DNA from: Eledone cirrhosa
Taxonomy: Eukaryota
NCBI GenBank assembly: GCA_964016885.1
Contig: OZ024758.1
Span: 26,536,001 to 26,600,000 of the forward strand
Direction of reading: 5' to 3'
DNA: 64,000 nt
In this document: in pieces, positions 1-64,000 of the stretch
Layout of the letters: the number at the start of each line of letters is the position of its first letter
How positions within the stretch are numbered: position 1 is the first letter of the stretch
The notes under the pieces: generated by a model
What the model saw: the letters and a program-made list of their open reading frames with translations, nothing else
The model's database searches: none
What the model was told of the DNA's origin: nothing
Made by a program: the position numbers and the translations under genes

Positions 1-362
1 ATTTTGCAGTTTAGATGAGTAGTAAAAGCATTAGCTGCATATTTTATAAATCTATTCTTTTAATAAATGACTGACAAGTATTTCAGAAAGCTGGTACAAT
101 GCAGTAGAAATATATAAAGGGCAAAGGATGACAAATAAAATAAAACAAAACAAAAATAATGTTGTTTTTTTTTTATCCGGTATATTTTTATCCGGTATAT
201 TTCAGGGTTATACCATCTTGTCAAATGCAAAAACAAAAATGCCTCTGGCTTGGGATGACTAATGGCTTAGTAGTGGAATTTGGTGGATGAAATAAAATAC
301 TCTGGAAGCCTATTGCACATGTGTGTGTGTGTGTGTGTGGATGGATAGTCAGACAGATACAT

Positions 363-702
363 ATCATCATTTTCATCATTTTACGTCCGCTTTTCCCTGC
401 TTGCAAAGGTGGGACAGGAACTGACTCTGGCTTGATTTCTACAGCTGGATGTCCTTCCTAACACCAACCTCATTTACAGTGAGTGCTGGGTGCTTTTTTG
501 CCGTGGCACCTCCACGACCACTTTGCAGTGGAATGATAGGGACCCTCAGTCCCTATCATCTCATTTCTACAGCTGAGTAAACTGGAGCAATGTGAAATAA
601 AGTGTCTTGCTCAAGGAAACAACACATCACCCGGTCTGAGAATTGAACTCACAACCTTTCGATTGCAAGGTCAATGCTCTAACCACTAAGCCATGTGTCT
701 CC
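363..702 (-). mobile_element. tRNA-derived CORE-SINE ('family B') with RTE-like 3' tail
   Basis: Minus strand reads GGAGACACATGGCTTAGTGG (A box) ... GAGTTCAATTC (B box), then a MIR-CORE-like segment (CCTTGAGCAAGACACTTT...CAGTTTACTCAGCTGTAGAAATG) and a (GAT)n-like tail. More than 10 near-identical copies in the window. Confidence 0.85.
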
Positions 703-822
703 ATATGTCTATGTATATAAATGTCCTTTGTTTGTGTCTATATTTACCAGTGTAAACCAGTGGGTCGAGTCATGTCCCTTCAGTCAAAACAGTAACTTAG
801 CAATTTCATAAATACAGATTAT

Positions 823-1258
823 CCCTTTAATGTTCAAACCGGCCAAAACCGGCCAGAATTCTCTACCTCTTTCTGTTGAAACTGGCTGTAACTGGTCACT
901 CAAACTGATGTTAAGGTATTGTTCTCAAAATAAATACTTTCAAAATCTCATAGATTCGATATTATGTGAGATAATTATGCGAGGTAAAGCCTTTACCATG
1001 AAAATATAATAATATATATAGAGTAATGTGAATGCTAAAGGGTTAACCCTTTAACATTTACATTACTCTATATATATTATTATATTTTCATGGTAAATTA
1101 CATAATTATCTCAAATTGTATCGAATCTATGAGATTTTGATATTATTTACTTTGAGAACAATACCTTAACATCAGTATGAGTGGCTAGTTACAGCTAGTA
1201 TGAACAGAAAGAGGCGAGAGAATTCTGGTTAGATGCAGTCAGTTTAAATGCTAAAGGG
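823..1258. mobile_element. Two inverted piggyBac-like MITEs (~210 bp each) sharing a TTAA at 1043-1046
   Basis: Termini CCCTTTA...TAAAGGG abut TTAA. Same family recurs many times in the window. Confidence 0.75.
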
Positions 1259-1636
1259 TTAATAAGATTGGTATCGGATTAAAATACTGGGCTCAATATA
1301 GACTGACTGAAATTCCTTAAAGGTTGTGCCCCAGCATGGCCATAGGCCAATGTCTTAAACCAGAAAAAAATAAAGGATAAAAGAATTATGAACATGAGTA
1401 GACAAAGAAGGATTTCTGATTTAACAAGATATCCATTTAACATATCTAGCAATTTGAAAGAAAAATATTGCTTGTTTTCTCTCTACAATCACCTAATTAG
1501 CTATATCTTAACTTTTTCATCAAGCACTAATTAGTCGTAATTAATTGTTTCTACTTTAGGCACAAGGCCAGCAATTACCCAGTGCATTACTGGTACTTTA
1601 TTTTATCGACCCCGTAAGGATGAAAGGCAAAGTCAA

Positions 1637-2135
1637 CCACTTAACAGGGTGGGCTGGGTGTATTTTGTTACTACCACTTAACAGGGTGGGCTGGATGTAT
1701 TTTGTTGTAGCACCAGCACTACCACTTAACAGGGTGGGCTGGATGTGTTTTGTTGTAGCACCAGCACTACCACTTAACAGGGTGGGCTGGGTGTATTTTG
1801 TTGTAGCACCAACACTACCACTTAACAGGGTGGGCTGGATGTGTTTTATCATGGCACCAGCACTACTACTTAACAGGGTGGGCTGGGTGTATTTTGTTGT
1901 AGGAACAGCACTACCACTTAACAGGGTGGGCTGGGTGTGTTTTGTTGTAGCACCAGCACTACCACTTAACAGGGTGGGCTGGATGTGTTTTGTTGTAGCA
2001 CCAGCACTACCACTTAACAGGGTGGGCTGGGTGTGTTTTGTTGTAGCACCAGCACTACCACTTAACAGGGTGGGCTGGGTGTGTTTTGTTGTAGCACCAG
2101 CACTACCACTTTATGGGGGTGGGCTGGGTGTGTTT
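1637..2135 (+). repeat. 48-bp minisatellite (~10 units) related to the SINE internal module
   Basis: Unit ACCACTTAACAGGGTGGGCTGGRTGTGTTTTGTTGTAGCACCAGCACT; 16-aa periodicity in the ORF track. Confidence 0.9.
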
Positions 2136-2681
2136 TATTGTGACACCACCACTTTACAAGGTGGACTGGGTATGCTTTACCGTGGTTGTCACATGACCAT
2201 CTAGACTGGAGACTTTTTTCAGACCCTATAATATCTCAGACACTGTAACCTCCAGTCTCTCACCATTTTTACTTTTAGTGTCAGTGTTTCTACTGGTCGA
2301 CATGTTTTGTAATATGATACCGAAGTAAAATGGCTAAAGAGATAATGGTCTTCGAAGGTAATTCTACTGCAGGTATTTCATTGTGTATATGAGAAGTACA
2401 TTTAAACTGGCCCTATCTGGCCAGAATTCTCTCACCACTTTCTGTTCAAACCGGCTGTAACTAGCTGCTCATACTTATGTTATGGTACTGTTCTCAAAAT
2501 AAATATCAAAATCTCATAGATTCGATATTATGTGAGATAAAGTGTTTACCGTGAAAATACAATAGTATTTATAGAGTAATGTAAAGGGTTAATACAAATA
2601 AAACACCATATATGAAAGACTATATCATCATAATCATCATCATCATCATTTAACATCCATCTTCCTCGTTAGCATGGGTTG

Positions 2682-2719
<38 letters not shown>

Positions 2720-4444
2720 TTTAAATTTTTTTTTTTTTAACTGTTTGTCAATCAATGATAAACATTGATTGCCAGCTAAATTAATTATAGAAATATAAAA
2801 TATACAGAAGCGAAAACCAACCCCAAACCAACAGTGAGTGTGTTTTATTACATATTTCTGGCAATATTATAACAATATGACTCTCCCCAAATATAACAAC
2901 ACTTAACCCTTTAGCATTTAAACTGGCCATAACCAACCAGAATTCTCTCACCTCTTTCTGTTCAAACTGGCTGTAACTAGCCACTCATACTTATGTCAAG
3001 GTATTGTTTTCAAAATAGATAATACCAAAACCTCATAGATTCAATATTATGTGAGGTAAAGCCTTTTCCGTGAAAATACAATAGTAAATATTGAGAAATG
3101 TAAATGTTAATTCTATCTGCCACCATTCACCTAGAAGGGTAGAAATAAAGTAACAAATGATTGTGTTGTTTATGATAGACTGGCATTCAACCCAAGAGAA
3201 GATATCTCTCTCCTCACCTCACCTTAGCACTATGAAACTTGAACTTAAAACTAACCTTCAAAATGTCCTGAAGGACATAAGAAATTTCCATTTAGTAATT
3301 CAAGCACAACATCTTCTTATCCATAGCATGGAGTAAACAAATACATGGGGTTGCGAAAACAATATCATGATGTGATATCATTTGCCTCAAGAATATTTGG
3401 AGGTCAAAGATAAATACTGGAAAAGTTTCTCTTTTCTTTTTTAAAACTATAGCGGAAATCTGCTACATAACAGCATAACATGTTGTTGTTGTTGTTGTTA
3501 TTGCTAGACAGGCATAACCAAATAAAACACCATACACCTTTCCAAGTAGTAGCACATCTACAATTAGAAGCTGTCTAGATATCACCAATGGGATAAAACA
3601 AGGAGATGAGAGAGAGATAGAATATTGCAGCAGCTGAATGTGTAGGAGCAGGGTGGATGAAAAAAGCTCAGTGAAACATCCAAACTTCACCAAAGTAAAC
3701 ACACAAACACACACGACTTTGGTAACAGATAGAAAAACAAAAGTAGTTTTACTAAAAAACAAAGTATTTTAATGAAACATAGATACAATAGTGAAAGAGA
3801 TAACATTTAATAAGGAAGATGCTGAAAGATGAAGAAGTGGGTGTGGAAAAATACTATATGGCACTTAACTAAACAAAACTGTAGTTGACTGATCACTTAT
3901 AGAAAAGAAACCTTTCTGATACAACATTGTAAAGCAACCACTTGGAAGCCCATATTAACATCTTGATTCTTAGCAACGAAAGATATAAATAGTGAATCAC
4001 TAATAATCAGGCATATTCAGACAGCTGCCATACATTGTACAGTGAAAAGACTATTATAGATTTCATCATTTTATTTTTTATTGCTGCAAATGCAGAAATT
4101 CATTTGCTAACATTATAAATAACATGTACAGACTCCCACCAATAAAACTTTTGTGTTGTCTTTTGTAAAAACAATATTATTTTTAACTATAGCACGATGG
4201 CCTTAGCTTGAGATGGCTAAAACAAACTAAAGAGTTGAAGAACTGACGTCAGTAGCTCTTTTGGAGAAATCTCTTTATTTGGTGTTCTGTTAGTAAGTAG
4301 GAAGAATGGAAAACAAGGAAAATAAAGCAACAAAAAGACATAACAACATCAGAAAATGCATAAGAGAACTCAAGGAGTAGGAACTGGCTGTTTCAGAACA
4401 GACAGAGAGAGAGAGAGAGATATATATATATATATATATATATG

Positions 4445-4660
4445 GTGAAGGCGTGTGGCTGAGTGGTTAGAGAATTGGATTCACAATCTTGAGATTGTGA
4501 GTTCGATTCCTGGACCGGGCGATGCGTTATGTCCTTGAGCAAGACACTTTATTTCACGTTGCTCCTTCTACCTGGAGTTGCGACCGATAGATAGTATTAG
4601 CAATTGGAAAGACCAACGGAAACATTGTTTCCTCGGTCCGATTTGATGAAAGTCGATCGA
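4445..4660 (+). mobile_element. tRNA/CORE-type SINE variant (other copies ~19633-19790 and ~49491-49755)
   Basis: TGGCTGAGTGG A box, GAGTTCGATTCC B box, TCCTTGAGCAAGACACTTT core, and a different 3' part shared with the other copies. Confidence 0.7.
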
Positions 4661-4925
4661 TCCTTTAATATATATATATATATATATATCCACAAAATAC
4701 AATATATATATATATATATTTCGTTTCTGAATTTGTTTAGCAAGATTCTTTATCTGAAAACGTGTGTTGAAACCGATATTGTTATGCCTTGGGAGGGTCA
4801 TGTTGCCAATAAGAAACACAAGCACCAGTTGCTTTCACTTCAATTTTATAAATTAAATTTATAAATTTAAGAATTTATAAATTTCCGGTTGGTTGGTTCC
4901 ATAACCGGACGGTTGTTCATATATT

Positions 4926-4968
4926 GTCAAAGTTCTTTCGTCACACATTCTGTGACCTCTTCAGTGAC
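4926..4968 (-). ncRNA. Minimal type I hammerhead ribozyme motif (left arm)
   Basis: Exact reverse complement of 5099-5141. Confidence 0.7.
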
Positions 4969-5098
4969 TGGTGATTCTTTTCTTTGTTTTGTGCCTTTCC
5001 TTTGTTCTGTCTTACACCATCTTGTTTTTCACACACAAAAACAAGATGGCGTAGGACAGAACAAAGGAGAGGCACAAAAACAAAGAAAAGAATCTCCA

Positions 5099-5141
5099 GT
5101 CACTGAAGAGGTCACAGAATGTGTGACGAAAGAACTTTGAC
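5099..5141 (+). ncRNA. Minimal type I hammerhead ribozyme motif (right arm)
   Basis: GUCA-CUGAAGAG-GUCACA-gaaug-UGUGAC-GAAA-G-aa-C-UU^-UGAC. Stem I GUCA/UGAC, 6-bp stem II, minimal stem III, predicted cleavage after 5137. Confidence 0.7.
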
Positions 5142-5287
5142 AATATATGAACAACCGTCCGGTTATGGAACCAACCAACCGGAAATTTATAAATTTAATT
5201 TATAATAAATTGGAGTGAAAGCAACTGGTGCGTGTGTTTCTTATTGGCAACATGACCCTCCCAAAGCATAACAATATATATATATAT

Positions 5288-5619
5288 ATCATTGTCATTT
5301 TATGTCCCCTTTTTCCCTGCTTGCAAGGGTGGGACGGGAACTGATTCTGGCTTGATTTCTACAGCTGGATGCCCTTCTTAACACCAACCTCATTTACAGT
5401 GAGTGCTGGGTGCTTTTTTTGCCGTGGCACCTCCACGACCACTTTGCAGTGGAATGATAGGAACCCCAGTCCCTATCATCTCATTTCTACAGCTGAGTAA
5501 ACCGGAGCAATGTGAAATAAAGTGTCTTGCTCAAGGAAACACATCACCCGGTCTGAGAATTGAACTCACAACCTTTCGATTGCAAGGCCAATGCTCTAAC
5601 CACTAAGCCATGTGCCTCC
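5288..5619 (-). mobile_element. CORE-SINE family B copy
   Basis: Near-identical to 363-702. Confidence 0.85.
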
Positions 5620-6078
5620 ATATATATACATATATATATATATTGTGGAGGATATATATATATATACATACAATATATATATATATATTGTGGAGGATAT
5701 ATATATATATATACAATATATATATATACAATATATATATATATTGTGGAGGATATATATATATACATACAATATATATACATATATATATATATATTGT
5801 GGAGGATATATATATATACATACAATATATATACATATATATATATATTGTGGAGGATATATATCATCATCATCATCATCATCAACGTTTAACGTCCGTG
5901 TTCCACGCTTGCATGGGTTTGGACGGGGGTAGTCCCACTTGAGGCAAGAGTGATTGTCTTGCTCGCATAGGACTGTCTGGCAGGTTTTCTACAGTTGGAT
6001 GCCCTTCCTATATATATATATATATATTGTGGAGGATATATATATATATATATATACAATATATATATATATTATGGA

Positions 6079-6121
<43 letters not shown>

Positions 6122-6294
6122 CAATATATATATATAGTGGAGGATATATATAAATACAATATATATATATATATTGTATTTATATATATATATATATAAA
6201 TACAATATATATATATATATTGTATTTATATATATATATATTGTATTTATATATATATATATATATATATAAATACAATATATATATATATTGT

Positions 6295-6339
<45 letters not shown>

Positions 6340-6360
6340 TATATAGTATTTTGTGGAGGA
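5620..6360. repeat. Compound (TA)n microsatellite with recurrent TTGTGGAGGA, interrupted by a SINE 3' fragment (~5863-6009)
   Basis: Direct reading. Confidence 0.9.
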
Positions 6361-6639
6361 TGAGAAGGAGGGTATGAATATACTAAGGAGTTGAGTTTAG
6401 GGAAGGGAAGATGGGGAAACACAGTTTGTGTAGGTGTGTGAGGGGGTGTGGTGTGAGGGGTGGGTCTGAGTGTATGGGGGGAGAGGGTGAGGGGAGTCTA
6501 TGTGTGTGTATGAGGAGTGGTCTATGTGTGGGTCTAAATGTATGGGAGGGGGAGTCTGTATGTGTGTGAGGGGTTTATCTCTGTGCATGTGGAGGTCTCT
6601 GTGTATGGAAGGGGGGGGGGGGGGTCTGTATGTGTGTGA

Positions 6640-7308
6640 GGGGAGTCTCTGAGTGTGTGTGTGTCTGTGTGTATCTGTGTGTGTGTGTGTGTGAGGGGAG
6701 TATCTGTGTATCTGTGTGTGTGTGGGGGGGGTCTCTGTCTGCATATGGGTCTGTGTGTGTGTGGGAGGGGGATTTCTGATTCTGTGTCTGTGTGTCTGTG
6801 TGTGTGTGTGTATGAATGTGTGTCTGTTTCTGTGAGTGTCTGTCTGTCTGTGTGTGTCTCTGTCTGTCTGTCTGTGTGTGTGTGTATGTCTGTCTGTGTG
6901 TGTATGTCTGTCTGTGTATGTCTGTCTGTGTGTGTCTCTGTCTGTCTGTGTGTGTCTGTCTGTGTGTATGTCTGTCTGTGTGTCTGTGTGTGTCTGTGTG
7001 TGTGTATGTCTGTCTGTGTGTGTGTATGTCTGTCTGTGTGTGTGTATGTCTGTCTGTCTGTGTGTGTCTCTGTCTGTCTGTGTGTGTCTCTGTCTGTCTG
7101 TGTGTGTCTCTGTCTGTCTGTGTGTGTGTCTGTCTGTCTGTCTGTCTGTGTGTGTGTATGTCTGTGTGTGTGTGTCTCTGTGTGTGTCTCTGTTTGTCTG
7201 TCTGTGTCTGTGTGTGTGTCTGTCTGTCTGTGTGTGTGTCTGTCTGTCTGTCTGTCTGTCTGTGTCTCTGTGTGTGTATGTCTGTCTGTGTGTGTGTGCA
7301 CACACACA
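6640..7308. repeat. Compound (GT)n/(GTCT)n microsatellite
   Basis: Direct reading. Source of the HTQTDR/VCLS ORFs. Confidence 0.95.
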
Positions 7309-7794
7309 GGACCGTATGTTGATGAGCTTGGTGAAGGTTTAGAAAATATGAGAGACTGGAGCGGAGGAGGTGAGATGATGTGAGATATTCAGTGATGAGG
7401 TTAATAATACACTAAACTATAAATATGAAAGAATGTAGATGAAATGTGGGGGGAAAAAACAAATAAAAATAACAGGTGGAGAAGAGGGGGGGGGGAGGAA
7501 GTAGGGTAAATAAACATAGTAATAGCATATAACATGAAGTAAGATGAATGAACAGTGCCAAAAGTTGAGGAAATTGTGTTATTTGAGTAAATGGACACCA
7601 GTAAGTAGGTGACCAGAGAAAGAAAACACTGCGAATGATGTATGAGATTATTAACCCTTTACTATTTAAACTGGGTCATATCCGGTCAAAGTTCTCTCAC
7701 TTCTTCTGTTGAAACCCCAGCCGGCCCGTAACTGGCCACTCATACTGATGTTTATGTATTGTTCTCAAAATAAATATCAAAATCTCGTAGAGTA

Positions 7795-9640
7795 GCCGTC
7801 ACGACAAAAAGCACCCTCTCCACACTGTAAAGTGGTCACGGAGGTGTCACAACAAAAAGCACCCAGTCCACACTGTAAAGTGGTCATGTAGGTGTCATGA
7901 CTAAAAGGACCCAGTCCACACTGTACAGTGTTTGTGTAGGTGTCACAGTAAAAAAGCACCCAGTCCACACTGTACAGTGTTTGTGTAGGTGTCACAGTAA
8001 AAAAGCACCCAGTCCTCACTGTAATGTATTCGTGTAGATGCCACAGTAAAAAAGCACTCAGTCCATACTGTAATGTGTTTGTGTAGGTGCCACAGTAAAA
8101 AAGCACCCAGTCCTCACTGTAATGTATTCGTGTAGATGCCACAGTAAAAAAGCACCCAGTCCACACTGTACAGTATTTGTGTAGGTGCCACAGTAAAAAA
8201 GCACCCAGTCCACACTGTAAAGTGGTCGTGTAGGTGCCACAGTAAAAAAGCACCCAGTCCACACTGTACAGTGTTTGTGTAGGTGCCACAGTAAAAAAGC
8301 ACCCAGTCCTCACTGTAATGTGTTTGTGTAGGTGCCACAGTAAAAAAGCACCCAGCCCATACTGTAATGTGTTTGTGTAGGTGCCACAGTAAAAAAACAC
8401 CCAGTCCACACTGTACAGTATTTGTGTAGGTGCCACAGTAAAAAAGCACCCAGTCCACACTGTAAAGTGGTCGTGTAGGTGTCACAGTAAAAAAGCACCC
8501 AGTCCACACTGTACAGCGTTTGTGTAGGTGTCACAGTAAAAAAGCACCCAGTCCACACTGTAAAGTGTTTGTGTAGGTGCCACAGTAAAAAAGCACCCAG
8601 TCCACACTGTACAGTATTTGTGTAGGTGCCACAGTAAAAAAGCACCCAGTCCACACTGTATAGTGTTTGTGTAGGTGCCACAGTAAAAAAGCACCCAGTC
8701 CACACTGTAAAGTGGTCGTGTAGGTGTCACAGTAAAAAAGCACCCAGTCCACACTGTACAGTGTTTGTGTAGGTGTCACAGTAAAAAAGCACCCAGTCCA
8801 CACTGTACAGTGTTTGTGTAGGTGTCACAGTAAAAAAGCACCCAGTCCACACTGTAAAGTGTTTGTGTAGGTGTCACAGTAAAAAAGCACCCAGTCCACA
8901 CTGTACAGTATTTGTGTAGGTGCCACAGTAAAAAAGCACCCAGTCCACACTGTACAGTGTTTGTGTAGGTGCCACAGTAAAAAAGCACCCAGTCCACACT
9001 GTACAGTGTTTGTGTAGATGTCACAGTAAAAAAGCACCCAGTCCACACTGTACAGTGTTTGTGTAGGTGCCACAGTAAAAAAGCACCCAGTCCACACTGT
9101 AATGTATTCGTGTAGGTGCCACAGTAAAAAAGCACCCAGTCCACACTGTAATGTGTTCGTGTAGGTGCCACAGTAAAAAAGCACCCAATCCACACTGTAC
9201 AGTGTTTGTGTAGGTGCCACAGTAAAAAAGCACCCAGTCCTCACTGTAATGTATTTGTGTAGATGCCACAGTAAAAAAGCACCCAGTCCTCACTGTAATG
9301 TGTTTGTGTAGGTGCCACAGTAAAAAAGCACCCAGTCCACACTGTACAGTGTTTGTGTAGGTGCCACAGTAAAAAAGCACCCAGTCCACACTGTACAGTG
9401 TTTGTGTAGGTGCGACAGTAAAAAAGCACCCAGTCCTCACTGTAATGTATTCGTGTAGATGCCACAGTAAAAAAGCACCCAGTCCACACTGTAAAGTGGT
9501 CGTGTAGGTGCCACAGTAAAAAAGCACCCAGTCCACACTGTAAAGTGTTTGTGTAGGTGCCACAGTAAAAAAGCACCCAGTCCACACTGTAAAGTGTTTG
9601 TGTAGGTGCCACAGTAAAAAAGCACCCTGTACTCACTGTA
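7795..9640 (-). repeat. 49-bp minisatellite (~38 units) of the SINE internal module, ending in a SINE 3' part (to ~9807)
   Basis: Unit CACAGTAAAAAAGCACCCAGTCCACACTGTACAGTGTTTGTGTAGGTGC, followed by GTTAGGAAGGACATCCAGCTGTAG and a GAT tail. Confidence 0.92.
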
Positions 9641-9829
9641 AATGAGGTTGGTGTTAGGAAGGACATCCAGCTGTAGAAACAAAGCCAAATCAGTTCTGTA
9701 TGAGCAAGACATGGTCAACTGACCTGACATTGGCTACAACAGGACAACTCGTCTAACCCATACTTGTGTGGAAACATGGACATAAAATGAAATGATGATG
9801 GTGATGAAAGCCTTTACCATGAAAATATA

Positions 9830-9992
9830 ATTATTTCTACTTTTGGCACAAGGCCAGCAATTATTCCAGTGTATTACTGGTACTTTATTTTATCGACCCC
9901 CGTAAGGATGAAAGGCAAAGTTAACCTCGGCGGGATTTGAACTCAGAATGGTAAGGGCCGTAACTCTATGCTTGGCGTCCGACCCTCTACTC
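9830..9992 (-). mobile_element. tRNA-derived SINE ('family A')
   Basis: B box GAGTTCAAATCC on minus; flanked by duplicated TACCATGAAAATATAA. Roughly 20 copies or fragments in the window. Confidence 0.8.
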
Positions 9993-10010
9993 TCTACCAT
10001 GAAAATATAA

Positions 10011-11456
10011 TCTACTTATATATATAACCAGCAATTTCTCTGTCTGTCTGTCCGACAGTGGAAACACGTGCGTAGAGAGAGAGTGAGAGTGAAAGAAAGA
10101 GACAGACTACGAGAGGGGGAGAGAGGGAGAGTGAATAGACGCTAAAACACGTGCTACAGAAACATTACCTTCCCCTCTCCACTGACTTTGGTCACTGAGG
10201 CCGAGGGAATCGCGCTGAGCGCGTCATAATGACGTAATGCAGACAGCCAGACATACAGACAGATATTATAAGGGCGCAACGTTATATCTATGTATCTATC
10301 TAAAAAGAAAGACTAAGAATTATATAGAGAGAACGCTAAATCGCCTAATGCGGTCCCTAGGGCATTGAAAATTTGAAATAATTTTTGCTCAAAAAACTCA
10401 CAGGACCATAATTATTACATGTCTAAAGTTTGAAAACAATCGGTTGGATGGTTCTCAAGTTTTAGTGAGCTGACAGACAGACAGACATTCTCTGTTTTAG
10501 ATATATAGACTAGCAGAAAACCGCCCCCCCGGGTGGTTTTCTGCTAGTCTATATATATAAAACTGAGGATGTCTGTCTGTGTGTGTGTGTGTGTGTGTGT
10601 GAGTTTGAATCCCTAAAACTCGAGAACCACCCAACCGACTGTTTTCAAACTTTACACGTCTTCTGAGCAAAAAAAATTTCAAATTTTCAATGCCCTAGGG
10701 ACCGCATTAGGCGATTTAGCGACCTCTCTTTATAATTCTTAGTCTTTCTCTTTTTAGATAGATACATACATATAACGTCGTGCCCTTATAATGTCTGTCT
10801 GTATGTCTGGCTGTCTGCATTACGTCACTTCCCTGAGGATGTGTGTGTGTGTGTGTGAGTTTGAATCCCTAAAACTCGAGAAGTACCCAACCGATTTTTT
10901 TCAAACTTTACATGTGTATTACTTATGTTTTAGGGAGTGTTATGCACATAAAAATTCAACATTTTGATCTCCTAGGGCCCGCAATAGGTGAAAAACTGCG
11001 TTTTTAAAGCTTTTTAGGTTTTTATTTAGGTATTACGTCAGACCAATTTCCTTGATATTGTAACTATTTATTAGTCAGTCTCTTCTTCATACCGTGAGCA
11101 AAGAAAATCCAACTTTTTTATGGCCTAGGGCCCGCATTAGGTGAAAAACTTCATTTTTTTCAGCTTTTTAGAGCTTTTTGGAAGTGTTACGTCTAGCCGA
11201 TTTTCCCGAAATTTCAAGGCAATTAAGCACATAAAAAAAATTCATTTTCTTGATCCCCTAGGGCCCGCATTAGGTAAAAACCTGCATTTTTCCTGCTTCA
11301 ACTAGGAAAATCTTAAAGACTATCTAGCCATCAGAGTATTTGGTTTATTTTCTTTACATCTTGTCCAGGCATGCAGTTTTTCCACAATTAGGTCTCAATT
11401 AGGTCTCCCGCGTCCCAAAATACCTTATCCCGTGCAACGCCGGGTACCACTGCTAG
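10011..11456 (+). mobile_element. Non-autonomous Helitron
   Basis: 5' TCTACTTATATATATAA; 3' hairpin CCCGTGCAACGCCGGG followed by CTAG. Inserted at A^T inside a MITE (GAAAATATAA^TAGTAAATATAGAG) with no TSD. Confidence 0.8.
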
Positions 11457-11767
11457 TAGTAAATATAGAGTAACGTAAATGGTAAAGGATTAAAGTAAAA
11501 GAGTTAAGACTAAGTAGTTTGGTAAAGAATATAAGACAGTGTAAATATTGTGTGTAATGAGGATTAACTTATATTAAGAGTAAAGTGGAGTAGACTGTTG
11601 ACAATTACATAAACAGGGTGGTGTCAGTTTACTAATACAAAAATAAAAGCATGACTTTAATAAAGGTGTGGAAAATTTAGTGAGCCAATAAAAGAAAATG
11701 TGTTGGTGTGAAGAGAAGTCTTAAATAGGTGAAATAAAATTAGCAAGAAAGTAAACAGAAATAGCAA

Positions 11768-12108
11768 TCATCATCATCATCATCGTTTAACATTCATATT
11801 CCACGCTTGCATGGGTTTGGATGGGAGTTTTCCCACTTGAGGCAAGAGTGGTTGTCTTGCTCGCATAGGACTGTCTGGCGGGTTTTCTACGGCTGGATGC
11901 CCTTCCAAACACCAACCACATTTACAGTGTGGACTGGGAGGTTTTTACCGTATTACCTACACGGCCACATTACAGCGTGGACTGTGTGTTTTTTTGTCGT
12001 GACACCTACACGACCTCATTTGTTTCGGCCTGGATGTTGTGGTACCAACATAACTTTACATTGAAAGGGGTGGTGAGGATGGGGTGGGGGTAGTGGGACG
12101 GGGGTGTA
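11768..12108 (-). mobile_element. SINE-like element with a C-rich, non-tRNA 5' end (also ~23190-23523 and ~29724-29885)
   Basis: Three copies share the TACACCCCC 5' boundary and the GGAAGGG-containing module; this copy and 23190-23523 also keep the (GAT)n tail. Confidence 0.65.
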
Positions 12109-12176
12109 TTTTGTTAGAGGTGCCTACTGACTGTAGTAGGTTTCACTTTGTACTTAGGTAAGGCGGGTCTTCTCTA

Positions 12177-12745
12177 TTACTGTGTAGCACCAAAGATCTC
12201 GGTCCAGTGACATTGTCTTGGAGAGGTGTGTGTGAGGTCGGAATTTATCAAGTCGTCCCAGGTTTTTCTGGGTCTGCCTACTCCGTGGCTACCGTCTATT
12301 TTGATTGCCCTGCACTTTTTTATACAGCTGTCGTCTTTCATGCGCATCACGTAACCATACCAACGTAGCCTTCTCTCGAGTAAACAACATCTGATCCCTC
12401 TTATTTCTAATTTCTCCCTTAGTTCGTTTATGCTTTGCCGTTCACGTATATTACTATTACACATCCAGCGGAGCATGCAAGCTTCGTTTCTCTCCAGTCT
12501 GCGTATATCCTCTGCACACAATGCCCAGGTCTCACTGCCATGTAACATTGCTGTTCGTATGCAGGCATCATACAGCCTGCCTTTCATTTTTAGAGAGAAC
12601 CCTTTAGCGGCCAATAGTGGTATAAGCTCTCTGAACTTTTTCCATCCCGTTCTGACTCTAGCTACTGTACTTTCAGAGCACCCTCCCCCACTGCTGATTT
12701 TATCACCCAGGTAACGGAAACTGTCCACTATTTCTATAGAACCAG
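12177..12745 (-). mobile_element. RTE-clade LINE 3' fragment (RT C-terminus)
   Basis: ORF FRYLGD...LHGSETW...RRLRWYGYVMRM...GRPRKTW, typical of the RTE ORF end. Confidence 0.85.
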
Positions 12746-13039
12746 TTAGTATTCTGTGGGCACTTGCTGCTACTTATTTCAGGAAAAAAGTAGTGCCTTC
12801 GACACCAGGAAATATGGTAAGTGTCAGTCATTTATTTTATAAGTAAAATAAGATGCTTGAATTTGTGTATGCAATTCCTATTTTCACTACTTCAATACTC
12901 AAAGCTGGAACAAAAGCCCCAAAAACTAAGTTGTCACCAAAAATTATAAATAAAAGCCCCAAAAACTAAGTTGTCACCAAAGATTATAAACGTCATTGCC
13001 GCCATCCACTAAATTAATTAATTTAAAATTTAAAAACGT

Positions 13040-13435
13040 AGCTATTTGGTATTCGTACCACCCCTTACCATGTATCTTGGGTAATGACTCGAAGAATACG
13101 ATTGCGAATACAAGCGACCAAAATAGGGTTCCTCCAAAGGGTCTTTGGAGTAACGTTACTCGATAGAGTGCATAGCTCGGAAATCCCAGATCACAGCTCT
13201 AATACTATGGACACGTGGTTAAAATGTCTCAGGAAAGAATCGCTTGACAGATTTTAAGGGCAAAACCAGCAGCTGGCAGGAGACCCAGAGGTTGATCCCG
13301 AGCAAGATGGTTGGATAAAATCCATGATCTTGGCTTGTCTCACTTGGGTATCCAGCTGGAGACAGTTGCTGACACGATCCACTTGAAGGAGTGTTTGAGG
13401 ACTCTGCTCCAACGACCTTCACAAGAATAAGTGGA
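13040..13435 (+). mobile_element. Degenerate RTE (Expander/Rex3-like) 3' fragment; related copies ~37100-37800 (+) and ~62025-62228 (-)
   Basis: Frameshifted YGHVVKMSQERIA..RRPR motif; mutual nucleotide similarity among the copies. Confidence 0.6.
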
Positions 13436-13534
13436 CAAACAAGAAGTAGCAGCTATGTAATTACATACAGCTGAAACATTATAGTTCTATTTAGTTGTAT
13501 TGTAATAGGTTTTATTTTTCAATATCAATTCATT

Positions 13535-14890
13535 TTCATCATCATCATCATCTTACGTCCGCTTTTCCCTGCTTACAAGGGTGGGACGGGAACTGATTCT
13601 GGCTTGATTTCTACAGCTGGATGCCCTTCCTAACACCAACCTCATTTACAGTGAGTGCTGGGTGCTTTTTTGCCGTGGCACCTACACGACCACTTTGCAG
13701 TGTGGGCTGGGTGCTTTTTTGCCGTGGCACCTCCACGTCCACTTTACAGTGTGGGTTGGGTGCTTTTTTGCCGTGGCACCTCCACGTCCACTTTACAGTG
13801 TGGGCTGGGTGCTTTTTTGCCGTGGCACCTCCACGTCCACTTTACAGTGTGGGCTGGGTGCTTTTTTGCCGTGGCACCTCCACGTCCACTTTACAGTGTG
13901 GGTTGGGTGCTTTTTTGCCGTGGCACCTCCACGTCCACTTTACAGTGTGGGTTGGGTGCTTTTTTGCCGTGGCACCTCCACGTCCACTTTACAGTGTGGG
14001 CTGGGTGCTTTTTTGCCGTGGCACCTCCACGTCCACTTTACAGTGTGGGCTGGGTGCTTTTTTGCCGTGGCACCTCCACGTCCACTTTACAGTGTGGGCT
14101 GGGTGCTTTTTTGCCGTGGCACCTCCACGTCCACTTTACAGTGTGGGCTGGGTGCTTTTTTGCCGTGGCACCTCCACGTCCACTTTACAGTGTGGGCTGG
14201 GTGCTTTTTTGCCGTGGCACCTCCACGTCCACTTTACAGTGTGGGCTGGGTGCTTTTTTGCCATGGCACCTCCACGTCCACTTTGCAGTGTGGGCTGGGT
14301 GCTTTTTTGCCGTGGCACCTCCACGTCCACTTTACAGTGTGGGCTGGGTGCTTTTTTGCCATGGCACCTCCACGTCCACTTTACAGTGTGGGCTGGGTGC
14401 TTTTTTGCCGTGGCACCTCCACGTCCACTTTACAGTGTGGGCTGGGTGCTTTTTTGCTGTGGCACCTCCACGTCCACTTTACAGTGTGGGCTGGGTGCTT
14501 TTTTGCCGTGGCACCTCCACGTCCACTTTACAGTGTGGGCTGGGTGCTTTTTTGCTGTGGCACCTCCACGTCCACTTTACAGTGTGGGCTGGGTGCTTTT
14601 TTGCCGTGGCACCTCCACGTCCACTTTACAGTGTGGGCTGGGTGCTTTTTTGCTGTGGCACCTCCACGTCCACTTTACAGTGTGGGTTGGGTGCTTTTTT
14701 GCCATGGCACCTCCACGACCACTTTGCAGTGGACAGGGACCCCAGTCCCTATCATCTCATTTCTATAGCTGAGTAAACTGTAGCAATGTGAAATAAAGTG
14801 TCTTACTCAAGGAAACAACACATCACCCAGTCTGAGAATTGAATTCACAACCTTTCGATTGCAAGGCCAATGCTCTAACCACTAAGCCAT
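13535..14890 (-). mobile_element. Near full-length CORE-SINE B with an internal 49-bp minisatellite expansion (~13645-14730, ~22 units)
   Basis: SINE head and tail flank the unit CCACTTTACAGTGTGGGCTGGGTGCTTTTTTGCCGTGGCACCTCCACGT. Confidence 0.9.
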
Positions 14891-15344
14891 ATATATATAT
14901 GTGTGTGTGTATATAATATATATAGTAGAAGTAGTAGTTTCAACCTTTATAAATTCAATCTCACTTCAACTTTAAATGTCACAACAACCACACAAAAAAA
15001 ATACAGAAAGAAAGAAAGAAGAAAAAGGATAAATACTTATAATTTCAAGTCCCATTTCAACTGTAAATGTCACTACACCCATCGGAAAAAATACAGGAGA
15101 AATAATAAAAACCTTCTGTATCACATCAGAGTGTTTAAATTTTAAAAGAGAATAAATTGTATTCTATGATTTATTGAAAATGTTTTTTATATTGTTACTG
15201 AAAATACTGAAAACAGAGTAAAAATAAAAGCAAACATCATTTTCAGTAGATTTAATCCATAATATCTAAATAGATGATTTGATAAAAGGGAGGAAAAGAC
15301 TGAGTAGTTCTTGTGGTTGTTGTTTAGCCTTAAGTCTTGTTTAA

Positions 15345-15552
15345 CCCTTTAGCATTTACATTACTCTATATATACTAATGTATTTTCATGGTAAAGGCTT
15401 TACCTCTCATAATATCGAAACTATGAGATTTTGATGTTATTTATTTTGAGAACAATACCTTAACATCAGTATGAGCAGCCCATTACAACTGGTTTGAACA
15501 GAAAGATGTGATAGAATTCTGGCCAGATATGGCCGGTTTAAATGCTAAAGGG
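15345..15552 (+). mobile_element. piggyBac-like MITE
   Basis: TTAA-CCCTTTAGCATTTA ... TAAATGCTAAAGGG terminal inverted repeats. Confidence 0.75.
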
Positions 15553-15851
15553 TTGATTAACCCTTTAGCATTTACATTACTCCATATATACTATTGTATT
15601 TTCATGGTAAAGCCTTTATCTTACATAATATTGAAGCTATGAGATTTTGATATTATTTTTTTTTTTAGAACAATACCTTAACATCAGTATGAGTGGCCAG
15701 TTGCAGCCATCCACCAAAATTTCCAATCACCTACAATTTTTGGATCCGTTGTTCATCACCCACACAACAGTTGACATCGCCCTCTGGTGGCTGATATTAC
15801 CCAAACTGGGAAACCCTGGGTTAGATGAATAAAATCATTATAATTACTTAC

Positions 15852-15929
15852 TTATAATAATAATTTCTGTAGGGAGCTTGTAATACCCAACCAGTTTGCT
15901 TTCGAGATAATCCCATGAAATCCAGTGTC
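15852..15929 (-). CDS. MRPL18: Mitochondrial ribosomal protein L18 (uL18m), coding exon 3
   Basis: tgcAG|...|GTAAGT, phase 2/2. Encodes (R)TLDFMGLSRKQTGWVLQAPYRNYYY(K), matching the MRPL18 segment RNLE..ARK..GW....P.R.F. Confidence 0.85.
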   Translation of the reverse strand, partial: DTGFHGIISKANWLGITSSLQKLLL

Positions 15930-15994
15930 CTGCAATTAAATTTAATAAAAATGATTTAGCAATGAAAATAGGATTTTACTTTCATTTAATCAAT

Positions 15995-16480
15995 TCATCA
16001 TCATCATCATCTTACGTCCGCTTTCCCTGCTTGCAAGGGTGGGACGGGAACTGATTCTGGCTTGATTTCTACAGCTGGATGCCCTTCCTAACACCAACCT
16101 CATTTACAGTGAGTGCTGGGTGCTTTTTTTCCGTGACACCTCCACGACCACTTTACAGTGTGTGCTGGGTAATTTTTTTTGCCGTGGCACCTCCACGACC
16201 ACTTTACAGTGAGTGCTGGGTGCTTTTTTTCCGTAGCACCCCCACGACCACTTTACAGTGTGGGCTGGGTGCTTTTTTGCCATGGCACCTCCATGACCAC
16301 TTTGCAGTGGAATGATAGGGATCCCAGTCCCTATCATCTCATTTCTACAGCTGAGTAAACTGGAGCAATGTGAAATAAAGTGTCTTGCTCAAGGAAACAA
16401 CACATCACCCGATCTGAGAATTGAACTCACAACCTTTTGATTGCAAGCCCAATGCTCTAACCACTAAGCCACGTGTCTCC
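15995..16480 (-). mobile_element. CORE-SINE B with 4 internal module repeats
   Basis: Same family; internal module tandemly repeated. Confidence 0.85.
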
Positions 16481-16522
16481 ATACATACTCATGAAATATA
16501 TAAACTCTAATGCTTTACATGA

Positions 16523-16800
16523 GGAGACGTGTGGCCTAGTGGTAAGAGTGTTGAACCTACGATTGTAATGTCGTGGGTTTGATTCCTGGGCTGGGTTGTG
16601 TGTTGTGTTCTTGAGCAAAACACTTCATTTCATGTTGCTCCAGTATACTCAGCTGAAAATGAGTACCAGCAATAGCTGGGGGTTTAACCCTACAATGGAC
16701 TGGCAACCTGTCCAGGGGAAAGCCTTGTGCTCTTGGTCACTTCACACCACGGAAACCAGGATAAGTACCGGTCTGATGAGCCTCCGAACTCGAGACAGAA
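16523..16800 (+). mobile_element. tRNA/CORE SINE variant 'C' (second copy ~53313-53545)
   Basis: A/B boxes and CORE segment, then AACCCTRCAATGGACTG...GGAAAC...CTGATGAGCCTCC in both copies. Confidence 0.7.
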
Positions 16801-16824
16801 ACAAAAATGCTTTACATGCATTAA

Positions 16825-17380
16825 CCCTTTACCATTTACATTACATGGAGGCACATGGCTTAGTGGTTAGAGCATTGGCCTTGCAATCGAAAGGTTGTGA
16901 GTTCAATTCTCAGACCGGGTGATGTGTTGTTTCCTTGAGCAAGACACTTTATTTCACATTGCTCCAGTTTACTCAGCTGTAGAAATGAGATGATTGGACT
17001 GGGGTCCCTATCATTCCACTGTAAAGTGGTCGTAGAGGTGCCACGGCAAAAAAGCACCCAGCACTCACTGTAAATGAGGTTGGTGTTAGGAAGGGCATCC
17101 AGCTGTAGAAATCAAGCCAGAATCAGTTCCCGTCCCACACTTGCAAGCAGGGAAAAGCGGACATAAAATGAAATGAAAATGAAATGATTACTCTATATAT
17201 ACTATTATATTTTTGTGGTAAAGGCTTTATCTCACATATTATCAAATCTATGAGATTTTGATATTATTTATTTTGAGAACAATACCTTAACATTAGTATC
17301 AGTGGCCAAGTTACGACTGGTTTGAACAGAAAGAGGTGAGAGAACTCTGGCCGGATATGGCCGGTTTAAATGCTAAAGAG
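16825..17380 (+). mobile_element. piggyBac-like MITE interrupted by CORE-SINE B (16847-17186)
   Basis: MITE halves join at a duplicated ATTAC around the SINE; TTAA at both ends. Confidence 0.8.
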
Positions 17381-18140
17381 TTAAACAATACATGATATAA
17401 ATTTATAGACAAAGCAAAAACATGAACATTTGCTTTTTCAGTACTGTGAATCCTCATCATTATTATAAACATTATTACACAGAGTTTTCCATGCCGGCAT
17501 GGGTTAAATGGCACTTTTTGAGGCAGTGTTTTATAGTCAGATGCCCTTACTGACTCCAACATTTCCATGCTGGCAGAAGCCCTTACTGACACCAACATTT
17601 CTAGTCCCTTCTTACAACATGTAGAGATACATAGTACTCAATTTAAACTAGATACACATGGATCAACATGACTGTGTTTAAAAGAACAATCATCATCAGC
17701 ATTTAAGATCCATTTTTCCACGCTAGCATGGGTTAAACGAGTTGTCCTGTTGTGGGCAATGCTAGATCAGGTGACCATGTCTTGCTCATACAGAACTGAT
17801 TTTGGTTTGATTTCTACAGCTGGATGCCTTTCCTAATGCCAACCTTAATTACAGTGTGGGCTGGGTGCTTTTTGTCATTCACCAACACGACCAGTTTACA
17901 GTGAGTACTGGGTGCTTTTTGTTGTGTCACCAACACGACCACTTTACAGTGAGTACTGGGTGCTTTTTGTCGTGACACCTACACGACCACTTTACAGTGA
18001 GTAGTGGGTGATTTTTGTTGTGACACCAAACATATATTTGCTCTTAAATCCCCAAGACTAAATAATCAAGTACAATGTTTGAATAATATTAAAAAAAAGA
18101 GCTTAATGAACTGCTTAATATTTAATGGGTCAACACTGAC

Positions 18141-18240
18141 CTTGGGTTTCGGTTGTAGAACATAGGGTTTACAATATAGCCATCATTTGGACCCTTTGGT
18201 TTATCATCATCGGAGGTGACTGATCTTGACAAGTTTGACC
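18141..18240 (-). CDS. MRPL18: MRPL18 coding exon 2
   Basis: ttcAG|...|GTCAGT, phase 1/2. Encodes (G)SNLSRSVTSDDDKPKGPNDGYIVNPMFYNRNP(R); F.NRNPR is the MRPL18 signature. Confidence 0.88.
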
Positions 18241-18264
18241 CTGAAATAGAAATTAAAATATTAA

Positions 18265-18472
18265 CCCTTCAGCATTTACATTACTCTACTATCATATTTT
18301 CATGGTAAAGGCTTTATCTCACATAATATGGAATCTATAAGATTTTTATGATGATATTATTTATTTTGAGAACAATATCTTAATGTCAGTATGAGTTGCC
18401 AGATATGGCCAGTTTGAACAGAAAGAGGTAAGAGAATTCTGACCGGATATGGCCGGTTTAAATGCTAAAGGG
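18265..18472 (+). mobile_element. piggyBac-like MITE
   Basis: TTAA on both sides; CCCTT...AAGGG termini. Confidence 0.78.
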
Positions 18473-20939
18473 TTAAAATAGTCAGTTTAAAAATATAAAT
18501 CATTTGCAAATGCTATAAAAACATGTCAGAGTCGTGACATACTCCCTAGTGTTGGTAATCTACATGATAAATGAACTCTGTAAAGCAGTTGGTGATAGAA
18601 AGACTTGTGTCCAAGAGGCATATATGTTACTGACCCACACTAGTCTCCTCTCTTCAGCCATACCTATCTAGATGCCCACTCTGTTTTTCTAAGTTCTCTT
18701 TGATGGCTCTCTTCCTGCTGCTTATTCCCATAATTCCCAGAGTTCTGGAGGTTTTGCTAAAGGAACGAACTACACCTGCTACTTCCTCTCCTGTACCTCT
18801 TCCATCTTCTCCGCCCAACAAAGCTCTGAAGTTAGCATCTCCCTATTAGTGATATATTGAGTGCCAACACTTTTTACTTTAGTTTTCACAGTAAAAAAAA
18901 TCTTCCACTATGATAACAATGGGTTTATATATAAAAAGAAAAAAGTCTTGTTCAAATATTAACCCTGTGAATTAATTCTGATATTTTAAGTTAATAGAAA
19001 AATACAGTAAGATTGAAACCAGTAATGTCAGAATTTAGTCGTTTATACAAAATAAAGACACATTTAAAATAATAAATGTCATCTGTTATCTAACACTGAC
19101 CTGTTAAACTAACAGCTTTGGTATTTTGAAATTTAGAATTTTCTGAAATAACAAATCAAATTAAGTATTGTATTTAAATCTGTTATGTTTAACTCAATTA
19201 TCTAGTCATTCTTTGTTGAAGAATATGTTAAAGATAAATTCATGATAAAAGAAATAAGGTTAAGATCTTTCTGATGCGCAGTTGCTCATCAAGTTGGAGC
19301 TTATCTCAGTTTAACTATCCCACCAGTCCATTGCAGGGTTAACCTTTTAACACTACTGGTAATACTCATTTTTTGCAGCTGAGCATTTTTTTGGACTGGA
19401 GCAATGTAAAATAAAGTGTTTTCCTAAAGAAAAAAACAAAGCACCACCCATCATAGGAACCAAACCCATGACATTACAATCATGAACCCAACACCCTAAC
19501 CACTACACCACTACATCATCACTCCAAGATAATAGAGTTTTGTATTACATTTACAATGGGAGTATTGAGAAATAAACTTTATTTTATAATTTGTTTACTA
19601 ATACTTTAACCAGTTTAGAAGAGCTATGAATGTGGAGGTGGTTTGGTGGGTACAGAGTTGGATTCACAACCGTGAAGGTGTGAGTTCGATTCCCAGGCTG
19701 GGTGATGCATTGTGTCCTTGAGCAAGACACTTTATTTCACGTTGCTCCTTCTACCAGGAGTTGCGACCGGTAGATAGCATTAGCAACTGGATGGAGGATG
19801 TCTGTCGGGATCAAGCTAGGCTTGGCCTGGCCCAAGTGAGACCAACAGACAGAAACACATGGAGCAGGACACTAAGGAATGCTGTCATGCAGGACCCAAC
19901 CCTACTTAAGAATTAATTGTGTCCTGCATAATCAAAAACTGGATGATAATGATGATGCACTGTTCATTTTCGTGCACTGTTCATTTTCCTGATGTTTGTG
20001 CATTGCCCTATGTACTGTACATGCACTTTTTGATGAGTTGTGGTGCACCTGGGCACTGTACACAATATTTCATTATTATTATTATTATTATTATTATATC
20101 ATGGCTCATACACTGTTCATTTTCCTGACATTTGTACATTATTCTATGTACTATACATGCACCTTTGATGAGTTGTAGTGCACCTGAGCACTGTACACAA
20201 TAATTTCATTATATATCATTATATATTATATTTCATTATATATTATATGAATGGAAACATTGTTTCCTTGGTTCAAGCTGTTGAGTTCCACTCCACTCGG
20301 TAAACAAACAAGGTCTGGGATCTTCATGATGCAGATCAAATGAACAGCAGAATTGATAGAATAACAGACAAAATACCCAACAGTATTTAGTTACAGTTCA
20401 TTACATTCTGAGTTCAAATCCCAGAAGGGTTGCTATTGATTTTCATCCTTTCAGTATCAATAAAATATAAGTACCACTCAAGTGTTGGGTTCAAAATAAC
20501 TGCTTATATCCTCCCCACAAAAGTTGAAGCATTCTGTCTATATTAGAAATCAATATTTTGGTCTCTATAAAGAGAAAGTGCCAGACAAAATGCCTTGTGG
20601 TATTTAACTGCATCCCTTTAAATTCTGAGTTCAGTTACCCACTTCTAAATTTATATGGTCTTTCTATTTAGACAAGAAAAATGAATAACAAATTCCTTAC
20701 CCAGCTTGGTTGTAGCTGTGATGGGTAAATGGAACTAAAATGACTTATTTATTTATTTTATTCTTGACCTATACCATCTGGCATCTTTTCACTCAACCTC
20801 CCAACCCCAGAGCAGTGCCTAGCTCAACACAGTACCATCAATTTCAACTGGTACTCAGCTGAACAGCGATTGCTTGTGCATCGATTATTGCCTGAAGTTT
20901 TAGCCTCCAGATCTTTGAGCTTCACAAATGCCCTTGCAG

Positions 20940-21455
20940 ATTCACTACAAATTCTTTCAGTCTCCACCCACTGCCATACCATTATAGTGCTGGCTGCCTC
21001 CCATACTGCTCTCAACAAGATTTTCTAAAGCATTTCCTGGATGGCACAGGCATCCCTTCCCATCTCGACCCAAGGGAGCTGGACTGATGGGATGGCAAAG
21101 GCCAGATGGCAACACAATCTCCCATTCTCTCCCATTCTGTGAGAGTAGGCTCCTTATCTATGATGCCCCATGTTGTGACACCTTCTCTAGCAGCAACCTG
21201 TGCCCAGGCTTCACTACCCGCCAGACCGAAGAGGTCAAACTCTCAAAGTATCGGTCACTCTCTAATAGGTTTGTGGTTGAGCCCATGGCAATGGAGACTT
21301 CCGGTGTTCTTGGACCCTGGATCACATCCCTACTTACTATTGAAGTGGAGCTGGCTACAAGTAAGTGCAAGCCCCACGGGGTGAAGTGGCTATTCCAGCG
21401 CATCTCCTGTGTCGTCCTCCGGGACAATGTCAGCTGGCACTACGAGGCAGACTGA
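20940..21455 (+). mobile_element. Degenerate CRE-like non-LTR retrotransposon, C-terminal restriction-like endonuclease region
   Basis: RPDG.T...L.YD....DT....K.SKY..L...F..EP.A.ET.G..G...LFQRIS..V.R.N motif series. Confidence 0.7.
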
Positions 21456-22249
21456 CTCTTAAGTTTCATTTATGGTGGCATGTGGAATAGATTTACTTCC
21501 ATAAGTAGGTTACGAAACGAAACACAATGTTACTAACATTCTTAATCTGATGTTTGGAATATAATTTTTACAAACCCATCAACCTACAAAAATAGTTATT
21601 TCTTTTTAACCCTTTAGCATTTACTTTACTCTATATTTACTATTGTGTTTTCATGGTAAAGGCTTTACCTCACATAATATCCAATCTATATGGTTATATC
21701 AAATTGTAAGGGATACAATTCTTCCTTAAAACATAAGAGTTACTTCCCTTGTATCAGTTTCAATAATTATTTGAAAGTATTTTATTGACAGTCAATCGTC
21801 TGCAATTCTTTCAGAATGAAAATATAAACAAAGCATATGAATAAATTTACAGTAGAATAACATAACAAATATGTTTTAAATATATACAACAATATACAAC
21901 ATTATAAATTGCTCGCGATTCTTCCAGAAAGATATATTTGAAAGTTAAAGATGAGAGAAGAGCGTTGTAGTGTTGAGTTATGTCCCTTTAACAGCTTGAC
22001 TGCTTTTCACTTGAATGTAGTCAATAAATACTTTGACGCTAAACTCCGCCAGTTGCAGACTGCGCATCAACAGGAGATAACATTAGCAATTAGATGGAGT
22101 TGTAAAAAACAAGCATCCAGTTGTAAAATCCAAGCCATAAAGATATAAACACAGGGTAGATGGGATACTTTAGTCTTTTCAGAGAGCTCTCTGGTGCTGG
22201 TGGCACAAATGATACACCCAGCCCACATCATAACCTATCCATGTCAGAA

Positions 22250-22433
22250 ATAATTGTTTCTACTTTAGGCACAAGGCCAGCAATTACCCAGTGCATTACT
22301 GGTACTTTATTTTATCGACCCCGTAAGGATGAAAGGCAAAGTTAACCTCGGCGGGATTTGAACTCAGATCGTAAAGGGACGTAACTATGCTGGAAAGCAT
22401 GGCGTCCGACTCTCTACCGATACTGCCAATCCA
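22250..22433 (-). mobile_element. SINE family A
   Basis: A box TGGCAGTATCGG and B box GAGTTCAAATCC on minus. Confidence 0.8.
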
Positions 22434-24093
22434 TGTCAGAAATAATGACATACACAGCAGCGTTGTTCACTAGGACAGGTATCGGCTGATTACAGAAGCC
22501 AAACAACAAAAGGTCGAGAAAAATCATGCCATTTTTACCTCCTTACGGACAACTGATGCTGCACACCAGGTCCGAACTCCCACTGTTATCACCTCCATCT
22601 CTCTCGCTCTCCCCATCTCTCTGTATTATGAGCGAATAGGGTCCCATGTGCTGACCGCCCCACGGTTGGTTTTTGTTGTGGATGCCAGATGACCATTGTG
22701 GGCAGTGAGACAAAGAATTGAAGCAGATGATGAGATATGAGACCCATTCAACCATATCAGCATGGTAAACAAACAAGCAATGATGATGATCATCATCATC
22801 ACCATAACCATCTATCTAGGGCGGGTAAAATTCCCGAGATCCATGGACGAGTTCTCTCCAGCGGTCTCTGTCCCTCATTATTGCTGCCATGTCCTGCGTC
22901 TCCAAGAGACCAGTGTCTGTCCTTAGGGCATCAACATATGTTAACCTTGGTCTTCCTCTTCCAGTGTGTCCATGCAGGGGCTCCTACAGTACATCGTCCC
23001 AGTGCCAAAGAAGGGAGATCTCTCTCACACCAACAACTACAGGGGGGGGGGTCTCACTGACGTCACTTGTGGCAAAGACCCTCAACAGGATCCGGCCCGA
23101 GATGGAGAAGAAGCTCAGGGACAACCAGAACAGCTTCAGAGAGGGAAGATCAACCACCAGTCACAACCTGATGCTGAGGAGGACCATAACCATCATCATC
23201 ATCATCGTTTAACGTCCATCTTCCACGCTAGCATGGGTTTGGACGGGAGTTTTCCCACTTGAGGCAAGATTGGTTGTCCTGCTCGTATAGGACTGTCTGG
23301 TGGGTTTTCTACGGCTGGATGCCCTTTCCAACACCAACCAATGTTTACAGTGTGGACTGGGAGGTTTTTACCGTGTTAATTACACGGCCGCATTACAGCG
23401 TGGACTGTGTGTTTTTTTTGTTGTGACACCTACATTATTTAGGACTGGATGTTGTGGTACCAACATAACTTCACATTTAAGGGGGTGATGTGGATAGGGT
23501 GGGGGTAGTGGGACGGGGGTGTATAATGTATATTTTCCATGCTTGTATGGGTTAGACAGATTGTCACATACTGAAGCTAGACTGGTCAGATGGATGCCCT
23601 TCCTAATATCCAATACTTTACAGCATGTACTGGGAGCATTTTATTGTGACTCTGCCCTATCACTTTACAGGGTGGACTGGATACTTTTTGTCATTAGTAT
23701 ATTACAAGGTGGTCTAGGTGGTTTTTGTTGCGGGACTAGCACTACCACTTTACAGAGCGGACTTGGAGCTTTTTGTCATGGTACTAACACAATCACATTA
23801 CAGTGTGGGCTAAGTATGTTTTGTTGTGGCAACAACGCTACTAATTTTTAACACTAGACTGCTCATTTTGTCATCTTTGCTATACTACAAAAGACCCCTT
23901 TCCATACAAGCATAATAAGAACTACCAGGTCAGCCTTCACCACATACATAGTAATGGAATTCCTACCAACTCTTTTACTGTGTATACAGCATGGCCATTT
24001 TCATGATGGCATCAGTGCTCTCTTTTCTTTCCTACTTACTAAAACTTTAGTCTTTGCTAAGTTCACTCTGAGGCCTTTTGATTCCACATTCTT

Positions 24094-24488
24094 GGAGGCA
24101 CATGGCTTAGTGGTTAGAGCATTGGCCTTGCAATCGAAAGGTTGCGAGTTCAATTCTCAGACCGGGTGATGTGTTGTTTCCTTGAGCAAGACACTTTATT
24201 TCACATTGCTCCAGTTTACTCAGCTGTAGAAATGAGATGATAGGGACTGGGGTCCCTATCATTCCACTGCAAAGTGGTCGTGGAGGTGCCATGGCAAAAA
24301 AAAGGCACCCAGCCCACACTGTAAAGTGGACGTGTAGGCGCCACGGAAAAAAGAAAGCACCCAGCACTTCACTGTAAATGAGGTTGGTGTTAGGAAGGGC
24401 ATCCAGCTGTAGAAATCAAGCCAGAATCAGTTCCCGTCCCACCCTTGCAAGCAGGGAAAAGCGGACGTAAAATGATGCTGATGATGAT
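24094..24488 (+). mobile_element. CORE-SINE B with two internal modules
   Basis: Full head, core and (GAT)n tail. Confidence 0.85.
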
Positions 24489-24594
24489 TATGATTCTTCT
24501 CTAATTCTGCTACAGATTCAATTATGAGAACTACATCAGCATATATGAATTCCCATGGGTAGCCGGTCTTAAAGTCTTACATTATGGCCTAGAG

Positions 24595-24792
24595 CAGACA
24601 TGTCCAACATGCGGTCCTTTACAAGTACACCTGCGGCCCACACAAAGGTTTTTACAGCACAAACAAGTTTTATCTTTGTAATATAAAATTTAAAAAATGT
24701 GTTGTAATGTGCGCAATTAGTTGTTGTGTGGCCCTCAGACAACACATAGGTGACCCATGTGGCCCTCGGGGACCCTCAGTTTGACCTGTCAG
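24595..24792. mobile_element. hAT (Charlie-type) MITE
   Basis: 8-bp TSD GCCTAGAG on both sides; imperfect TIRs CAGACATGTCCAAC / GTTTGACCTGTCAG; internal G(C/T)GGCCC motifs. Confidence 0.7.
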
Positions 24793-25789
24793 GCCTAGAG
24801 GACTATAATAAACAGAAACGGTCTGAAGACTACTGAGTCTTGGTGGACCCCTACTTGTATGTTAAATTTACCACCATATTCATTGTTAACTCTAACCTTA
24901 CTGGCTGCACCTTTGTCCATGGCTTGTACAGCCCTCACAAGCTATTCATCTACTCCTAGTTTCCAAAGAGCCCACCAGAGTGGAGTACCCTGTTGAAAGC
25001 TTTTTCCAGGTCAACGAATGCAAAGTAGAAAGTTTTACCCAGAGCTTCTGCAGCTATCTCACAAAGAAGATTCTATCAGTAGTACTTCTTTGTGGCACAA
25101 AGCTGAACTACATCTCATCCAAGTAAATTCAAGAAATCAACTGAGTTCTGACCTGGAGAGGAGATGGGTTCTGCCAGGTTTAAATTGCCCCTATGACCTC
25201 ATCAGGAGTTATGGGACCATACTTGGACAGTATCAACATATTATACATTTTCTATACCATTTGCAGAAAGTATGTTAGAAATGCTTTTTGTCAAGGGCTT
25301 AACAGGGAAAACGTTTGAAACTGGTTACTGTTTCTACAGTGCAGGTGAAAGAGTGAACTATTTGTATTATGGACAGCAGTACAGTCAATGGCTATTGTTT
25401 TGTTGTTATGGACAGCAGTACAGCCAATGGCTATTGATTCTTATGTTGCTGCCGTGGGGGAAATTCGACTTTAATTCAGACTCACACTTGTTATTGATAA
25501 ATGTCTTAATTGTAAAATGATAGGACATTTTGTATAAGTAAGGTAAAAACTAACAGTATCAACCTATTAGACACCTAAGTGGAAATGTTTTGTAGTCACT
25601 GTAAATGGGCAATAGAGCCTTATTCCTTATTACTAGTGGTTGTGAATTGTCTTTGATTCGCAAATACTCAAAAATCTTGGTATTACATCATACTCAAATA
25701 ATCCCAAAATGTGCATCTATTGGTGAAAACTAGCTTAACATAACTGGAAAGCTAACTCTAAACATTAAAATAAACAATTGCTACTTAAT

Positions 25790-26800
25790 AGCTGTTTCTA
25801 TTTTAGGCACAAGGCCAGCAATTACCCAGTACATTACTGGTACTTTATTTTATCGACCCCGTAAGGATGAAAGGCAAAGTTAACCTCGGCGGGATTTGAA
25901 CTCAGATCATAAAGGGACGTAACTCTATGCTTCAAAGCATGGTGTCCGACTCTCTACCGATACTGCCAATCCACCACTACTTAATAACCAGTTTTAGATG
26001 TCCATGTAATAATTGACTGTACCATCTGGGGAATCCTTGCATTATCACAATTTCTGTCACTGTGACTGAAGTATTAAATATTCTATAATTAAATTATATT
26101 ATGTTAATTATTAATATTAGAATTATTCGATATCACGAGAGTCCAATGTACGTGTGCGATCGGAACTTATAAAAGGTGGGTGAAACCATTTCATTTGTCA
26201 CTAACGTTAGAAGTGTGAAATATGTCTGAAGTGACCACCAACTCCTTCAGGTTACGGTTAAAAATCAGGTCTTTCCACCAACTGCTAAGCTTCAACAACT
26301 CAAAATCACTAATAACTGTTTCTACTTTAGGCACAAGGCCAGCAATTACCCAGTGCATTACTGGTACTTTATTTTATCGACCCCGTAAGGATGAAAGGCA
26401 AAGTCAACCTCGGCGGGATTTGAACTCAGATCGTAAAGGGACGTAACTATGCTGGAAAGCATGGTGTCTGACCCTCTACCGATACTGCCAATCCACCGCC
26501 CTAATAACCTCCATCTCTCAGTTTAGGGGGGCACAACACTATTCTACCAACATAAACAAAAGCAGAATGTCATTGATGCTGTTGAGCAGACCTGGTCAAC
26601 TCTGCTCAAACACGTTTACAATATCATCATACTTAATCGCACGATGGGCAACACAATGGTTTCTGATATAGGCACAAGGCCAGCAATTTTACGGGAGGGC
26701 AAAGTCGATTAAATCGACCCCAGTGTGTTACTGGTACTTTATTTTATTGACCCTGTAAAGATGAAAGGCTAAGCTAAACTCGGCAGGATTTGAACTCAGA
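25790..26800 (-). mobile_element. Cluster of three SINE family A copies (~25790-25977, ~26315-26500, ~26655-26800)
   Basis: Recurring GGCACAAGGCCAGCAATT...GATTTGAACTCAGA. Confidence 0.75.
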
Positions 26801-27253
26801 ACCCCGCCAAGGTTAGCTTTGCCTTTCATCGGAGCAACACAATATCTGTTGTTTAACCCCAGTTTATCCCTGGTTCCCTAGTTAAATAAATCTATGATAA
26901 AAAACGTTCAAACCTTGACCCTCTTTTCTCTTTGTACATCCAGAACCTTATTCAACGTGTCCCTTCTATTTCTATTTGCATACGTATTTATTTTAATTAA
27001 ATCTTAAATAATGAAAAGCATCGTGAGGATTTAATTCAGAAACCCTGTCTTAGCAGAATATATTATTACTTATATAAAGATGATTGTGTGATTTTTCTGT
27101 TATGAGACGAGATTTTTCAACTGATGTTTACAATAGATGAAATAGACATTGATTAGTCTTTTAAAATATCTTTACAATAAAGACGGGGATATTTTATCAC
27201 AGCTATAATGCATTCGACTACTCTTATAAATAAATAGATCCAGAATACTTTAC

Positions 27254-27329
27254 CGGTTGAAATTGGCAATTGTTTTCGTATACTTAAAAGAGATACTGAG
27301 CGACGTAATGACCTTAGGTTCGCCGCCAT
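27254..27329 (-). CDS. MRPL18: MRPL18 coding exon 1 (mitochondrial targeting peptide)
   Basis: ATG GCG GCG start; MAANLRSLRRSVSLLSIRKQLPIST-G is Arg/Ser/Leu-rich with no acidic residues. Donor G|GTAAAG, phase 1, matches exon 2. Confidence 0.8.
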
Positions 27330-28006
27330 GACTTCACTGACTCTACCGAAAACACGGGTTTTTACAAAACACGAAACGGAAAGAAAATTAGAAGTTTTCG
27401 TTTATTTATTTACTACAAGTTTAATATTTCCTAGCATTTTCCTAGTTTATTTTTAATGATTAAATAACGATTGAAATATGCTTACAATATCATTTAATCA
27501 AATATTACTAATATATACGTTTTATTATATTTGAAACTGTATAGAATAATTAAACATTTAAAAATGAAAAGTAATATTTGTTTATATATTTGCTGTAAAT
27601 CTTCGTATTTAGCCATATCAAAAAAAAAAAGAAAAAATATAGTCAATGTTTAAAAAATTAACTGATAAATATTTATAATTTGTATTTTGAAATACATAAA
27701 TAGCATAACTCATGTACAGTAAGTATATTATTGAATTGATTACCTAATATAATTATACAGGTATACTATTGAATAAATTATGCAGTATCGTTATGCATGT
27801 ATATTATTGAACTAATTATCTATATTGGTATGTGTTAATTAATCTTTTAAATCATTTTATACGTTATTAAAATCCCCGAGTTAAATTAGTTCCAGTTAAA
27901 CATCTTTTCAAAGGGGACGTACATATAATTTCACCGGTTACCTGGAAGTTTACATTGAGCACGTGGACTGGTATCTACAATAATTGAGGAAGAAAAACAA
28001 GTTACG
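27330..28006. promoter_or_regulatory. Putative bidirectional promoter and 5'UTRs between MRPL18 and NLE1; E-box CACGTG at 27960-27965
   Basis: Divergent ATGs at 27329 (-) and 28007 (+); no recognisable TE in the interval; YY1-like ATGGCG over both start codons. Confidence 0.65.
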
Positions 28007-28011
28007 ATGGC
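28007..28011 (+). CDS. NLE1: Notchless (NLE1/Rsa4) coding exon 1 (ATG GC)
   Basis: ATGGC|GTAAGG donor; phase 2 joins exon 2 in frame to give MADGDVKRIL. Confidence 0.72.
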
Positions 28012-28864
28012 GTAAGGAATTTATGACATTCTAATATCTTATTCGTTTCTTAAAAAACCTTAATTTTGAATTGTTGTCGCTGGTTTAACAAAATCTTTAT
28101 AGTTGGTTTTATTTTGACAAACTGATAACTTTTGATGTCGCTCGTGTTTCAAGTGATTCAGTCTTGAACAATTATTGTTCAACATAGCCAAGAATTCTAC
28201 GCTTTTAGATAATCAAAATTAAGTTTTACGAACCGTTTAAACTATTAATGTCTATGTTAGTCTGTGTATTTATTTAAACTTGATTTGAAAAAAAAAATTA
28301 AAGTAATGTTCCGTCTTAGACCACGCCAAACTTAGTACAGTTAACTTTTTAAAATCAATGTTTTAATTAGCTGTGTCTAATGTAAATTATCTTAGAAAAC
28401 AAAATTTAAATCTTGTTTCTTTCCCACACTCATGTTTTTAATAACAGCTTTTCAGAACCGTGATAAAAGGTTTGACACGAAGAAATATATGTTCCAATAT
28501 AAAGTGAAGTTAACGGTGTGTTTTTAAATAGCTTAAAATGACTTTTCTATGTAGTAATTGTTTTAGTTCCTACATCTGGAGAGTTAGCTTTGATTTGGGG
28601 AGCGATTTATGTATATATTTTCTAGATTGAGGTGGAAACATGAGTATATATGTTAAATAGAAGTGTTGACTACTAATTAAACTTGACAATTTACAGAAAT
28701 TTTGATTATGAAATTTAGTTTAGCCCCTGAAAGTATACACAAACTATTCCTTAAAAAACAAAAAAAAAAAACGGAGTTAGTCTAGATTTGATCACTTAGC
28801 CAGCTTAATTCCAAATGTTTTAGGAGGCTGAGTTCTAATTCTGTCTCATTAATAAATCAATAAG

Positions 28865-29048
28865 GAGGTGGATTGGCAGTATCGGTAGAGGGTCGGACGC
28901 CATGCTTTGACGCATAGAGTTACGGTCTTTGCCATTCTGAGTTCAAATCCCGCCGAGGTTAACTTTGCCTTTCATCCTTACGGGGTCGATAAAATAAAGT
29001 ACCAGTAATGCACTGGGATAATTGCTGGCCAAAAGTAGAAACAATTAA
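28865..29048 (+). mobile_element. SINE family A, full length
   Basis: TGGCAGTATCGG A box, GAGTTCAAATCC B box, tail AGTAGAAACAATT. Confidence 0.8.
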
Positions 29049-30321
29049 TAAATCAATAACGATTATCGTATCAAGATATATGTCCTGTTTGTTAAAGATG
29101 TTCTTTAACAATGGGAAACGGTGAGTTGAAATCATGTGTCAAGTCTTTTACCATGTTCTTTGATAAAGTACTTTTATTTTGAATTATAGAACTCGTTTCT
29201 ATTGGGTATGTCAACGTAATATAGAGTTACGTCCCTTTCATTATTATATGCCGTGTTGTGAATTCAATTTAAAATGTACTTTTCTTTTTACACACTAGCC
29301 ACTAATGGAATTGTAGTTGTAGATAAGTAAAAGTTTTAATGTGTTTTTCGCAAGAATTCTTTGGTAGAAGTAACTCTGTAATGTACTGAAACATATTTAA
29401 GGTTGATGCTAATGTTGGTCCTACTTTAAAACTGAACATTTGCCACATGTTTTCTGAAACAGTATTTTTATATAAATATAAAAATGAGAAACCTCATCGC
29501 TAGAACAACCGTTAAAACAGCTAAATGCTGTCAATGACAGCGACGGTAAAAAATACCTCACAGGACAGAGACCGGCAGCCAGTGGTCAACAGAGACAATC
29601 CATAAGGTGGGTGACAGGCAGATTGAAAGAGGATGACAAAGAGAAGTGTGTTGTTGCACAGAAGTGACTGGAAGAAGGAAAAAAAGAAAGGCGATGTACA
29701 AAACAAGTTTACACACATACATATACACCCCCATCCAACTACCCCACCCCCATCAACACCACCCCTTTCTCTGTAAAGTTATGTTGGTGCCACAACATCC
29801 AGTCCTAAATAAATGAGGTCCTGTAGGTAACACGGTAAAAACCTCCCAGTCCACACTGTAAACGTGGTTGGTGTTAGGAAGGGTACCAGGAAAAAAAAAA
29901 AAAAAAAAATACAAAGCAATATCTAAAAAAAATATAGAAATAAATGCAAATAGCAGCTTTAGAGAATAGGTTGACACTATCTTAAAAAAGCTAAATTAAT
30001 ATACTCCATAGATTAATTTCAAATAGTATCAATTCTGTAAAATCAAAGACTGGTGTAAAACGACTTTATAAAAGCTAACACAATATTGTTAAAAATTCAA
30101 CTGATACTTGGTGTTAGGAAGGGTATCCAGCCGTAGAAAACCTGCCAGACAGTCCTATACGAGCGAGACACGGTCACCCGACCAATCTTGCCTCAAGTGG
30201 GAAAATTCCCGTCTAAACCCATCATAGCGTGGAAGATAGACGTTAAACGATGATGATGATGACATCTCCACCTTTATTGCATTTTTATTTTTATTGACTT
30301 CTCTTTTGCCTTTGTTATCAG

Positions 30322-30454
30322 GGATGGAGATGTGAAGAGGATTTTAACCCAATTTAAGTCTGAAACAGGAGAAGTAGCTGGGGCACCATTTGATCTCCCT
30401 ATCAATCTCTCGGTTGATAAGCTTCAGTTGATTTGTAATGCCATTCTAAAAGAG
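30322..30454 (+). CDS. NLE1: NLE1 coding exon 2 (NLE/UBL domain)
   Basis: cAG|...GAG|GTAAGA. DGDVKRILTQFKSETGEVAGAPFDLPINLSVDKLQLICNAILKE. Confidence 0.92.
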
Positions 30455-30999
30455 GTAAGAAATAAGAAACATTTTCTTCTCTCTCACTCTATACTCCTCT
30501 CATTTCTCATCTCATGCCTTAGACTCTCTTTCTTTCATTCTCTCCCTCTGTTCGTTCTTCCGCTCAATATGAGGTTATATTTTAACCTAACTTTTTGCTA
30601 CGTACACAGCAACTGGCTGTTTTGCTACGTACATAGCAACTGGCTGTTTTGCTACGTACATAGCAACTGGCTGTTTACCGTTACTCTCACATTTTAGATT
30701 CCTACAATTTTATGAAAATTCATATACACTCATCGCCCCAGTCCTTTTCAATTAATTTACATACATGCTAACCCATTCAATTAATTTACATACATGTCTA
30801 ACCCATGCTAGTGTGGAAGATGGACGTTAAACGATGATGATGATACAAAATTCCCTGTTGTTTTTATGATATAATCATTTCCTGTTGTTTTTTTATGATA
30901 TAATCCTTATTTATTTTCTTATATTCAAATATTTTAACAAATAAATGATTAATCTCTACTAAATAAGGAAGTGAGATGTGGTCACTCTACACCACCGTT

Positions 31000-31292
31000 G
31001 CAGAGACTCTTGCAGTGGCCCAACATTAAATGGAGTGAATCATGCTCAGCATCACCTTACACAACAGAAAGAGAAGACATGGAAGTGCTGGCCACGTCTC
31101 TTGTCTCAGAGACAAGTGGACCATTGGAGTGACAGAGTGGCCACGAAGGCAGTGGAGAAGAACTAGAGGGAGACCAAAGACCTGATGGCACAATGATCTG
31201 ACCTGATACCTCGGCCCCTACATGGCCCAATATGACTAGAGATAGGAAGCAGTGGAGGTCAACCAGGGAGGGGTCCGTCCAACAGGAGTGAG
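31000..31292 (+). mobile_element. RTE LINE 3' fragment
   Basis: Frameshifted GHV...W...VTEW...RTRGRP..W....DRKQW motif. Confidence 0.55.
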
Positions 31293-31468
31293 AAGGCCCT
31301 GGATTTTGGAAATAAGGAAGATGTTCAAAACCATAAAGAATTATTTGACTCTTACCTGCTTATCATTGTCTTAGAAGTTTCTCTTTTATTCTTCTGTGTG
31401 TGTGTGTGTGTGTGTGTGTATGTGATTTTGAATTCTTCTGTATAGTTTATTTTATATCTTCTATTCAG

Positions 31469-31689
31469 GAGGAGCCTGTGCCCTATGCCTTCTTTATCAA
31501 AGAAACAGAAATCACAGAAACCCTTGAGAACACACTAACTAAAGATGATCTGGAAAGCAGTGAACACGTTTTAGAAATTGTTTACCAACCACAAGCTATA
31601 TTCCGTGTGAGAGCTGTAACTCGTTGCACAAGTAGTCTTGTTGGACACGCAGAAGCCGTTCTCTCTGTATCCTTTAGTCCAGATGGAAG
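31469..31689 (+). CDS. NLE1: NLE1 coding exon 3
   Basis: cAG|GAG...AG|GTCAGT. EEPVPYAFF...SEHVLEIVYQPQAIFRVRAVTRCTSSLVGHAEAVLSVSFSPDG(R), with the MIDAS-contacting Glu apparently retained. Confidence 0.95.
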
Positions 31690-32079
31690 GTCAGTATAAT
31701 AGGATTCTCTATTTTTTAAGTTTTATGTATTTTGAATAATTAAACTGGATATATCTGGCCAGAATTCTCTCATCTCTTTCTATTAAAACTGGCCATAACT
31801 GGCTCCTCATACTAATTTTAAGGTATTGTTCTCAAAATATACAATATTAAAATCGCATAGATTCGATATTATGTGAAATAAAGCCTTTTCTGTGAAAATA
31901 CAATGGTTTATATAGAGTAATGTAAATGCTAAAGGGTTAAAAAACAATGCAGCATTGTAGTAAAGATGGATGTAATGAGTGAATAGTTTATACAGAAGTC
32001 CATATTAATAGATGGCACTATTCATTAGCTGTAAAACACTTGCAAACAAAAGGTCAAGAGGACCCTTCAGTTGTGTTAA

Positions 32080-32287
32080 CCCTTTAGCATTTAAACCAGC
32101 TGTATCCGTCCAGAATTATCTCACCTCTTTCTGTTCAAACCGGCTGTAACTGGCCACTCATACTGATGTTATGCTATTTTTCTCAAAATAAATAACATCA
32201 AAATCTCATAGTTTCGATATTATGTGAGGTAAAGCTTTTACCACAAAAATACAATAGTATATATAGAGTAATGTAAATACTAAAGGG
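32080..32287 (-). mobile_element. piggyBac-like MITE
   Basis: TTAA on both sides; CCCTTTAG TIRs. Confidence 0.78.
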
Positions 32288-32340
32288 TTAAAGATATGTC
32301 AACCTCCCTAGTCCTGGAATCATGATAAAATGCATATAGT

Positions 32341-35300
32341 AGGCTTCCCCAGTTCATCTGATAGGTAAGACATAGTTGAGTGCAAGACTATATGTGAGAC
32401 ACAGGCCTCCAGTTCATTTGATAGATAAGACTATATGTGAGACACAGGCCTCCAGTTCATCTGATAGGTAAGACTATATGTGAGACACAGGCCTCCAGTT
32501 CATCTGATAGGTAAGACTATATGTAAGACACAGGCCTCCAGTTCATCTGATAGGTAAGACTATATGTGAGACACAGGCCTCCAGTTCATCTGATAGGTAA
32601 GACTATATGTAAGACACAGGCCTCCAGTTCATCTGATAGGTAAGACTATATGTGAGACACAGGCCTCCAGTTCATCTGATAGGTAAGACTATATGTAAGA
32701 CACAGGCCTCCAGTTCATCTGATAGGTAAGACTATATGTAAGACACAGGCCTCCAGTTCATCTGATAGGTAAGACTATATGTGAGACACAGGCCTCCAGT
32801 TCATCTGATAGGTAAGACACAGGCCTCCAGTTCATCTGATAGGTAAGACTATATGTAAGACACAGGCCTCCAGTTCATCTGATAGGTAAGACTATATGTA
32901 AGACACAGGCCTCCAGTTCATCTGATAGGTAAGACATAGTTGAGTGCAAGACTATATGTGAGACACAGGCCTCTAGTTCATCTGATAGGTAAGACATAGT
33001 TGAGTGCAAGACTATATGTGAGACACAGGCCTCTAGTTCATCTGATAGGTAAGACATAGTTGAGTGCAAGACTATATGTGAGACACAGGCCTCTAGTTCA
33101 TCTGATAGGTAAGACATAGTTGAGTGGAAGACTATATGTGAGACACAGACCTCCAGTTCATCTGATAGGTAAGACATAGTTGAGTGCAAGACTATATGTG
33201 TGACACAGGCCTCCAGTTCATCTGATAGGTAAGACACAATTGAGTGCAAGACTATATGTGAGACACAGGCCTCCAGTTCATCTGATAAGTAAGACATAGT
33301 TGAGTGCAAGACTATATGTGAGACACAAGCCTCCAGTTCATCTGATAGGTAAGACATAGTTGAGTGCAAGACTATATGTGAGACACAGGCCTCCAGTTCA
33401 TCTGATAGGTAAGACATAGTTGAGTGCAAGACTATATGTGAGACACAGGCCTCCAGTTCATCTGATAGGTAAGACATAGTTGAGTGCAAGACTATATGTG
33501 AGACACAGGCCTCAGTTCATCTGATAGGTAAGACATAGTTGAGTGCAAGACTATATGTGAGACACAGGCCTCCAGTTCATCTGATAGGTAAGACATAGTT
33601 GAGTGTAAGACTATATGTGAGATACAGGCCTCCAGTTCATCTGATAAGTAAGACATAGTTGAGTGCAAGACTATATGTGAGACACAAGCCTCCAGTTCAT
33701 CTGATAGGTAAGACATAGTTGAGTGCAAGACTATATGTGAGACACAGGCCTCCAGTTCATCTGATAGGTAAGACTATATGTAAGACACAGGCCTCCAGTT
33801 CATCTGATAGGTAAGACTATATGTGAGACAAAGGCCTCCAGTTCATCTGATAGGTAAGACATAGTTGAGTGCAAGACTATATGTGAGACACAGGCCTCTA
33901 GTTCATCTGATAGGTAAGACATAGTTGAGTGCAAGACTATATGTGAGACACAGGCCTCAGTTCATCTGATAGGTAAGACATAGTTGAGTGCAAGACTATA
34001 TGTGAGACACAGCTCTCCAGTTCATCTGATAGGTAAGACATAGTTGAGTGCAAGACTATATGTGAGACACAGGCCTCCAGTTCATCTGATAGGTAAGACA
34101 TAGAGTGTAAGACTATGTGTGAGACACAGACCTCCAGTTCATCTGATAGGTAAGACATAGTTGAGTGCAAGACTATATGTGAGACACAGGCCTCCAGTTC
34201 ATCTGATGGGTAAGACATAGTTGAGTGCAAGACTATATGTGAGACACAGGCCTCCAGTTCATCTGATAAGTAAGACATAGTTGAGTGCAAGACTATATGT
34301 GAGACACAGGCCTCTAGTTCATCTGATAGGTAAGACATAGTTGAGTGCAAGACTATATGTGAGACACAGGCCTCCAGTTCATCTGATAGTTAAGACATAG
34401 TTGAGTGCAAGACTATATGTGAGACACAAGCCTCTAGTTCATCTGATAGGTAAGACATAGTTGAGTGCAAGACTATATGTGAGACACAGGCCTCTAGTTC
34501 ATCTGATAGGTAAGACATAGTTGAGTGCAAGACTATATGTGAGACACAGGCCTCTAGTTCATCTGATAGGTAAGACATAGTTGAGTGCAAGACTATATGT
34601 GAGACACAGGCCTCTAGTTCATCTGATAGGTAAGACATAGTTGAGTGGAAGACTATATGTGAGACACAGACCTCCAGTTCATCTGATAGGTAAGACATAG
34701 TTGAGTGCAAGACTATATGTGAGACACAGGCCTCAGTTCATCTGATAGGTAAGACATAGTTGAGTGCAAGACTATATGTGTGACACAGGCCTCCAGTTCA
34801 TCTGATAGGTAAGGCATAGTTGAGTGCAAGACTATATGTGAGACACAGGCCTCTAGTTCATCTGATAGGTAAGACATAGTTGAGTGCAAGACTATATGTG
34901 AGACACAGGCCTCTAGTTCATCTGATAGGTAAGACATAGTTGAGTGCAAGACTATATGTGAGACACAGGCCTCTAGTTCATCTGATAGGTAAGACATAGT
35001 TGAGTGCAAGACTATATGTGAGACACAGGCCTCCAGTTCATCTGATAGGTAAGACATAGTTGAGTGCAAGACTATATGTGAGACACAGGCCTCCAGTTCA
35101 TCTGATAGGTAAGACATAGTTGAGTGCAAGACAATATGTGAGACACAGGCCTCAGTTCATCTGATAGGTAAGACATAGTTGAGTGCAAGACTATATGTGA
35201 GACACAGGCCTCCAGTTCATCTGATAGGTAAGACATAGTTGAGTGTAAGACTATATGTGAGACACAGGCCTCCAGTTCATCTGATAAGTAAGACATAGTT

Positions 35301-35959
35301 GAGTGCAAGACTATATGTGAGACACAAGCCTCCAGTTCATCTGATAGGTAAGACATAGTTGAGTGCAAGACTATATGTGAGACACAGGCCTCCAGTTCAT
35401 CTGATAGGTAAGACATAGTTGAGTGCAAGACTATATGTGAGACACAGGCCTCCATTTCATCTGATAGGTAAGACATAGTTGAGTGCAAGACTATATGTGA
35501 GACACAGGCCTCCAGTTCATCTGATAGGTAAGACATAGTTGAGTGTAAGACTATATGTGAGACACAGCTCTCCAGTTCATCTGATAGGTAAGACATAGTT
35601 GAGTGCAAGACTAAATGTGAGACACAGGCCTCCAGTTCATCTGATAGGTCAGACATAGTTGAGTGCAAGACTAAATGTGAGACACAGGCCTCCAGTTGAT
35701 CTGATAGGTCAGACATAGTTGAGTGTAAGACTATATGTGAGACACAGGCCTCTAGTTCATCTGATAGGTAAGACATAGTTGAGTGCAAGACTAAATGTGA
35801 GACACAGGCCTCTAGTTCATCTGATGGGTAAGACATAGTTGAGTGCAAGACTAAATGTGAAACACAGGCCTCCAGTTGATCTGATAGGTCAGACATAGTT
35901 GAGTGCAAGACTATATCTGAGACACAGGCCTCTAGTTCATCTGATGGGTCAGACATAGT
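32341..35959 (+). repeat. 60-bp minisatellite with 43-bp deletion variant (~60 units) in NLE1 intron 3
   Basis: Unit GACACAGGCCTCCAGTTCATCTGATAGGTAAGACATAGTTGAGTGCAAGACTATATGTGA. Confidence 0.95.
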
Positions 35960-36076
35960 CTGTAAAAATTGTCTAATGTTTTCTAGCAGGAGAAAATGGA
36001 TGTTAAATGATGCTAATGTTACTGAGTTTACTTTTATGCTAATGTTACTGAGTTTACTTTTATATTTACATTTCAG

Positions 36077-36156
36077 ATATTTAGCAAGTGGTTCTGGTGA
36101 TACTACAGTCAGATTCTGGGATGTCAATACTGAAACACCACAGTTTGTTGGAAATG
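36077..36156 (+). CDS. NLE1: NLE1 coding exon 4 (WD40)
   Basis: ttcAG|A TAT...AAT G|GTAAAC. YLASGSGDTTVRFWDVNTETPQFVGN. Confidence 0.95.
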
Positions 36157-36164
36157 GTAAACCC

Positions 36165-36220
<56 letters not shown>

Positions 36221-36702
36221 TTCTCTATTTCTCTCTCTTTCTCCCTCTCTCTATCTCTCTCTCTCTCTTCTTTTTAAGTTTTAAGAAAATGAAATAGGAA
36301 TTCAATTTTTAGACACAGGAGTTTTTGTTTATTATATTTTGATTAACCCTTTTGCTACCAAACAGGCTGGGGTGACCTCATCTTGCCAATATGTTCTATA
36401 TTTGGTATGGTTTCTCTGGTTGATGTCCTTCCTAATGCCAACCACTTTAGAGAGTACACTGGGTGTATTTTTAGTGGTAACAGCACTACCACTTTACAGG
36501 GTGTACTGAGTGCATTTTATCATGGTACCAATACTACCACTTTACAGGGTGTACTGAGTGCATTTTATCATGGTACCAATACTACCACTTTACAGGGTGT
36601 ACTGAGTGCATTTTATTGTGGCATCGTACTAAAGAGGTTATCATGATTGTCCAGACTGATGAGTTCTATTGTCTCTGGGTTGGAACAGTAAAAAAGTAAA
36701 AG

Positions 36703-37043
36703 ATCATCATCATCATCATCATTTCATTTTACGTCCGCTTTTTCCCTGCTTGCAAGGGTGGGACGGGAACTGATTTTGGCTTGATTTCTACAGCTGGATG
36801 CCCTTCCTAACACCAACCTCATTTACAGTGAGTGCTTTTTTGCCGTGGCACCTCCACGACCACTTTGCAGTGGAATGATAGGGACCCCAGTCCCTATCAT
36901 CTCATTTCTACAGCTGAGTAAACTGGAGCAATGTGAAATAAAGTGTCTTGCTCAAGGAAACAACACATCACCCGGTCTGAGGATTGAACACACAACCTTT
37001 CGATTGCAAGGCCAATGCTCTAACCACTAAGCCATGTCCCTCC
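36703..37043 (-). mobile_element. CORE-SINE B
   Basis: Full-length copy. Confidence 0.85.
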
Positions 37044-38061
37044 ATGATATATTATTTATATTTATATATATTGGTGTAATGCAGCTTCAGCATTCAGTAA
37101 TCGGAAGAAGGGAGGCAGGTGTAAAAGCCAAACTCAGTATCTTCAATTTGGTATTGTACCAACTCTTACCTGGGGTCACAAATCTTACGTAATGACCGAA
37201 AGAATATGATTGTGAATACCAGCAGCTGAAATAGGGTTCCTCTGAAGGGTCTTTGAAATAACTGTTTTTACTTTAGGCACAAGTCCAGCAATAACCCAGT
37301 GCATTACTGGTACTTTATTTTATCGACCCCGTAAGGATGAAAGGCAAAGTTAACCTCGGCGGGAATTTGAACTCAGATCGTAAAGGGTCATACCTATGCT
37401 GGAAAGCATAATCCAACCCTCTACCGATACTGCCAATTCACCGCCCAAAGGGTCTTTGAAATAATGTTACTCCATAAAGTGCGTACCACGGAGATCAGAG
37501 AGTCACTCCAGGTAGAGGTGCCACTTCTTCGAATTGAGACATCACAGCTCTGGTACTATGAGAATGTGATTAGAATGTCTCGGGGAAAGAATTCCTTGAC
37601 AGATTTTACAAGCAAAACCAACCGGCAAAAGACCCAGAGGTAGACCCCGAGCAAGATGGTTGGATAACATCCTTGAGCTTGGCTGGTCATACTTGTGGAT
37701 CCAGCCGGATCAGTTGGAGATGGTTGCTTCTGACAGGACCTGTTGGAAGGAGTGTTTGAGGACTTTGTCCCACAACCCTTTCAGGAATAGGTGGGCAAAG
37801 AAGAAACGTAATGCGACTTATGCTTTGCAAGTCCTAGTTTTCGTGCCAGCGTCACTGTTACCTTTTTGGTCGATGATGTCACCCAGGTAGTTCACTTTCT
37901 AAGCTTGAGGGTCTTCTATATCTTATTGAGCCTTCAAATGAGTCACTGAATTTATAGATACCTAAATTATGCAATACCAGTACTATATAAGTTCTTTCAG
38001 CTACTGCGTTTAGGGCCTTCTCCACATTCAGAGTAAAACACTATGAGAAGAATATATTTAT

Positions 38062-38497
38062 CATAGAAACTATGTGCCCATTACATGCTGTAAAGTTGTT
38101 GGCATTAGGAAGGGCATCCAGCCATAGAAACTTTGTGCCCATTACATGCTGTAAAGTTGTTGGGATTAGGAAGGGCATCCAGCCATAGAAACTTTGTGCC
38201 CATTACATGCTGTAAAGTTGTTGGCATTAGGAAGGGCATCCAGCCATAGAAACTTTGTGCCCATTACATGCTGTAAAGTTGTTGGGATTAGGAAGGGCAT
38301 CCAGCCATAGAAACTTTGTGCCCATTACATGCTGTAAAGTTGTTGGCATTAGGAAGGGCATCCAGCCATAGAAACTTTGTGCCCATTACATGCTGTAAAG
38401 TTGTTGGCATTAGGAAGGGCATCCAGCCATAGAAACTTTGTGCCCATTACATGCTGTAAAGTTGTTGGCATTAGGAAGGGCATCTAGTTATAGAAAC
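38062..38497 (+). repeat. 61-bp tandem repeat (7 units) at the 5' junction of a SINE fragment
   Basis: Unit CATAGAAACTTTGTGCCCATTACATGCTGTAAAGTTGTTGGCATTAGGAAGGGCATCCAGC. Confidence 0.92.
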
Positions 38498-38629
38498 CAA
38501 GCCAATATAAAGCATATGAGCAGGGCCTAGTCACCTGATCAGTCTGGCCTCAGCAAGTAACAGTCATCTGACTCCTTCAAGCATGAAAAATAGACATTAA
38601 ATGGTGATAATGATGATGATGATTCATCA

Positions 38630-41600
38630 TTACTGGGTTCTTTTTGTTGTGATGCCTACAGGACCACTTTACAGTGTGGGCTGGGCGCTTTTTGCCACGT
38701 CACCATCACGACCACTTTACAGTGTGGGCTGGGCACTTTTTGCCATGTCACCATCACGACCACTTTACAGTGTGGGCTGGGCACTTTTTGCCGCCTCACC
38801 ATCACGACCACTTTACAGTGTGGGCTGGGCACTTTTTGCCATGTCACCATCACGACCACTTTACAGTGTGGGCTGGGCACTTTTTTCCGCCTCACCATCA
38901 CGACCACTTTACAGTGTGGGCTGGGCACTTTTTGCCATGTCACCATCACGACCACTTTACAGTGTGGGCTGGGCACTTTTTGCCGCCTCACCATCACGAC
39001 CACTTTACAGTGTGGGCTGGGCACTTTTTTCCGCCTCACCATCACGACCACTTTACAGTGTGGGCTGGGCACTTTTTTCCGCCTCACCATCACCACCACT
39101 TTACAGTGTGGGCTGGGCACTTTTTGCCATGTCACCATCACGACCACTTTACAGTGTGGGCTGGGCACTTTTTGCCATGTCACCATCACGACCACTTTAC
39201 AGTGTGGGCTGGGCACTTTTTGCCATATCACCATCACGACCACTTTACAGTGTGGGCTGGGCACTTTTTGCCATGTCACCATCACGACCACTTTACAGTG
39301 TGGGCTGGGCACTTTTTGCCATGTCACCATCACGACCACTTTACAGTGTGGGCTGGGCACTTTTTGCCATGTCACCATCACGACCACTTTACAGTGTGGG
39401 CTGGGCGCTTTTTGCCACGTCACCATCACGACCACTTTACAGTGTGGGCTGGGCACTTTTTGCCATGTCACCATCACGACCACTTTACAGTGTGGGCTGG
39501 GCACTTTTTGCCGCCTCACCATCACGACCACTTTACAGTGTGGGCTGGGCACTTTTTGCCGCCTCACCATCACCACCACTTTACAGTGTGGGCTGGGCAC
39601 TTTTTTCCGCCTCACCATCACGACCACTTTACAGTGTGGGCTGGGCACTTTTTGCCGCCTCACCATCACGACCACTTTACAGTGTGGGCTGGGCACTTTT
39701 TGCCATGTCACCATCACGACCACTTTACAGTGTGGGCTGGGCACTTTTTGCCGCCTCACCATCACGACCACTTTACAGTGTGGGCTGGGCACTTTTTGCC
39801 GCCTCACCATCACCACCACTTTACAGTGTGGGCTGGGCACTTTTTGCCGCCTCACCATCACGACCACTTTACAGTGTGGGCTGGGCACTTTTTGCCATGT
39901 CACCATCACAACCACTTTACAGTGTGGGCTGGGCACTTTTTGCCATATCACCATCACGACCACTTTACAGTGTGGGCTGGGCACTTTTTGCCATATCACC
40001 ATCACGACCACTTTACAGTGTGGGCTGGGCACTTTTTGCCATGTCACCATCACAACCACTTTACAGTGTGGGCTGGGCACTTTTTGCCTTGTCACCATCA
40101 CGACCACTTTACAGTGTGGGCTGGGCACTTTTTGCCGCCTCACCATCACGACCACTTTACAGTGTGGGCTGGGCACTTTTTGCCATGTCACCATCACGAC
40201 CACTTTACAGTGTGGGCTGGGCACTTTTTGCCGCCTCACCATCACGACCACTTTACAGTGTGGGCTGGGCACTTTTTGCCGCCTCACCATCACCACCACT
40301 TTACAGTGTGGGCTGGGCACTTTTTGCCGCCTCACCATCACGACCACTTTACAGTGTGGGCTGGGCACTTTTTGCCATGTCACCATCACGACCACTTTAC
40401 AGTGTGGGCTGGGCACTTTTTGCCATGTCACCATCACGACCACTTTACAGTGTGGGCTGGGCACTTTTTGCCATATCACCATCACGACCACTTTACAGTG
40501 TGGGCTGGGCACTTTTTGCCATGTCACCATCACAACCACTTTACAGTGTGGGCTGGGCACTTTTTGCCATGTCACCATCACAACCACTTTACAGTGTGGG
40601 CTGGGCACTTTTTGCCGCCTCACCATCACGACCACTTTACAGTGTGGGCTGGGCACTTTTTGCCATGTCACCATCACGACCACTTTACAGTGTGGGCTGG
40701 GCGCTTTTTGCCACGTCACCATCACGACCACTTTACAGTGTGGGCTGGGCACTTTTTGCCGCCTCACCATCACGACCACTTTACAGTGTGGGCTGGGCAC
40801 TTTTTGCCATGTCACCATCACGACCACTTTACAGTGTGGGCTGGGCACTTTTTGCCGCCTCACCCTCACGACCACTTTACAGTGTGGGCTGGGCACTTTT
40901 TGCCATGTCACCATCACGACCACTTTACAGTGTGGGCTGGGCGCTTTTTGCCACGTCACCATCACGACCACTTTACAGTGTGGGCTGGGCACTTTTTGCC
41001 ATGTCACCATCACAACCACTTTACAGTGTGGGCTGGGCACTTTTTTCCGCCTCACCATCACGACCACTTTACAGTGTGGGCTGGGCACTTTTTGCCATGT
41101 CACCATCACGACCACTTTACAGTGTGGGCTGGGCACTTTTTGCCGCCTCACCATCACGACCACTTTACAGTGTGGGCTGGGCACTTTTTGCCGCCTCACC
41201 ATCACCACCACTTTACAGTGTGGGCTGGGCACTTTTTTCCGCCTCACCATCACGACCACTTTACAGTGTGGGCTGGGCACTTTTTTCCGCCTCACCATCA
41301 CGACCACTTTACAGTGTGGGCTGGGCACTTTTTGCCATGTCACCATCACGACCACTTTACAGTGTGGGCTGGGCACTTTTTGCCGCCTCACCGTCACGAC
41401 CACTTTACAGTGTGGGCTGGGCACTTTTTGCCGCCTCACCATCACCACCACTTTACAGTGTGGGCTGGGCACTTTTTGCCTTGTCACCATCACGACCACT
41501 TTACAGTGTGGGCTGGGCACTTTTTGCCGCCTCACCATCACGACCACTTTACAGTGTGGGCTGGGCACTTTTTGCCATGTCACCATCACGACCACTTTAC

Positions 41601-44396
41601 AGTGTGGGCTGGGCACTTTTTGCCGCCTCACCATCACGACCACTTTACAGTGTGGGCTGGGCACTTTTTGCCATGTCACCATCACGACCACTTTACAGTG
41701 TGGGCTGGGCACTTTTTGCCGCCTCACCATCACGACCACTTTACAGTGTGGGCTGGGCACTTTTTGCCGCCTCACCATCACAACCACTTTACAGTGTGGG
41801 CTGGGCACTTTTTGCCATATCACCATCACAACCACTTTACAGTGTGGGCTGGGCACTTTTTGCCATGTCACCATCACGACCACTTTACAGTGTGGGCTGG
41901 GGACTTTTTGCCGCCTCACCATCACGACCACTTTACAGTGTGGGCTGGGCACTTTTTGCTGCCTCACCATCACAACCACTTTACAGTGTGGGCTGGGCAC
42001 TTTTTGCCATGTCACCATCACGACCACTTTACAGTGTGGGCTGGGCACTTTTTGCCATGTCACCATCACGACCACTTTACAGTGTGGGCTGGGCACTTTT
42101 TGCCATGTCACCATCACGACCACTTTACAGTGTGGGCTGGGCACTTTTTGCCATGTCACCATCACGACCACTTTACAGTGTGGGCTGGGCACTTTTTGCC
42201 GCCTCACCATCACGACCACTTTACAGTGTGGGCTGGGCACTTTTTGCCATGTCACCATCACGACCACTTTACAGTGTGGGCTGGGCACTTTTTGCCGCCT
42301 CACCATCACAACCACTTTACAGTGTGGGCTGGGCACTTTTTGCTGCCTCACCATCACAACCACTTTACAGTGTGGGCTGGGCACTTTTTGCCATGTCACC
42401 ATCACGACCACTTTACAGTGTGGGCTGGGCACTTTTTGCTGCCTCACCATCACAACCACTTTACAGTGTGGGCTGGGCACTTTTTGCCATGTCACCATCA
42501 CAACCACTTTACAGTGTGGGCTGGGCACTTTTTGCCGCCTCACCATCACGACCACTTTACAGTGTGGGCTGGGCACTTTTTGCCATGTCACCATCACAAC
42601 CACTTTACAGTGTGGGCTGGGCACTTTTTGCTGCCTCACCATCACAACCACTTTACAGTGTGGGCTGGGCACTTTTTGCCATGTCACCATCACAACCACT
42701 TTACAGTGTGGGCTGGGCACTTTTTGCCATGTCACCATCACAACCACTTTACAGTGTGGGCTGGGCACTTTTTGCCGCCTCACCATCACGACCACTTTAC
42801 AGTGTGGGCTGGGCACTTTTTGCCGCCTCACCATCACGACCACTTTACAGTGTGGGCTGGGCACTTTTTGCCATGTCACCATCACGACCACTTTACAGTG
42901 TGGGCTGGGCACTTTTTGCCATGTCACCATCACGACCACTTTACAGTGTGGGCTGGGCACTTTTTGCCATGTCACCATCACAACCACTTTACAGTGTGGG
43001 CTGGGCACTTTTTGCCATGTCACCATCACAACCACTTTACAGTGTGGGCTGGGCACTTTTTGCCATGTCACCATCACAACCACTTTACAGTGTGGGCTGG
43101 GCACTTTTTGCCGCCTCACCATCACGACCACTTTACAGTGTGGGCTGGGCACTTTTTGCCGCCTCACCATCACGACCACTTTACAGTGTGGGCTGGGCAC
43201 TTTTTGCCATGTCACCATCACGACCACTTTACAGTGTGGGCTGGGCACTTTTTGCTGCCTCACCATCACGACCACTTTACAGTGTGGGCTGGGCACTTTT
43301 TGCCATGTCACCATCACGACCACTTTACAGTGTGGGCTGGGCACTTTTTGCCGCCTCACCATCACGACCACTTTACAGTGTGGGCTGGGCACTTTTTGCC
43401 ATGTCACCATCACAACCACTTTACAGTGTGGGCTGGGCACTTTTTGCTGCCTCACCATCACGACCACTTTACAGTGTGGGCTGGGCACTTTTTGCTGCCT
43501 CACCATCACGACCACTTTACAGTGTGGGCTGGGCACTTTTTGCCATGTCACCATCACAACCACTTTACAGTGTGAGCTGGGCACTTTTTGCCGCCTCACC
43601 ATCACGACCACTTTACAGTGTGGGCTGGGCACTTTTTGCCGCCTCACCATCACGACCACTTTACAGTGTGGGCTGGGCACTTTTTGCCGCCTCACCATCA
43701 CGACCACTTTACAGTGTGGGCTGGGCACTTTTTGCTGCCTCACCATCACAACCACTTTACAGTGTGGGCTGGGCACTTTTTGCCATGTCACCATCACAAC
43801 CACTTTACAGTGTGGGCTGGGCACTTTTTGCCACGTCACCATCACGACCACTTTACAGTGTGGGCTGGGCACTTTTTGCCGCCTCACCATCACGACCACT
43901 TTACAGTGTGGGCTGGGCACTTTTTGCCATGTCACCATCACGACCACTTTACAGTGTGGGCTGGGCACTTTTTGCCATGTCACCATCACGACCACTTTAC
44001 AGTGTGGGCTGGGCACTTTTTGCCACCTCACCATCACGACCACTTTACATAGTGGGCTGGGCACTTTTTGCCGCCTCACCATCACGACCACTTTACAGTG
44101 TGGGCTGGGCTCTTTTTGCCATGTCACCATCACGACCACTTTACAGTGTGGGCTGGGCTCTTTTTGCCATGTCACCATCACAACCACTTTACAGTGTGGG
44201 CTGGGCACTTTTTGCCATGTCACCATCACGACCACTTTACAGTGTGGGCTGGGCACTTTTGCCGCCTCACCATCACGACCACTTTACAGTGTGGGCTGGG
44301 CACTTTTTGCCGCCTCACCATCACAACCACTTTACAGTGTGGGCTGGGCACTTTTTGCCATGTCACCATCACAACCACTTTACAGTGTGGGCTGGG
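38630..44396 (+). repeat. 48-bp minisatellite (~120 units, 5.8 kb) of the SINE internal module in NLE1 intron 4
   Basis: Unit CCACTTTACAGTGTGGGCTGGGCACTTTTTGCC(ATG/GCC)TCACCATCAC(G/A)A. Confidence 0.95.
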
Positions 44397-44605
44397 AGCT
44401 TCACTGGACTCATTCAATAAAGTTCTTTTTATCTACTTCTTATCCGATGAGTCACTTTTAATGTGGAAAACATTTGAAATAAAAGTGAGAAAGAAGGAAT
44501 AATGAAAGGATGTGTTGATAAAACGTATTGACACTAATATGGGCTGCTGTATTAACTATCCACTCATTATATCCAGCTTTACTACAATGCTGCATTGCTT
44601 TTTAA

Positions 44606-44828
44606 CCCTTTACCATTTACATTACTCTATATATACTATTGTATTTTTGTGGTAAAGGCTTTATTATCTTACATAATTATCTCATATAATATCGAATCTA
44701 TGAGATTTAGATATTATTTATTTTGAGAACAATACCTTAACATCAGTATGAACAGCTGGTTATAGTCGGTTTGAACAGAAAAAAGTGAGCGAATCTGGCT
44801 GGATACAGCTGGTTTAAATGCTAAAGGG
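44606..44828 (+). mobile_element. piggyBac-like MITE
   Basis: TTAA on both sides and TIRs. Confidence 0.78.
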
Positions 44829-44989
44829 TTAAGATTAAGGCAGTGTTATGAAATTTCAGATTAACAGCCCAGGAAATCAATACTCAATATATTATTAGCA
44901 TTGTTTTACTTCTTCAACTTGAGTCTTGTTAAGAATACATTTTCACATTAATTATTGTGTTTTTTTATTTGTGCTTTTTTCTTTGGCAG

Positions 44990-45066
44990 TCCATAAACAT
45001 TGGATATTGTGTATTTCATGGTCACCAAATGGACAGAAATTAGCATCAGGCTGTAAAAAAAGTCAG
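44990..45066 (+). CDS. NLE1: NLE1 coding exon 5 (WD40)
   Basis: gcAG|TC...CAG|GTATGA. (V)HKHWILCISWSPNGQKLASGCKKSQ. Confidence 0.93.
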
Positions 45067-45322
45067 GTATGATCACCTGTTCCATACAGACAACTACTTT
45101 GTTTAACTTTTAATTTTTATTTTCAGAAGTCAGTTTTAACCTGTCCTGATTTGAAAGGGTTGAATATTTCAGACTATTTTTCCATGAGACTTGCCATTCA
45201 GTTCCCATTGTTTACATTTATTTAGACCACTCCCCTGCTACTTCTGTTTGAGTTCCTTAATTCCTAGCCACTATCATCTTTCACATTATTCTATAATCCA
45301 ATCAGACATCAATCCTGTGCAA

Positions 45323-46640
45323 TCTATATATAATATAAAAGAGAGATGTTTATTGGTTGAGTCACCCAAAAACTACACGCACACACATCTAAAGAGAGAG
45401 AGAGAGAGAGAGACACAGTGGGAGAGGCAGAGAGAAAGATATGCCGTTATACAGAGAGAGATATAATTAAAGTGTTAGATATTCAGAGAGAGAGAGAGTG
45501 ACGTTCCACAACAGTCTAGAATTGGCTTAAATTATAGATCAAAGTCATCATCATCATCAACGTTTAACGTCTATCTTCCACGCTAGCATGGGTTTAGACG
45601 GGAATTGTCCCACTTGAGGCAAGATTGGTCGGGTGACCGTGTCTCGCTCGTATAGGACTGTCTGGCAGGTTTTCTACAGCTGGATGCCCTTCCTAACACC
45701 AAGTATCAGTTGAATTTTTAACAATATTGCGTTAGCTTTTATAAAGTCGTTTTACACCAGTCTTTGATTTTACAGAATTGATACTATTTGAAATTAATCT
45801 ATGGAGTATATTAATTTAGCTTTTTTAAGATAGTGTCATGTTATTATTGACCTAATTCAGATGACAGTGTCAACCTATTCTCTAAGGCTGTTATTTGCAT
45901 TTATTTCTTCGTTTTTTTTCCACAATATTTTCCAAGAAAATTAATTTCATCAAGACACCAAAACTCTGCTCATCTGTCTGGAGGAGCTACAATGTCTGCC
46001 AAACGGTTGAAATCTTCAAGCGAAAGAGAGACTCACGTACAATATAGAAAAAGACTTGGGAATAAAGGGACAAGTCAACATTGTGACATTCAGCAGGATA
46101 TGAGACGTGAAACAGAAAGGTTAAGACAACAAGAAAGATGATCGCAACTTTCTGAAAGAGTACAGAACCTGAGACAGGAAACAGAAAGATTAAGGCAAGA
46201 AGAAAGACTATCGCAACAAACAGAGGTTCAATATGAAAATCACCAAGAGGCAGTGAGAGTTGCGATGCAAACTCGACGAGCACAAAGAACTCTTCTAAGC
46301 AGAACAAACTGGCTAAGAGCTGTGTTTTCATAGAAATGATCCTAAAGTCGCAATTGGTAGCATAGATATTACACTTGGGATGTGTTGCTTAGGAAGAAAG
46401 GTCAGACTTCTACTGATAGGGGACCCACCAGCTTTTATCCATATACTGCTTACAGACCATAATAACGAAGCTAAACACTTCAGAAGCAATGTTATGCAGT
46501 ATATTGCAGCATTTCAGGTGACGTCCTTTGGAGCTGAAAAAGATCATACTGACTATGGTTATTTCACATTTAAAATCTAAGGCTACCATTTAATTGGCAG
46601 TTTACTCCCTCAGCCTAATAAGGAAGTTTTATGATTGTTT

Positions 46641-46677
<37 letters not shown>

Positions 46678-46782
46678 TTACAGTCTCACCTCATACCAGA
46701 CAACACATCCGATACAGTCATTTTCTCTTTTATCCGTCTTCTCTTAACTATTCTTCTGGGCAAAGCCGGGTACCTCAGCTAG
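45323..46782 (+). mobile_element. Helitron derivative with a degenerate RepHel N-terminal fragment (~46380-46610)
   Basis: A^TCTATATATAATATAAAA start; GGCAAAGCCGGG...CTAG^T end. CC.GRKV...PP...HFR....Y..FQVTSFGA...FTFKI*G.YH.IGSLLP motif. Confidence 0.8.
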
Positions 46783-47253
46783 TATAAATCTAAAAGAAAC
46801 TGAAAAGGAGGTATGTATGTTTAGAAAGCTGTAAAATGCAAGTGGGTTAGATTACCAAGGTAACAAGTCAGAAGGGATTTGAGAGATTTCTTTCCTGGTA
46901 GCCATTTAAGAAAGAAGGAGAGCACTATAGTCTTTTTCAGGGTCTTTGAGACTAATGGGAGAAAGAGGGGCAGAAACTATGGTTTGTTGTAAGAATTAAC
47001 ACATCAAGATATTGAGTTTTCCTTAGAGACCTAATCGGAAAGTTTAGAACTCAATGGTAGAGGTACCCATGATCTAGGTTAGGATGTTAAACTTGTCTGG
47101 ATTAAGTCGACCATCAATAGGAATGGAAATATTAAATGAAATTCCCCAAATATCTCTTAACTGTTGTAGAGACGTAGTGTAAAAGTCTGTTTATATTTAC
47201 TAGACTTGAAATGCAATTGTTTATTAAGATTGCATAAAATTCAATTCTCTTAA

Positions 47254-47702
47254 CCCTTTAGTGGTCAGAGCATTGGCCTTGCAAGACACTTTATTTCACA
47301 TTGCTCCAGTTTACTCAGCTGTAGAAATGAGATGATAGGACTGGGGTCGATATCATTCCACTGCAAAGTGGTCGTGGAGGTGCCACGGCAGAAAAGCACC
47401 CAGTACTCACTGTAAATGAGGTTGGTATTAGGAAGGGCATCCAGCTGTAGAAATCAAGCCAGAATCAGTTCCCATCCCACCCTTGCAAGCAGGGAAAAGC
47501 GGACGTAAAATGATGATGATGATGATTACTCTATATATACTATTATATATTCACAGTAAAGGCTTTACCTCACATAATATCAAATCTATGAGATTTTGAT
47601 ATTTATTTTAGTAACCATACGTTAATATCAGTTTGAGTGGCCAGTTACAATCAGTTTGAACAGAATGAGGTGAGAGAATTATGGCCAGTTTAAATGTTAA
47701 AG
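47254..47702 (+). mobile_element. piggyBac-like MITE interrupted by a deleted CORE-SINE B (~47258-47526)
   Basis: SINE tail joins ATTACTCTATA of the MITE, as in the 16825 copy. Confidence 0.72.
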
Positions 47703-48260
47703 GACAGAAGACTGGGATGATGGATATCGGGTTTTAATTCTTAATATTTTGTACCACATTGACATATTTTGAAAAGTACAAAACATCACTATGACTACAT
47801 CACATTGAAATTTAAAATCTTTACTGAAAAGTTTCACAATCTGTCCACTAGTAAAGATACTACAAAAATTTGAATTGAGAAACCTGATTTTAGACATTTT
47901 TTGTAAATATCATTTGGAATATAAATGTTGGACTGCCCATTTACTTATGACTCACCTTGTATTGTTTAACTTATTTGAATATATTCAGCTTACATTTTAA
48001 ACCGGCCAGAGTTATCTCACCTCTTTCTGTTCAAATTGGCTATAACTGACTGCTCCCGCCTATGGTAAGGTATTGTTCTCAAAATAAATAATATAAGAAT
48101 CTTGTAGATTTGATATTATGTAAGATATTTATGTGAGATAAAACCTTTACCATGAAAATACAATAGTAAATATAGAGTAATGCTAAAGGGTTATGGTATT
48201 TTCCAGTTTCTGTTTTAAGTATGGTGTAGCGCTTTATCTTCTATATTCATATATTTTTAG

Positions 48261-48358
48261 GTTGTTGTATGGGATCCTGCTACTGGTAAACAAATTGGTC
48301 GGACACTAGCTGGTCATAAGCAATGGATAACATGTTTGGCTTGGAAACCTATGCATTT
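48261..48358 (+). CDS. NLE1: NLE1 coding exon 6 (WD40)
   Basis: tttAG|...TT|GTGAGT. VVVWDPATGKQIGRTLAGHKQWITCLAWKPMH(L). Confidence 0.95.
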
Positions 48359-48618
48359 GTGAGTTCATTTTTCTCTTAAATTGTTCAGAATATTATCATC
48401 ATTAACATCTATCTTCGATGCTAGCATGGGTTAGATGGGTTTGTCTCATTTAGAGGCAAGTTTGGTCGGGTGACCGTGTCTCGCTCATATAGGAGAGTTT
48501 CTTGCTGGTTTCCTACAACTGGAGGCCATTCCTAGCGCCATGTCTTTTACATGTCCACATTACATTGTGTGTTGGATGTTTTGTGGTACCAGTATAATAT
48601 ACATATATATGATATATA

Positions 48619-49003
48619 GCACATGGCTTAGTAGTTAGAGCATTGGGCTTGCAATCGAAAGGTTGTGAGTTCAATTCTCAGACCGGGTGATGTGTTGTTT
48701 CCTTGAGCAAGACACTTTATTTCACATTGCTCCAGTTTATTCAGCTGTAAAAATGAGATGATAGGACTGGGGTCCCTATCATTCCACTGCAAAGTGGTCG
48801 TGGAGGTGTCAAAACAAAAAAATCACCCAGCACTCACTGTAAATGAGGTCGGTGTTAGGAAGGGCATCCAGCTGTAGAAATGAAGCCAGAATCAGTTCCC
48901 GTATGAGTAAGATATGGTCAGCCGATTGGACACTGCCCACAACAGGACAACCCGTCTAACCCATGCTAGCGTGGAAGAACGGACGTAAAATGGTGATGAT
49001 GAT
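48619..49003 (+). mobile_element. CORE-SINE B with the alternative long 3' tail
   Basis: Same head and core; tail ...CCCGTCTAACCCATGCTAGCGTGGAAG. Confidence 0.8.
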
Positions 49004-49888
49004 GAATCTCAAATCCACTGATATTTTGATGACATTGTTTATTTTGAGAACGATATCTTAATGCTGGTATGAGTGGCTGGTTATGGTCAGTTAGAACAGA
49101 AAAGCGGGGAGACAATTTTGGCCGGATATGGCCGATTTAACCCCTTAATGTTCAAACCGGCCAGAATTCTCTACCTTTTTCTGTTGAAACTAGCTGTAAC
49201 TGGTCATTCAAACTGATGTTAAGGTATTGTTCTCAAAATAAATACTTTCAAAATCTCATAGATTCGATATTATGTGAGGTAAAGCCTTTACCGTGAAAAT
49301 ATAATAGTATATATAGAGTAATGTAAATACTAAAGGGTTGTACATGTTGAGATTGAAGAGTGTAGGTGATAGAACAAAGTATTGTACCATTCCGTTTAGT
49401 GTGTCATAAATATTGTAAGGGAGTTAACCAGGCATTGCTTTATGTTATCTGTGAAGACGACATATATATCTGGTATTAGTAGAAAGTACTGTGAAGGTGC
49501 GTGGCTTAGTGGTTAAAGAGTTGGGTTTCGCAAACATGAGGTTGCGAGTTCAATTCTCAAACCGAGTGATGCGTTGTGTCCTTGAGCAAGACATTTTATT
49601 TGATGTTGCTCCTTCTGCCAGGAGTTGCAATCGGTAGATGGTATCAGCAATGGAAAGACCAATGGAAACATTGTTTCCTTGGTCTGATTTGACGAGATCC
49701 ACCCCCACTCGGTAAGCAAGTGAGGTCTAGGATCTTATCGATGGATCAGAGCAGACTGTATATACTTGACTATAAGCCAACCCCGCTATTTAATGTCTGA
49801 AAAATAGGCAAAAATCCCAACCTCATTTGTGTAGAATTTGAAGTTTGTAAAAATCGTCAAAATATTGACCCCGAATATATAAGCTGAT

Positions 49889-50229
49889 GGAGGCACATGG
49901 CTTAGTGTTTAGAGCATTGGGCTTGCAATCGAAAGGTTGTGAGTTCAATTCTCAGACTGGGTGATGTGTTGTTTCCTTGAGCAAGACACTTTATTTCACA
50001 TTGCTCCAGTTTACTCAGCTGTAGAAATGAGATGATAGGGACTGGGGTCCCTATCATTCCACTGCAAAGTGGTCGTGGAGGTGCCACGGCAAAAAAGCAC
50101 CCAGCACTCACTGTAAATGAGGTTGGTGTTAGGAAGGGCATCCAGCTGTAGAAATCAAGCCAAAATCAGTTCCCGTCCCACCCTTGCAAGCAGGGAGAAG
50201 CAGCCATGAAATGATGATGATGATGATGA
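49889..50229 (+). mobile_element. CORE-SINE B
   Basis: Full-length copy. Confidence 0.85.
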
Positions 50230-51059
50230 CCTCCCCCTTCTACCATCGATTTTTTTATTACATATTCCTTGCCTTATATTTGAGTATATACAGTAGGTGT
50301 GAAGTTGAATGATTTGTTCATATGAAGTATTACGCCAAGTCTCTGATCCCTAGATACCTTGTAACAACTAAAATATCATTGCAGCTTAAGATAACATATC
50401 TTGTCGTTGAAGCAGTCATCATCACCATTATTCCAGGTTCAATCCCACTACTCAGTGCTTTAGGCAAGTGTCTTCTACCATAGCCTTGAGTTGACCTATG
50501 TTAGTGATTGAAATTTGGTAGACAGAAACTGTTTGGAAGCTTGTCTTAGCTGTGTCTGTGCATCATCATCATCATTGTTATTTAACATGTTTTCTCTGCT
50601 ATCAAGGGCTAGACAGGTGGTCCCAGACCAAGTGGAGTTACTGACCTCTTAGACGGCCTGTAGGAAGGACATATTGCATTTTATATGTTCCTGCATTCTA
50701 CCGAGTACACCAGGTCTATTTTATCACGGTACCCTCTTAGGTAGTCTAGGGGCCTGCTTCTCGCTTATATACATTCCCCATCTCTGCTAAATGCATATTG
50801 TGATATTTACATCACTAGAGAGAGGTAGTAACTCTTCACAATCAGTTATAGTAAATAGAGATGAGTAATAAAGCAATCACTCGGTGTTGATACCATCATC
50901 ATCATCATTCTCAGGTACCAGGTCTGTTCCAGACATTGGCAATCATGGCTTTCCAGTCCTTCCTCAGGTCACTCTTTCTCATCCTGTTTTCATTGATATA
51001 ATTAACAGTTGAAAGCAGTGTCTCAGAATAGCTGCAATATAAAGACTTATACCAGTAAA

Positions 51060-51610
51060 ATAATTGTTTCTACTTTAGGCACAAGGCCAGCAATTACCCA
51101 GTGCATTACTGGTACTTTATTTTATCGACCCCGTAAGGATGAAAGGCAAAGTCAACCTCGGCGGGATTTGAACTCACTACTACTACTAATAATAATTGTT
51201 TCTACGTTAGGCACAAGGCCAGCAATTAACCAGTGCATTACTGGTACTTTATTTTATCGACCCCGTAAGGATGAAAGGCAAAGTCAACCTCGGCGGGATT
51301 TGAACTCAGATCGTAAAGGGACGTAACTATGCTGGAAAGCATGGCGTCCGACCCCGACCCTCTACCGATACTGCCAATCCACCACCAGTAAAATAATTGT
51401 TTCTAATTTAGGCACAAGGCCAACAATTTTGGGTAAAGGGAAAAGTCGATTAAATCAGCCCCAGTGCATTACTGGTACTTCATTTTATCGACCTCGTAAG
51501 GATGAAAGGCAAAGCTAACTTTGGCGGGATTTGAACTCAGAATATAAAGGACCGTAACTCGATGCTGTGAAGCATGTTGTCCGACGCTCTACTGACACTG
51601 CCAATTTCCC
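51060..51610 (-). mobile_element. Three tandem SINE family A copies
   Basis: Repeated TAATTGTTTCTA...GGCACAAGGCC...GATTTGAACTCA. Confidence 0.78.
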
Positions 51611-51744
51611 TCCACCCTTTTTTTTATACTGGTAAAATAATAAATGGAATATAAACCGAACCCCAACTTCTGATCCTTTCCCATTTAATGAAAATATCTT
51701 TCATTCAGAATGATTTACTTAGTATTTGTTTCTCATGTTTTCAG

Positions 51745-51781
51745 GGATCCAGAAAGTGTGCATTTAGCAAGTTCTTCTAAG
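51745..51781 (+). CDS. NLE1: NLE1 coding exon 7 (37 nt)
   Basis: ttcAG|G GAT...AAG|GTAAAT. (L)DPESVHLASSSK bridges exons 6 and 8 in phase. Confidence 0.88.
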
Positions 51782-51849
51782 GTAAATACCACTGAAAATC
51801 TTTTACAATTTTACCCCACCCTTCACCCATGTCCACATATCCTCCAGTC

Positions 51850-52740
51850 ACCCAGTCTACACTGTAAAGTGGTTGTGTAAGTACTACAGTAAAACACACC
51901 CAGTCCACGCTGTAAAGTGGTCATGTAGGTACCACAATAAAACACACCCAGTCTACACTGTGTAAATACTACAATAAAACACACCCAGTCCACGCTGTAA
52001 AGTGGTCATGTAGGTACCACAATTAAACACACCCAGTCTACACTGTGTAAGTACTACAATAAAACACACCCAGTCCACACTGTAAAGTGGACGTGTAGGT
52101 ACCACAATAAAACACACCCAGTCCACATTGTAAAGTGGACGTGAAGGTACCACAATAAAACACACCCAGTCCACATTGTAAAGTGTACGTGTAGGTACCA
52201 CAATAAAACACACCCAGTCCACACTGTAAAGTGGTTGTGTAAGTACTACAATAAAACACACCCAGTCCACGCTGTAAAGTGGTCATGTAGGTACCACAAT
52301 AAAACACACCCAGTCTACACTGTGTAAGTACTACAATAAAACACACCCAGTCTACACTGTAAAGTGGTTGTGTAAGTACTACAATAAAACACACCCAGTC
52401 CACGCTGTAAAGTGGTCATGGAGGTACCACAATAAAACACACCCAGTCTACACTGTAAAGTGGTTGTGTAAGTACTACAATAAAACACACCCAGTCCATG
52501 CTGTAAAGTGGTCATGTAGGTACCACAATAAAACACACCCAGTCCACACTGTAAAGTGGACGTGTAGGCACCACAAAACACACCCAGTCCACACTGTAAA
52601 GTGGACGTGTAGGCACCACAATAAAACACACCCAGTCCATGCTGTAAAGTGGTCATGTAGGCACCACAATAAAACACACCCAGTCCACACTGTAAAGTGG
52701 ACGTGTAGGCACCACGGCAAAACAGCGCCCAGCACTCACT
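51850..52740 (-). repeat. ~49-bp minisatellite of the SINE module with deleted units, ending in a SINE 3' part (to ~52855)
   Basis: Unit CAATAAAACACACCCAGTCCACRCTGTAAAGTGG...TAC. Confidence 0.88.
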
Positions 52741-53984
52741 GTAAATGAGGTTGGTGTTAGGAAGGGCATCCAGCTGTAGAAATCAAGCCAGAATCATTTC
52801 CCGTCCCACCCTTGCAAGCAGGGAAAAAGCGAACATAAAATGATGATGATGATGACAGTACCTTAACATCAGTATGAGTGGTCAGTTGCGGCCAGTTAGA
52901 ACAGAAAGAGGTGAGAAAATTCTGGCCGTGTATGGCTTGTTTAAATGCTAAAGGGTTAAAGCATGTTTTAAATGACGGTGGGCATTGCAACAATAAACGC
53001 CTAAATATCTGTTTAATAACGTTTCATCCTTAGAAAGACTTACGATAAAACCAGTACCATAAAGTGGTTTTAAACGTGTACTCATAGCTCCAATCAACTC
53101 TGTTTAATAATTGTTTCTACTATTGGCACAAGGCCAGCAATTACTCCAGTACATTACTGGTACTTTATTTTATAGACCCCGTAAGGATGAAAAGTAAAGT
53201 GAGCCTGGGCGCGATATGAACTCACACCATAAAGGGGCGTAACTCTATGCTGCAAAGCATGGCGTCCAACCTACTGATACTGCCAATCCCCCGCCCTTAT
53301 ATGGCCTGAAGTGGAGGTACGTGGCTTAGTGAAAGGTTGTTGGACTTAAGATCATAATGTCGTGGGTTCGATTCCTGAGCAAATACTTCATTTCAGCTGA
53401 AAATGAGTACCGGCAATAGCCTGGGGGTTTAACCCTGCAATGGACTGACGTCCTGTCTTTAGCGAGTCTTGTACTCCCAGTCGATTAACACCAGGGAAAC
53501 TGCGATAAGTTCCCGCCTGATGAGCCTCCAAGCTCGAGACAAACTTAGCGGTTAGGCAGTTTTAAACACTGTATAATACTATAATTGACTATGTTTAAAT
53601 AGTGACTTAATTTTCTGAAAATCGTGATTAGAAAAAAATACATATAAAGGGGAACAACTTTGATCGGCTTACTGTAAATTGTGGTGGACTATAAAACGTT
53701 CGTTGTATTTTTCAGGGAATAAAGTGTATCTTTATTTTCGAGAAAAAAGTTATAGTAGTGTTTAAGATATTTATTCGCTGTATAGGACGCGTATGGATTT
53801 CGTTATCAAATCTTTGGGAAAATATCGTATATCAACAATGACATCATCATCGTTTAATGTCCATTTTCTATGCTGGCATAGGTTAGAGGAGTTATTAGGT
53901 CAGGTGACCATGTCTTGTTCGTACAGAACCGGTTTTAGCTTGGTTTCTACAGCTGGATGCCCTTCCTAGCGTCAACCTCATTTA

Positions 53985-54270
53985 CAGTGTATGTTGGGTA
54001 CTTTTTTGTCGTGACGCCTACACGACCACTTTACAGTGTGGACTGGGTGCTTTTTTGTTGTGACACCTACATGACCACTTTACAGTGTGGACTGGGTGCT
54101 TTTTTGTTGTGACACCTACATGACCACTTTACAGTGTGGACTGGGTGCTTTTTATCGTGACACCTACATGACCACTTTACAGTGTGGACTGGGTGCTTTT
54201 GTCGTGACACCTACATGACCACTTTACAGTGTGGACTGGGTGCTTTTGTCATGACACCTACACAACCACA
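53985..54270 (+). repeat. 5-6 tandem SINE-module units
   Basis: GACCACTTTACAGTGTGGACTGGGTGCTTTT repeats. Confidence 0.85.
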
Positions 54271-54597
54271 TTCATTTCCATTATATTTTCTCCTCATAGC
54301 AATCCCTAAATAGCTACAAAGCTTAGTAAGATGAGTCTCACTTGCTTGGCTTTTGCCACATTGAATCTACTGAGTTTGTGATAGCCACAGTTATTGAATT
54401 TCACCACAATTGATGATGATGATGAATTATAGTTCAGTCTGTTTTCCAGGCTGTCATGGGTTAGACAGTCTGTTTTCCAGGCTGTCATGGGTTAGACAGA
54501 CCATTACAATATGTAAAAGTTATTATTTGAAGATTCTGCCCTCCTACACAGGTTCGAGTTCACATCTCAACAAGACATATAACAATAAACAATGGTA

Positions 54598-54629
<32 letters not shown>

Positions 54630-55149
54630 CTTGTTGTGAGTTCAATTCTCGGACCAGGTGATGTGTTGTGTCCTTGAGCAAGACACTTTATTTCACATTG
54701 CTCCAGTTTACTCAGCTGTAGAAATGAGATGATAGAGACTGGGGTCCCTATCATTCTACTGCAAAGTGGTCGTGGAGGTGCCACGGCAAAGAAGCACCCA
54801 GCCCACACTGTAAAATGGAAGTGTAGGCGCCACGGAAAAAAGCACCCAGCACTCCCTGTACTCACTGTAAATGAGGTTGGTGTTAGGAAGGACATCCAGC
54901 TGTAGAAACCAGGCCAAGATCAGTTCCCGTATGAGCAAGACAAGGTCAGCTGACTGGACACTGCCCACAACAGGACAACCCATCTAACCCATGCTAGCGT
55001 GGAAGGACGGACGTAAAACGGTGATGATGATGACTTGGCACTGCAGTGGCATCTAGAAAATATCTTGATTTATTTTATTAGTTCAAAAGAAGTAATTCTA
55101 TTAGCCTACTAACTTACTAGTGTTAGAACTTTTATACTTTATATATATA

Positions 55150-55444
55150 TTTCGTTTCTGAATTTGTTTAGCAAGATTCTTTATCTGAAATCGTGTGTTG
55201 AAACCGATATTGTTATACTTTGGGAGGGTCATGTTGCCAATAAGAAACACACGCATCAGTTGCTTTCACTTCAATTTATTATAATAAATTTATAATAAAT
55301 TTATAAATTTCTGGTTGTGGAACCAAGGAACCAACCAACCAACCAGAAATTTATAAATTTATAAATTTATTATAAGAAATTGAAGTGAAAGCAACTGGTG
55401 CGTGTGTTTCTTATTGGCAACATGACCCTCCCAAAGTATAACAA
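55150..55444. mobile_element. Second Penelope-like foldback copy, with shorter arms and no hammerhead
   Basis: Same tail and outer arm sequence as 4719-5277; ACTTTATATATAT duplicated on both flanks. Confidence 0.75.
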
Positions 55445-55569
55445 CTTTATATATATTTTTTAGTAAATACCAAGTTGGCAATTAGGTATTCATGGCACCC
55501 CAGTACCGTTCCAAAATTTTAAAATGCTAGCGTGGAAGATAGACGTTAAACGATGATGATGTTGATTAA

Positions 55570-56290
55570 CATTGGCAGTATCGGTAGAGGGTTGGACGCC
55601 ATGCTTTCCAGCATAGTTACGTCCCTTTACGATCTGAGTTCAAATCCCGCCAAGGTTAACTTTGCCTTTCATCCTTACGGGGTCGATAAAATAAAGTACC
55701 AGTAATGAACTGGATAATTGCTGGCCTTGTGCCTAAAGTAGAAACAATTATTATTAGTGAAGTTTAAGGGCGGTGGATTGGCAGTATCGGTAGAGGGTCG
55801 GACGCCATGCTTTGCAGCATAGAGTTACAGCCCTTTATGATCGGAGTTCAAATCCCGCCGAGGCTAACTTTGCTTTTCATCTTGGGGGGGGGGGGGGGGG
55901 GGGTCGATAAAATAAAGTACCAGTAATGCACTGGTGTCGATTTAATCGACTTTTCCTTCCCCTAAAATTGCTGGCCTTGTGCCTATATAAGAAACCAGTA
56001 TTAGTGAAGTTTGAATTCGACTAGTAGAATTACTTCCCTTGCACAAATAACAAAAATATACACACGCTCATTCTCTCTCTCTCTCTCTCTCATTGATTAT
56101 TTATTGTGGATTGGCAGTATCGGTAGAGGGTCGGATGCCATGCTTTGAAGCATTAGAGTTATCTCTCTGTACGATCTGAGTTCAAATCCCGCCGAGGTTA
56201 ACTTTACCTTTCATCCTTACTGGGTCGATAGAATAAAGTACCAGTAATGCATTGGGTAATTGCTGGTCTTGTGCCAAATGTAGAAACAAT
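55570..56290 (+). mobile_element. Three SINE family A copies (+); inverted copy at ~56775-56965
   Basis: A/B boxes and shared 3' end. Confidence 0.78.
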
Positions 56291-56444
56291 TATTTATTTA
56301 TTCAGTGAGATTAGAGATCATAAAATATGATTGCATTTAATCATAATTTTTCGATTTGTGACGAAAGCCGCAGTATAATTCAAAACGAAAGGAATTCTGT
56401 AAATCTCCAGAAATTAAATAGATATGTGCCTGTGTGTGCATATG

Positions 56445-56659
56445 CAGACTTGTCAACTCTCCCCGTTCGACAGGGAGATCTCCCACCCAGTTTGAGGTGG
56501 GTGAGAGATGTCTTTCTTCTCTTGTGAAAAATGGGTATAACTTTCATTATGTAAAATCTCCCCATTTTGCCTCTTTTCTCTCCGTTCTGGGACACATTTT
56601 TTTTTTTTTTTTAATTTCATGGTACTCCCTGTTTGGGTTTTTGAAGGTTGACAGGTCTG
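56445..56659. mobile_element. MITE with 13-bp TIRs
   Basis: CAGACTTGTCAAC / GTTGACAGGTCTG (12/13 match); flanks CATATG / CTTATG. Confidence 0.55.
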
Positions 56660-57244
56660 CTTATGTATGTTTTTTTTTTTTACTGGTGTCAGTCATTCAC
56701 CTGCAGTCATAGTAATGTACCACCTTCAAGTATCTTCCTATTCATCAAATATTGTAGTCATCATCATCATCATATAATTGTTTCTACTTTTGGCACAAGG
56801 CCAGCAATTACCCCAGTGCATTACTGGTACTTTATTTTATCGACCCCGTAAGGATGAAAGGCAAAGTTAACCTCGGCAGGATTTGAACTCAGATCAGAAA
56901 GGGGCGTAACTCTATGCTACAAAGCATGTCGTCCGACCCTCTACCTATACTGCCAAACCACCATCCCATAATCTCTATTTTCCATGCTTGCATGGGTTAA
57001 GCGGGTTGTCATGTACTGAGGCTAGACTGGTCAGGTGACTATGTCTTGTTCGTGTTTTTGGTTTGGTTTCTACAGCTGGATGATGATGATGATGATGATG
57101 ACGATGACGACGACGACGACGGCGGCGACGACAACGCCGTTTTACGTCCAGCCACATTTACAGTGTGTGATGGGTTCTTTTTGCCATGTCTTTTACACGT
57201 CCATTTTACAGTGTGTGTTGGATGTTTTGTGGTACCAGTATAAT

Positions 57245-57614
57245 ATCATCATCTTCACCGTTTTACGTCCGTTCTTCCAAGTTAGCATGGGTTAGACGGG
57301 TTGCTCTGTTGTGGCCAGTGCCCGGTCGGCTGACCTTGTCTTGTTCATACGAGAACTGATTCTGGCTTGATTTCTACAGCTGGATGCCCTTCCTAACACT
57401 AACCTCATTTACAGTGAGTGCTGGGTGCTTTTTTGCCGTGGCACCTCCACGACCACTTTGCAGTGGAATGATAGGGACCCCAGTCCCTATCATCTCATTT
57501 CTACAGCTGAGTAAACTGGAGCAATGTGAAATAAAGTGTCTTGCTCAAGGAAACAACACATCACCCGGTCCGATTGCAAGGCCAATGCTCAAACCACTAA
57601 GCCATGTGCCTTCC
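57245..57614 (-). mobile_element. CORE-SINE B with long tail and a deletion in the head
   Basis: Family similarity. Confidence 0.78.
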
Positions 57615-58599
57615 TTTGTTAATACCATTTTACAGGGTGGACTGGGTGTTTTTTTTTGTAGCACCTGCAGTGCTACTTTACTGGGCTAACTGGGTGCTTT
57701 TATTGTGATGCTAGCACCTGCACTTTACAGAGTGGGCTCGGTGCATTAAATTGTGGCACCAACACTGGGGAGGCATTGATTGGTGGTGGTGGTGGTGGTT
57801 GGGGGGGGGGGGGGGTGTTACCACCGGGGAAGGGGAAGCATTGAGTCAAGGAGATGGCCTTAGAGAGAATAAGTTGCTGCATCTGGTGGTGCATTGTGAG
57901 GTATGTCTGGCTTTCTTTAGCAGCTTGGGTTGGTCAAGAAGAGGGGAGGGGTGAAGAATGTGAATGAAGGGAGCACTTGGAGAGTGAAGTAGGCTTGGGA
58001 TGGGGGAATTTGGACAGAGGAGTTGGAATGGAGCAGGAAGTATATTGGCTGGCGGGCTGCTAAATGTTATTTCACATCCCAATACTTGTTATCTCCCATC
58101 AGCATAGGTAGACGAGTCCTTTGTAGTATGGCTTATCACCAGCCAACATAATCTTGTCATCTTGTATCATTTCCTTTACCACATCATCCCAGGTTTTCTT
58201 TGATCTTCCTCTTTCACATGTTCCATCGATTTTGAATGCCTGCACTTTTTTATGCAGCTGTCATCTACCATGTGCATCACATGTTCATACCAGTCATAAA
58301 TGGTTTCAAATTTATTTTTATACACTGTAAAGTGATCGTGTAGGTTTCGCGACAAAACGTACCCAGCACACACTGTCAATGTGGTTGGCGTTGGGAAGGA
58401 CATCCAGCCGTAGAAAACCAGCCAGAAACTCTCCTATATGAGCAAGACACGGTCACTTGACCCAACTTGCGTCTAATTGGGACAAACCCGTCTAACCCAT
58501 GCTAGCGTGGAAGATAGACATTAATCAATGATGATGATGAGGACACTGATACACAAACACATCTTTATGTTGTAGTAATACAAAGTGTACAGTATTTAA

Positions 58600-58798
58600 C
58601 CCTTTACCATTTACATTACTCTATATTTACTATTATATTTTTTGTGGTAAAGGCTTTACCTCACATAAAATCGAAGCTGCAAGATTTTGATGTTATTTAT
58701 TTTGAGAACAATATCTTAACATCAGTATGAGCAGCATGTTACGGCCAGTTTGAACAGAAAGAGGTGAGAGAATTCTGGCCAGTTTAAATGCTAAAGGG
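58600..58798 (+). mobile_element. piggyBac-like MITE
   Basis: TTAA on both sides and TIRs. Confidence 0.78.
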
Positions 58799-58830
58799 TT
58801 AATGTATAACACATCGTAATGTAATCTTAT

Positions 58831-59362
58831 ATCATCATCATCATCATTTTACGTCCGTTTTTCCCTGCTTGCAAGGGTTAGACGGATCCTATTCAGCACA
58901 GCATCCCTCGGCATCTCCTCGGTGAGTTTCAGCGATCTGAGGTCTGCTCTCACCACCTCCGCCAATGTTTTACGTGGTCTTCCTCTACTGCATCTTCCTT
59001 CTACTGGGATTTCTTGGCACTTCTTTACCCAGCAGTCATCCTCCATGCACATCACATGTCCATACCATCTCAGCCTTCTCTCCTGCACACCACAACTTAT
59101 CCCTCTTATACCCAGTTTCTTTCTCAACTCGTCTATGCCTGGTCGTTCACGCACATTGACACTGCACATCCAACGGAGCATACTTGCTTTATTTCTCTCC
59201 AGCCGTCACATATCCTCTGCAGTTGCTGCCCATGTCTCACTACCATGCAGCATCGCGCATCTTACACAGGCATCATATAACCGTTTTTTCGTACGCAGGG
59301 AGAAACCCTTCTTTGTCAACAGAGGAAGCAGCTCCCTAAACTTCTTCCAACCCATCCTTATA
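58831..59362 (-). mobile_element. RTE LINE 3' fragment including its 3' terminus and (GAT)n tail
   Basis: GWKKFRELLPLL...LHGSETW / MLRWMC...RRLRWYGHV...GRPRKT; its 3' end matches the SINE B tail. Confidence 0.85.
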
Positions 59363-59689
59363 TTCAAAATACATGTGAAAATACAGCCATCCATGTTAAT
59401 ATGATTTATGTTTTGTACCCATGGGTTTCATGTAGGATCATACAATCATCAATGAGTGAAAGGAGATATGGATTATACACTGCTTGTCATAATAATTGTT
59501 TCTACGTTAGGCACAAGGCCAGCAATTATCCAGTGTATTACTGGTACTTTAATTTATCGACCCCGTAAGGATGAAAGGCAAAGTTAACCTCGGCGGGATT
59601 TGAACTCAGAATGGCAAGGGCCGTAACTCTATGCGCCAAAGCATGGCATCCGACACTCTACCAATACTGCCAATCCACTGCTTGTCATA

Positions 59690-60060
59690 ATCATCATCAT
59701 CGTTTTTACGTCTGTTTTTTCCATGCTTGCATGGGTTGGACGGGTCCTTCTCAGTATGGTATATCTCCATTCGTTGCATTCCTTTGTTATGTCCGTCCTC
59801 TATGAATCTCAGCAATTTAAAGTCAGTTCTCACAACCTCTGCCCAAAACTTTCTTGGTTTACCTCTACCGTGGCTTCCTTCCACTTAGATTTCCTGGCAC
59901 TTCTTCACCCAATGATCATCATCCATGCACATCACATGTCCATACCAACACAGTCTTCTCTCCTGCCCATCACCTTGGATTTCTCTTAAACCCATCTTCT
60001 CCCTCAACTCGTCCAAGCTCTGCCTTTCCCTCACACTTACATTACACATCTGACGAAGCC
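59690..60060 (-). mobile_element. Degenerate RTE LINE 3' fragment
   Basis: GRGKPRKFWAEVVRTD motif; (GAT)n tail. Confidence 0.7.
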
Positions 60061-60479
60061 TGGCTGCTGTATTTTATGTAATTTGGTTTGGGTTGTTTCA
60101 TTACATCAAATTGCTAGGGATGTAATTCCATAGAACAAATTTACTGCTCTATCAAGCTATTAGACTAATAGCAACTGAGTATATCTCTCTGTAATGGTGC
60201 TGACGTACACCCATATCTTGTGTAGATGCATTGTCACTTCTTGATCTTCTAGATAATTAATTTATTTCTCTCTTCTAAATAATTAATATATTATTCTCTT
60301 AATTTAACTTATCACCATGTTTGAACTTTCATGAAATTTGTAAATTAGCTATCATCTGAAGTTGGTAAATAGCAGGGATGGTACTTTGTGCATTCATAGA
60401 AGCATGCTTATTAGATAAGAAGATAAGAGAGATACAGGGTTAATGTCTTTCTTCAATTAAATTCTGCCTTATCAATGAT

Positions 60480-61040
60480 ATACATGTGTTTTTGAGTGTA
60501 TGGTAATTTTAATTGACATATCTGTCAACATCAGGATGACTACTTTGGAGTACATGGTGGCTATGGATTTCGTATGAGATGAGAAATAAGGAGTGATCAA
60601 GACTCTTGAAGCTCTGTGATACAAATGACCTAACCATCTGTTACACTTCAAGAAACCAGCCAGCCACTTGATCACCTTCCAATCAGGCAAACATGTAAAT
60701 CAGATAACCTTCATAGTCACCAGAAAATGGGTTGTAAACGGGGCCTCCAAGAGAAAGTTTGTAAGGCAGTACAAAACGCCCTTTGGGGCCCGAAGTAGGC
60801 AAAGATTTTTCTCAAAATGGATGTTGCATGGTTGATGTGGGGCCTTCTTAGCTCTTGGGCCCCAGAACAAATTACTGGCTGGACCATCCTCTCCCGGCTT
60901 GTAAATACTACGTCTTTCCTAAGAGAAAAATGTACCATTCAGTAGTGATTAGCGACATTAGAGTAAGTGCTAGATGGACTCAGAGGCACAGCATAACCTG
61001 GAGAAAGATAAGGATACTGAAAGATCCTTCTGCTAAATAT
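60480..61040 (+). mobile_element. Degenerate RTE APE-endonuclease fragment
   Basis: Frameshifted GNFN.H...GVHGGYGF...CDTNDL...FKKPASHLITFQSG...ILKDP. Confidence 0.6.
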
Positions 61041-61583
61041 ATATGTTCACAGAGCTTGTATGTGATGCATACGATAGGAAGGAAGAGGAGATAGAGACCT
61101 AGAGCATAGAAGGTTTCCATAAGACAACTGGCTGCAGGTCACAGATGAGCAATGTACCAACTAAACACAAGGTAACATGTTGGTAGAAGAGTACTGTAGA
61201 TAGAGCCATATAAACTAAAGACAGACCTGGAAATATCCGAAGATAGAAGACAGTAAAATACAATATCAATGGAAGAAAAGGTAGATGGCAGGTTTACATA
61301 GCATGGAGAGACTCTACAAACCAGAGTATTTACCAATGTTCTGTAATGAGAGGATCAAAGGAATTAAGTGTTCTGGACTACAAAGCCATGTGTCTGAATA
61401 AATAAAGACATTGAAGGAGAAAAGTGTGTTCAAAATTACTCACCAACCACTTTACAGAGTGTACTGGGTGTATTTATTATATCTTTGTTTGGCAAGTTTT
61501 CTACAGCTGGATGCCCTTCTTACCAGCAACAACATTATCATAGAACATACTGTATAACTATTTATTTTTGTGTCTTTTACCAG

Positions 61584-61739
61584 GATGGCATGGTTCGAAT
61601 ATGGAATACTGTATTGAGTCAGTGTTGTATTACACTCAGTGGTCATTTACAGTGTGTTACCTGTATTAAATGGGGAGGTGAGAATCTATTGTTCTCTTCA
61701 TCTCAAGACCGAACCATCAAAGTATGGAATCCAGAAGAT
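61584..61739 (+). CDS. NLE1: NLE1 coding exon 8 (WD40); gene continues beyond the window
   Basis: ccAG|GAT...GAT|GTAAGT. DGMVRIWNTVLSQCCITLSGHLQCVTCIKWGGENLLFSSSQDRTIKVWNPED. Confidence 0.95.
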
Positions 61740-62498
61740 GTAAGTATTCATTCAAAATATAGATTCCTTTCTTTTGTTTCTTTATCTTCTGTACATATAA
61801 TTGTTTCTAGTTTTGGCACAAGGCCAGCAATTACCCAGTGTATTACTGGTACTTTATTTTATCAACCCCATAAGGATGAAAGGCAAAGTTAACCTCGGCG
61901 GGATTTGAACTCAGAATCTGTACATATAAGGAAGTCATGATAATTCTTTCTAACATTGGCACAAGGCCAGCAATAAGGGAGGGGAAAGTTGGTTATATTG
62001 ACCCAGTATTTCTTCTTCTTGTTCCACTTATTCCTGAGAGGGTCTTGGAGGCAAAGTCTTCAAACACTCCTTCCAGCGGCTCCTGTCAGAAGCAACCGTC
62101 TCCAATTGATCTGACCAGCCAAGCTCATGGATGTTATCCAACCATGTTGCTTCGGGTCTACCCCTGGGTTTCCTGCCACATGGTTTCACACCGTAAAATC
62201 TGTCCACTGATTCTTTCCTGAGACATTCTAACCCCAGTATTTAACTGGTAATTTAAATGGATGAAAAACAAAGTTGACCTCTGGGATTTGAACTCGGAAC
62301 AAGGAAAGTCATAACTAAACAGCACAAAGTATTTTGTCCAAAACTCTGTTGACACTGCCAATCCTCAGTTTTCATGAAGTCTTAATAATTGTTTCTACTT
62401 TTGGCACAAGGCCAACAATTACCCAGAACATTACTGGTACTTTATTTTATCGACCCTGTAAGGATGAAAGGCAAATTCTGATTTAGACACAGGGGCAA

Positions 62499-62529
<31 letters not shown>

Positions 62530-62975
62530 GTGAGTGTCAATTAAATCAACCCCAGGGCATTACTGGTACTTTATTTTACCGACCCTGTAAGGATGAAAAG
62601 CAAAGCTAACTTTGGTCGAATTCAAACTCAGAACTTAAAGGGCCTTAACTCTATGCCACGAAGCATGGTGTTTGACACTTTGCCAATACTGCCAATCCAC
62701 TGCCCTTGAAGTCTTAATGATAATTTTGAAATAACTTTCCTCTTCACCTACTAAAACAAAATACTATTAGAGTTTTTTTATCTTATCTATCACTTACTTA
62801 TTCCATCACCACTCTACTTGGCCTACTAGAGACAGTGATGTAGTCAATGAACCTACTAGAAATAGAAGGTAAATTTCCTACAAAGTATTTGGACTATATA
62901 TCTGATCTGAGGATAAAACCCCTCTAATTAAGCTATGAAATAGCATTTTTTTTTTTATATATCCTAACGCCTTAA

Positions 62976-63182
62976 CCCTTTAATGTTCAAACCGGCCAGA
63001 ATCTACCTCTTTCTGTTGAAACTGGCTGTAACTGGTCGCTCAAACTGATGTTAAGATATTGTTCTCAAAATAAATACTTTCAAAATCTCATAGATTTGAT
63101 ATTATGTGAGATAATTATGCGAGATAAAGCCTTTACTATGAAAATATAATAGTATATATAGTGTAATGTGAATATTAAAGGG
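62976..63182 (-). mobile_element. piggyBac-like MITE
   Basis: TTAA on both sides and TIRs. Confidence 0.75.
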
Positions 63183-63203
63183 TTAATGAAATGTTACGTT
63201 ACA

Positions 63204-63977
63204 CGAAGGACATTTAAAAAGTTTGTGGGAAAACAAAATGAAAATAAAATTATTTTATGTAAAAGTTTCATCTCTCCACATAAGCATCATCAACTAAAGG
63301 CATTTTGTAGGCAATGATATCTGCTATTTACATCGTCTTGATGGAACTCAGAGTCCTGAGAATTTAACCATGTCAAACTAATCGTTTTTACATCACTAAT
63401 GGTCTCAAATTGGGTACTTTTTAAGTTGAGGAAATAAGAAAAAATCAGAAGATGCTAATTCAGTACTGTAGGGTGGATGTCTAATAATTTCCCATCAAAA
63501 TTCCCTTAAGTTTCCCCATGTTTTATGAGAGGAATAAGCAGGGGCATTGTCATGGTGGAAAAGAATTCTCTAATAGAGTTTTCCAGGGTACTTTTCTGCT
63601 AAATTCTGGCTAATTTTCTCAAAACGCTTTGATAATAAGCAACTGTTACTATTTTTCTTCCTTCTAAGATGTTAACTAACAAAATGCCCTCAACATCCCA
63701 AAATACTGATGCTATAACCTTTCCTCTTGAATGGTTCATTCTTGCTTTGCCGAGACCCTTTCCGCCTTTGGGTAACCATTCCTTTGACTGAGCTTTGACT
63801 TCAGGACAGTAAAGCCATGTTTCATCTCCAGTCACAATTCACTTCAGAAAGCCTTCTGGATTTTGATCTCATTTGTTTAAAAGGTCTAAAGAATGCTCTG
63901 CTCTTGTTTATTGTTGATCTGGGTGCAACCGTCTTGGCACCCAGTGAGCAGAAAGATACTCAGCTTTAATTTGTCAC
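63204..63977 (-). mobile_element. Degenerate mariner transposon (irritans/Hsmar2-like), interrupted by a MITE start at ~63979
   Basis: WVP..L, TGDETW, VFWD..GILL and F/LHHDNAP motifs on minus; TIR-like CGAAGGACATTTAAAAAGTTTGTGG near 63204. Confidence 0.8.
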
Positions 63978-64000
63978 TTAACCCTTTAGCATTCCCATTA

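What the first reader, a model, noticed from the sequence alone, without database searches (positions are those of the whole stretch)
4719..5277. Penelope-like foldback element: inverted arms, one-sided tail, (TA)n target
Seen: ~250-bp arms (4776-5029 / 5037-5277) form a near-perfect palindrome, only the left arm extends a further ~57 nt, and both flanks are (TA)n. Known: inverted pLTR copies with an extra tail on one side and embedded minimal hammerheads are hallmarks of Penelope-like elements. Inference: a non-coding, microsatellite-targeting PLE derivative (retrozyme-like), possibly an undescribed cephalopod family. A simple MITE would not explain the asymmetric tail.
Basis: partly seen in the sequence, partly recalled or inferred. 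Interest (0 to 1): 0.8.

Follow-up and report, generated by a model that had tools for sequence, protein, structure and literature searches.

The report
Mirror-image Penelope retroelement ends, octopod
This 560-base mirror-image repeat is one copy of a very abundant repeat family and is likely the cut-short end of a Penelope-like jumping gene, inserted twice head-to-head in a TA-repeat; that is a known kind of element, and its protein-coding partner was not found.

Summary
Observation confirmed. Arms 4776-5029 and 5037-5277 match at 233 of 240 aligned bases, only the left arm has a 57-nt tail, and both flanks are (TA)n. Each arm carries a minimal hammerhead motif reading outward. A second copy (55150-55444) has the same two outer ends, a different centre and a 12-bp flanking direct repeat. 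Public runs show a very abundant family with tailed and tail-less ends, several centres and shared sequence further upstream. So both arms are 5'-truncated, and the 7-nt 'loop' is element sequence. This is the published anatomy of endonuclease-bearing Penelope-like insertions; close opposite-strand hammerhead pairs were reported in 2014 (PMC4209133). A MITE and a retrozyme each fail defining tests. No RT/GIY-YIG ORF could be linked (no genome held; peptide searches empty), so clade and autonomy stay open. The tail is longer than the published 30-40 bp. This scan noted the same kind of element before on other DNA (shark-like genomes: e1-7858806, e1-7858586). Verdict: new member of a known kind, low-to-moderate interest.

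The parts
4668..4718 (.). left flank: interrupted (TA)n target
4719..4775 (-). one-sided 57-nt tail (long 3' end of the element)
   Evidence: 56 of 57 identical to the tail of the second copy; TA-flanked loose ends at 4702 in 64 contigs of X1
4776..5029 (-). left arm: 5'-truncated pseudo-LTR-like end, reading outward
   Evidence: family sequence continues past 5027/5029 in 47,158 + 3,323 reads of X20 (table 7)
4719..4801 (-). ATG-started frame open through the whole tail (possible ORF start; weak, unproven)
   Evidence: chance 0.22 in shuffles; no protein relative found
4885..4908 (-). small internal hairpin (6-bp inverted repeat); its variant is the microhomology at the centre of the second copy
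   Evidence: z = -1.64 only
4926..4968 (-). minimal type I hammerhead motif, left arm (stem I 4 bp, core, bulge, stem II 6 bp, stem III 2 bp with 2-nt loop)
5030..5277 (+). right arm including the 7-nt 'spacer': inverted, 5'-truncated, tail-less copy (short 3' end at 5274-5277)
   Evidence: table 7 (loose ends before 5030; TA-flanked tail-less ends at 4776 in 54 contigs of X1)
5099..5142 (+). minimal type I hammerhead motif, right arm
5278..5290 (.). right flank: (TA)n target
55150..55444 (.). second copy: same tail end and same short end, arms about 105-110 nt, truncated before the hammerhead, centre at a 6-bp inverted microhomology with an 8-nt duplication; lies between notchless exons
   Evidence: arms 103 of 105 identical
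55137..55148 (+). 12-bp direct repeat left of copy 2 (likely target-site duplication); partner at 55445-55456
   Evidence: this 12-mer occurs only at these 2 places in the 64 kb window, both strands searched

Best explanation
The element is a head-to-head pair of 5'-truncated copies of one repeat end, with a tail on one arm only and a hammerhead-type motif in each arm, and it is likely the insertion product of an endonuclease-bearing Penelope-like retrotransposon whose GIY-YIG/RT protein would be supplied from elsewhere in the genome. Shown: palindrome, tail, two fixed outer ends, variable centre, TA target, 12-bp duplication at copy 2, motif anatomy, high copy number. Inferred from published work: the endonuclease nicks both strands of an AT-rich/(TA)n site about 12 bp apart; reverse transcription starts at either of two fixed internal sites of the RNA (long end = tail, short end = no tail; PMC11167929); both cDNAs stop early and are joined head-to-head, at short inverted microhomology where there is one (copy 2). 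Self-priming at the palindromic junction (PMC3846280) would give the same structure and is not excluded. The mirror would thus be built per insertion. This copy is probably dead on arrival: it encodes no protein, and a read-through transcript would bury the hammerhead in a 240-bp hairpin. The most likely driver is a hammerhead-bearing, microsatellite-targeting clade such as Neptune (guess; not tested).
For: Anatomy matches Fig. 2 and text of PMC8557442 (inverted 5'-truncated copy at the 5' end; tail on one end) and PMC3846280 (head-to-head, 8-10 bp TSDs, optional 31-bp tail). Motif fits the min-HHR description of PMC4209133 (long helix II, 4-5 bp helix I, bulge before G10.1-C11.1, paired 15.2-16.2); core plus stem II arises in 18 of 20,000 shuffled arms, and the strict scan finds 2 sites in 64 kb, both here. 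Of 40 read differences shown (82 not shown), those inside the motif fall at N7, loop II, loop III and the cleavage-site base, none on core or stem pairs; one beside it extends stem I to 5 bp (table 3, mapped). Same outer ends but other centre in copy 2; 6 of 12 shown joint rows (70 not shown) link left-arm positions 4770-4956 to 5030-5035 (table 5c). Both arms of a copy share the copy's own letter at 2 diagnostic sites, none discordant (alignment), as expected from one template.
Against: No RT or GIY-YIG ORF linked: none among 150 window frames scanned with Pfam (148 of the 221 stop-to-stop frames of 55 aa or more outside tandem arrays, plus 2 element frames), no relative of the tail-spanning peptide, and no non-TA continuation past the tail among the 24 loose-end rows shown (780 not shown). 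Tail is 57-60 nt against 30-40 bp in print. Loop III (AA) is not palindromic, and the motif's fold is not more stable than shuffles (z = -0.39). Rfam lists no hammerhead family among 67 matches at E <= 10. No direct (tandem) pLTR pair seen. The TSD rests on one copy. Strand-switch joints in contigs of palindromic repeats can be library or assembly artefacts.
Confidence: 0.83

Rival explanations
1. Same Penelope-type insertion machinery, but the master is a dedicated short non-coding (SINE-like, non-autonomous) RNA of a few hundred bases that parasitises a PLE, not the truncated end of a coding element. This is a sub-case of the best explanation.
For: Very high abundance (11,779 of 16,285,364 contigs of X1 laid on 363 nt); length-variable AT-rich indels between hammerhead and tail break any frame across it; the roughly 100 nt seen upstream of the hammerhead is purine- and CA-rich with no recognisable domain; no protein relative. 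Non-autonomous PLE partners are known in Chlamys (PMC8557442).
Against: Depth falls toward the centre and the family runs on upstream of this copy, as for ordinary 5' truncation (tables 2, 7); how far could not be seen. One X6 contig of 2,018 nt matches only with its first 108 nt and goes on upstream (table 8), content unseen. Most min-HHRs in animal genomes sit in truncated PLEs (PMC4209133 section 5).
Confidence: 0.3
2. A palindromic TA-targeting MITE or foldback DNA transposon moved by a DDE transposase.
For: Long inverted arms and TA flanks; palindromic MITE-like repeats exist (frog Harbinger, PMC5625713 passages).
Against: The two termini are not mirror images; centre differs between copies; 12-bp duplication at copy 2; hammerhead motif with variation at tolerant positions.
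Confidence: 0.05
3. A non-LTR retrozyme that spreads through a small circular RNA cut out by tandem hammerheads.
For: Type I hammerhead-like motif, no ORF in the copy; retrozymes are proposed to derive from PLE pLTRs (bioRxiv 10.64898/2026.07.22.740005, part 1 of 5 and passages).
Against: No tandem direct repeat of the unit; the two motifs lie on opposite strands, so one transcript holds only one in sense; motif is minimal, not canonical.
Confidence: 0.04
4. An assembly or library fold-back artefact.
For: Long palindromes can be made by fold-back chimeras (general knowledge); no laid record spans the whole stretch.
Against: Arms differ at 7 of 240 bases plus indels; an independent second copy with a flanking duplication.
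Confidence: 0.01

Closest known systems
Inverted-pLTR plus tail insertions of EN+ Penelope-like elements (Adineta vaga Pen2/Pen2a, PMC3846280; scheme in PMC8557442 Fig. 2)
   Same: Head-to-head inverted truncated copy, tail on one arm only, 8-10 bp TSD (12 bp here), AT-rich target, about 200-bp pLTR, palindrome at the junction; ORF start inside pLTR and tail (only a weak hint here).
   Different: No ORF and no direct pLTR in either window copy; tail 57-60 nt against 31 nt; very high copy number.
Dual min-HHRs on opposite strands in truncated PLEs (Schistosoma mansoni Cercyon; PMC4209133 section 5)
   Same: Two minimal hammerheads 100-700 bp apart on opposite strands (cores at 4964 and 5103 here); long helix II, 4-bp helix I, bulged base, G10.1-C11.1.
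   Different: Loop III is AA, not palindromic; helix II 6 bp against 7-8; linked RT ORF shown there, not here.
Poseidon from Anolis carolinensis (PAc; PMC11167929)
   Same: Two fixed 3' ends defining the tail, downstream of the hammerhead; AT-rich cleavage.
   Different: There the ORF starts at stem II and the ends lie about 111-118 nt into it; here the ends lie about 130 and 190 nt past the motif, the ATGs near the motif are not conserved in reads (4948, 4918), and no significant stem-loop was found at the ends.
Octopus PLE families in PMC8557442 supplement: Hydra-1_Obim, Naiad_Obim, Naiad_Ovul, Naiad_Omin
   Same: Octopus hosts, (TA)n insertion preference; Hydra-1_Obim has the same 8-nt core spelling.
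   Different: Hydra-1_Obim has another stem II, a 4-bp stem III and ends about 35 nt past the motif; Naiads lack full hammerheads; 0 hits for 4 motifs of this element in the supplement text.
Non-LTR retrozymes (PMC7229834; bioRxiv 10.64898/2026.07.22.740005)
   Same: Non-coding, type I hammerhead, PLE-related.
   Different: Those are head-to-tail arrays with a hammerhead per unit and circular RNA; this is a head-to-head pair.

Membership tests
EN+ Penelope-like element | single ORF with telomerase-like RT and GIY-YIG endonuclease linked to the terminal sequence | tested here: inconclusive
   none in the window, peptide searches empty; no genome held, upstream sequence beyond about 30 nt not visible
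EN+ Penelope-like element | minimal type I hammerhead in the pLTR | tested here: met
   against the description in PMC4209133; loop III not palindromic; cleavage not tested
EN+ Penelope-like element | inverted 5'-truncated copy joined head-to-head, variable junction | tested here: met
   tables 5c and 7
EN+ Penelope-like element | optional tail at one end, two fixed 3' ends | tested here: met
   2 of 2 window copies; ends at 4702 and 4776 in contigs; length 57-60 nt, outside the published 30-40 bp
EN+ Penelope-like element | short variable TSD, AT-rich or microsatellite target | tested here: met
   12-bp duplication at copy 2; not discernible inside (TA)n at copy 1
EN+ Penelope-like element | partial tandem with direct pLTRs | tested here: inconclusive
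   not in the 2 window copies; genome not searchable
Non-LTR retrozyme | head-to-tail tandem units, each with a type I hammerhead | tested here: not met
   motifs on opposite strands, no tandem array in the window
Non-LTR retrozyme | circular RNA intermediate | not testable with these tools
   no raw RNA run listed
MITE / foldback DNA transposon | mirror-image terminal inverted repeats at both ends | tested here: not met
   first and last 42 nt unrelated
MITE / foldback DNA transposon | fixed length and centre, superfamily-specific short TSD | tested here: not met
   559 vs 295 nt, different centres, 12-bp duplication
Naiad clade PLE | no canonical hammerhead; N-terminal endonuclease | tested here: not met
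   a full minimal motif is present; protein not available
Hydra clade PLE | hammerhead with 3-4 bp stem III close to the 3' end; RWK/DKT motifs in the protein | tested here: inconclusive
   stem III is 2 bp, unlike the Hydra rows of File S2; (TA)n preference shared; protein not available
Neptune clade PLE | RT phylogeny and CX2-5CxxC linker | not testable with these tools
   no ORF in hand; microsatellite bias of Neptune taken from PMC8557442

The most novel reading that the evidence does not exclude
A dedicated non-coding Penelope parasite with an unusually long 57-nt tail has flooded octopod genomes and lands as a ready-made 100-250 bp perfect hairpin, also inside introns (copy 2 lies in notchless), making it a main self-contained source of the long double-stranded RNA behind octopus A-to-I hyper-editing, and giving a huge natural record of inversion junctions that can decide between twin priming and self-priming in Penelope insertion.
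Probability: 0.2. Interest if true: 0.6.

Novelty: new member of a known kind. Interest (0 to 1): 0.27.

Why it matters
For repeat annotation: a high-copy octopod family that MITE finders would call a DNA transposon is likely a retroelement product. For mechanism: how PLEs make inverted copies and tails is still open (PMC8557442, PMC11167929), and a family with many thousands of short two-armed insertions, junction microhomology and measurable TSDs is a good statistical test bed; the long tail widens the known range. For the host: such copies fold on themselves when transcribed in introns, and octopus has an exceptional load of long dsRNA and hyper-editing (PMC5625713); a contribution of this family is untested.

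Tried and rejected
Pattern scans found nothing in viral contigs or metagenome contigs, as expected for an animal repeat. No RNA holder listed; run X6 is of unrecorded kind, so nothing is claimed on expression or editing. Rfam gave only sub-threshold miRNA-type hairpin matches and no hammerhead family. In one search table 5, 11 of the 15 joints shown (opposite strands, ending at 5059-5062) were dropped as products of my reference, which held 33 nt of the mirror arm; three 'skips' were not used; 4797/4814 (81 reads, 2 starts) may be a true centre or a library chimera. The X20 piles of read ends at 4730, 4845, 4856-4859 and 4880 coincide with AATT sites and were rejected as element ends (likely library cut sites); X20 counts are therefore biased and summed depth is not a copy number. 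The paired change in the small hairpin (4886/4907) was not taken as covariation evidence, because CpG decay gives the same changes. ATGs at loop II and at 4920-4918 were rejected as ORF starts (changed in many reads). The tail-spanning frame found no relatives and is open by chance in 22% of shuffles; a four-residue likeness to the Hydra-1_Obim N-terminus was judged chance. No stable stem-loop at the two 3' ends (z = 0.96 and -0.27). PMC5785218 (dimeric PLE hammerheads) is not held. Earlier-scan look-ups by sequence and place gave nothing.

Full report
Observation. The palindrome is real. The left arm 4776-5029 aligns to the reverse complement of 5037-5277 with 233 of 240 aligned bases identical; the gaps lie almost all in an AT-rich stretch near 4847-4871. 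The left arm continues for 57 nt (4719-4775) without a mirror, and both sides are TA runs. The arms differ by about 3%, so this is not a fresh fold-back artefact.

Host. The window holds exons of a notchless (NLE1) gene on the + strand (Pfam NLE and WD40; tblastn of P0002 gives exons at 30323, 31466, 36075, 44977, 48261 and about 61500). The best named relative of the first exon is Octopus bimaculoides notchless at 87%. The host is therefore likely an octopod. No genome is held.

Hammerhead. A strict scan of both strands of the 64 kb finds two sites with the core and a stem II of at least 4 bp, both in this element (+5103, -4964); a relaxed scan adds two weak 3-bp sites elsewhere. In 20,000 Markov-shuffled arms the pattern appears 18 times. 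The motif has a 4-bp stem I, a bulged base, a 6-bp stem II closed by G-C, and a 2-bp stem III with an AA loop. This fits the minimal PLE hammerhead of Cervera and de la Pena (PMC4209133; passages and section 5 read), except that loop III is not palindromic. Against: Rfam lists no hammerhead among 67 matches and the fold is not more stable than shuffles (z = -0.39). In laid reads, the listed differences inside the motif fall at N7 (4960), loop II (4948), loop III (4933, 4934) and the cleavage-site base (4930; U to A in 83,757 of 112,546 minus-mate reads of X20, 18% of X1 depth), and 4925 extends stem I by one pair; none of the 40 rows shown hits a core base or stem pair, but 82 rows are not shown (numbering). 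A toy duplex of two stem III cores gives -3.4 kcal/mol for the window form, -7.5 for the GA-loop variant and -10.8 for a perfect palindrome. Cleavage is untested. Both motifs read outward, so the arms are head-to-head.

Second copy. BLASTN of the element against the window finds one other copy, 55150-55444. Its tail is 56 of 57 identical and ends at the same base; its right arm stops at the same short end. Its arms are shorter (103 of 105 identical), it lacks the hammerhead, and its centre sits on the 6-bp inverted repeat of a small internal hairpin, with an 8-nt duplication. A 12-bp direct repeat flanks it (55137-55148 and 55445-55456) and occurs nowhere else in the window: likely a target-site duplication. 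At two sites the two arms of each copy share a letter that differs from the other copy, with no discordant site, as expected if both arms come from one template.

Family. 22 runs were listed; 4 were laid on 4700-5062 at 82% likeness. Laid: 11,779 of 16,285,364 contigs (X1), 470 of 762,587 (X6), 139,256 of 12,467,656 RAD reads (X20), all organism A, and 35 of 13,709,327 contigs of organism B (X4). These are not copy numbers, but they show a very abundant family with diverged subfamilies. Loose ends (24 rows shown, 780 not) give TA flanks at the tailed end (4702; 64 contigs) and at the tail-less end (4776; 54 contigs). Past 5027-5029, 47,158 and 3,323 reads continue in a shared sequence, and its mirror precedes 5030 (4,678 reads, 45 contigs). 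So both arms are truncated, and the 7-nt spacer belongs to the right arm. Six of the 12 joint rows shown in table 5c link left-arm positions 4770, 4806, 4812, 4893, 4898 and 4956 to 5030-5035, one with upstream family letters between: read as other centres, with the caveat that contigs of palindromic repeats can be chimeric. Eleven opposite-strand rows of table 5 were dropped as artefacts of my reference, and the X20 end piles match AATT sites.

The missing link. No RT or GIY-YIG frame was found in the window. An ATG at 4801 opens a frame that runs through the whole tail in both tailed arms, recalling Adineta Pen2a, whose pLTR and tail hold the first 22 codons (PMC3846280); but chance gives this in 22% of shuffles, and four searches found no relative. 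The octopus families in the PMC8557442 supplement are not this one: 0 hits for 4 motifs; Hydra-1_Obim has another hammerhead and end; Naiads lack full hammerheads.

Mechanism. Shown: structure, ends, centres, target, duplication, abundance. Inferred: a PLE protein acting from another locus nicks both strands of a TA-rich site; reverse transcription starts at either of two fixed RNA sites, which defines the tail (shown in vitro for anole Poseidon, PMC11167929, parts 1-2 of 4 read); both products stop early and are joined head-to-head. Self-priming at the junction is the published alternative (PMC3846280 discussion), and copy 2's centre on an internal hairpin fits it too. The copy encodes nothing; a read-through transcript would fold into 250 pairs and hide the hammerhead. 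Confidence in Penelope-type origin 0.83; that the master is a dedicated non-coding parasite about 0.3; MITE 0.05; retrozyme 0.04.

Comparison and novelty. Inverted truncated copies with a one-sided 30-40 bp tail are general PLE anatomy (PMC8557442; passages, section 11, supplement searches and parts 2, 52, 53 read). Pairs of minimal hammerheads 100-700 bp apart on opposite strands were reported as truncated PLEs in 2014. Penelope-like elements cover 6.83% of the O. vulgaris genome in 190 consensi (PMC13282606; passages and supplement search); that library, Dfam and Repbase could not be seen, so the family may already be named there. I found no paper on this family in the held library: searches list none and (cephalopod, Penelope, palindrom, non-autonomous) gave 0; subscription journals and bioRxiv supplements were not searchable. 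Other papers seen as passages only: PMC8967140, PMC7229834, PMC6765202, PMC5625713; bioRxiv 10.64898/2026.07.22.740005 part 1 of 5 and passages (12, 62). Two earlier notes of this scan describe the same kind of element in shark-like genomes; they are unchecked and not counted as support; one pointed me to PMC3846280. What differs from print is the tail length and, possibly, the scale.

Verdict. It works like the end of an endonuclease-bearing Penelope-like element and meets every anatomical test that could be run; the protein link is open. New member of a known kind; interest 0.27.

Noticed in passing
window 853-1228: Another palindrome (87% self-match over about 380 nt), not TA-flanked, no hammerhead core in the scans; arm-like sequence recurs at 2399-2505 and 2903-3059. 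Possibly a MITE.
   Followed up: partly
window 10230-10827: Palindrome of about 600 nt (78% self-match) with a near-perfect TA-bounded hairpin at its centre (about 10500-10560) and a further partial copy at 10866-10991; no hammerhead core found.
   Followed up: partly
window 1670-2153, 7806-9642, 13645-14731, 38662-44396, 51849-52745 and shorter arrays: 48/49-bp satellite arrays in both orientations (up to 119.5 copies); the same unit occurs once or a few times inside a dispersed SINE-like repeat (e.g. 5390-5450), so the arrays seem to grow from inside that repeat.
   Followed up: no
window 32384-35959: Tandem array with 43-, 60- and 180-bp periods inside a notchless intron.
   Followed up: no
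window 30323-61829 (+): Notchless (NLE1) exons spread over more than 31 kb; copy 2 of the element lies between the exons at 48261-48359 and about 61500.
   Followed up: yes
window 5620-5860, 6009-6360 and 4691-4703: (TA)n arrays interrupted by a recurring 10-12 nt purine-rich unit; the interruption in the element's left flank is the reverse complement of the same kind of unit. Origin unexplained.
   Followed up: no
window 4446-4528 and 5538-5620: tRNA-like SINE heads in opposite orientation on either side of the element (76% complementary; Rfam tRNA 28.1 bits at 5553-5610, just under the cut-off of 29).
   Followed up: no
window 63602-63838 (-): Mariner-type transposase fragment (Pfam Transposase_1, E 6.4e-13).
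   Followed up: no
window 12180-12773 (-): 198-aa frame that looks like the C-terminal part of an RTE-type LINE (label recalled, no Pfam match).
   Followed up: no
run X1/X6, position 4969 (table 7): 174 and 11 contigs leave the reference just upstream of hammerhead stem I with a T-rich (+ strand) sequence, median 127-164 nt: diverged subfamilies that keep the hammerhead-to-tail part.
   Followed up: no

Follow-up and report, generated by a model that had tools for sequence, protein, structure and literature searches.

Twin minimal hammerhead motifs in a head-to-head pair of Penelope-like element ends in an MRPL18 intron of Eledone cirrhosa

The stretch of DNA analysed here, termed the window, consists of 64,000 nucleotides of the Eledone cirrhosa genome (assembly GCA_964016885.1, contig OZ024758.1, positions 26,536,001 to 26,600,000). 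Its left part belongs to the minus-strand gene MRPL18, which encodes the mitoribosomal protein uL18m. Outside the window, 212 nt and ~4.8 kb to its left, two exons are matched by uL18m chains from the PDB (E 2e-7 and 2e-3), and three upstream exons within the window are mutually phase-compatible (Table 1). The Pfam L18p profile gave no match in a search of the genome, because the gene is split into exons; these were identified by the PDB sequence searches. The exon placement puts a long foldback in an intron of ~16 kb, with its antisense arm transcribed first. An earlier, sequence-only reading had presumed both this intronic location and this order of transcription, and both are borne out. A gene with an NLE domain (NLE1/Notchless-like) starts near 30.3 kb on the plus strand, and MRPL18 (27329, −) and this gene (~30300, +) are head to head, ~3 kb apart. 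The window also contains long repeat tracts at 1560-2200, 7780-9730, 13600-14770 and 38600-44500, which give rise to spurious open frames; the tracts at 1.6-2.2 and 7.8-9.7 kb have a repeat unit of 48-49 nt. Short inverted repeats at 10486-10571 and 1001-1088 display generic miRNA-like hairpin scores that are below gathering thresholds.

Table 1. Features of the MRPL18 intron foldback and its surroundings (positions within the window)
Feature	Position	Strand	Remark
Intron 3 of MRPL18/uL18m, in-window part	1..15851	-	holds the foldback; full length ~16 kb
(TA)n run, left end	4702..4719	.	likely insertion target; such a flank is found at nearly all family ends
Left arm, 5′-truncated Penelope-like copy (pLTR), long tailed 3′ end	4718..5029	-	from BLAST to family copies
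Tail of ~58 nt, left arm only	4718..4775	-	element ORF coding sequence, about codons 9-28
Element ORF start codon and first 28 codons, truncated, left arm	4718..4801	-
Identical hammerhead motif	4926..4968	-	sense in MRPL18 pre-mRNA; predicted cut 4930/4929
Right arm, 5′-truncated pLTR copy, short 3′ end	5030..5277	+
Minimal type I hammerhead motif	5099..5141	+	predicted cut 5137/5138
Element ORF start codon and first 8 codons, right arm	5252..5275	+
(TA)n run, right end	5274..5289	.	likely insertion target
MRPL18 exon 3	15852..15929	-	inferred from splice sites and phase
MRPL18 exon 2	18141..18240	-	inferred from frame and splice sites
MRPL18 first coding exon	27254..27329	-	inferred from frame and splice sites
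Second head-to-head foldback, same family, one tailed and one short end	55147..55444	.	without hammerhead

The two arms of the foldback meet at 5029/5030, and the right arm begins 7 nt further 5′ than the left. Their alignment has 7 substitutions over 240 bases and a further 15 gap columns (~3% divergence). The tail of the left arm is regarded as coding sequence because tandem units of the element read through it into a long open reading frame. A target site duplication is unreadable within the (TA)n runs, and contigs from four sequencing runs over 4400-5600 were swamped by repeat copies, none spanning the locus. Two tRNA-like SINE copies in opposite orientations flank the foldback at 4446-4528 and 5538-5620; these are 76% complementary, have a weak tRNA match and could lengthen the double-stranded RNA. 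The second foldback in the window is truncated 3′ of the hammerhead, hence motif-less, and serves as an internal control. It lies between WD-repeat exon-like frames at ~48270 and 61700, likely in an intron of the NLE gene.

At the RNA level, each arm carries the same 43-nt minimal type I hammerhead motif, at 5099-5141 (+) and 4968-4926 (−); the pair, its strands and its parts stand on rereading as the sequence-only reading gave them. Stem I is GUCA/UGAC (4 bp), and the core CUGAAGA plus one unpaired G is followed by stem II, GUCACA/UGUGAC with a 5-nt loop. The 3′ portion consists of GAAA, a minimal stem III (G-AA-C) and the triplet CUU. Thus the motif has the CUGANGA ... GAAA ... UH core with helices I and II that characterizes PLE (Penelope-like element) minimal type I hammerheads, as well as two further PLE hallmarks, an unpaired base between positions 9 and 10.1 (G5110) and the pair G10.1-C11.1 (G5111-C5127); numbering is after PMC4209133. 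G or U serves as the extra unpaired base across families. Position H17 of the plus-strand motif is 5137, in agreement with the 5′-OH end previously predicted at 5138; the minus-strand counterpart is 4929.

A descriptor scan found only these two motifs in the window and none in the preceding 10 kb, and the strict descriptor had no match in 200 shuffled windows. An Rfam search, proposed earlier as a check, did not bear out the motif: a scan of 1-12000 returned 65 matches at E≤10, with no hammerhead family among them. The folding energy of the motif is ordinary (z about −1). In the variant found in the window, loop 3 is AA and non-palindromic, the outer two pairs (15.2-16.2) being self-complementary, and position 17 is U. 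The predicted dimer duplex has +2.4 kcal/mol, versus −1.7 kcal/mol for the sequence termed subfamily B below. With its non-palindromic loop 3 and U at position 17, the window variant may be a weak ribozyme. The identity of the two copies needs no special cause, as the arms differ by few substitutions; at the arm divergence, 43 identical bases have a chance of ~28% (0.971^43, hand calculation). Nor are the copies independent evidence, since both arms belong to one inverted repeat.

The foldback arms belong to a very abundant family. With the right arm as query, the genome yields 1,536 candidates, of which the 40 scored have 95-100% identity. The exact 43-mer occurs 5,085 times, a 35-nt pattern that spans two subfamilies, A and B, 14,649 times, and a motif of the family 3′ end 32,134 times; the reversed-pattern control was 0 in each case. 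A reverse transcriptase (RT) fragment of the element gave 15,109 candidates. Most copies extend 5′ by variable lengths into the reading frame. Longer copies have one ORF with RT followed by GIY-YIG, and frames of 1098 and 1041 amino acids display YVDD and YIGET; this ORF was read in copies elsewhere in the genome, the window arms holding only its start. Pfam matches in the family ORF are RVT_1 (E 8e-4) and GIY-YIG (E 3e-4), both under curated cut-offs. A C-X4-C-X2-C linker upstream of GIY-YIG corresponds to the CX2-5CxxC feature of the Neptune and Nematis clades. These sequence features, as set out in the available part of PMC8557442, place the element among the C-terminal EN+ Penelope-like elements of Neptune/Nematis type. 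The family copies carry the motif in the pLTR, which supports the earlier assignment to the minimal type I hammerheads of Penelope-like pLTRs. Among 120 listed homologues the closest named one is an Octopus vulgaris protein (65% identity), and no named PLE reference is found among them. The ORF also has an Asn/Thr/His-rich low-complexity stretch before RT (loci L046, L047, L092), and similar N-rich inserts are described in the portion available of a report on rotifer Penelope elements (PMC3846280). No paper on this octopus PLE family was found in a search that lacked most subscription papers, supplements and Repbase entries, and the family could be catalogued already.

Subfamilies A and B differ at three hammerhead positions, all unpaired. 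Full-length subfamily B units of 4.05 kb are present in a tandem array (L092, G000:C4:94735000-94744999), where three motifs are ~4.05 kb apart (4,046 and 4,077 nt) and the examined unit is frameshifted. Such an arrangement could allow dimeric hammerheads to form in cis.

Long inverted repeats are also a property of MITEs, miRNA hairpin genes and long-read foldback artefacts, and the inner hairpin has weak matches to miRNA families in Rfam. These all fall far below gathering scores and amount to generic hairpin scores, and a miRNA identity was rejected. Both arms derive by truncation from a 4-kb RT element, their ends are unequal and they have diverged by 3%; this foldback layout is seen again at dozens of loci. 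On account of the arm differences and the family structure, a MITE, miRNA or artefact is excluded for all practical purposes.

Is the motif kept as a ribozyme? Among 107 family copies selected by BLAST similarity, variants common to at least four copies occur in 0/33 core and stem columns, 4/10 free columns and 25/159 other UTR columns (p 0.009 for core and stem versus other UTR). Rare changes are likewise fewer in core and stem (15/3,493 cells versus 135/16,779 in other UTR columns, p 0.017), and all catalytic core positions are the same in subfamilies A and B. Conservation of the core nucleotides, predicted by the sequence-only reading, is thus seen across lineages and not within subfamily A, where in copies also chosen by BLAST similarity the core decays like its flanks (8/487 versus 129/7018 cells, 1.6% versus 1.8%). 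Such decay is expected for dead copies and lends no support to function.

A looser hammerhead pattern (18,711 matches, control 6,264) uncovered a sister PLE family in which the UTR has diverged. Because these copies were selected by a pattern that demands the core, only stem changes are informative. The covariation, proposed earlier as a check of both stems, is displayed by stem II, where two of six pairs have changed on both sides and 97% of cells are paired, and is weak in stem I: 82% of cells are paired, and in outer stem I 11 of 18 rows are unpaired at one pair. The two compensatory pairs amount to about two evolutionary events. The sister family (L093, L097, L102, L111, L117; about 1493-1543) is abundant. 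Its extra base is U, its loop 3 comes in two variants, and it too has a short and a tailed end in (TA)n; a decayed fragment of it (68% identity) is located at 2731-2899 in the same MRPL18 intron. Loci L115 and L121 (about 1493-1546) represent two further families of hammerhead-like motifs, in which stem II is longer, loop 3 is different and the flanks are A+T-rich or (TA)n.

Constraint on the core across element lineages, together with the covariation of stem II with the sister family, makes it likely that the motif serves the element. These sequence comparisons suggest that the motif is likely under selection in active element lineages, and likely a dimer- or protein-dependent ribozyme of the tandem RNA of the element. 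Perhaps, instead, the window variant (loop 3 AA, CUU) is a degenerate, non-cleaving relic, with a motif that is only structural or protein-binding. The non-palindromic loop 3 and the absence of an Rfam hammerhead match fit such a relic; in addition, none of 28 mapped 5′ ends (a small sample) is truncated at the cleavage site, and hammerhead mutants are described as without effect on insertion in vitro in the part available of PMC11167929. We consider a relic possible but doubtful, since the catalytic core positions are all retained between subfamilies, the sister family shares loop 3 and triplet with the window variant, and the NUH rule accommodates U at position 17 (PMC2238771, available part).

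Head-to-head pairs are the commonest layout of the family. Of the first 100 of the 32,134 family ends, there are 30 head-to-head versus 2 tail-to-tail pairs within 4.5 kb; the first 100 hammerhead matches on contig 1 form 12 head-to-head pairs at ≤4.1 kb, 4 of them at ≤300 bp, and 2 tail-to-tail pairs. Rough scaling to the genome gives some 600 close twin motifs. Family copies stop at one of two places 59 nt apart, each followed by (TA)n, and the two kinds of end, termed short and tailed, are not paired at random. A BLAST count of 108 loci, which supersedes an earlier regex count (20 pairs, 6 unclassified), contains 40 head-to-head pairs, 37 of them classifiable, and 34 of the 37 combine a short with a tailed end (p 6e-8 against 0.5). 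Among the three pairs that break the rule, two have one side reading through into the ORF. A position-ordered sample of 10 pairs, one of them a read-through and one shared with the 108-locus count, has short plus tailed ends in 9/9. Overlapping or near-identical tandem or segmental copies were left out (12 loci in the subfamily A core-decay count, 14 in the 108-locus/107-copy count), and the motif families of L115 and L121 were removed from the pair count on account of poor alignment. Upstream of the motif, an apparent cluster of 5′ ends at ~60-85 nt was faint in the position-ordered sample (4/28) and was dropped. Two copies (L005 970-1121 and L017 482-714) have an internal inversion at the 5′ end, which we take to resemble the twin-priming inversions of LINE-1.

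The foldback is best explained, with a high degree of confidence, as two 5′-truncated PLE 3′ ends placed head to head between (TA)n runs, likely by one insertion event. Arm identity, copy numbers, the layout and the presence of one short and one tailed end are observed directly. In the proposed sequence of events, a (TA)n target would be cut and both strands would prime reverse transcription. One cDNA would initiate at the downstream start site in the ORF, giving the tailed end, and the other at the upstream start site, giving the short end; the two start sites would thus be used one per cDNA, and the truncated cDNA ends would be joined at 5029/5030. Such a scheme has precedents. Inverted pLTRs placed head to head, of which one end is tailed, have been described (PMC3846280, PMC8557442), the origin of PLE inverted insertions being given as unresolved in the part available of PMC8557442. 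In an Anolis element, reverse transcription starts at either of two sites within the ORF start, and these sites delimit the tail; both target strands are cut and extended, with a dimer predicted (PMC11167929, available part). We lean towards the generalization that most head-to-head insertions of the family are single events, in which a dimeric RT-endonuclease would prime both strands, one per start site.

Self-priming offers another route to an inverted arm. A single cDNA, or an antisense template, could snap back and prime its own inverted copy, the short end being set later by endonuclease cleavage. Self-priming has been proposed for the head-to-head palindromes of rotifer Penelope elements (PMC3846280, available part), and the nearly equal 5′ truncation points of both arms in several pairs, the window pair included, are in keeping with it. 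In 5/9 position-ordered pairs, however, it is the short-ended arm that extends further 5′, the tail being on its partner, and therefore neither arm is a fold-back copy of the other. The window arms are similarly non-nested: the left one carries the tail, and the right one extends 7 bases further 5′. Moreover, an indel separates the window arms, and its left-arm variant is common to 14-15/45 subfamily A copies, which suggests two templates, although the indel lies in an A+T repeat where slippage could account for it without a second template. Snap-back is thus unlikely as the general explanation, and is possible for nearly symmetric pairs.

The consequences for the hammerhead can be predicted from the hairpin itself. 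The 502-nt foldback has a predicted folding energy of −392 kcal/mol, and imposing the hammerhead fold on it costs 73 kcal/mol, a penalty that upholds the proposal of the sequence-only reading that the hairpin blocks the ribozyme fold. The closing pair of stem II has a negligible probability even in the prefix that ends at the motif; these are equilibrium, non-kinetic calculations on prefixes. The hammerhead at this locus is thus predicted to be inactive, being locked in a ~240-bp duplex and without a same-strand partner: the descriptor scan shows no second same-strand motif copy in the window or the preceding 10 kb. There may be little to silence in any case, since a minimal hammerhead on its own did not cleave in vitro in one study (PMC4209133) and needed the protein of the element for cleavage in another (PMC11167929), as described in the parts available of both. 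No paper on antisense silencing of PLE hammerheads was found in a search that lacked most subscription papers.

This raises the question of whether silencing protects the host transcript, as the sequence-only reading supposed. Selection might have kept the foldback for silencing a ribozyme that, left active, would cut MRPL18 pre-mRNA, as a tolerance filter or an adaptation. In favour of this, synthesis of the antisense arm precedes that of the sense arm, complete blockage of the hammerhead fold by the hairpin is predicted, and the gene product is a mitoribosomal protein; in addition, tandem retrozymes are reported to be under-represented in Xenopus introns (bioRxiv 10.64898/2026.07.22.740005, available part). 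Yet 42-44% of the Xenopus tandem retrozymes in that report are still intronic. Foldbacks form with or without the hammerhead, as in ten sampled pairs, where by arm extent the motif is covered by both arms in four, by one arm in three and by neither in three, and as in the motif-less foldback of the window. The arms have also drifted ~3% apart, lone minimal hammerheads are reported to be inactive or protein-dependent, and the same-strand partner is absent from the window and the preceding 10 kb. A protective role is therefore quite improbable and is unsupported here; it would be of real interest if shown genome-wide. Nor does the locus stand out, since every head-to-head pair, whichever way it is transcribed, yields its antisense arm first. 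Silencing is likely a neutral by-product of insertion, not a host-protecting device.

Comparison with known systems, within the portions of the cited sources that were available, reveals both shared and differing properties. PLE minimal hammerheads (PMC4209133) have the same short helix I, longer helix II and minimal helix III, the unpaired base between 9 and 10.1, the G10.1-C11.1 pair and the pLTR location, with thousands of solo copies and dual motifs on opposite strands, the latter reported 100-700 bp apart in Schistosoma; the window variant differs in its non-palindromic loop 3 and CUU triplet. Neptune/Nematis-type EN+ PLEs (Craig et al. 2021, PMC8557442; Arkhipova et al. 2013, PMC3846280) have a single RT-GIY-YIG ORF with an N-rich stretch and a CX2-5CxxC linker, 5′ truncation, partial tandems, an adjacent inverted 5′-truncated copy, a tail of ORF codons on one end and microsatellite targets. 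Their tail is 30-40 nt in length, versus ~58 nt in the Eledone family, and is optional or often one-ended, whereas the short/tailed pairing counted here is near-obligate. The Poseidon element PAc of Anolis (Frangieh et al. 2024, PMC11167929) is alike in its two 3′ ends within the ORF start, A+T-rich target and pLTR hammerhead; its hammerhead overlaps the start codon, while that of Eledone begins 153 nt upstream, and the Zn-finger-like linker of the Eledone family is absent from Penelope/Poseidon. Non-LTR retrozymes (bioRxiv 10.64898/2026.07.22.740005) resemble it in that a short, PLE-derived non-coding unit carries the type I hammerhead, but they are head-to-tail tandem units, whereas the truncated copies at this locus, which come from an autonomous element, form an inverted pair; with an inverted pair only and no third motif in the window, the locus does not have the tandem layout of a retrozyme. 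The locus is ordinary: a known kind of motif in a published layout, and one of thousands of copies.

The significance lies in the family. It is young and very abundant, with three natural hammerhead variants (loop 3, position 17) and a covarying sister family, and therefore offers material at hand for testing if PLE hammerheads depend on a dimer or on the protein of the element. The 34 short-plus-tailed pairs among 37 bear on how PLEs make inverted insertions. If most head-to-head insertions are indeed single events, the short/tailed pairing and non-nested arms would be a genomic record of twin priming that can be read at thousands of loci, the twinned hammerhead with its self-silencing hairpin would follow from twin priming, and hundreds of long double-stranded RNA hairpins would have been seeded in host transcripts.
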